A stretch of DNA of 51,505 bases, the filler included, from Streblomastix strix (Eukaryota), in the NCBI GenBank assembly GCA_008636045.1. It is 3 parts of 3 records of this genome, joined end to end, with 100 filler letters (N's around TTAATTAATTAA, not from the genome) between each part and the next. Parts side by side here need not be neighbours in the genome. Positions count along the whole stretch, not along the records: positions 1 to 17,106 come from SNRW01000724.1; 2 more parts are not named here. One strand, written 5' to 3'. The notes beneath the pieces were generated by a model that saw only the letters and a list, made by a program, of their open reading frames with translations, was not told the origin of the DNA and searched no databases. The position numbers and the translations under genes are program-made. The stretch's first letter is position 1. The number at the start of each line of letters is the position of its first letter. Positions 1-51,505 of the stretch are shown piece by piece.

Positions 1-96
1 GCAATCAATTAATGGCAGACCAATCAACGATGGAACAAAATGGCTGTTCCAATCTAGTGTGTATGTGCTAGCGCTATGGATAAATTGAGTGATTTG

Positions 97-584
97 TCTA
101 TATGGAACAAATTCCGGAACGGAACGAATCCTGAAATCTGCAGGAATAATTTGGCTGCCATAGCCATATGCCATATTTGTTAAATCGTTGATGATTGATC
201 TAAACATGAAGAGCTAGTGAACAATTGACTAAAATTCATTAATTTATGACTATTATATGAATTGATTAATGGCGAGTACCTAAATTCATCATTTCAAATC
301 TGTTCCATATAGATATTTAATTTAAAACTGAATGAGTCTAAACATTTTACGGATCCTTCAATATATTTGTGAATCTCTATATGGAACAGATTTGAAATGA
401 TGATCTTCGGAGGCTGACATAATTTGATTATCATGGCAGTGTATGGATGTACAATTTAGGTTGATTGTTCGCTAGCTGTTCAAATTAACAAATATATTGA
501 AGAATATGGCTAATAGCAGATATGGTACTACTTTTTCGACAGGCTCTCTAGTTTCTGTTACGTTCCAGAATCTGTTCTATATCT
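97..584. repeat. Long imperfect palindrome (foldback) centred near 344
   Basis: Perfect 28-bp inverted repeat 286-313 (TCATCATTTCAAATCTGTTCCATATAGA) / 376-403. Outer arms also pair imperfectly: ~212-236 with ~452-476, and ~97-130 with ~551-584. Confidence 0.75.
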
Positions 585-789
585 CTAATCCTATAAATTT
601 ATAGGTAATTATATAAGATTCTAGCATATCAACACTAAATACAACAAAATTCATGGAATAATTTGGAAAAAATCGAAATAGATGGAACAAATTGCCAGCT
701 ATAAAGTTTTTTATCATTATTATCTCATTCATTAATAGGAAAACATTAACGAGAAGCAAAAGAAATATTCATTAATCACTGCTATTTTC

Positions 790-978
790 TCAAATCTATC
801 TTAATTTACCTTATTTATCAAATTATCTCGCTTCATTAATGTAGTATCTTATTTGTTTCTTTGCTTATTTTTATGAGATCTTACCTGTAGATAAATCCAT
901 TACTGTTTCTATTCTTGCGTAAGTTTTGTATCGTTACTCTCTCTATTCTCTTGATAGTTGTAATTCGTTTTATGACAT
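790..978 (-). CDS. Small hypothetical basic protein (62 aa) of the older Polinton-like element
   Basis: ATG-to-TGA frame under TAR=Gln (MSQNELQLSREQREQRYKTYARIETVMDLSTGK...), co-oriented with neighbouring element genes. No motif recognised. Confidence 0.3.
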
Positions 979-1099
979 TTATTACTTAAAATAATTTTGA
1001 ATAATTAACTTAATCATTAACTTATATATTAACTCATACATTAACTAACGAATTGACTCAAAAATTAATCCAAAAATAAATGTTCTAAATCAATCAAAA

Positions 1100-1567
1100 T
1101 CAATCAAATTCGATTTCTTACATTGTATTATTACGTTTAAGTATATCATTGATTTAAAGCAGATCTTACATGTTACTTATAACAATTTTCTGAAGATATC
1201 GTATCAAGAGTAATTGTAAATCATTTGCTTGAACACGGAAGTTTTAGTGTTGTATTCTATAACGTTATTGAGCATGTTAACGTTGTTCCGCTGCAATACG
1301 TTCTACTTGTTCCTGCGAAGTGTATTTTTTAGGTCTACCTCTTAATTCTACTTTGCTTTAGCAAAAGCCAGCTAAGTTGACTCATTGTTATTCTTTTTAT
1401 TCAACTTACGTTTGAACTAATGACGGATCATTACTAAAAGGTGTCTGATCTATTAATGGAGCATGAATAACATCATCAATATGACTGGATTATGTTTCAA
1501 TCAATTACGGAACTTGTTTCTTTGATTATCTTTTACGGATTTGATTTTCTTTGTTTTTCGTTTGCAT
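1100..1567 (-). pseudogene. Hypothetical protein with AT-hook-like motif (RGRPKKY), one internal TGA
   Basis: 156-codon frame starting 20 bp after the integrase stop. In-frame TGA at 1382-1384; ...LRGRPKKYTSQEQVERIAAEQRQHAQQRYR... downstream. Confidence 0.4.
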
Positions 1568-1586
1568 TTGCTTTTAACAAAAACAG

Positions 1587-2972
1587 TCAAACACTAATAT
1601 TAAATTAACTTTTATAGTTTAAAAGTAATGAATTAACGTCTTCACTAATGAATTTACAATAATAAATTGATAACTCAATAACTTTAAGCTTATCAATTGG
1701 ATTCAATAATCTGCATACAACTTCAACATTCTTATAAATAATGAATGTAGCTAACTCATTGAACTAACGTCTTTACTTTTAAAATTTACTAGGTAATCTA
1801 GAGACATCTGCGTGAACCGCTAACATATTTCCATTCTTAAAATCAAACAAATTCTCTTGTTATTATCTTATCATTACTTATTCCAATTATGCTTATTTTT
1901 ATCTTATGAATTTACCTTCTAATTCTCTATTATACTATACTTATATAGGAGTAAATTTATTCAAAAATGCGAGATGAAGGGTTTTGTTATAAATCTCTAC
2001 CATTAATTTCATCTAACTAGGTGATGCTAATCCTTACAAATCTTATCCAAATCCATTTCTGATTGTACGAATGACACTATCAACTACTCTATTGTGCTAT
2101 GTAAACTGAGAACCAGTAAAGTAAAATGTAATCCTGTTATCATTGCAAAATTTCCTAATAATATTTAATTTAAATCCACTTTCATCATCATCTCTTATGA
2201 TCTTAACATATACCTATTTAATGAGTTTCATTAATGCGTCTAGTATATATTTTGCATTATTTTCATCTACAATTAATGGAATCACAACTAAATATTTTGT
2301 ATTAATGTTAATCGCGAACAGATAATGCTATCTTCTTTGAGTTACTGGATTAATACAAAATATAAGATCAATTTCCCATGATCCTAGTTTTGGAGAGAAG
2401 TACGGACGTTACAGCTTAGATAATGGTTTTACTTTAATATCTTTTATTTATGTTGAGTTCGTTATCTTTACCTAGTTAATCTTTTCATATTATTTGAAAT
2501 TATACTTAAACGGAAATTACGATAGTGGTGCTGGTGATTGGCCTATTCTTTTAATTTATTCAGTAACATGAGCTCTATTTGTTTCTTATCTTCTAATAGA
2601 TTTATCTCGTTTCAATGGTGCATTATACCTTTATGCTTCAGTTTAATATATTATATACCATGCCAATAATGTCTTTCCACCAATTTATGCATCATTAAAA
2701 TGATTAATTAATACGTTGTATTCAACTTTATTTGGAGTAATTCGCATATTTGAAACAAACTCTGCAAACTTCATAATATAATTATTTGAATTAACTAATC
2801 GTGTGAGTAAATTTTCCATATTCTATGCTTCATATGCAATGTTCTCATCAGTTTACGCGAATTCCATTAACAATACCTAATAAATTTAATCTTAATCAGC
2901 CTATATTAGTCTATTCATTTTCTATTCAAAAATAATTCTATGATCAATGGTAGATCTTCGAACCACATTCAT
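1587..2972 (-). CDS. Retroviral-type (rve) Polinton integrase, 461 aa, DD35D triad (third, divergent copy)
   Basis: Uninterrupted ATG-TGA frame under TAR=Gln. Motifs RPYFSPKLGSWEIDL, YLFAININTKYL, IRDDDESGF, FTGSQFTQHNRVVDSVIRTIRNGFG, YNKTLH. Clearly homologous to 9374-10768. Confidence 0.9.
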
Positions 2973-3936
2973 ATTTAATTGCTGCTTACCAAATAGCTTT
3001 CCAGATGGATTTCCAATCAATGTTCAATGATTCTAGTATTTTAATTTCTATAGTTATATTAGCGGATAATGGTTCAAATAATGATTCGAATGGCATTTTC
3101 AAAAGCCAAAAATAAATCAATCATTCATCAATCTTCTCAATGATATCTTTCAATTCTTCTTTATAATTGTTTCGCGCATCATCTTATTCCTCTAGCACAT
3201 TGTGTAATTTATTCTATTAAATATTTTCAACATTTAGATCAATTATCTCTTTGTTTATCTTTTACTTCAGTTTCTTTTCATTGATTTATTATGTTCTATC
3301 ATGTTCGAAGTTACTTCTAATTTATCTTAATATCGATTCAATCCTACCATTATCCCTTATAAATGCATTGATAGTTAACATAATGCTCTATTTTCATTCA
3401 TTGAATCTATACATTATCCAAGTTTTTCGATTGTATCTTTATATCATTATTCATTCATTTTGAATTGATTAAAAATAAAACATCCACTATTTCATTTATA
3501 TAAACGGTTTATTTATGCTATATTGCAAAATAACCAGTGTACGCTGAAATCATGAATAACCCCATAGTTTCTATTTTCGATGGTAAAATTGCTTAATAAC
3601 TAGTTTATTTTATTAATTTCCTTGATATTTTATTAAAATACACCATTTTACCAATTTATAAATTTTTTAGTGCACCAAGAGCGCCAGTTGCAATCGTTTT
3701 TTAAAAAATTGGAGATTTGCAGGCATTTCACTATCACACTTCACTTTTCACATCAAAGTCATAATATTAACACTACAAATTAATACCTTATTACTTAAAT
3801 TTATATTTTGCATATATTTTTCATTTTTGCAATAAAAGCATTTTTTCCCTGTTTTTCAGCGCACTTGTGATAATTTCATAATATAATAGTTGTTAATTGT
3901 GATATACAAATATATAAATTAGTTTTAGTAGTTTTA

Positions 3937-4008
3937 ACGATCTTAGCTTAGTGGGATGAATTGGTGGTCAGTTAACTGGAGGTAGTGGATTTGAGACCCA
4001 ACATGCGG
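3937..4008 (+). pseudogene. Degenerate tRNA-like sequence (Asn GTT-like) or tRNA-derived SINE head
   Basis: A-box-like TAGCTTAGTGG, then CA-GTT-AA, AGGT variable loop and B-box-like GATTTGAGACCC at tRNA spacing. Stems pair poorly. Confidence 0.3.
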
Positions 4009-4546
4009 GGTTTTTTCGACTATTGGAAAAAGACCTAAAATGCAAAATTCTGAAAAAAAAATTTATTTTTCATTTTTGACAAATTTTTAAATACCCAAAT
4101 TTTAAAAAATATTTTTTTGATGTTAGCTCCAATAAAATATTGATATAATGAAATTTAATATTATTTATTTACATTATTCAGAATTTAAGCCAGAAAACGC
4201 AGTACGACAATAAATGCACACTAGAGCTCTGATTGATGAATACTATTTTTCTAATTTAATTTGAATCATTAACTAAAATTAATTATATTTTAAACATCCA
4301 TATTATAATTCATTTGCAGGTCGAATGCTTTTGGAACACTCATTTTTATTTTTCAACTTACCGATTTGCAATTATTTCTCTATAACAATTTTATTTATTA
4401 TTGATTTTCATTTATCGTACACATTTAGTTAAGTTACAGTTAATTTTTTGTTAAATTCATTCATTCACTTACACATTCTATTCATTCAAATTTTGTAAAA
4501 ATAAATTGCATCACACGATTAAAAAATAAATGTGTTATATAATAAA

Positions 4547-7500
4547 TCATTTAATAAAATATTTATCAGTATTAATACCAAATATGAATGGTAAATAAGA
4601 TTAATTGGGTAGTACAATCATTTTTGTGTAACTTCCAGTTATTGCATTTTTTCCATCTTCAACCTGCTCATAACACTTTTTCTCTATACTAATGTTGTAT
4701 TGATGGCAGTAGTTATCTTACCTTCTTTAATAATATCCACAAATGTTTATTCATTAATTTATGGATTCTAATCAAGAATTACTCCTTTCAAAACAATTTC
4801 ATCATTAATAATGAAATTTTTTGGAGATAATGCTATGCAATTATAGCCATATTTCACAATACTAATATGCAATATCTATTTTTATCCATTATCACAATAT
4901 ACACTATCCATCTATTTATCGTTGAACTATTTATTTTTAGTAGCTGCATCAAATAATTATTTACGACCACGGTTTGAATCTCCATTAATTGCCCATATCA
5001 AACTATCTGTGTCTCCTTGTACAAAATACATCCTACTCATATCGTATGCTTTATGCATGAAATTATATATAAAATTTACATACCAGAATTTTGCTGAATC
5101 ATGTACGAAGTAAGGAACTTATAAACATGCATTACATCTACAGTTTTGCTTGTCCACCGATACAGCGTATAGATCATCATTTAATTCAGTTGAATGAATA
5201 AAGCCACTCATCATATGTTGTACAAATGTTTTATTAGCCGAAAATAGTTTCGTATTAGAGTATTTTACTGAGTTAAGTGCATCATCACCGCAAGCTGAAT
5301 TCAAAATTAATTTACAGAATTATCCCAATCCTTCATTCTTAACATCTTTTGCTTGTTATCTCATGTTCATAAATTCCTTCACAAATGGGTTGAAATTAGT
5401 ATGGTAACTATCTCATCAATTATGAATTGTCATGTATCCATTAATAGCCATAAATAATAATTATTGAATGACATTATCTAATCAATTGTATCGATTAAAT
5501 TTGTTAATTTCCTTTCTACTTTATTGTGCGGAAGTTGATGTTCAACTAGATGATTATACATAAATTCTCCGATTGTTTACTTAATAATAGTTATATCAAT
5601 ATGTGCGCTTCCATTCACAAACAATCTACTATTTTTTTTAATTTTAAAAAATTTAAAATAAATTTATAAACAAAAATTGGTTTTGCAAACATTTAGATTT
5701 GCATCCTCTGAAAAATTAAGCAAAAAATATATTCATGTTTTTTCAAAAGCAGAAAGCTAATATTATAATTAAATTTTTATTTTAAAAATTTTTTAAAATT
5801 TTTTCAGATATATTGAAGGACAAAAACCACATTTTCAGCGGAACAGATTCGTGAAAACCGTTTTTTTTATAATTTTTCGTTTTTTCGGCCCATTTCATGC
5901 TTAATTACTATTTTTTTTGTAAAATACTTTATTTATATTTATTTATTAAAATTTGAATCAATAAAAATTAAAATTATTACTATACTTATTGGCGAAATTT
6001 CAATTTAAATTTTTTTTTGTAAAATCCGTGTGCAAATTTTGAGAAAAATTAAAATGAATAATTGTAAAATAAATATATTAATGTTTAATATATTAAATTA
6101 TAATAATTGATGAATTTGAAATGATGCGTAGAGTAAAAAATCGAAAATACAAAAATTTTCTGTTTTCGCGAACGCATGCCGCTAAAAACGCAGTAATTGT
6201 CCATCAATGTATCTGAAAAAATTTATAAAAAATTTTAATAAAAATTAAATAATAATATTACTTGTATGATGACAAAAAAAATTAAATTATAATTTTTGCT
6301 CGATTTTATAGCGGAGTCAAATCGAAAAATTTGCAACTCCAGCTATTGTTCAAAAAATTATTTTAAATATTTATAAATAAAAAAATATGAAGTGATCCTA
6401 CTGAATGGACACTCCCATATTACGTAATATTGGACCTCAGTTGATAACTTCAATAATATATTGTTCATCAGTGCGACCTCTAACTTCAGCAACAAATAGT
6501 AACATTTTATCAACCACTAACGCATCTTCAGATAATCTATTAGCATCATATATCAACTATCTACATCTATCTTAATCCGTTACTCTTTCAATAAGTTATG
6601 CTGGCATGAATATTGTGTGATTAGTGTATGGAATTAACATATTCATTTCTCGACTCATAACTCTTGGATGTTAATTGTGAAAATCTAGCTACGCAACATG
6701 AATTTAAACGTAATCTGAATCTATTGAATAAACACATATATTTTCCTAATCAAACTCGAAGTGATTTATTATTGTTTATACAACAATATTATATCTATGC
6801 ATCACTTAAGATATACCACCTGTGATACCATTCCGCAATAATTGATATCTTTCATCACTAATCAATGTCATAGGTAACTGTTTAAGTAGCGCATATTTCC
6901 TTAATTATATCATTAATCTCATCTAATTTACATCTCTATTAGCCTTACATGTATTGCAATATAAACAACATGGAAGTACGTTATCTTTTGAATGACTTAA
7001 CTTATTATCTATTCTATTTAATGTTGGCCTATTTTTCCATGTAAATCTCGCATTACACATGTGACATCGTTAGTTCTTGAATAATTTTTTAAAATAATAA
7101 TAATCATTAATCGTTACGTTATTGCTTGAATCTCTATTCCTTTTATTATCTTATTCATTATAACTATCCACTTTAGCCCTCCAATAACAATATGTAATTT
7201 CAATTGATTTAGCAATACATTCTGAATTATAATCATCATTAATATCGAAACCATTATATGGCATAGAATACGTGATTGCAGTAGAGCATTACTACATTGA
7301 TATATTGGCTAGCATTGCCACTTTATATTTGAACATCATATCAATGAAATAATCAATAGGTTCAATCAAAATTCTAATATCAAGTATGTTATAATGCTTC
7401 AAATAATCCCATCTGTTAGTGAATTGAGCAGCATCGATCAAATATGCTTAAAATTTTGCATCACTTAACTTCTTATTTCGCAATTGGTTATCAAATGTTT

Positions 7501-9056
7501 CTATAGGAAATGGTTCACTTTTATTCAGTTCTTCAATGCAGTTATTAATGTTAATGAATTCATGTGGAAAACGACCTTTCAAATATGATCCGTTGTCGAA
7601 ATCTCTTACAGCATCCTTTAACTTATGTTTCATAGAATAGATCTTAAAATCAACGAATCTTAATTAAATGCTTGAATATTAATGCTTGACAATTATCTAT
7701 TTTGCAATTGAGTTTTATCCTAAATACTTCGAGATAGTCCAATTTTTTGATTTCAAATTCTTGAACAAAACAGATGTATCAAATTTAGCAGAATTGAATC
7801 CAATTACAGGTACTTCATAATATTATGGTATTGTTTCATCATTATATTTATTGTCTTTTTTAACTTGTTTTGCTTCTTCGAATAGTTACTTTAACCACTT
7901 ATCTAAGAAATTGTCTGTTCGAATATGAAAATAAAATGAATGTATAACATTAGCCAATTTGAAAGTTAATGCGATAGCATATGGAATTAACGTAGCAGTA
8001 ATTTATGAACAATCACCAAATTTTTCATTGACTTTCTTCTCTAAAGTTTCAATATTATATGTTATGTAATATTGAATAGGTTTGAACAAATGAGTTAAAT
8101 TATTCGCTAATAGATACTTGTAAGCCTTGTTAGATAATATATGTGGAACAAACGGTTTCGCAAATTTCTCAATAATGACCTTTTTAACAATTTTTCCATT
8201 ATTCTTTTGACATTTTTTCATATGATTCTCATATGTACTTATAGATTTTTATCCCCTATTCTGAATGCTTACCTATGGCATATGTTGCAATATCGAAATC
8301 CAGTTAATGCTTCAACATCAGATATGTACATAATGTGCACGTTAATTCCATCATTAAAGAATAGGATATTGAATTGTTTGGCTTAATCATTAACAAGATA
8401 ATTTTATGTTAATTCATAGTGCAGAGGATCACTTTCATAGGTATACATGTGTATGTTAACTTATTTTTTATTAATAAAGTTATCGATATCATTAACAAAA
8501 TCGAATCCTTTATAAATATCGGGAAATTCCTATCCCAGAACACCATTAAATATATGTTTAGCATCTGCAATTATTGAACTATCTTTCCATCGTTTATCCT
8601 TTGTATTAGGCATATTAATGAATGAATATGCGGTCCAAAAACATAGATTTACCTTACAATCTACATAATATATATTTCTTCGATTAATGAGTTGCTTTAA
8701 TGACGGAATAGCTGCACCTGCGAGAGGATAGCGAAATGCAAAGAACATTATTGAGAATATAACTACGATTTTTTCATGAGTATCAGTGTTAGTTCTTTCA
8801 TACATACTTCCTATAACTGTTGGAAGATATTATTTGAATGTGTTAATGTTATCCTATGATCTCATTTCCATTGGTGCTCTTCATTCAGAGTTTGCGTTAA
8901 CTGGAAGCACATATTTGTATTAAATTGTCTACTGTTACGCGTTACCATTAGCACTTTCAATTATCACTCCTAAATCAACAGCTAGTTTGAATATCATACC
9001 TTTCTCTTTTTTATATACCGCATCTAATAATTAATAAACATGTGCCAATGAAGATA
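4547..9056 (-). pseudogene. Protein-primed family B DNA polymerase (divergent paralog), 5'-truncated by nested insertion and split by a MITE
   Basis: OTU-like NLCFW...VHIMYI; CNIC Zn finger; ExoI YNIETLE, ExoII GFNSAKFD, ExoIII HYNILD; HNH CHMC..TLNRIDN..HSKDN..CLYCN; motif B KLILNSACG; motif C QGDTDS. Degraded motifs and in-frame TGAs. Stop at 4547-4549. Confidence 0.9.
5603..6416. mobile_element. 814-bp non-autonomous TIR element (MITE) with 4-bp ATAT target-site duplication
   Basis: Imperfect TIRs of ~260 bp (GTGCGCTTCCATTCAC... / ...CTGAATGGACACTCCC). ATAT at 5599-5602 and 6417-6420. Removing the element plus one TSD restores the PolB frame (...PILRN-IDIT...). Confidence 0.9.
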
Positions 9057-9386
9057 ACTACTACAGGATGGTGTTTTTCCAGAGCCTTAACTTTTTCCCA
9101 ATGTTTGGGGGTCTAATCTCCACGATTTTAGCCAAAAAGGTCATTCTGGACAATTAACCCTTAATATCAACGATTCTAACCGATATTTTGGATGATTCTA
9201 ACACATTGATTTTGAAAGGTACTTATAAGCATGAATCTCATCGATTATTTGAAAATAGAAGTTACGGAAATTCAATCCTTAGTATCAAGGGATTGTACCT
9301 TTGGTGACAACGTAGTTGCTAACAAACACAAAAATAATTTGAACATTGATTGAGATAAATTATTAGAGAACAAATGGTAAAAGCGC
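9057..9386 (+). repeat. Left terminal inverted repeat (330 bp), copy 1
   Basis: Reverse-complement match to 16878-17106 and homology to both TIRs of copy 2. Contains repeated ACGATTCTARC-like motifs and the integrase ATG. Confidence 0.92.
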
Positions 9387-10768
9387 TGACCGAGCAATAA
9401 ATTTTATTCAATATTATTAAGAAATATTATTTTGTGGCGACTGATTAATCAGATAATGATGCGTTAAATATATAGCAATAAATCACACATCTAGCCAGAG
9501 GGGAGGAATTATTGAATCTATAGAGCTTCATCATACAACTCAAAATATTTAAAACCAAACGAGAATAATAAATGGTATTGAATATCGTGGAGAAAGTAAT
9601 TATTGGAGAAAAACCTATTGCATAATGGTATGAAATTTATGTATAAGAAGCTAGACAATATAATGTGCCAAAACGAGGGAAAAGTGGTCGTTCCAAACTT
9701 ATCAAATTAAAAGATGAGGATGAATATGCAGATTAGTTAAGTGAATAAGAAAATAAAACAGTTAAGATTGTTAAATTTCCTTGGAAAACTAAAGTGAAAT
9801 CATATGCTAAAATCAATAATGTTGAGCCATAAGAAATTCAACAAAGAGTCTAAGATTATTAAATAAAACCATTAAAGTAATTTCATCGACCATACTTTAG
9901 TAACTAGTTTGGTTCTTGGGAGATAGATTTAGTGTATGAACGAAATAACAAAAATAGAGAAGTGAATTATTTATTTGCAATTAATGTTAATACAAAATAT
10001 TTGATTGTGCTTCCAATTATTAATAAATCAGCATCTCAAGTAATAAATGCATTGAAGAAACTTATAAATTAATAGTACGTAACTAACATAAGAGGTGATG
10101 GTGAAAGATCATTCAAAGGTAAGGATGTACAATAATTCTTAGAAGAGTAAGGAATTTAGTGCTTTTTCACAGGATCACAGTTCACGTAACACAATAGAAT
10201 AGTTGATTCAGTTGTTAAGACTATTCGTAATGGATTTGACACAAGCAGTAATGATTTTGTTGATCCTGAAAAATTATAATAATTAGTCTATATCTATAAT
10301 AAGACCCCACATCTATCGTATGATAATAAATTTTCATCTGAGGAAGTGTAGTATAATTCAGATATTGAAGAAGCATTCATTAGAATGAAGGAATAAGAGT
10401 TAAATGCTATTAAACAAAAATAAAAAGCAGAAGGATTATTCGATTTTAAACAAGGTAATGTATTAATGATTCATCTTGATTTATCAAAGACTGCTTTCTC
10501 TTATATGAAACGAAGAAGATAGTTCAATGAGCTAGCTGAGTTCATAGAATATATGAACGGTAATGTAGTATGCAAACTATTACAATAATTCATATCATAA
10601 CATTAAAAATTATCAGTAGTTGAAGTGCCAATATACTACTGCAAGAAAGTTAGCGAAAACATAGATTCATTACTCAATGTTTATTTATAAGAGTTCGATA
10701 TAACTTTTGAAAAATAAATAAATGATCAAATGTAACGATAGTTAGAAGCATCAACTCCAAAAATTTGA
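9374..10768 (+). CDS. Retroviral-type (rve) integrase, 464 aa, DD35D triad
   Basis: Intact frame under TAR=Gln: FGSWEIDLVY, YLFAINVNTKYL, IRGDGERSF, then 35 residues to HNRIVDSVVKTIR, YNKTPH. Its 3' end overlaps the convergent polB 3' end by 43 bp. Confidence 0.93.
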
Positions 10769-13700
10769 GGTGCACATGGATATGATTATCCTTTGGAAAT
10801 ATCGCTATCAATTACTATCATCTTATCAACTACTCCAGTAAGTGCAGACTTAGTTATTTTTACCATTGACATCACACCATTTTCCAATTAAATTTGTGTT
10901 ACTGGAACTGATATATTTGAATTATTTTCAATACAATTTATGTAATCATCTCTTGTCAAACCACTATTCTTTTCATTAATTCCCTTCATTCTAATTACAT
11001 CTTCATCATCATCATCATCATCTTTTTTATTACGGATAGCGGAATAACATTTGGGAGCTAGACAAATGATACTTTCTCTTTAGGATTCGATAGCACAACC
11101 GAGTAATTTCTTTTCTTCAGCAATTGTACATCCCTCCCATGGAAGCCACTCTTTATAATGATCATCCCAAAATTATTAATCTTTAATTGCATGTTTGAAT
11201 TTTTATTTATATCCTTCAACAGTTGAACTACTAATAGCTAGATACATCGAGTCAGTATCCGTACAGCAGAAGTGAACACGATCCATATCAATACACTTAT
11301 ACAAGAAGAAGTAAATGAAGCATAAATACCAGAATTTTGAATTGTCTTATGTGAAGATACTTTCTTATAAGCACTTGTGAGCAGAGAATGAATCTGGATT
11401 AATTAATACAAGATAACGGTCTTTGCAAATCTTTCGAGTGTTAGTGAAGCCTTTATTCAATTATTTTAAATATGTTTATTGTTTGTTATAGATACCAATC
11501 TTTTCAAATTTTTCATTATTTTATCTATCAGCTCCATATGAACTATTCACTATATTTTTGAAATAAAGTTATTTAGCTTGATTACCCTCTCTCATTGCTT
11601 GTTATCGTTTCTCAGCCATTACTTCTACGAATGATTTGAACGCAGTGTGTTTGGTAAATAATACTATCTCTTCAACATCATCGATAATGAAATGACAGTA
11701 GTCTATCAACAGCCATAAGTAGTAGCTTGAGAATGACATAAATTCATCGTGAGTAGATAGCAAAGAGGTTAATTTTGTTAGTAATTTATTAACAGTTATT
11801 CCTTTCTTTTACATTTTTTCATAAGTGAATTTTCCAATTGTTTTCTCATCAGTTTTATAAGTTCGCTTCCTCCAGATTGGTGGAAAATTAATGTGGTCGT
11901 TAATGTGATTCTTATCGATATGACCCTTAACTGACGCTATGAATAGCTATCCTTTTTCTTCAGAGAATCTATCTTCTGAGTTAATGATATTCATCATCTC
12001 TTTTCGTTTAGTATCTCTATAATCTTGGTCATTTGCTTCCCGAATTTTAATGTATTTAGTTACTCTTCCAGCCATATACATCTTATCACCTGTATACTGA
12101 TTATTTTTATTATAAATTCCAACGAAAGCACTTGGATATGATGAATTAAAATCAAGATCCAAAATATGTGTTATGATGTAATCTAAATCGTAAGCCGTTA
12201 CGTTATTTTCTTCAGAATTATACAGTAGTTTATTTATATGCGTAAATCCTTTGATGTTATATTGATGAAATACATATGATAATCCTTCATGGATAGGTTT
12301 GCGTAAAAACCAATAAACTTCTTCATCATCAATTGTCATAGGTAGATTCTTAACAATAGCATACTTGAACATCTATATCATTAATTTCGCCACATCAGCA
12401 TCCTTGTTTGATCTTGTAGAATTGCATAATTAGCATGCTAGTTTACAGTTATCTTTAGTGTGAGCAATGTTGTTGTCAATTCGTTCAAGAGTTGTTTTGC
12501 TTACTTTAGTGAACTTAGCATTACAGTTGCAACATTTAATTGGGATCATCTGATTGAAATAATCTATATTATTAGCGGTTACGTTATTTGTTGTATCTCT
12601 CCCTAAGTTTATATCTTACTGCAAACATGATTCAACTTTTTTATTCCATTTTTCTGAATAAAATTTATATTCTTTATGGTCTGTTTCTATGTTGTAATCA
12701 GCATTAATGTCGAAATCTTCCCATGCGTAATTATATTTAATTGAGTTAGCGATTTGAGATAAGGATATCTAAGATAACATATCAATTCCATATTCCCAAT
12801 ATAAGCCTATTAAATTATTGATTGGAGCAAACATACACTCTACATCACGAATATTGTAGTACTTTAGATATGACCATCTATCTTTAAATTTTCTGTTCCC
12901 ATTTACATCCAAACTATTAAAATCATCAACGTATTCCTAATAATCTTTATCGCTAATATTTTTTTGACTAATTTAATTATAAAAATCCTTATGTTCAAAT
13001 TGTTCTGATGATGATAAGAACTAATTTACATTGTTAGTGTTGAAGGATCCATGAGGAAATTTACCCTTAGTTAACTTAGTTCCATTCCCATACTATTTAA
13101 CGAAATTATCAAGAGTAGTTGGTGGAATATATGTAAGAACATCTTTGAACACTAGCTCGAAAGGATAATCTGTATGTCTAATTGTTACTTACTTCTGTTG
13201 TGTTGTTGATCCGAGATATGAGTTATTTTTAAATATGATTTTAGGATATTAAACTAGATATGGAAATATGATGTTAAAATCAAACTTCTTAGCATTGAAT
13301 CCGAAGATTGTTACTTGATGGATCTTTTATTAAAGTTTTTATTATTCGTTCTCATTATCGAATTTTACTATTGGCTCACATGCTAAATTTGCTTCATTAA
13401 TCTAGTTCGCTAGTTCCCACATTTGCTCTATGAATTTGTTCATGAAATCTTATGTTCGAATATCAATATATTTTGATTATATTTTATTATTAATTTATGT
13501 GCCAATCACAATAGATAATGGTAGTAATTACGCGTAAATTGACTCATTGTTCTAGTCTTGATCCTCAACAGTTTCTGCATCAATACACATGTAATTTTTT
13601 GTAGGTTGTAGTATATCGTTTACTCCATGCTCATTATCCTTTGGGAATAGCTTTTTTTTAGCCTGTTGCGAATAGCTTTTGAATAGTTTTATTAGATTTA

Positions 13701-15793
13701 AGAAATGGCATAAGTGGTTAGGCTAACTTATCAAGTTTTGGATGTTTCATTTGATCTGGACCTTTACATGATTCTAGATGAGTCTTTAAGTCTCTACAAA
13801 AGTGAGCACTAGCCCGATTGAATAATTTTTTATTGCATTTCTTGCATAAGTATCCACCAACTACTCGATCAATGTCTTTGATGAACATAGCGTGAACTTA
13901 TGGGTTATCATCACCTTGTATAGATAATGGAGCTAGTAGAATGTGAGTAGTTACCCACTCTTGGTTAACAATATATTCGTTAGATTTATTGAATTATTTT
14001 TCAGAGTGATCATATTCATAAGTCATCACATTTAGCTTGAAACATTATTGGAATTTCTCTAGATCTGTATCTTAATTGAATCCTGCATAATCTTTCAACA
14101 TTTATTTTTATTCTTTATTTAATCGTCCACCATCTTTATGAACTTGATCATTAAATTACTGGAACAATTCAATAGCATAAGCGATACGCGATTTATTGTT
14201 ATTTATTTCAGGATGTAATTAAAATGAAGCAGCTATGAACCAGCAGATATTGTAATCACAATCGATAGATCTAGTGTAATCGTGTTAATTAAACCATTAT
14301 ACTTCGGGTCTTAATTTTGTTCCAAGTGGTAATTCATAAACAATAATAACAAAAGAATAAAGTGCTACTCTTCTAGTGTTCGATTCTTAGTGAAGAGGTG
14401 ACTAATCTTCGTAAATCATATCGTGAATTTTATCTTTGAATAGTTTAAGTGAAGCATTATCTCGTATAATTATTGGGTAATTTTTATGTGAATTTTCTAA
14501 TGATGGTTTATAGTAATGATAGCTGAAATCGTTTCTGATCCCCTTCTTGATATGAGTTGATTAAGTATTTTACCAGATACTTCCAAAGTCTGCTGCTATC
14601 TTATATATTTTATTTTTATGTAATTCATGTAATTATGCTAGTTTATCATCGAATTATTAAAAATGAGTAAATTTATTAAAGTAATATGTATGATAAGGTT
14701 CTTTATTTTAAATATTATTAGCCTAAGCAGATTTCTCAGATATTCCATTAAGATTAACCTCATTCTATTCACGGTATCGCTTTCGTGTTTCAATTAGGAT
14801 CTCATTAAATTTCTTCAAATCATCAGGTTAAAAAAATATAAATGCTTTGAGCTATTCATCAACATTGGCGTTATATTCATTAGTGAACTTGAGATCAGGC
14901 TCTTTTAATTATTTATTTTTATAGAATCCGAGTAATGATTCAGTTAGTTTTGCTTATCTAATCGTATTCTCTTCTTCAGTTAGTTTATTTTTGTTAATAT
15001 CTGATAATCTCTCATCTCTAATTCGTTTAACTTGCTTGAATGTATTACTGAGATCTTTAATAAAGTGATTTATTATTTTTCGTTGTTTATATCACTAGTA
15101 TTATCGTTATATTTTCCTAGCTGCTTAAGTTAGTTATAACAAGTCTGAATTGTGAGCTAACTCAGCTCTTGTATTGGTTACATAGTCCTTACTAATTATA
15201 TTCAAATCATTGATTCGTTATTATTTTATTTCATTAATTTATTACACTTATTTATCCTTTAATTCTTATAGTTATCTCTTTGCATCATTGATTTACTAAC
15301 GATTTCTAATAGATTTCTTGACTAAATCGATAACCTTCTTACGCGTCACTTCGTCTTTAATCTCATTTAGTTAATCATTAGCATTATTCAATCTTGTTGA
15401 TTATTCCTATAACTTTGTCACTTATTATCTAAGTTCAATTTACTTATTAATTTCATCCAATTTTTCCGCGGCTTGTTTAAGTTCTTACTTTGCTTTGATT
15501 CTTTATTGTTATAGTTATATTAACTCTTACGCATCATCTTATTCATCACTTTATACATTACTCTTTATAGTGGTAACTTCATTGCTATTCTATACATCAT
15601 TTGTTACTATTATATGGTTAACGAACTCTCTTATCTTAGTAACACTACTCTTTGATCCTGAGTACCTCTACGCTTTGATAGTTTACAGTAACAGTTAATC
15701 GAGTACCGGTTTAGTTGATTTGTGGTCATATTGAACATCAAGTTGATCGAGTATCTAACGAACTTCAGAAATCAAAAAATATTTCCTCTCCAT
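10726..15793 (-). CDS. Protein-primed PolB polyprotein (~1688 codons: HeH-like/coiled-coil, putative terminal protein, OTU-like protease, Zn finger, 3'-5' Exo, HNH insert, polymerase)
   Basis: Motif A DFNSSYPS, B KNIVNSSYG, C CCTDTDS; ExoI CIDAET, ExoII GFNAKKFD, ExoIII YYNIRD; NICWF...VHAMFI; CKKC..H...C. The only interruptions I found are one in-frame TGA (15092-15094, shared with copy 2) and a +1 shift in the T8 run at 13652-13659. Confidence 0.92.
15092..15793 (-). CDS. 233-aa N-terminal product of the polB ORF (HeH/LEM-like head plus coiled coil) if the conserved TGA terminates
   Basis: MERKYFLISEVRQILDQLDVQYDHKSTKPVLDQLLLQ... resembles a helix-extension-helix pattern (inference). Ends AARKIQRQYQ-TGA. 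Equivalent 213-aa frame in copy 2 (30572-31213). Confidence 0.6.
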
Positions 15794-15832
15794 TTTGGAC
15801 TCGATAAAATTTTGTGGTTCGATGTTTGTATA

Positions 15833-15876
15833 ATGTATGAGTTATGAATGAGTTATGTATGAGTTATGTATGTGTT
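15833..15876 (+). repeat. Four tandem 11-bp units (ATGTATGAGTT) in the divergent polB/ORF3 intergenic region
   Basis: atgtatgagtt atgaatgagtt atgtatgagtt atgtatgtgtt; not seen in copy 2. Confidence 0.8.
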
Positions 15877-15909
15877 ATGCGTATTAACTATTTTTTCCAT
15901 AATTGAAAT

Positions 15910-16854
15910 ATAGTTAGTGAAACAGCTGAATTGCAACAATTAATATAATAAATTTCTGAATTAACTTCAACAAGTGCTATAAGATAATTTGTATAAGAAA
16001 ATTATGATATGCTATAATAAGTTAGTTCATTCGTTCTAAATAAATATCTCACAATACCCGACTATAAATTTACAATACGCAATAATTTAATTGAACTTTA
16101 TCATGTAAAAACAAACAAACAGAAATAATATGAATTACTACCAAAATAAATTGAGTAGGTAAAATAAGATAATACATTAACTGACACGTTAACGGATCCT
16201 GCAAATTCATAAGTGAAAACACAACTCCCAAGATAAATTTATCCTATATATTAGAGTGCTGATGATGTGGTTTAGCAAGACAGATAAATAAATGAATAAT
16301 TAAGTGAATAGAGTGATAAAAATACTATTAAATCATCAATAAATAAATTATTGATTAATCATTATTCATAATAAGATAACAAAAATATTTATCCAACATC
16401 AGGTGTATAAACTGGTGATCTTATTGAAGGATTATTCGAAAGTGAGTTAGGTTAAATGTTAGAAGTAACTTGTGATGCACTATGCGAATATAATGAAATT
16501 GATTCAGGTATTGATCATGAAAAATGTAAGTAAACTCGTGAGTATTATTAAATGAATGTATCAAAGGATGCGTAGCAATAGATAAATAATGTTATTAAAT
16601 TATTAGATTCAAGTCTACTTGGAATCTACATTCGAAATATATATAGTTTGGTAGCTCAAATGTTACAAAATTAAGCTTATCAAACTAATACACCAAAGAT
16701 GTCCGATCATGATAAATTTATAGAGTAATTACGAAAATAAAATGAACATCTCTCAAAAACACCTGAAGAAATTAAACATCATTTATTTCCTAATCTTTAC
16801 AAAGAACCATATTAGTAATCATACCAGTAATCATATTTTCAACGTTCTGATTGA
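15910..16854 (+). CDS. Orphan ORF3 of the 8-kb element (~314 aa, unknown function)
   Basis: TGA-free frame conserved with copy 2 (PRQIYPIYQ.ADD, TIKSSINK..INHYSQQDNK, GLFE.E.GQ.LE..CDALCEYNEI, SDHDKF.EQLRKQNE). ATA at 15910 aligns with the ATG of copy 2; first in-frame ATG at 16009. Confidence 0.75.
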
Positions 16855-16877
16855 TTTCATTATTTTTTGGAATTGAG

Positions 16878-17106
16878 GCGCTTTTATCATTTGTTCTCTA
16901 ATAAGTTATCTCAATCAATGTTCAAATTATTTTTGTGTTTGTTAGCAACTACGTTGTCACCAAAGGTACAATCCCTTGATATTAAGAATTGAATTTCCGT
17001 AACTTCTATTTTCAAATAATCGATGAGATTCATGCTTATAAGTACCTTTCAAAATCAATGTGTTAGAATCATCCAAAATATCGGTTAGAATCGTTGATAT
17101 TAAGGG
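16878..17106 (-). repeat. Right terminal inverted repeat of copy 1 (outer ~100 bp missing)
   Basis: Reverse complement of 9158-9386; runs into the N linker. Confidence 0.92.
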
Positions 17107-17206
17107 NNNNNNNNNNNNNNNNNNNNNNNNNNNNNNNNNNNNNNNNNNNNTTAATTAATTAANNNNNNNNNNNNNNNNNNNNNNNNNNNNNNNNNNNNNN
17201 NNNNNN
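17107..17206. other. Artificial contig linker
   Basis: 44 N + TTAATTAATTAA + 44 N, identical to 34308-34407. Confidence 0.98.
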
Positions 17207-17207
17207 A

Positions 17208-20200
17208 GCTAATGCTATTATTGCAACTAGAAGTCGTAGATGGTGCCTGATGATAGATCCATAAAAACAAGCTAATCGATGGGTTAAGAATCTTTGGAAA
17301 GAAAGAGGAATTCGAATAGTTAAACCACATGACAGTACTCTTATGCGCACAATGGAGAATGGGGTTCGTGTTGGTGTACCTGTCTTACTTGAGAATGCAG
17401 GAGAGACATTTGAACCTGCATTAACACCAATACTTAATAAGAGCATAACAAGGGCTGGAGGTCGTCTTACAATTCGTATTGGTGATCAGGATGTTGATTA
17501 TTCAGAAGACTTTTCACTTCAAATCACAACAACACTTCCAAATCCACATTACACAGCTGAGATATCAATTGCTACAACTATAATAAACTTCACAGTAACA
17601 CCATCTGGATTAGATGAATAACTGTTAGCAGAAACAGTTCGAATTGAAAGACCTGAACTTGAGGCATAAAGAGATTCATTAATTGTATAAGCAGCAAAAG
17701 ATGCAGATGATACAAGTAAAGTTGAAGATGATATTCTTAATCTGCTTTCCTCAGTATCTGGATCTATTCTTGACAATGAAGATGTAATATAAGCTTTGGA
17801 TAAATCTAAAGAAATAGCGGAAGAGATTTAAAAAAGAGCAGAAGAAACTAAATAAACAACTGATCTCATTAATGCAGCTCGTGATTAGTACAGAGATGTT
17901 TCACGTCGTGGATCACTAATATATTTTGTAATTGCAGACATGGCTAATGCAGATCCAATGTATTAATTCTCTTTAGCATTCTTCATTTCACTATTTTCAA
18001 AATGCATTAAAGATTGTAGAAAACAAAAGAATAGTGATCATGATGAAGCAGAAACAGATTCAGACAGATCAGATTAAATAGAAACATAATATAATGAATC
18101 TGATATTAAAAAACATGTTGATGAATTGGTTGATGTTATTACTAAGACAGTCTTTGCAAATGTTTGTAGGGGATTATTTGAGAGAGATAAGCAGATATTC
18201 TCCTTCCTTATAACTGCATAAATTGCCAGAGATAGAGGAATCATGTCTACAGAAGAATGGCGTCTCTTCTTATTGGGTAATGCTGCAATTGTGAAAACAA
18301 ATGAAGATGAAGATTAGCAGAGTTCTGGAAGAAGTGGTTAGCCTTCAGACAAACCATCTTTCTTGAAAGATGCACAATGGGAACTAATTAATGAATTGGA
18401 GAAATTCAATGTTCCTCGAAAATAAAAAGCAAATTCTTAATCTAATACATCACCTGATAATCAAGGAAAATAGCAGAATGCAACTTTAGAATTAGATTAT
18501 CCATATAGAGGCATATCATTCTCTATGATAAGTTAGCATGCAGCTAATGCTTGGGAAGACTGGATTAATTCTCCAAAACCAGAAGAAGCACCGCTTCCTT
18601 AACCATGGGCTAGAGTATTGAATGATTTCTAAAGATTGGTTATATTAAGATGTTTAAGAGAGGAACGTGTTGTTTTTGCTGTAAGATTAGTAGTTGATTC
18701 ATAATTGGGAACTTTCTATAGTGATCCACCTCCATTTGATATTAAAGAGACATTTGCAAGTTCAGATTCAGCAACTCCAGTTGTATTCATTCTATCTCCA
18801 GGAACAGATCCAGCTTCAATGCTCAGATAATTTGCAGCAGAATCTGGATCTGCAGAAAAACTTGTATTGAAATCATTGGGTTAAGGATAAGGTCCAATTA
18901 CTGAGCGATTGATAGAGAAGGGAAAAGAAGAAGGCCTTTGGGTTTGTTTATAGAATTGTCATCTATGCACAAGTTGGATGCCTTCACTTGATGCAATTGT
19001 TGAGAAGTTATCTGCTGGTTCAAGTGGAGCTCCTGCAACTAAATAACAAACAACTGGAGGGAAAAGAGGGAAGGAAATAATTAAGAGTGATTATGTGCAT
19101 CCTGATTTCCGTCTTTTCTTAACTTCTATGCCATCAAAGGCATTTCCAGTTGCTGTTCTATAAACATCAATTAAAGTTACAAATGAGCCACCTCGAGGAT
19201 TAAGAGTGAATCTTTAAAGATCAATGATGTCATTTGCTGAACATTTTGATGATCATCCAGACCCATTATAGAGAGTTGTCTGGAAAAGGCTTCTCTTTGG
19301 ACTTGGTTTCTTCCATGCAGTGATTTAAGAGAGAAGAAAATACGGTCCATTAGGATGGAATATAATGTATGATTGGACTTTAGCTGATCTTGATGTCAGT
19401 AGAGAACTTCTATTAGAGTATCTTGGTGGTAAACATGAAGGTGATGAAAATTAATAAGGAGATAAGGTTAATAATGAAGGATAAGAAAATGAAATAGATT
19501 AAGATGAAGATGACTAAGAAGGAGATTAATAAGATGGAAATGAAAAGAATAAAAAGAAACGTAGAAGGAAGGAAGCAGATCTTGATTTCGATGATGAAAC
19601 AGGTCCAGATTTGGATATGAATACGATTCCATTCAAAGCACTTGCTTATATTGTTGGAGAAATTAGTTATGGGGGAAGAGTTACAGATGTTTGGGATATG
19701 CGTTCATTAGAAGCCATTTTCAAGCTTTTCTTCTGCCCAGAGTTTTTACAGCCCCACTTCAATATAACATCTGATGGAACATATACAGTACCAAGACTTG
19801 GAATGATTGATTATGAAGAAATGGAATTATTTGTACACAGTCTTCCAGTAGCAGATACTCCTGAAGTTTTTGGATTACATGCAAATGCTGATATTACATA
19901 TTAATAAAGAGAATCACGATTTCTTCTCTCAACAATTGTAACACTCTAACCAAATATAAGTGCACCTCCAATAAAGAAGAATAATAATGAGGCAGGAGAA
20001 GAAGAAGAAGAAGATGATGATGAAGAAGAAATTGAAGGAGATGAATAAAAAGATTCATAAGAAGAAGAATAAGAAGAAGAAGAATAAGAATAGGAAGATG
20101 AAGAGAAAGAAGAAACAGATGGAGATTCTTAAGAGAAGAAGAATAAGAAGAAAAGAAAAAAGAAAAAGAATCAGTAAAAGAAGAAATAAAAAACAGTATT

Positions 20201-21674
20201 GTCTGTTCCTTCATCAGATGAAATAGTGACTTCCATGTGTCGTACCTTTGCGTCTCGAATTCCAAAGTCTATAGATTTCTCTAAAGCTCATTCATCAATA
20301 ACAGGAATTTTACCTAAAAAAAGTATGAAAAAATAAACTCAAGGAAGCTTAACTCAATTAAAGGTTTAGAACAATTAATAAGTTGCTAAACCAAATGAAG
20401 TTTAAACTGAATTGGATGAATTTGGTAATCCAGTTGAAGGGAATGATTAGAACACAAGGAAAATACCAAGTAGTGAAACCGCATAAAGTGACGCTTCAAA
20501 CTCAGAAGCATTAAAGAATTAGTAGATAGAAGCAGAATTATTGGCAGAGGAAGAACTTGCTCGTAAATTTAAAGAAGCAGCTCAGAAGAATTCGCTTAAT
20601 ATTGTATTGCAATAAGAAACAGTACGTTTTAACAGATTGTTGAATGTAATTCATCAGTCACTATCTGATCTAAAAGCAGCTGTATAAGGATTTGTTGTTA
20701 TGAGTGAATCATTAGAAGGTATGCATTAATCGTTCCTTATAGCTCAAGTTCCTGCTATCTGGGCTAATGTTGCATATCCATCATTGAAATCTCTTGGTTC
20801 ATGGATTGATGATCTTATTGTAAGAGTGAATTTCCTTGAAATGTGGATTGAGAATGGAGCACCAAATTCATTCTTACTTCCTGGATTCTTCTTTCCATAA
20901 GGATTTCTAACTGGTATATTACAGATGCATTCAAGAAAGACTCAAATACCAATTGATACTCTTATATTCAGATGTCATGTAGAAGATTAAATATTTAGAA
21001 GTGAGGAAGATGATATGCCAAATAAAGGGCCAATAACTGGAGTATATGTTCATGGGTTATTCCTTGAAGGAGCTCGATGGGATAATGAAGAACATGTTAT
21101 TAGTGAGAGTGAGCGTGGAATACTCTCTGTTCAAATGCCCATGTTATGGCTTGAACCTGTTGTTAGAGGCACTGCACCAATCACAGATGCACTCAACACA
21201 AAAGCAGATATAGATAATAAATTGCAGGATAGAAAAATATCACTTCAACAGGAAGATGATGAAAGATAAGCTTAAGCAGAAGATATAGCACATGAATGGA
21301 ATGAAGAAGAAAATGGAAAGGTCCCTGATGAACTTGGAGTAATTGTTACTAATGCTGATGTTATAAATGATGGAGAGAATTCTTCTTCTTTAGATTAGAC
21401 AATTCTTTTATAACGTAAGCATTAATTATGGTGTGAAAGACGTGCATAAGCAAGAAAGGAAATCAGAGAGTAATAGAATAATGATCGAATTAATTCACGA
21501 CATCGTCTTTGTGTGTATGACTGTCCATTATACAAGACTCAGGCTAGATATGGAGTACTTTCTACAACTGGACATTCAACAAACTTCGTCTTTGCAGTTT
21601 CCTTGCCTACATACTAAATCCCTCAGCATTGGGTTAGACGAGGGGTAGCACTTCAATGCGCAGTCGAAAACTGA
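17208..21674 (+). CDS. Axonemal dynein heavy chain, C-terminal part (AAA5, AAA6, C-terminal domain), 5'-truncated; probably inner-arm type
   Basis: Single frame under TAR=Gln: [103 protein letters not shown]. Long acidic/Gln-rich inserts. TGA at 21672-21674. Confidence 0.96.
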
Positions 21675-22111
21675 AAGCACCTAACATTTCACTGCACTCC
21701 ACCTTTACACGCACCCAATCGGAATAATAATAATTTTCTTATATCTTCCACTTCACTTCACGCCATACACACTACAAATTATTGTATTATAATATAAATT
21801 AGTTATATATATTTATGAATGAAGGAAATACGATATCATATTACATTTTCAGGAAGTATTTTCATAAGGTTTGGATAATAAAAAACCAGTTGCACTCTTG
21901 AAAAAAGGTCACAGATCGCTTTAATACATGCTTTTACGATATATTTGTTTAGATTATTTTTTCTTTTTATTTGCAAATATAATTGAATAATAAAAAATTT
22001 GTATTGCGATAAGCCACTGAAAGTTTCATAAACGCCAAATAACTCGTTTCTGAACATAATTTACTATATTTTAAACTTAATCTTCTTATTATAATTTTAT
22101 GAATTACTTAG

Positions 22112-23828
22112 ATGCCACGAATAGCACTTGTAGGATGTACAAATGTTGGCAAATCATCAATAATCTTGCGGATTATTGGAAAAACTTGGGAACCGTAGCA
22201 CTTTCAGACTATGGAATCAGAAGGCATGAAATAATTTTTTGTTAACTTTTCTCTAAGGATAATTTTAACAGCATATATAATTAATTATGATTATTGCGGA
22301 GAAAAAATCCGACTTGAATTAGAAGATACTTAAGGATTTAATTCTACAGATTGAATTGAGCCATTACAAACCGAACATAATAATGAATAACTTGGTATTC
22401 CAATTTTTATTTATAGATTTATATATTCATCTTTGATTTAGTTGATGCTGAAAGACAAGCTTATATAGTTGTTTTTGATGTATGTGATCAAAATTCGTTT
22501 GATAAGGTAATTTAACTTCTACTTTTAGATTTAAATTTTCTTATAAAACTATTATTTTGGCTTATATTTGATATTTGCAGTGCGATGAAATACTTAAAAG
22601 AGTCTAATAAAGTTTCAAAGAAAAAGATTTAAAACCTATTATAGTTCTAGCTGCAAATAAAATAGGTTTATTTATCAATATTCTTCTTGAATTAGAGATC
22701 AATTTTCTAAATATTTATTTGTTTATTATTTATTTCATAGATGAAGAGTAGAATAGAATTATTGATGATGAAGAAGCACATGATTTAGCTTTAGAATATA
22801 GCACTAGGTTTATATTTTTTTATTTATTTTCCAACTTATAATTAAATTAATTATAGATATGCAAGGATTAGCGCAAAACAAAATGAAGGAATATAAGACG
22901 TATGTTGTTTTAATACTAATTATATATATTATTATATATCACACATATAAATATAATATAGCTTATTAATTCGACAATAGCATAAATTAATAACTAATAT
23001 CAGCCCTATTCAATTAAAGAGATGGGAAAGGTTTGAATAAACAAATTTAATAGAAAATTAACATTTTTTTACATATTCATTACTTTAAACAGTTTGGGAC
23101 AAAATAGTTTGAACCAATTCACTTTTAAATATCTGGGCTTTGTTATAGATGCAGTATGTGTAGTTGAATTATATAAATTAAATAATAATTCCTATTTTTA
23201 TTTATTATTCTTTTATTTATAAGATTTTTTTCATTTTTGGCGTAAAAGATTTGCAGTTCTTTGTGGTCGAAATCTATTTTTATTCAAATCATAAGATGTA
23301 TGTAAAATATTTATTATATTTCGTTAATTAATACTATTTTTTTTTAATTTTTAGGAAAGTTCGCCAACAAATGTTATTAATCTTCGTGGTTCTACCATTT
23401 CTCGTGACGATTCTTAGATATCACCAACGTTAAAAATAGAATCTCACATTCTTTAGACTCATCTTCCTCCAGACAAATCCAACTTCGCTGCATAACCTCA
23501 AGCACCAATTGTACAAGAATCTGAACAACCCACTTCATAGGATTCAGATTCTCCACTTACTCGTGCAACTAATAATTATCCAAATGAATAGATGTAATAC
23601 ACACCTACATTATCTTAGTAATCAATTACTACGCTTCTTCGTTTTGCTTCAATATAGGAGCTTGAGACATGGGAAGAAGAAATGAACCTAACTTAAACAA
23701 CACGTTCAATTACTCTTGATTATTTTATTCATTCAGTTCCTGAATCGATTGGATTTAAAACACCAGATGATCCTCCAAAAGGATTCTGCCAACTCAACCC
23801 TGATCATAAAGGATAGCGAATCTGGTGA
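22112..23828 (+). CDS. Ras-superfamily small GTPase fused to a C-terminal PH domain; about 9 short introns
   Basis: G1 GCTNVGKSS, G3 EDTQG, YIVVFDV, G4 ANKID, G5 ISAK across GT-AG introns. PH-like WRKRFAVLCGRNLFLFK, INLRGS, FASIQELETWEEEM. One in-frame TGA at 22352-22354 in my model. Confidence 0.8.
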
Positions 23829-24829
23829 ATTCTTATTTTATTTTGCATTTATAACCGGATTTGGCATTACTTTTAGAATAATTTTTTGTGATTTTTAAAT
23901 TATTAATACATTTATCAATAATTCTTAAAAAACATACATTTCTAAAATTTTACTCATGAATAATATTTAAACTCCATAAAGAGAAAAATATAAATTGTAC
24001 TATTAATATAATTAGTAAAAAATATACTAAACAATATACAGACTCAAAAATAAAATTTTTTACTTTTGTAAATTTTTTCTTTTTAAAATTTTTACATTTC
24101 AAATTAATCCACCATCGATTGGAATTTGATACTAACGCCAATCATCTTTAAATTGCAATGGTGTCTCAATAATAAAGTGATTTAAAGGGAATAGACAGTA
24201 ACAAATCATTAGCTACAAAGAAATAACATTATACATTTTGCTTTTATACAAGTTTTATTGTTTAATTTAAGGTTTACTTCAATATAACTTTTGATAATGA
24301 CTTAAAATATATTCATCATTTTAAAATTTTTAATCATCAAATAGTTGTTTTCATCTTTCTTAACAATTTGTCCTCTTTAAATAGTAGAAGTTGTATTAAA
24401 GAATTCATTAACTTAAATTTTATAGATAAATTTGAAAAAATTACAATATAATAATCTCTATGAATATTTGAAGTCCAGTGGCGATAGTTCCAATGACCGA
24501 GAAAAAATATTTTTCTTTTTATCTTCATACTCTCTACCTACCATACTACTATTCAGTGACTGTTTTCTAGTACCTTAGCTTTTTCACGATGTTTTTGACC
24601 TAATCCTCCACGATTCTAGCCAAAATGGTCATTCTAGACAAATAACCATATTTATCAACGATTCTAGCACATTTTTGTTATAATTTATACAATTTGTTCA
24701 AAATACTGGGAATCTATACAATTATTTGAAAATGGAAAGTTGTGGAAAATCAACGCTTAATATCAACGATTCTAACACATTTTTACCATTATTTAAACAC
24801 ATTGATTGAGATAAATTACTAAGAAACAA

Positions 24830-26188
24830 ATGCCAAAAGTGCTGACCAGGCAATAAATTTTATTCAATATTATTAAGATTTACTATTTTGTAGATACAAA
24901 TTAATCTGGTAATGATGCACTAAATATATAGCAATAAATCACACATCTAGCTAGAGCAAAGGAATTATTAAATTTATAGAGCTTCATCATACAACTCAAA
25001 ATATTTAAAACCAAACGAGAATAATAAATAGTATTGAATAATTTAGAGAAGGCAATTATTGGAGAAAAATCTATTGAATAATGATATGAAATTTATGTAT
25101 AAGAAGCTAGATAATATAATGTACCAAAACGTGGGAAAAGTGGTCGTTCTAAATTGATAAAATTAAAAGATGAGGATGAATATTAAGAGTAATTAAGTGA
25201 ATAGGAAAATGAAACAGTTAAGATTGTTAAATTTCCTTGGAAAACTAAAATGAAAGCATATGCTAAAATCAATAATGTAGAGCCATAAGAAATATAATAT
25301 AGAGTCCAAGACTATTAGATTAAACCATTGAAATAATTCCATCGGCCATATTTTAGTAATTAATTTGGTTCTTGGGAGATTGATCTTGTGTATGAACGAA
25401 ATAACAAAAATAGAGAAGTGAATTGTTTATTTGCAATTAATGTTAATACAAAATATTTGATAGTGTTTCCAATAATCAATAAATCAAAATCTCAAGTAAT
25501 TAATGCACTGAAAAAACTAATAAATTAATAGTATGTAACTAACATAAGAGGTGATGGAGAAAGATCCTTCAAAGGTAAGGATGTACAGTAATTCTTGAAG
25601 GAGTAAGGAATTTAGTGCTTTTTCACAGGATCTCCGTTCACATAGCACAATAGAATGGTTGATTCAGTTGTGAAGACTATTCGTAATGGATTTGGTACAA
25701 GCAGTAATGATTTTGCTGATCCTGAAAAATTATAACAGTTAGTCTATATCTATAACAAGACTCCACACATGGCATATGATAATAAATTCCCTCCTGAGGA
25801 AGTATAGTATAACTCAGATATTGAAGGGGCATTCATTAGAATGAAGGAACAAGAGTTAAATGATATAAAATAAAAAAAAACAAAAGGATTATTTAATTTT
25901 AAACAAGGTAATATATTGATGATTCATCTTGATTTATCAAAGATTGCTTTCTCTTACATGAAACGAAGAAGATAGTTCAATGAGCTTGCGGAATTCACAG
26001 AATATAGGAACGGTAATGTGATTTGTAAATTATTAAAATAATTCATATCATAACACTAAAAATTATCTATAGTTGAAGTGCCGATATACTACTACAAGAA
26101 AGTTAGTGAGAATATAGATTCATTACCATAAGTTTATTTATAAGAATTTGATATCTTCGGCGGCAACAACGTTGCTATAAATATTTGA
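24830..26188 (+). pseudogene. rve integrase (DD35D), copy 2
   Basis: WEIDLVY, IRGDGERSF, HNRMVDSVVKTIR. TGG-to-TGA nonsense change at 25082-25084 relative to copy 1. Confidence 0.9.
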
Positions 26189-26202
26189 AAAATAATAAAT
26201 GG

Positions 26203-29200
26203 TCAAACATAATGATAACTAGATGCATCAACATTCATAATCTAAGGAGCACTTAGATATGATTAACCTTTGGAATTATCGCTATCAATTACTATTATTT
26301 TATCAGCTACTCGTGTTAATGCAGACTTAGTTATTTTTTTCATTGACATCACACCATTTTTCAATTAAATTTAAGTAACTGGAACCGATACATTTGAATT
26401 ATTTTCAATACTATTAAAGTAATCATCTCTTGTCAGACCGCTATTCTTTTCATTAATTCCCTTCATTCTTATTACATCTTCAATCTCGCCGTCAATTGCA
26501 GAATAGCATTTGGGAGCTAAACAGATGATGCTTTCTCTCTATGATTCAATAGCACAGCCGAGTAGTTTCTTTTCTTCAGCAATTGCACATCTCTCCCAAG
26601 GTAACCACTCTTTATAATGCTCATCCCAGAATTCTTGATCCTTAATTGCAAGTTTGAATTACTATTTATATCCTTCAATAATTGAACCACTAATAGCTAC
26701 ATACATCGAGTCAATATCCATACAACAAAGTGAACACGATTCATATCAATACACTTGTACAGGAAGAAGTAAATGAAGCATAAATACCAGAATTTTGAAT
26801 TATCTTAAGTGAAAATATTTTCTTATAAGCATTTATGCGTAGAGAATGAATCTGGACTAATAGACACAAGATAACGGTCTTCACAAATCTTTCGTGTGTT
26901 AGTGAAACCTTTATTCAATTATTTTAGATATGTTTATTATTTATTGTAGATACCAATCTTATCAAATTTCTCATTATTCTAACCATCTGCACCATATGAA
27001 CTATTCACTATGTTTTTGAAATAAAGTTATTTAGCTTAATTACCCTCTCTCATTGCTTGATAACATTTCTCAGCCATTACTTCTACGAATGATTTGAACG
27101 CAGTATGTTTGGTGAATAATACTATCTCTTCAACATCATCGATAATGAAATGACAGTAATCTATTAGTAACCATAGGTAGTAGCTAGAGAATGACATATA
27201 TTCATCATGTGTAGATAGTAGAGAGGTTAATTTTGTAATTTATTTATTTACAGATATTCCTTATTTTTATATCTTTTCATAAGTAAATTTACCTACTGTT
27301 TTCTTATCTGTTTTATAAGTTCTCTTTCTCCAGATTGGTGGGAAGTTAATGTTATCATTAATATGGTTCTTATCGATGTGACCCTTAACTGATGCTATGA
27401 ATAACAACCCCTTTTCCTCTGAGAATCTATCTTCTGAGTTAATGATATTCATCATCTAATTTCGTTTAGTATCTTGATATTCTTAATTGTTAGTTTCACG
27501 AATTTTAATGTGTTTAATTACTCTTCCAGCGATGCACATCTTAACACCAGTATATGGGTTATTTTTATTATAAATTCAACAGAAAGCATTTGCATCTAAT
27601 GAGTTAAAATCAAGATCCAGAATATGTGTTATGATGTAATCAAAATCGTAAGCAGTCACATTGTTTTCTGCCTGATTATATTTTAATTTAATTATACGCG
27701 TTAAACCTTTGATGTTATATTAGTGGAATACTTATGATAATCCTCCTTGAATAGATTTGCGTAAAAACTAATAAACTTTTTCATCCTCAATTGTCATAGG
27801 TAGATTCTTAACAATAGCATACTTGTACATCTATATCACTAATTTTGCCATATCAGCGTCATTGTTTGATCTTGTAGAGTTATTTAGTTAGCAAGCTAGT
27901 TTACAGTTATCTTTTGTATGAGCAATGTTTTTGTCTATTCGTTCAAGAGTTGGCTTGTTTAGATTAGTGAACTTAGCGTTACAATAGCAGCATTTGTTTG
28001 GGATCATCTGATTGAAATAATCCATATCATTAGCGGTTACGTTATTCGTTGCATCTCTTTCTGCTTTGATATCCTGTTGCAAATATCCTTCAACTTTCTT
28101 ATTCCATTTTTCTGAATAAAATTTATATTCTTTATTACCTGTTTCTATATTGTAATCAACATTAATGTCGAAGCTTTCCCAAGTATAGTTATACTTAATT
28201 GAGTTAGCGATTTGAAATAGTGATATCTAAGATAGCGTATCAATACCTTACTACCAACATAAATCTATCATATTATTAATTGGAGCAAATATACACTCAA
28301 CATCACGAATATTATAGAACTCAAAATATGCCCATCTATCTTTAAATTTTCTGTTCCCATTTGTATCTAAACTAATGAAACCATTAGGTTGAGACGAAGT
28401 GAAATCATCAACTTATTCCTAATAATCTTTATCGCTAATATTTTTTCGACTAATTTAATTATAAAAATCATTATGAACAAACGGTTCAGTTGATGATAGG
28501 AACTAATTTACATTGCTAGTATTGAAGGATCAATGTGCAAACTTTCCTTAGGTAAGTTTAGTTCCATTTCCATATTTATGAACAAAATTATCTAGAGTAG
28601 TTGGAGGGATAAATGTAAGAACATCCTTGAACACTAGCTCAAACTAATAGTCAGTATGTCTAATTGTTACTTACTTCTGTTGTGTTGTTGACCCGAGATA
28701 AACGTTACTTTTAATTACAATTTTAGGATATTAAACTAGATATGGGAATATGATGTTAAAATCAAACTTCTTGGAGTTGAATCCAAAGATAGCTACTTGA
28801 TGAATATTTTATTAATGTTTTTATTATTCATTTTCATTATTAAATTTCACAACAGGTTCACACGCTAAATTCGCTCCATTAACTTAATTCGTTAGCTCCC
28901 ATAGTTGCTCTATGAATTTGTTTATGAAATCTTATGTTCGAATATTGATGTATTTTGATTATATTTTATTGCTAATTTATGTACCAATGACTATAGATAA
29001 TGATTGTAATTATGCGTAGATTTATTCATCATCTTAATTTTATTCTTCAACAGTTTCAGAATCAATGTACATGTAATTTTTTGTGGGTTGTAATATATCG
29101 TTTACTCCTTATTCTTAATCTTTGGGGATTAGCTTAGTCTTACCTATTGCGAATAGTTTTTGAATAGTTTTATTTGATTTGAGATATGGCATAAATGATT

Positions 29201-31213
29201 GTGCTAAAATATCAAGTTTTGGGTGTTTCAATTAGTCAGGACCTTTGCATAATTCTAGATGAGTCTTAAAGTCTCTATCAAAGTGAGCTCTAGACCTATT
29301 GAATAATTTTTAGTTGCACTTCTTGCATAAGTATCCACCTACTACTCGATCAATATCTTAGATGAACATTGCGTGAACTTATGGGTTCTCATCACCTTAT
29401 ATAGATAATGGAGCTAGTCAAATAGGAGTAGTTATCCACTCTTAGTCAACAACATATTCATAAGTTTTATTGAATTATTTTTCAGAGTGATCATATTCAT
29501 AAGTCATTACGTTTAGCTTGAAGCATTATTGGAATTTCTCTAGATCTGTATCTTAATTGAATCCATCAAAATCTTTTAACAATTATTTTTATTCTTTATT
29601 CAATCGTCCACCTTCCTTATGAACTTAGTCATTATACTGTAGGAACAATTCAATAGAATTAGCGATATGGGTTTTTGTTTAATTAATTTCAGGATGTAAT
29701 TAAAATGATGCAGCTATGAATCAGCTGAAATTATATTCACAATCAATTGATCTAGTGTAGTCATGCTCATTAAACCATTATACTTCAGGTCTTAATTTTG
29801 TTCCAAGCGGTAATTCATAAACAGTAATAACAAATGAATAAAGTGCTACTTTTCTATGGTTTGATTCTTAGTGAAGAGGATACTAATCTTCGTGGATCAT
29901 ATCATGGATTCTACCCTTGAATAGTTTTAGCGAAGAGTTATCTCGTATGATTATTGGGTAATTTTTATGAGAATTTTCTAATGATGATTTATAATAATGA
30001 TAGCTGAAGTCGTTTCTGATTCCCTTCTTGATATGAGTTGATTAAGTAGTTTACCAGATACTTCCAAAGTCTGCAGCTATCTTATAAATTTTATTTTTAT
30101 GTCATTCATGTACTTAAGCTAATTTGTCATCGAATTATTAAAGATGAGTAAATTTATTAAAGTAATATGTATGATAAGGCTCTTTATTTTAAATATTATT
30201 AGCCTATGCAGTTTTCTAAGATAACCCATTAAGATCAACCTCATTCTATTCACGGTATCGCTTTCTTGTTTCAATTAGTGTTTCATTAAATTTCTTCTAA
30301 TCATCTGGTGCAAAATACATAAATTCTTTAAGCTCATCAGCAACATTAGTGTTATATTCGTTAGTGAATTTGAAATCAGGCTCTTATAGTTGTTTATTTT
30401 TATAAACTTAAGTAGTGAATCAGTTAATTTTGCTTACCTTATTGTGTACTCTTCTTCAGTTAGTTTATTTTTATTTATGTCTGATAATCTTACGTCTCTA
30501 ACGCGCTTCATTTGTTTGAAGGTATTACTAAGATCTTTAACGAAATGAGATATTATTTTTCTTTCTTTATATCATTAATATTATCGTTATATTTTCCGAG
30601 CGGCATGAGTCAGATATATCTAGTCTAAATTATGTGCAAGCATTGCTCTTGTATTGATTAATTGTTTCTTACTGATTGGGTTCAAATCATTGATTTGTTA
30701 TTATTTTATTTCATTAATTTATTGCCCTTATTTATCCTTTAACTCTTGAAGTTATCTCTTTGCTTCATTGATTTACTAACGATTTCTCATAGACTTCTTG
30801 ACTAATTCTAAAGCTTTAACTCCTTTTAGTTATTCATCAGCATTATTCAATCGTGTTGTTTGCTCCTATAACTTTGTCACTTACTATCTAAGTTCAATTT
30901 ACTTATTAATTTCATCTAATTTCTCTGCGGCTAGTTTCAATTCTTATGTAGATTTTATTCTTTATTGTTATAATTATATTAACTCTTATTCATTATTCTC
31001 TTCATTATATTATTCATTTTTAGTTGCAACTGCATTGTGGACAAATTCATTTATCTTAGTAATATTACTCTTTAGTCCATTGTAACCTTATTCTTTGATT
31101 GTTTGTAGTAACAGTTATTCAAGTACTGGTTTTGATGATTTAGAATCACATTGAACATCAAGTTGATTGAGCATGTCACGAACTTCGGAAATTGGAAAAT
31201 ATTTTCTTTCCAT
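26203..31213 (-). pseudogene. Protein-primed PolB polyprotein, copy 2
   Basis: Colinear with 10726-15793. Frameshifts near 26728 and 30405, private TGAs, DTDS changed to DIDS, OTU-like Cys changed to Ser. Shares the TGA at 30572-30574 with copy 1. Confidence 0.9.
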
Positions 31214-31297
31214 TTTGTAATCTGATAAAAAGTTGTATTAATGATGGTAAAAAGTTGTTTATAATGATTGAATCAAATATTTTTACAGCTTCAAAAT

Positions 31298-32232
31298 ATG
31301 CCGCAATTAAACAAGTACTAACTAGAAATATTATAAAATTTATCAAAATTAACATTACCTGAAGAAGTTAGAATGTTCATGTTAGAGAACCCAAATCTTG
31401 ATTAAATTAAATCGTTCATTATTAGCAAATATATCAGTTTCCCAACTTATCTGATTGTTCGTAGACATGATAGATTGTATTTAGATACTTTATAAAAGAA
31501 TCGATAAAAATACACTTAAAATATAAATGATACTTTAATAGACCCAGCAAATTTATTATCTGACCAAATAAATCCATTAGTGAAGTCTTCAATTCCAAGA
31601 TAGATTTATCCTATATATCAGACTGCTGATGATATTGGATAGCAAAATGAATAAAAAAGTGAATATTTAAGTGATTAATTGAGCAATAAAAATACCATTA
31701 AATCTTCTATAAATAAATTTATGATTAATCATTATTCATAATAAGATAACAAAAATAATCAATCCACATCAGGTGTATAAACTGGTAATATTATTCAGGG
31801 ATTATTCGAAAGAGAAATAGGGTAAAAATTAGAAGCAATATGTGATGCGCTATGTGAATATAATGAAATTGAATCAAGTATTGATCACAATAAATGCTAG
31901 GAACTTCGTGAAATTTATTAAATAAATATACCAAAGGATGAGTAGCAATAGATAAATAATGTTATTAAATTAATTGATTCAAGTTTACTTAGAAATTGTA
32001 TTCGAAAAATCTATGGTTTGGTTATTGCAATGATATAAAATTAAACAATTCAAAATAGTAAACCTAAGATATCAGATCATGATAAATTTGTGGAATAGCT
32101 TAGAAAATAAAATGAAATACTTTGAAATCACCAGACGAAATTATGTTGCACTTATTTGGAGATAATTATCAAAAAGCTAATTAATAATCACATTTTCAAC
32201 GATCTGATTTATTTTATTATTTTTAGAATTGA
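31298..32232 (+). pseudogene. Orphan ORF3, copy 2
   Basis: Starts MPQLNKYQLEILQNLSKLT; homologous to 15910-16854; 1-bp deletion near 32122. Confidence 0.75.
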
Positions 32233-34307
32233 AGCGCTTTTGGCATTTGTTTCTTAGTAATTTATTAGTATCAATATATATAAATAAAGGTAAAAATGTG
32301 TTAGAATCATTGATATTAAGCATTAATTTCCACAATTATCCATTTTAAAATAATCGTTGAGATTCCCAGTATTCTGAACAAATTGAATAAATTATGATAA
32401 AAATGAGCTAGAATCGTTGATAAATAAGGTTAACTGTCTTGAGTGACCATTTTGGCTAGAATCGTGGAGAATTCGATCTGAACTATCGGGAAAAAGCTAA
32501 GGTACTGGATAAACACCATCGTATAGTAGTCACATGTAATATTTATATAATAATAATATAGGTATTACGTTCATTCCCATAATCTTTTTAGTGTAGGAGG
32601 GAGTGAATCTTCGATACAGGTTCTTAGCATAGATACTATATGCGTGATTCAATGTTTCTGAAAAAAAATCATTAATTTTATATAAGAATTTATAAATTAA
32701 ATTATATTTATTAATCCAGACAATATTAAAATCACTTGCTGCCTTCAGTTTAGACATAAACAGACGATGAGGTAAAATTTTGCTAATCATTGGCTATGGT
32801 CCCTAGCGAACTCGCACCATTTGCATAATTTTTCTCGTAGAACTCTGGTTGGGTTTTGGGATCCGATTCGGTCTATATTCGGGTTGCATTTTCAAAATAT
32901 TAGATTTTGATTATTATACACATGTTAGGATCAGGAACGGAGGTTCCAAATTTACCGGAATTGGAGTTTTTGGCTTTATAGAAATGAAATTTAAAATCAT
33001 TTTTTAGAAAAAAGATTTCAAGTTTATATTTAATGGTTCAATTAATGATAAAATATAACAAAAATTAATATTATATTTATTATGTACTGTTTATTTATGT
33101 AAGATTGCATAAGTATGTGCAGATTGTGTTTTCATAAAATTCCCGTTATTTCAGTATTCCACTTCAGCTACAGTACGAACCATCTATTTTTATATATAGA
33201 ACATATTATATATCAATTTATTAATATTTATACAATTTAATAATGCATTTATATATACAAAACACGCATAATGAAATAAAAATAATAAAACTGTGATTTA
33301 CCACATCGTTGAGTTCATGGATTGTATTTCACTTCAAAAACACAATATAAACATATTTTTGCACATTATTATTTATTTTATTCTTATTTATGCTTACCTT
33401 TATTACTTTTAATTAAATGTATAGGTTAAATTTATTAAATATTATTCATTTAGGGAGAGTTAATACATATAAATACGAAAGATTCTCCTCAAAATGGAAT
33501 GTTTGAAAATTCAAGTTCACGTGTTTCACTTGAGGTTTATATCATATAATAAATTATTTATATTATATTTATATTCTATTTATTATAAATAGGTAGATAT
33601 GAATTTTCACACCTTAATATAATTTATAGGTGATATTGAATAAAAGTACTTTGTAAAAGATATTCCATAGTCAATTAAAATCTATATATATGATTAATTA
33701 ATAAATTTAAATATTTAATTAATAAATATTAAATTAAAACTTTATACTATTTATATATAATTGCTTAATTCATTTTTATTCGTAGACCTACTTTTCAGAA
33801 CCAGGGGCAGCATTTTGGCCGACGAAATTCGAGGCTATTTCTTCTCCAACAGCTGTTCAAGGTGATGGTTCATTAGTTTTGTAATGGGGGAAATTTTGAA
33901 TCAATATGAATAGTTCATGATTCATTTTGATATATTTACACTCTATAGAAATTTATTATTGAATTATACATTAGTTTTTAAAGTTTTTTAATTTTGAGGT
34001 TTAGGTTGTGAATAAAATTAGTATAGGTAACTCAAATTGCTTATTAAAATTATTATTTCTGAATTATTATTTATTTATTATTAAAATTATATGCATACAT
34101 AATTAATAAAGGTATTTATGGAACAGGGGGTTATGGTTCAGGTTCTGGCTCTTCTACTCTAATTTCTTCCTATTTATTAAGCTATTTATAACCTTTTATT
34201 TTTTGCTTATATTTCTCTACCTATTTTATTGCGTCTTAATGTTATTATTTTATAAATGAGTTTTCCGTTCTCAATCGTATCAGTTCTTCCAAATCGAGCT
34301 ACGGATT

Positions 34308-34407
34308 NNNNNNNNNNNNNNNNNNNNNNNNNNNNNNNNNNNNNNNNNNNNTTAATTAATTAANNNNNNNNNNNNNNNNNNNNNNNNNNNNNNNNNNNNN
34401 NNNNNNN
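34308..34407. other. Artificial contig linker
   Basis: 44 N + TTAATTAATTAA + 44 N. Confidence 0.98.
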
Positions 34408-34408
34408 A

Positions 34409-34717
34409 TTTATACTCAATCCTATTCAATTAATCTTTGGCACAAGTTCTTATACATACTTGACCTTCTATTTTTGATAACTTATAACCGTCCATTTTAT
34501 ATAATTTATTTAGTTTTTACGTTGTTAGTTTAGATAATTATTATTAATTTTGGAAAATAAATTATTTAAAATCGTTTAAGCTCTCAAAATATTTATATCC
34601 GTCAGTCTAACCTTCGACCCCCTCCTCGAATGGTATTTCTTCCTATTCATCTTATTCTATTTATAATTTTGAAGTAAATTAATTGTTTTTTCTATTGTCG
34701 AACAAGATTCTTTCCAT
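34409..34717 (-). CDS. Hypothetical viral protein, 3'-truncated by contig end
   Basis: Open frame MERILFDNRKNNQFTSKLQIEQDEQEEIPFEEG... running to the contig edge. Confidence 0.5.
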
Positions 34718-34723
34718 TTAATT

Positions 34724-35623
34724 TCAGCAAAAATAAAATAAATAATTTCTTTCATTTGTCTTCCATTTTGTGCTTTATAAAACTATGACTTCATCCATTA
34801 GTTCAGGTTTAAAAATGTATCTGCACTTATGAAACTTTATTTAATCTCCAAACATTTCATATAATTAATCTTTTATTTCATAAATTTTGGACATACTTAT
34901 TGGTATTTTTTCATAGAATAATAAACTATCCTTCAATACTTTCGTTATTCTTTTATTGGTGCAATATTTATTTCTACGTCTAATAATAAGGACTGTGATG
35001 TCGTTCTCATCACCGTTTTCTACTTTAACAGCAAATATATAATCTGTTTAATAACCATCAGGAACAGCGCGCGTTTCCAATTATTTATTTTCATTTTCTT
35101 TCAAAAAAATTTATTCTTTTAATTAATTTATTTATGCTCATCGTTCTTCCATATCTCTATCAAATGTTATAGAAGCTTATTCGGCCATACTAGTCGAATC
35201 ATCTAGTTAATGCTCCAAATAAATTCTTTCATCGAGTAAATCCGTAATTTTATTCACATGAAGCAGATATTTTATTGATGTTTTCATACAAATAATGTTT
35301 ATTAATTCTTTATGAATGTTTGTTCCTCTCACGTCATTACCATAATTATTTATCAATTTGTAGTCCTGAACCTGCTGGAACGTTTTCGTCCCAGCAACTC
35401 TATCATTCAAATATTGTTTTTATTCTCGATACATAGTTGATTATGTAATTGTCTTTAAGTGCTTGTTTGTATGTTCGCGTTCATTGATTAAATGTACTAA
35501 CTTTATTGCATTAACATATCCATCTTTTTCACGAATTATAATTTCAAACATCATATAAGTGCCAAGAGTGAAAGATTCATTGTTTGATGTAGTTTATTGA
35601 GTTGCTGCTGTTTGTTCCTCCAT
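34724..35623 (-). pseudogene. KilA-N domain protein (internal TGA at 35138-35140)
   Basis: GTYMMFEIIIREKDGYVNAIKL and VRGTNIHKELINII...TSIKYLLHV match the KilA-N pattern (IRxxDGYINATKL; GTYVHxxL). Frame continues past the TGA. Confidence 0.8.
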
Positions 35624-35765
35624 TTCATAGCGGATAAAAGTTAGATTTAAATAAAAATAAAAAGATTAATTTTCTAGGGGGCATTTTCCCCCCATAGCGC
35701 GACCTGATGATTTGAACAAAAATATACACGTCAATTCGTCGGGCTAATTCAGCCCAGCAACTTTT

Positions 35766-36149
35766 TCAGTATTCAAGCATCAACTCAAGAACAAATTTTA
35801 ATTAATTTTAATTTCTATCCAATAATTCTTAATTTTAATGGAACTATATATATAAATATCTGTTGTGGATATATTGTATGAAGGGCTTATAAACTCGTTA
35901 TTCATTGCAATAGACTACAAACTAATCGAAATATTGTTCTTCCTAAACCATCGAACTATAAACGCTTATATCCGAGTTAGTGGCTGCATTTGTACAATGA
36001 CATTAGCAGAATATATATTTTTTTTAAATATCAGAATTTATAAACGCATAAGGTAATGCAAAACCAACTCCATTCTAACCGTTTTCTCCGAATACAACTC
36101 CATCATTTTATGTTAAAGTATAATATTTTAAGTTTTATGCTGATGTCAT
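35766..36149 (-). CDS. 127-aa beta-rich protein downstream of MCP; candidate minor capsid-like protein
   Basis: Intact frame MTSAQNLKYYTLTQND...LPYAFINS...FDQFVVYCNE...KFVLELMLEY*. Function inferred only from position and composition. Confidence 0.5.
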
Positions 36150-36287
36150 ATTTGAAGCCAATTATTTTAAAAATAAATAAAAATAATTAATGTGTTTATA
36201 ACTAAGGACCTATTTAATTAACTATATTATTAATGTTTAGGTGTTAGTTATATATATAAATAAAAAAATAAAAAATATTCAATTATT

Positions 36288-38013
36288 TCATGCACTATGT
36301 GGTCCAACAACTTCATCAAATGAATGGTTAGTATCATATATGCTGCTTCCACCCGCCGCGGGTGAGAACAACTAAAACATATCATGAATTATACATAAAA
36401 TCGGAGGTGGTAGTCTCTTTCCACTGATATCAACATTACAATACTAATTTGTTGCTCATTAATATATTGGTGCTCCTCTGAGTTCGACAGATGTATTTTA
36501 GTTCTGAGTGTATAGTCCGTCAAATATTAGTGCTCCGTTGCTGTTTCTTTCACTTTAAAGAGTTATCAAAAAGCTTGTTAAATCTGTATGAGGGTTCAAT
36601 CTTCGGGTTGCTATATTTCTTGGAGTTGTCAAAGCATCTTCAAATTCATCAATGGCTTCGAATAATAAGTCAAGATTTGACGCATTTAGTTATAATTGGA
36701 AGAATTATTGGTCAAGCGTATTCATAGGCATATCTGGAAAATTACGTCCGCAGGTTGTTACTTGCATGTCCTAATAGCAAGGATTTTCTAAGCAAGTCGT
36801 AGCTCTTGCATCTTTCAGAAATTGAAGGCAGAAGTCGGCTACGTGAGACAGAGGAATATTTTAAAATGTTCGTATTTCCCGTTAATGTAGCACTCGTTGG
36901 AAATGACCATACTTCCACATGTTGAGCGGGAACGACAAATGGACGTTAGCTGTAGAATTATCGGACTCAATTAAGGCATGCATCAGTAGCTTTATAATGT
37001 ACCATGTTAGCGGTTGCCTCTGTTATGACATAATTTTTTATGCTTATGGTAACGGGTTTGATGTCGTAAACTAAATTCTTCAATCCTGACTCAGTAAGTG
37101 GCTCCGCATGTAATCCTGTTATCAAATCAGCAGTGCATCTCAATAATATAAACTATTTGGTGTATTAGAATGTCAGACTCCAATTTCTGAACATCAAATC
37201 GACATCCATTAACTTCTACTGGCTACTACCCAATAACTCATCTTTATTCACTGTCTAACATTTAGCCATTGAAATAATTGGATTCACTTAACATAAAACG
37301 AATGTATGAGGATTTATTTTGAGTTTTATTTTTAAATCACCAAATAGACCATTAGGATAATCAGTGAATGCAGATAATTTCAAGAGGTCATCAAATGGAA
37401 TGCTGACTCTGAAGCGTATTGGAATTGTATATGGAATGGCTGTTTGATTTCCTATTAGCTCTTCAATCTCTCGCATACTAGTATATGTTCCAAACGCTGA
37501 CATATCAAAATTATGAATATTCTCATAAAGGGAATGAATATGTTTTCTATTATTTTTCTAACTTTTTGGTTTTATTCTGTTATAAATAAATGATTCGGTT
37601 GTTGCGTCATTCTATAGACTTCCATCAATGGCTTTACCTCTATGATAGATGGTATATTCCCTAATAAGATTTGAACCTGATTTGAGACCTACAAATAGAA
37701 CCAATCCATCTTTATATAATTCATCTATTTTATCAAATTTGTCATCGAATTAGATATTAGCCGTTAGTACTACCGACAAGAACGAATTTTATATCTATGT
37801 TATGTCGTGGTCTGTGTCTATTAAACTAATAATAATCTCCTTTTCAAATAACGCTGGCATTTAAGATTCTGGTTTAATTTCCTTGATTGAATAATGATTT
37901 TCTCCGTCATTGGTGAATGGAACGACAGCATTACCTAATAATGTTTCTTCAATGGTCCCGCTTGTTGTAAATGTGTGGCTTTCATTAGATATATATTCAT
38001 CTTTTACGTTCAA
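36288..38013 (-). pseudogene. Putative major capsid protein (~575 codons) of metamonad Polinton-like viruses
   Basis: Size and beta-strand-rich sequence (LFVGLKSGSNLIREYTIYHRGK, NDATTESFIYN, FRVSIPFDDLL.LSAFTDYPNGLFGDLKIK, PPPILC..HD) that I recall from repeated metamonad Maverick/PLV proteins; not database-verified. Frameshift near 36877, internal TGA, TTG at the presumed start. Confidence 0.65.
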
Positions 38014-38122
38014 TCAAAAAATGAAATAGTAAAATAAATACTTAAAGAAACATAAAACTTTTGATGAATATCAATTTTATATTATAAAATTCATGATTTT
38101 GACATGAGAAATTGATGCAGAT

Positions 38123-38171
38123 AATGAATGACTTTTGACTGCACCGAGTGCATCGAGTGCATCGAGTCAAA
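38123..38171 (+). repeat. Dispersed motif copy A (three 9-bp units)
   Basis: AATGAATGACTTTTGACTGCACCGAGTGCATCGAGTGCATCGAGTCAAA. Confidence 0.85.
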
Positions 38172-38271
38172 TGTGTTCTATGAAAAATGCCAGTCGATCC
38201 GCCAAATAGTCGAAACATTAAAAAATAAATATTCTTAGCCTTTAATGAATTGAGTATAATTTTAATATTTT

Positions 38272-38585
38272 TCATTGATTCTATAACTATATTCTTCGAC
38301 TCTGTATATCAATAGGCTATTTTTATCTTAAATATTCGTCGTTTCCCAACATTTCAAAATCTTATCTAAATTATCCATATTTATCCGCACCATAACCATA
38401 ATCAAGAAATGAGCTAGCAACATCTAAACCTTTGCCTATTGTCTATCCGACACGACCTAGTGCTCCAAGTATCGGTTTAGCTAATGGTTTTATAAACGGT
38501 TTATAAACGTTATCATTAGCCCATTAAATCCCTTCCCTACCTTTTAAACTAACTATTTGATTTTTTAAAAGATGCCTACAGCCAT
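38272..38585 (-). pseudogene. Small Gly/Lys-rich protein with N-terminal amphipathic helix (candidate membrane-penetration virion protein)
   Basis: MAVGIFQKIKQLVQKVGKG then, after a 1-bp shift near 38527, WANDNVYKPFIKPLAKPILGALGRVGQTIGKGLDVASSFL. Lies directly upstream of the MCP. Confidence 0.55.
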
Positions 38586-38666
38586 GATTTACAAATAATA
38601 AAAATTAAATTTTATGTGTATTATTTTGAATTTGAATAAATGATTTTTTTATTAATGTTTTCTCAT

Positions 38667-38758
38667 TTCTGGCAGAATGGTAGGCTGGTAGCAGCTTTTT
38701 GTAAAAGTTTCTGACTCGATGCACTCGATGCTCTCGGTGCAGCCAAAAGTCATTCACT
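38667..38758 (-). repeat. Dispersed motif copy B (three units plus CTGCCA-rich tail)
   Basis: Reverse complement matches 44362-44444; direct match to 47068-47168. Confidence 0.88.
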
Positions 38759-38818
38759 AACCAAACCAAATTCTCGTGCCAAATTAACGTTTTTTGTTGA
38801 AGTTACTGGCACTGTTTT

Positions 38819-40427
38819 TCACAAATAATACATTTCACTAGCACAATATTTATAAACATCAGCTGAATCCATTAGTATTGACTCTTACAGTTCTGATAAT
38901 TAAAAGTATAGCACATTAAATTATGCATTTTCAATGAAGTATCTAATAGAAAAATTATTCTATCTTCCGCCTTATGTTCTATATACAGCCACAGGGAAGC
39001 CCAAACTTTTACCATCTGCTGATAATATAGAATCAGGAATACGACCTACTTCTTATGTCTTCCCATTCAAACCTTTAGATTCGAAATATCGATTGAATAC
39101 ACATACTCTGCAAGTGCCATCATCAACGATATAGAACGTATTATATGCTGATGAGCGGAAAAAATCATTAATTACAAACTTATTAAATATATTTGTAATA
39201 GCATATTGTGGTTGTGGTGATGAACCTAATTATTTTTCATGTTTTATTATTACTTCGTCGATGAATGAATCGGGTTCTTCAGTTGATGCTTCATTTGATG
39301 CGGATTCGTTAATATAATTATCAAGGATATATGTTCCTTAAAATTCGCAATAAAACATATTTAATTATCCACTAACGGCCACCTATACCGCAGACGATTT
39401 ATCATACATATCATTGAACAAACTCATAGCAGAAAATTCTTAATATTCTACATGAATAGGCATATATTTCGTATTTGGTGGTAGTAGTTTTTTACTGATT
39501 GTCGAAAATAATTTAAATACAGTTTATTATGCTTCATAATTGGAGCCTAATTGTGCTAATTTTGCTCCAAAGCTATATGCGATAAATAGCCTGTCTTTAA
39601 TAAAATATTTTGCTCTGTTTGCTTTATATACCGCTAATTCATCCACTAATTTAATTTCACTGTTCAAATATTTAGTTCGAATTAGTCCTTACACTCTTGC
39701 TTCGATTAAATCTGTTTATTTTTTTTACTGTTTCATTGATATACGATTACACTTCAAATAAACCTTTTCCATTAACATTCCGTGTATCCATTATGTCAAT
39801 TTTTCCGTCATTATTGGCATCATAATTTATTTTCTTTGATGATTCATAATTTTTATAATATGTGATGTTAAGCACAAGAGCAGTATTTGATGGTAATTAT
39901 CTGGAACTTATTATATATAACCCGTTTTAGTCGATATAGCAAAATATATTATATGTATTAGATGCGTCGGTTCCAACTAATGCGATCACTTATTCACTCA
40001 ATTTTGGTCTTGCTTCTTAGGGATAACTTTTGAATAAATATCCACTCAAATAACTCCCCAACTAACCACCACTTGGAAATAGACCTGTTGTTGCATATAA
40101 TGCAGTCAATGTGATTCTATCGCCATAAACGATTAATAATGGGTCTGAACACTTGAATGCTAAGAAATTTTATCGCTCTAATTATGAACTCAAATCCAAT
40201 TTCGTTATTGTATTCGGCACTGGTGGCTCGAATACTTCATTTGATGCGTAGATTATATCATCATTATTTTTCACTTGCTATTGCAGAGTTTGGTCCCAAA
40301 TAGATACAGGTTGCGGTTGTTGCTCGAATGGCTTAGGATAACGTTCTTTGATATCTGCGTATAATTCTGGGAAGTCAGATAAACCAGCAGCATCTAATAG
40401 TCTTTCATCAATATATACGTTCGACAT
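38819..40427 (-). pseudogene. ~535-aa putative structural protein with an EF-hand-like loop; +1 shift in A-run at 39719-39726
   Basis: MSNVYIDERLLDAAGLSDFPELY...; contains DANNDGKIDIMD. Span is 3n+1, consistent with a single homopolymer frameshift. Confidence 0.65.
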
Positions 40428-40474
40428 TTATAATCAATAAAAATAATTAATTAATCCAAACAAATTTAAGGTTT

Positions 40475-43381
40475 TCATTTAAACCATGTAGCAGATGCAC
40501 ATTATATATATGTATTGGTTGTTGATTTAGAGGTAATTAATCCAGTTGAATGAATAATCGATACATAACCGCCTTTATCAACAGTGTGATTCGGAAATGG
40601 AATAGATGTGCAAACAGCTACATCATCCTAAACTAAGTAGTCAGTGTTAAATGTTCCCATATTATAATTTCCTCCATTAGCGAGTAATGAAAATATATAA
40701 AAATTTCTTATTCTAGCAAGTCATAAATAATGATGATATAATCATCCTTGCTTGTTTTAACAAATCCAGTAGCATTAACATTAGCATTGAATGTTTTTGT
40801 GCCATTAAATTCTTAATTATTAACTATATTAATGTAATTCGATAGTTTTGAGTCTACTTCTGACGTAGTTAAATAAGTATTAGTGACTGGGTCCTAAGTT
40901 TTATCGTATGTCTAACCAAATGGATTAACATATTTTAATCTTCCTGTTATTGTTTATTAAATTGAGCCTTCCAATCTTATATATTTATTATCCGATTCTA
41001 TTTTCGAATATGTTTTTGTATAATAGTTTGATAAATCAGTTGGTGTACCTGAAAATTCAGAAATTGGTTTTGTTCCACCAGCTCCAAGTAAAACAACACT
41101 GTTATCTGCACCTGATTTAACAAACGATGCGCTTGTAATTGTTGCCATTCCATCGATAGAACTAATGAATCTACAAGCATTATTGAATGTCTTGTTTGCG
41201 GTTATCATCTATGGAGTGCCTAAGATCAAATAACCACTTAAGTCAACATTGCTAACTTCAATTTATGATATTAATTAATCAGTTTCTGTTTTTATATAAG
41301 TAGTTGATGGATTTGCTTTCAGCAACAGCAGAGTATCATCTTCTCCTTTAGTGTATGAAACTCCAGAATCGGCTTTGCTATCTAAAAAATTATTAGTTTC
41401 GCCTTTTGTATATGCATCTGTTTGTTATGTCTTATCAGCCTTCAACAACAGCAGAGCACCATCTTTTTATTTGGTGTATGCATCAATCAATTATGTTCTG
41501 TCAGCCTTCAATAATAGCAACGCATCATCCTCTCCTTTAGTATATGAAACTCCTGAATCGGTTTTAATATTTAAAAGATTACTGGTTTTACCTTTTGTAT
41601 ATGCATCTGTTAGTTATGTCTTATCAGCCTTTAACAACAGCAACGCATCATCTTCCCTCTTAGTGTATGAAACTCCTGAATCGGTTTTGTTATTTAAAAA
41701 ATTATTAGTTTCGCCTTTTGTGTATGCATCAATCAATTAAGTTTTATCAGCTTTCAACAACAGCAAAGCGTCATTTTCTTTTTTGGTGTAAGCATCGATT
41801 TAATTGAATACGTTTAATTTGTCGTCGAATAGGGCATCGACTTCTGTTTTATTGTAAGCATCTATTAACTCTGTTTCATCAGCTTACAATAACAGCAGAG
41901 CATCATCTTAAGTCTTCGTGTAAGCATCAATTTAATCGGAAATGTTCAATTATAAATTTAATTTTTAATCAGTTTCAGTTTTTGAATATGTTTATGATTT
42001 GTTGTAATAGTTTGATAAATCGACGCTTGCATTTATGTCCTATATTGCCTTAGCACCACCACCAGCTAGCTCAACGCTTAAATTGTCATAATTTTGAACT
42101 TAAATACCAACTAAATGAATTGTGCTGGTAAATGTTTTTTGAATCACTAATATTTTAATCATAGTCTACGGTAACAAAAGTGGTATTTTTCGGAGGTATT
42201 AATGTATTTTCACTGAATGATAAATCACTTATTGCATTGCCTCCACCTGTAGCTGTTCCGAGAGTTGTAATGACATTGGTCATATCAGGCTATTCAGCAT
42301 CTAACACTTTTATATCAGTGCCATCCCACCAATAATCCACTACATATTTATCAACAATACATAAATTATCACTTATTGCAAGTTTCGCAACATTGTCCTT
42401 AATTGCCATCCAATCATTCAAATCTGACTATGTGTCGAATATGTATGCTTTTGACTTTCCAGAAGTAATATTTAGAACTTCATATAATTCAGTTTAATTC
42501 ACTAATGAACTCACAAGCATATCACCACCACCAAAAAGAAGTATAGAAGCATCATTTTTACTCTATTTTGAAACACTTGCGACTGTTATAATATTGAACT
42601 ATTTTTGACCTGTTATTGTTTGAGCAGTGCCTAAATTATCGTAATCCGCAAGAAATGATTTATCAGACATCGGCAAAAGCAGAGAATCATATTCTGATTT
42701 GGTAGAAGCATCAATTTAATCGCTTACGTTTAATTTATCGACGAGTAGGGCATCGAATTCTAATTTATTGTATGCATCAATGAGCTCTGATTTATCTGCC
42801 TTCAACAGCAACAGAGTACCATCTTCTGACTTCGAATATGCATCATTTTATTCGCTTACGTTTAATTTGTCGTCGAGCAGGGCATCGGCTTCAGTCTTCG
42901 AATATGAATCAATGAGCTCTGATTTATCAGCTTTCAATAACAGCAACGTATCTTCTTCTTATTTAGTGTATGCATCAGATTAGTCAGATGTACTTAATTT
43001 GTCATCGAGTAGGGAATCGACTTCAGTTTTATTGTATACATCAATTTAATCAGATATGTTTAATTTTAATGCAAGCAATTCATCATCTTCTGTCTTCGTG
43101 TAAGCATCAATGAGCTCTGATTTATCAGCCTTCAACAATAGCAGAGCATCATCTTCTGTCTTCGAATATGAATCGATTTAATCAGAAATATTTAATTTTT
43201 TATCTAGCATTTCATCAATTTCTTCACGATTATAAGGTTTAGGTGTTTCATTAATTATATTTATTAAATTTTCAATATTTTTTACTTCGTTAATTAAGCC
43301 AAAGGTGTAATACTTACTTGAACCATAAAGTGCCTAATCATGATTTAAAACAATATCAAGCATATGTAAATCTCCGTCCAT
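40475..43381 (-). pseudogene. Tail-fiber-like repeat protein (~970 codons, several frameshifts)
   Basis: Two arrays (~42640-43230, ~41260-42000) of ~19-21-aa repeats IDAYTKxEDDALLLLKADKxxL. QTITGQKQF and GTKTF motifs, LLGAGG, DLSNYY, C-terminal ..ASATWFK*. Confidence 0.8.
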
Positions 43382-43429
43382 TTTATAAAAATACAAATAA
43401 TTAATTAACGTTTACAAATTTTATTTAAC

Positions 43430-44055
43430 ACAGTCATTAATCTTTTAGATACAGTACTAATAATTTTGCTTATTATCTCTCCTAAATCTAAAATGCTTGT
43501 TATTTTTCTTATTTTTTATAAACATATTTTATAGATATCCCTTAATAAATTTACTTTTTCGACGTTTAGCTTTAATATATTTATGTTCCCAATTAATATC
43601 TCATTTAACGTTTGATTTGAGTCGTTGCAGAAACTACCACAACATCCTTCATCCTCTATATTCAATTAAATTTAACTTTCTGAGACGTCAAAAGTATAAG
43701 CAACAACTTGATTCAATTAATTTTCTGATAATACGAAATGCGCTGATTCTTTTACCATGTGTTCGACTTCACTAATGATATCCAATAGCCACCGGCTCAC
43801 TGAATGGTCTGGAGTTAAAGTTTCTTCAAATATTGAACTTCTTCGCCTAGCTGACAAGGTTGGCGTTTCACATCTGATAACCTGTTCCAGAAATAGGCTG
43901 CTGAAATGGGTCAATTTATTTTTCAAATTATGGTTCCACTTCTGGAACAGTTGGATTCTTCATTTTAATCATGTTAAAAATAATTAATTATTTGCGTAAA
44001 ATAAAGTCATTAATTGAGCCTAATCAACTGTTTCAGATTGAGTTAAAATGGTCAT
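43430..44055 (-). pseudogene. Degenerate hypothetical viral ORF
   Basis: ATG at 44055 and long open stretches in shifting frames (includes track ORF 43717-43926). Boundaries approximate. Confidence 0.3.
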
Positions 44056-44361
44056 ATTCGTAATCAGCGCATATTAATTGTGTACATAGTTGGTTATCAA
44101 ATGATTTTAAAATTTCATGAAAATGAAGTTTTTATTTTATTTTTTAATTTTTTAATTTCAATATTTAATGAAATTAAAAAATTTATGCTAAAAAATAGTC
44201 TAAAAAATTAATGTTTCTGAATAGCCTTGGGAATGATGGTTATGTACAGTGTTGATACGTAGAATCCAAAAACGATGTTTAAATCGAAATCTTGAACGGT
44301 TGTTGCATACCAATTTTGCTATATAAAAATATATGATTTGACACGGAAAAATAGATTAGAT

Positions 44362-44444
44362 AGTGAATGACTTTTAGCTGCACCGAGTGCATCGAGTCAA
44401 AAACTTTCATCAAAAACTGCTGCCAGACTGCCATTCTGCCAGAA
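44362..44444 (+). repeat. Dispersed motif copy C (two units plus tail), upstream of primase-helicase
   Basis: AGTGAATGACTTTTAGCTGCACCGAGTGCATCGAGTCAAAAACTTTCATCAAAAACTGCTGCCAGACTGCCATTCTGCCAGAA. Confidence 0.88.
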
Positions 44445-44565
44445 GTGAAAAAATATTAATAAAATAAATTTATGCCAAATAAAAAGTTAAAAAAATAAAT
44501 GATTAAACTTATTTTAAAAATAAACGTGTTTGTTTTTTTAAATTCAACTTTTTAATCGGTAATAA

Positions 44566-47037
44566 ATGGCAACAGAAGAATTTGAATCTATCGGATGTAT
44601 CGGCAATTAGAATCCATCAGTCAACCAAACCAGCCAAATAATCAATGTATTATATTCAACTGAAATATCAGATAATATGACCGATAAATAATATAAAAAA
44701 AGATAAATGAATAGAATATTATTAGCTTTTCAAAAAAATATATCAGAAAATAATTCGAATTATAATAACTTAACTATTGGCGAACGTATCAAAGAAGCAA
44801 TTACTCCATTATATAATTATAAGAAACTTATAGATGGAAAAAAAGGTTCATAAACAGGTTCAGATGTTGATTTAGGCAAATGTGATGATTAATTATGCGT
44901 AATTGATTTTGATATCAAAAAAGATTTATCTGATGAAAAAATAACAAAAATACGAAATTAAATTATTGAAAATTTACCTTCAAATGTTGGACTCGTTAAG
45001 ACAGCACATGGAGGATTATATGTATATTTAGATAGAGATGGATATCCACTAAAAAATAATTCATAAATCAAAATCATTAAAACTGAAAACTTTGTTGTTG
45101 ATATATTTGCACATATCGATGAAAATTAAAGACTTGTTGTTCTTCAAAAATCAACATATAGGCCTTAGGAAAATAATTAGAGAAAAACATTAAAATATGA
45201 AGACTTAAATAATTTGCTTGAAAAAAACAACCTTGCGACATTAAATGATGTCTTAGATATTTATGGTATAGATTTAAGAATTCAATTTGAAGAAGAGAAA
45301 CCGATTATAAATAATGATGGAAAATTAAGAAAAATGAGTAAAGAATTAGCTGATTTATTAGTTGATAGAATATAACATTTATAGATACATAACGATGCTT
45401 AGAAAGTCAAACGAGAAATAACGTTATTATGTTTATTTATAGGACTAAATGGTCTTGCTTTTGATGAAGGATTACAAAAGGAGGAAATTAAATAATATAA
45501 TGATGATGCTTATAACAAAGTTTAGGCATAGAATAATTTAACCGAAAATGCGATTCAAAATTTGGAGCTCAAAAGGTCAAGATTCTATTCGAAGGCTAAT
45601 CCATGGGTTTTATAAAAGATTTTCAAATATCGCAATACATAGTATTACATCGATGTTATAAAGCTTTATCTTGCAAAATAATTATATGGTGAGTAAATAA
45701 AAATAAATTAGTAAACAATTGATTTAAAAGAAAATTTTTCATTATTATATATATATGGAAAAATATAACAAATAAAATATATAATAAAATTGAGTAAGTA
45801 GCTTAAAATTTAACAATAATATTGCGATGTGCTCCATGTGATGGTGGCTTAGTATTTATAGTGAAATAATATGACGCAATCAATGAAAAATATAAAATTT
45901 AACACATGAATAAAACAGCAATATATGAACAATTATAGATGATTATTCAATGGAAAGAAAATTACAAAAATGTATCATTGAAACAAGTTTACGAATAATT
46001 TAATTCTTTATATATGATGAAAGGAATCAGATTTATTAGTCAACTTCCTGAAATATTCAGTAAATTTTAAGGCTATAAATATTAGTAAGTGCCTACTATT
46101 AATGAATACCTCATTAAAGATTATTTAAATTTGATATATGAAACGATAGCAGCAGGTAATGAAAATTTATATAATTATATTATTAATTGGATTGAATTTG
46201 TTATATAAAATGTTGATGTTAAATCAGAGGTGGCATTGATATTGTAAGGCAGTCAAGGTATAGGCAAGAATAGATTCACAGATGTTTTATCTGAATTATT
46301 AGCTGGGTATTCGATTAGAAATATTACAGATATTGATGAATTTACGGGTAAGTTTAATTCTGTCGTTGAAAATATAATCCTTAGAATAGCCAATGAACTT
46401 AAAAATTTTGGAGATGCAAGATATTCAAACATGGATGCGTTGAAGTCGATTATGGCAGATAATCAAATAAGAATAAATGAAAAAAAATCAGCTTCGCAGA
46501 ACAGCGGAAAATATGATAAATTTGATAATGGTAACCAACAACGATTTCCCTGTAAAGATTGAAGCCAATGATAGGCGTAATGTTGTATGCAGATGCAAAG
46601 AAGTTCATTGGGACAATGTTGAATATTTCACTTCTTTATATAACGGTTTCACTACTGAATTTTATAACAATTTATTTACTTATTTTATTTCCAGAGATAT
46701 AAGTAATTGGAATCAAAGAATCATCTCATTCACAGAGGCGAAAAAGGACATAATTAGAGCATCACGTTCATAAATTGATGATGTAATCTTTTAAAATTAT
46801 CAAGCGTTTAAGGAAGACGTGCCTTGCACTATTGTATTATAATTCAAACTATACGATGATAAAGAGATATAATTCTAATTATAACTCAAAAATAAATGTC
46901 AAAGAATATAAAAAACAATATTAAGAAAACGAACATGGATATATAAATTGAATGAAGATTTAATAAAATTATTCGACAGATTCAGAGAAGAAGACCAAGA
47001 CACTAATGAGTATGCTAACGATGATATTAATGTTTGA
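44566..47037 (+). pseudogene. AEP-family primase/polymerase fused to D5-like superfamily 3 helicase (~823 codons; frameshifts near 45780 and 46485)
   Basis: AEP motifs LCVIDFDIK and VKTAHGGLYVY (His position is Tyr). Walker A LQGSQGIGKN, Walker B-like RIANE, motif C IMVTNN, DRR. Confidence 0.88.
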
Positions 47038-47067
47038 GCATTATATATTTTTATTTATTTTTCTCAA

Positions 47068-47250
47068 TTCTGGCAGAATGGCAGGCTGGCAGCAGTTTTT
47101 GATGAAAGTTTTTGACTCGGTGCACTCGATGCACTCGATGCACTCGGTGCAGTCATAAGTCATTCATTAACATTTCTATTAATGCGTACCAATTTTATAG
47201 ATTTCATCGATGGTTTATGACTCGATGCACTCGGTGCAGTCAAACATTCA
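47068..47250 (-). repeat. Dispersed motif copies D (47068-47168, four units plus tail) and E (47218-47250, two units)
   Basis: Reverse complement of D equals copy C apart from unit number and a few substitutions. Confidence 0.88.
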
Positions 47251-47344
47251 ACGCTTTTCATTAAAGTTTTCAATAACATATTTTAGGTTTCTATCAACCA
47301 AATCCAAATGTAATTTCATTCAACCAAACAATTAACTGGGCAAA

Positions 47345-47607
47345 TAGTTATGTGAAAAAAGAGAGTGCCATACAATTCAAGAATACAGCACAATAACATA
47401 CATCATTAATCTACTTCAACATCCATATTCATTAATCATTATCAATATCGCAATCAATAATCTAATTCAAAGTGTTTATTTTCTTTTACATTATTTAATG
47501 AAATTTATGTCTTTATTATTTATTTTCTTTATTTTATTTTCATTATTTTATTTTCTTTATTTTATTTTATTTTTCAATGTGGGGCACTCTCCTTTTTCAC
47601 ATAACTA
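47345..47607. mobile_element. ~260-bp MITE with 25-bp TIRs; outer TA may be the TSD
   Basis: TAGTTATGTGAAAAAAGAGAGTGCC (47345-47369) vs GGCACTCTCCTTTTTCACATAACTA (47583-47607), one mismatch. AT-rich non-coding interior. Confidence 0.8.
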
Positions 47608-47639
47608 CTTATGTGTTTAGAATAAGAAGGAAGCTTAAG

Positions 47640-48900
47640 ATGCAACTACGACAAAAGAAAAGGATGGATGAACCATAAAAAAACAAAGAAAAAGTTCCGA
47701 ATCATTTCGACGAATATTTTGCAATTTATGATGAAGGAAAAAAAGAAAAGTATCTTACTTTCCATCATAAATGCCGTTTCACAATTCCAATTGTTAATAT
47801 AGTATCTCCAACTGAAAATGAACTTCGCTATATTAATCTGATATTAACGATAAAACACCTGAATAAAACTTAAAAAACTTTAAATACAAAAGAAACTTCT
47901 GTTTTAATTATTGATATAGCAAGAATAATTTAATAATAATAAATTTGTGCTTTACGAGGATGCAGAATAACTGTCTCCTTAGGTTCAGCAACAATTCATA
48001 CCTATCATCTTACTGCTGTAATAATATCAAATATCAACGATAAAAATTAAACGAATAAAAATCAGTCCAATTCATTTCATTCAGTCCAATGCTACATAAA
48101 ATATAATAATAAAGACTTTCAAAAGGTCAATAATTATTGCATGAATCTATTATTTTTGAATCAAAATCGAACTAAGATTAATTAACAACACCAGAAAGAT
48201 AAGAACATCATTCAAATAATAGTTTAATGCAAAAATCTCCTGATTCTTCAACAATTTAATAGCAACATTAATAACTAGATGAAAATTTTAATAACAATAA
48301 AACAAAGATCAATCTATTTCTATAATATAACCTAGGAAACATTTTTCCTCTAATAAGAACGAATATATAAGTATTCGCCGAACAATAATCAATATTGAAG
48401 AACAAATAATTATTTATGGATATCCAATTTCTCTTCATATTCGCACATCATTTCATTCAAGATGCCTCAATCATCAAATTTAATTACGTTTTACCCACGC
48501 ATATAATGATCTTATTGATTTCTTCAGTGCAATAAATCATTTTAAAGTAATTTATCTGATTCTTCACAGCCTAAATTGCATTAAGGCTATTGGATCAAGA
48601 CCGTCTACATTTTCTCCTACTCATTGGTTTGATAAGTGTAAATAATTTGGGTATCTTCTAATTAAATAATATGAAATAAGACTTAGAATATTTAATAGTT
48701 TCTAGCTTTTCTAGTAAATTAAACAACTTTATTTAACACTTGAACCTTAAAGAGCTTTAGTCGCATGTTTAAAGTAATCAAAATCGAAGAATGATTTCTC
48801 TGCAATCGATTCTCTTTCTTTTAACTTTGAGATATTTGCATTCCAACAATCATTTGCAATCCATCAACCATTAAAAAAATGTATCAAAATCTCTCTTTGA
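47640..48900 (+). pseudogene. Possible highly degenerate hAT-like transposase remnant
   Basis: LRGCRITVSLGSATIHTYHL resembles the first-Asp region and IGSRPSTFSPTHWF the TRW region of hAT transposases. Frames broken; boundaries approximate. Confidence 0.3.
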
Positions 48901-49826
48901 AATTTTAAACCTGATTTTATTATTTTTAAAATTTATATTTTAATTTAAAGAAAAATAAATTAATTTTATTTTATTATTTTAAATTTTTAAATAAAAAATT
49001 TAATTTATATTTTTAATATTTTTATATTTTTTAAACATTTAGTTTTAATTTCAAAAACAATAACAATACAAATAAGAAAGATTGAAAAGTGTGCTAGATT
49101 AAAAATATTAAAATTTTTTTTTAATATTTTAAATATATTCGATTTTCTAAATATAAATTTGATAAGAAGTTAATTATTTAATTTTTATAATATTCGCATT
49201 ATCAACTTATAAGCAACAGCAAGAATTATAAATAGAATTTTTTTAACTAATATATTTGCTTGAAATTTTAAATTAATAATCATTGAATTCTAAATTATAA
49301 CAATTTTTATTGTGTAATTATATAATTTTTACATAATCAGTTTAATCTTAGTGTCTCATCAAAGTATCATTTTTAATATACGTAATATCATATGTTGGTT
49401 CTAGGCAGTTTATCTTTTGATAAGGATCAATTAATGTGGTTATTAATAATTATTGCACGAAAAATAGTGTCTAAAATTGATTAATTAGAGTGAATACAGA
49501 ATAATGATTTAAAAGTTAAAATTTTGAATTTTCATCAAGCATATTTTTAGCTACACTTTTAGCTCTATTTTTATCATAAAATTCAGTTAACAATAAAGCA
49601 AATTATTATTATTATTAGTATGTTTTTGTAATATTCAAAAAATTTTTATATAGATTATTTTCTTTGAATAAATTGGAATTACGACCAAAATTAATCATTC
49701 CATTTCATATTCAATGCTATTTTCAATTATTCTTATGGAGGATATAAATTTCTTAAGTATCAGTATTGCTCTAGTAATGGAATTAAAAACCTGCAGCAAA
49801 ATACTTCATAATTCGCGAAGAAAAAC

Positions 49827-51505
49827 ATGAAGGGAAAAAAATATAATTGAAGATTTAGATTTGATTAAAGATGCAAAGTACAACATGGTTGCATTAATTA
49901 ATAAAAGACGCAAGGTTAAACTCGGATTGAACCCCTTCTTGCTCGTAGCAGGCGATAATTACGAATAGTTGAATAATAATTAATCTACTCTGAATTGGCA
50001 AATGTAGTGATTCAAACAGATATGAGTGTATCTGGAGCTACATCTGAACCAATAAAAGGCTTGATTAAATCTTCCATTGAAATTAGACAACGTCATCCAG
50101 ATGAAGATGTTTCAATTCTCATAGGTGTCATCTATAGGTTCAATTTAACAAATGAAATTTAATTTTGTGGAACAGAGATAAGAGCTGACCTACTTTCAAA
50201 AATGCGTGATTAATATGTATCAATTGTAATAGATGCTGGAACAGTTAGTATTTTATGTTTTGTTGCGGTTCTTGCTTGTCTTCCATTATTAAACATATTT
50301 CCAATATATATTAGTTTAAGGAAAGACATTAAATCCAAGGATGAATATGCATAGCTTGCTGCGAGAATTATTAAGTAGTTGATTAGCAAAAGTATTCATG
50401 TTATTAGCTTTATTACTGATGGATTAAAACATTAGGTTGCTTCGCTAACTTTATCGGATCCCGATTCATTCATGAAATATTTATTTGATGAGTAAAATGA
50501 ATTATTGAAAATGCTCCTCATATTTCATTAGCCATGTTTATGTCACAGGATTTAATTAGTCTTCATTCATGTCTTTAGAATGAACACAAAGTTGCAGAAA
50601 GTTATATAACATATAAGAGAGTTGATATGCTATCCCAGAGATAATAGGATAATGAATTAAATAGAAAGAAGATGAATATCTCCAATTGAGTCAAGATGGT
50701 TAATCTATTCTAAAATTATTAAATGGATTTGTCTTCATGTATTAAAAATCAAATTGGTTATGGAAAAAGATTTTTCTATGGAATAATATATTGATATTAA
50801 AACTCTCTGGGCAGTTCTAGAGCCTCTCTGTGGTTTGATTTCTGCATTTGAGAATAATTCATCATCAATATGCATTGCCTTTTAACTTTTGCTGGATACC
50901 GTATAATACTATAATAATCTGATTAATCTTCCATACTTTTCGAATAAAGAATGGATTCAGTAATGTCAAGAATTTGCTACTGAGTTGGTAAACATGACAT
51001 CATTAACGAATAATGAAACCAGATTAGCCTTAGCTTATGCTCCTACTCCATATGAAAGAGAAACTATGCACTAAGATTGCCTTCTTTCAAAAGATATAAA
51101 AGCTTATATGAGAATTTTGAAATAATAATGTGTTTTATAACAATTTACTGTCCCAGAAACAGATACACTTTTCAATTAATAAGACCCAACAACGATTGAC
51201 TAACAGGAATAAGATTAATTTAGTGAAATAGAAAATTCTGAAGAAATCAAATAAGAAAATCTATTTCTAATGGAATTATTTGATGATTCTGATTTTGAAG
51301 TTGAATCTAAAGATGGATTATACATTAAATAGAAAGACTAAGTTGGTAATAGTGCAAGAAATGACTTAAATTAAGCCCTTTATAACTAATCCAATCAAAA
51401 ATCCCTTCAATATATATCAAAAAAATAATATCAAGAAACATTTTATTCAACAGAAAAAATATAAAATTAATAATAATCTTTCAAGAGTTACTACTCATAT
51501 AAGAA
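49827..51505 (+). pseudogene. hAT-superfamily transposase, decayed and 3'-truncated
   Basis: YVSIVIDAGT, SFITDG, PCLCHRIQL (CxxH), ESRWL, LEPL...FE in one frame. In-frame TGAs (e.g. 50673-50675). Start uncertain. Confidence 0.78.

Follow-up and report, generated by a model that had tools for sequence, protein, structure and literature searches.

The window, a 51,505-nt stretch of the Streblomastix strix genome made up of three contigs with N spacers at 17107 and 34308, contains two copies of a TIR-bounded element of about 8.0–8.15 kb (Table 1). Under code 6 the window holds 142 ORFs of at least 100 aa, as against only 2 under the standard code, and each copy carries three code-6 genes: an rve integrase, a protein-primed DNA polymerase B (pPolB) and an orphan gene, ORF3. 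The first-pass annotation had described two insertions on separate contigs that share TIRs, size and this layout, the second with both ends, and the alignment bears it out: the copies are real and collinear end to end, identical at 6,491 of 7,831 aligned positions (83%), and, the truncated right end of copy 1 apart, no indel exceeds 39 nt. Assuming 330 nt for each TIR, copy 1 would measure 8,151 nt, and its sequence outside genes and TIRs amounts to 151 nt only. The closest named relatives of the element also come from S. strix, an oxymonad protist of the termite gut.

Copy 1 sits inside a pPolB gene that belongs to a second, related family, whose polymerase core is 34–44% and whose integrase is 42% identical to those of copy 1.

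Table 1 Features of the two copies and of the element into which copy 1 is inserted.
Feature	Position	Strand	Remarks
Target of copy 1, decayed second-family pPolB element	1590–9056	-	Nested insertion
Second-family genes, in tandem	pPolB about 4621–9027; integrase 1590–3023	-	
Copy 1	9057–17106		Right end cut by contig
Left TIR, copy 1	9057–9386		About 330 nt; terminus 5'-ACTACTAC; inner end contains the integrase start codon
rve integrase	9374–10768	+	464 aa, open in copy 1; triad D185-D242-D278 (D35D)
pPolB gene	15793–10726	-	About 1,690 codons; broken in copy 1
Zinc-binding HNH-like insert	12406–12543	-	Between exonuclease and palm; conserved Cys pattern
T run with one extra base, copy 1	13652–13661		Frameshift; mutation or assembly error
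vOTU protease domain	13865–14317	-	Conserved Cys and His
Predicted terminal-protein (D1-type) alpha/beta domain	14333–14695	-	Model pLDDT 72
In-frame TGA	15092–15094 (copy 1); 30572–30574 (copy 2)	-	Common to both copies
pPolB N-terminal coiled-coil-like part	15095–15793	-	233 codons, up to the shared TGA; dN/dS 0.25
Spacer between divergent pPolB and ORF3 starts	15794–15906		Contains an 11-nt tandem repeat
ORF3	15907/16009–16854	+	About 280–315 aa, orphan, predicted mostly helical
Right TIR, copy 1	16878–17106		Cut by contig end
Copy 2	24545–32530		Complete, both ends, 7,986 nt; layout as copy 1, decayed

Termini and genes of the element

The inverted arms of copy 1 (9158–9386 and 16878–17106) differ at 4 of 229 nt, while those of copy 2 (24545–24843 and 32233–32530, about 300 nt) are 85% identical; both TIR lengths, about 330 and 300 nt, lie inside the Polinton range of 100–1,500 bp. 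At least eight contigs of an independent study (run X2) match the element from exactly 9057 onwards and differ in the loose ends that precede it. Canonical Polintons end in 5'-AG(T), and the 5'-ACT ends found here are unlike those of virus-type Polintons/Mavericks. Polintons/Mavericks make target-site duplications of 5–8 bp. None of 5–6 bp is visible at the flanks of copy 2 (TACCAT/CACATG), an old copy with mismatches at 2 of 5 flank positions; copy 1 has no right flank.

The integrase matches PF00665 (E 1.5e-8, 35.2 bits, above the 32.6 cut-off) and has the D-D35-D triad, which gives the element the retroviral-like rve integrase expected of a Polinton. Its third catalytic residue is Asp, unlike that of virus-type Polintons/Mavericks, and this Asp is present in five of the six integrases aligned.

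In pPolB, Exo I–III and motifs A–C were all found. The copy 1 polymerase itself gave no Pfam match, and phmmer against the PDB returned nothing useful, but a relative 89% identical to it (P0003) bears PF03175, and two named proteins, P0014 and P0184, each cover every piece of the gene as one single protein. The predicted parts are a terminal protein (TP), a vOTU, a zinc finger, an exonuclease, the HNH-like insert and the palm. A model of the vOTU domain retrieved OTUD1 in Foldseek (probability 1.00, E 5.4e-3), and in VIA ranks 1–19 were all OTU-type (Z 8.6, rmsd 5.5, 124 aligned). The TP domain is predicted from position and topology only: its order of secondary structure agrees with the description in PMC11161782, candidate Ser residues sit in the loop that links helix 2 to the last strand, and no direct match to any TP structure was obtained. 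The N-terminal combination of TP and vOTU that characterizes Polinton polymerases would be present, the vOTU by its fold and Cys/His pair and the TP by position and topology. With the HNH-like insert as a profile (A1), both PDB matches were HNH nucleases, one of them PacI, at weak E values of 0.52 and 1.1. A quick, unrooted tree of 32 of 54 rows was used only for family structure.

Copy 1 had been called recent, with an intact integrase. The near-identical TIRs and the open integrase stand, but the polymerase gene is broken by the in-frame TGA and the extra base in the T run, and recency holds only loosely; with copy-specific changes in motifs A, B and C of the polymerase as well, copy 1 is young but damaged. 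The extra base in its T run is absent from the contigs of runs X1, X2 and X3. The lesions of copy 2 comprise one stop in the integrase and, in pPolB, five private stops, the shared TGA and two frameshifts. Neither window copy is intact.

The TGA common to both copies occupies a position that is Arg in P0014 and P0184, and purifying selection was found on both sides of it; it is possibly read through. Removal by splicing was rejected, as copy 2 lacks the GT, and an origin at a CpG hot spot is disfavoured by the finding that copy 1 has 22 further CGA codons, none of which is TGA in copy 2. No read-through stem-loop was found downstream of the TGA (z −0.4 to +1.4). UGA is the only stop codon of the host.

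Search for virion genes

For S. strix, 820 MCP genes are reported (Bellas et al.). A profile built from 120 MCPs of the host genome detected the neighbouring PLV in the window at E 8e-233 but nothing in the 12 frames of the two copies, the best frame of copy 1, copy 2 and the host element reaching E 0.54. Walker A motifs were absent from every frame of either copy, against two in the remaining window. For a packaging ATPase or a Ulp1-like maturation protease, the gene pieces gave no Pfam match and there is no free space. The claim that no capsid, packaging ATPase or protease ORF fits inside the element is upheld by the MCP and Walker A results and by the 151 spare nucleotides. None of the 36 named contigs bearing pPolB equals in length any of the 120 bearing MCP, a weak comparison, as these sample 120 of about 820 MCP copies.

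ORF3 had no Pfam match above cut-off and no homolog among 377 candidates of 154–492 aa; a representatives library held three short fragments only. Against the 120 MCPs it gave no score (best E 0.16). The code-6 structure prediction proposed in the first-pass annotation yielded 12 helices and two short strands; the model, built from two sequences, is of low confidence (pLDDT 38), and ORF3 may yet have a structural role. Its searches gave no fold match (none at E 0.001 in Foldseek PDB and viral sets; best VIA Z 5.1), and since pLDDT is 38 this says nothing on novelty. The likeliest identity of ORF3 is that of an accessory factor or a helical DNA-binding protein, not that of a virion protein.

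A pPolB relative 41% identical (L001) adjoins an ATPase with Walker A and B motifs, which, going by these motifs, is a putative packaging ATPase; the clade therefore includes virus-like members. A phmmer search of this ATPase against the PDB gave nothing useful.

Selection and recurrence of the layout

Between the copies, dS is 0.44–0.59 (about 0.5) and dN/dS is 0.13 for the integrase, 0.15–0.16 for the pPolB core and 0.39 for the ORF3 core, where the five other frames give 0.53–1.19. As all three genes are under purifying selection at this divergence, the arrangement has likely been passed on by lineages that kept replicating.

Contigs of three studies contain many further copies with identical junctions. 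The pPolB–ORF3 junction is kept in a third copy (a 1,177-nt contig; spacer 164 vs 155 nt), is crossed by a 438-nt contig with no differences from copy 1 and recurs in the adjacent named gene models P0041/P0162; we infer that its spacer is a bidirectional promoter. A 324-nt contig from a different study (X4 record 26) spans the integrase–pPolB junction, and the end of ORF3 is linked to a TIR variant. This evidence concerns the matches listed, a small part of all joints and loose ends. Three scans of viral_contigs gave 26, 7 and 2 pattern matches, among which no relative was confirmed. Selection, the recurring junctions and the lack of MCP or Walker A inside support the earlier proposal of a streamlined three-gene lineage over two chance deletions.

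Lifestyle, origin and known relatives

The element is probably an autonomous capsid-less Polinton transposon, a multicopy, 8-kb, three-gene unit spreading inside the oxymonad genome, where it occupies many insertion sites. Its most likely ancestor is a virus-type Polinton, the morphogenetic module having since been lost. The long pPolB would be made as a polyprotein from which the vOTU domain would cut the TP domain, and the freed TP would act as primer for copying an excised linear form from its ACT-repeat ends. Jump-back priming is known from adenovirus, and priming at the element ends may be of this type. The D-D35-D integrase would then put the product into new sites, other elements included. 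The T. vaginalis precedent (below), the poor ORF3 model, the missing target-site duplication of copy 2, the damaged copies, the 820 host MCP genes as a potential source of packaging in trans and the ATPase beside the pPolB of L001 count against this explanation. A bolder form of it, in which a fully autonomous minimal Polinton has abandoned the virus state as a true self-synthesizing transposon and one sub-lineage tunes its polymerase dose by opal read-through (an Arg/opal polymorphism), is possible but doubtful.

It is unlikely that the element is a satellite that replicates and integrates by itself and is packaged in trans by the host's abundant capsid-encoding endogenous viruses. The 820 MCP copies reported for S. 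strix, the MCP-bearing PLV within the window and close family sequences in three studies would suit such a partnership, but comparison of the TIRs with the one PLV contig showed no likeness (best match 13 nt, E 0.06), so that the idea gains no support, and the PLV carries a DUF5906 helicase-type gene and different end repeats. The genes of the element also follow host code 6, which suggests that it has long been resident in this lineage.

That the element is one half of a bipartite Polinton is quite improbable, as is its origin by deletion from a longer, capsid-bearing parent that shares its TIRs and lies elsewhere in the genome: every junction is common to two lineages at dS about 0.5 and to further copies, polymerase and integrase are both aboard so that no partner is needed to move, and pPolB contigs lacked MCP in the partial test, even though L001 has its ATPase adjoining pPolB and non-autonomous capsid-less Polintons occur in PMC4028283. 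That ORF3 is an unrecognised capsid or core protein of a minimal virus seems very improbable; it is a conserved orphan, and Metamonad MCPs long went unrecognised, but its small size (some 300 aa, where the host MCP family has about 560), its helical prediction, its E value against the MCPs and the absence of a packaging ATPase speak against it. An assembly chimera of collapsed repeats, for which short-read, highly repetitive data and a copy 2 with TIRs 15% different and no target-site duplication might plead, is hardly credible given two collinear independent contigs, the 438-nt contig identical to copy 1 and the same junctions in other studies.

The capsid-less transposon favoured above shares with virus-type Polintons/Mavericks (e.g. 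of T. vaginalis) the TP–vOTU–exonuclease–palm order of pPolB (PMC11161782), the rve integrase and TIRs. Those elements, however, measure 13–25 kb (PMC10748475), against 7,986 and about 8,151 nt here, and have MCP, mCP, ATPase and protease, none of which was detected. T. vaginalis Polintons were themselves termed capsid-less until their MCP was discovered (PMC10120064). Capsid-less Polintons made up 9 of 72 in Krupovic et al. 2014 (PMC4028283; Table S1: P_Dr, Polinton-1N1/2N1_DR, Polinton-1_EI, P_Gi1.1, Polinton-1_GI, Polinton-2/3_HM and Polinton-1_TV) and likewise lack MCP, ATPase and protease together, but at 11,092–42,550 bp they have room for unrecognised genes, whereas the present family has almost no spare sequence and selection on every gene. 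Cytoplasmic linear plasmids (pGKL1 type), which are described as Polintons minus the morphogenetic module, are also capsid-less with (p)PolB and TIRs but without integrase; casposons are likewise capsid-less replicons with a (p)PolB and TIRs but use Cas1 and are prokaryotic.

No description of this 8-kb family was found in the literature searched. Capsid-less Polintons are already known as a category; what is new is the size and the demonstrated selection. A capsid-free transposon lifestyle has recently been doubted for Polintons (Bellas et al.), and the family restores a clean test case. It defines the least that a eukaryotic self-synthesizing transposon must encode, which helps with the question of how TP comes off ahead of integration. 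Finally, the PacI-like HNH insert was described as unique to pPolB2 of oomycetes and nematodes, in elements that encode virion genes (PMC10748475); if the weak matches hold, HNH-bearing pPolB extends beyond these two groups.

The capsid-less element and its copies

We established the anatomy, the multiplicity and the selection of an ~8-kb element in Streblomastix strix, an oxymonad. The first-pass annotation had proposed two insertions with common terminal inverted repeats (TIRs) and a common layout of integrase, pPolB and ORF3. These proved real: copy 1, which starts at 9057 and is cut by the contig end at 17106 within its right TIR, and copy 2 (24545-32530), with both TIRs present and 85% identical to each other, align end to end at 83% identity. 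The copy 1 TIRs are indeed near-identical (4 differences over the 229 nt compared). Both element ends read 5'-ACTACTA; Polintons have AGT-type ends, whereas those of the 8-kb element are reversed. The element is covered by contigs of three studies, and at least eight contigs of sequencing run X2, from an independent study, carry loose letters directly before 9057 that agree at only 0.6, indicating different flanks and one precise end. Copy 1 interrupts a pPolB gene that belongs to a second, related family; no target-site duplication was readable at the copy 2 flanks.

The ORFs of all three contigs are open under code 6 only, and the accessible part of PMC10120064 describes S. strix as reading TAA/TAG as Gln. 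Among the polymerase homologs, 36 of 41 are named S. strix (13 of these 62-89% identical), one having been set aside as not independent of the window's second contig. The C-terminal part of a host gene at 17208-21674 (+), whose product presumably resembles a dynein heavy chain, has a CpG o/e of 0.35, against 0.68-1.0 in the elements.

As first proposed, both copies appear to lack a capsid and a packaging ATPase. A profile of 120 major capsid protein (MCP) homologs, the family given as S. strix MCP in the Bellas et al. supplement, matched the Polinton-like virus (PLV) of contig 3 (E 8e-233) and had no match in copy 1, copy 2 or the element hosting copy 1; no Walker A was found in either copy, and copy 1 has 151 nt left outside its genes and TIRs. 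The copies have diverged to a dS of 0.44-0.59, with a dN/dS of 0.13-0.25 in the integrase and polymerase genes, which argues for an ancient split with selection maintained. Every junction is still common to both copies; the same gene junctions recur in further copies among the joints listed. None of 36 pPolB contigs was matched by length to any of 120 MCP contigs, a weak test because 820 MCP copies are reported in the accessible part of the Bellas et al. supplement.

The copy 1 integrase, already described as intact, has an open 464-aa frame above the Pfam rve cut-off; its catalytic residues are D185, D242 and D278, the third of which is Asp in 5/6 aligned integrases. ORF3 is a real gene, since its dN/dS (0.39) lies below that of five other frames (0.53-1.19). 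It had no homologs beyond the element family, and its low-confidence, mostly helical model had no match in fold searches; our guess is a helical accessory or DNA-binding factor.

Features of the element, its relatives and its neighbours (L001, L002 and L005, metagenome loci with a related pPolB)
Feature	Position	Strand	Remarks
Element ends	9057-9064, 24545-24551, 32524-32530	.	5'-ACTACT...AGTAGT-3'
Clade integrases with Asp replacing Glu as third catalytic residue	9374-10768; also L002, L005
In-frame shared TGA	15092-15094 (copy 1), 30572-30574 (copy 2)	-	within pPolB, selection either side
Second pPolB family	1-9056		in tandem: pPolB, a small ORF, integrase and a further small ORF
Decayed PLV	34408-47250		S. 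strix-type MCP, frameshifted, 36459-38013
Walker A/B ATPase	L001:2526-3365		directly downstream of 41%-identical pPolB, then two unknown ORFs; standard code

The polymerase gene and its shared TGA

Three minus-strand pieces form one gene, as the related proteins P0014 and P0184 carry all of them as a single protein. The middle piece was modelled from 19 sequences (pLDDT 72); its predicted alpha/beta domain matched no terminal protein (TP) structure and may fit the TP/D1 topology described in the accessible part of PMC11161782. Model and alignment place after it an OTU fold, in which Cys and His are conserved, and then a zinc finger, ahead of the exonuclease and polymerase motifs. On the mechanism outlined in that part of PMC11161782, the vOTU would release TP from pPolB, TP would prime replication of a linear element copy, and the integrase would insert the new linear copy. 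A Cys-rich insert had only two PDB matches, both weak and to HNH nucleases. Copy 1 pPolB is damaged by one TGA, private motif changes and one extra base, the last missing from contigs of three runs.

The TGA occupies the same codon in both copies, after a 233-codon N-terminal part, and is Arg in P0014 and P0184. In this region, 11 informative residues unite the copies against these two proteins; the alternative groupings have 4 and 2. In the 20 codons to either side of the TGA, 46% and 56% of synonymous sites differ between the copies, against 12% and 8% of non-synonymous sites, and CGA became TGA at 0/22 other CGA codons. The pattern is most simply read as an inherited stop with selection continuing downstream, which would need read-through. 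With two copies and a pattern picked out post hoc, we regard read-through as possible, somewhat short of probable. No stimulating structure was found at the TGA, and a literature search on such read-through returned nothing. Alphaviruses have an Arg/opal polymorphism upstream of the polymerase, comparable to TGA/Arg at one pPolB codon here. At 15095-15130 (-), by the TGA, lies a motif that we take to be IQ-like; P0179 and P0183 of the sister family have it twice.

Relatives and place among Polintons

A metagenome scan reduced 72 pattern matches to 13 loci; the close relatives (32-45% identity), L001-L005 among them, are short fragments. Integrase and pPolB lie tail to tail in L002 and L004, as in the element, and in tandem in L003 and L005; L001 is likely a virus-type member of the clade. 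In a quick tree (32/54 rows), the element family falls into a single clade (8 rows, SH-aLRT 100) that includes neither L001 nor the other S. strix families. As the deeper order is not settled in this tree, descent from a virus-type ancestor is an inference.

Compared with Polintons as characterized in the accessible part of PMC10748475, the 8-kb element has the pPolB, integrase and TIRs but not the size or virion module. The available text of PMC4028283 (2014) lists 9/72 Polintons without MCP, ATPase and protease (11-42 kb), one of which was later found to carry an MCP (PMC10120064, in part); the accessible parts of PMC12220804 and PMC12721341 held nothing further on such capsid-less elements. 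A literature search of partial coverage gave no account of the 8-kb family, of which an earlier mention may exist. The element is real and is a new, unusually small variant of the capsid-less Polinton; it is probably an autonomous transposon.

The second family had no MCP match in its visible part. An AT-rich insert whose inverted arms measure 110 nt breaks it near 5570-6420, and the last small ORF of the family has an RGRP AT-hook-like motif near 1100-1381. The decayed PLV, in which no pPolB was found, also carries a KilA-N gene and a DUF5906 helicase-like gene, as well as fibre-like ORFs rich in repeats.
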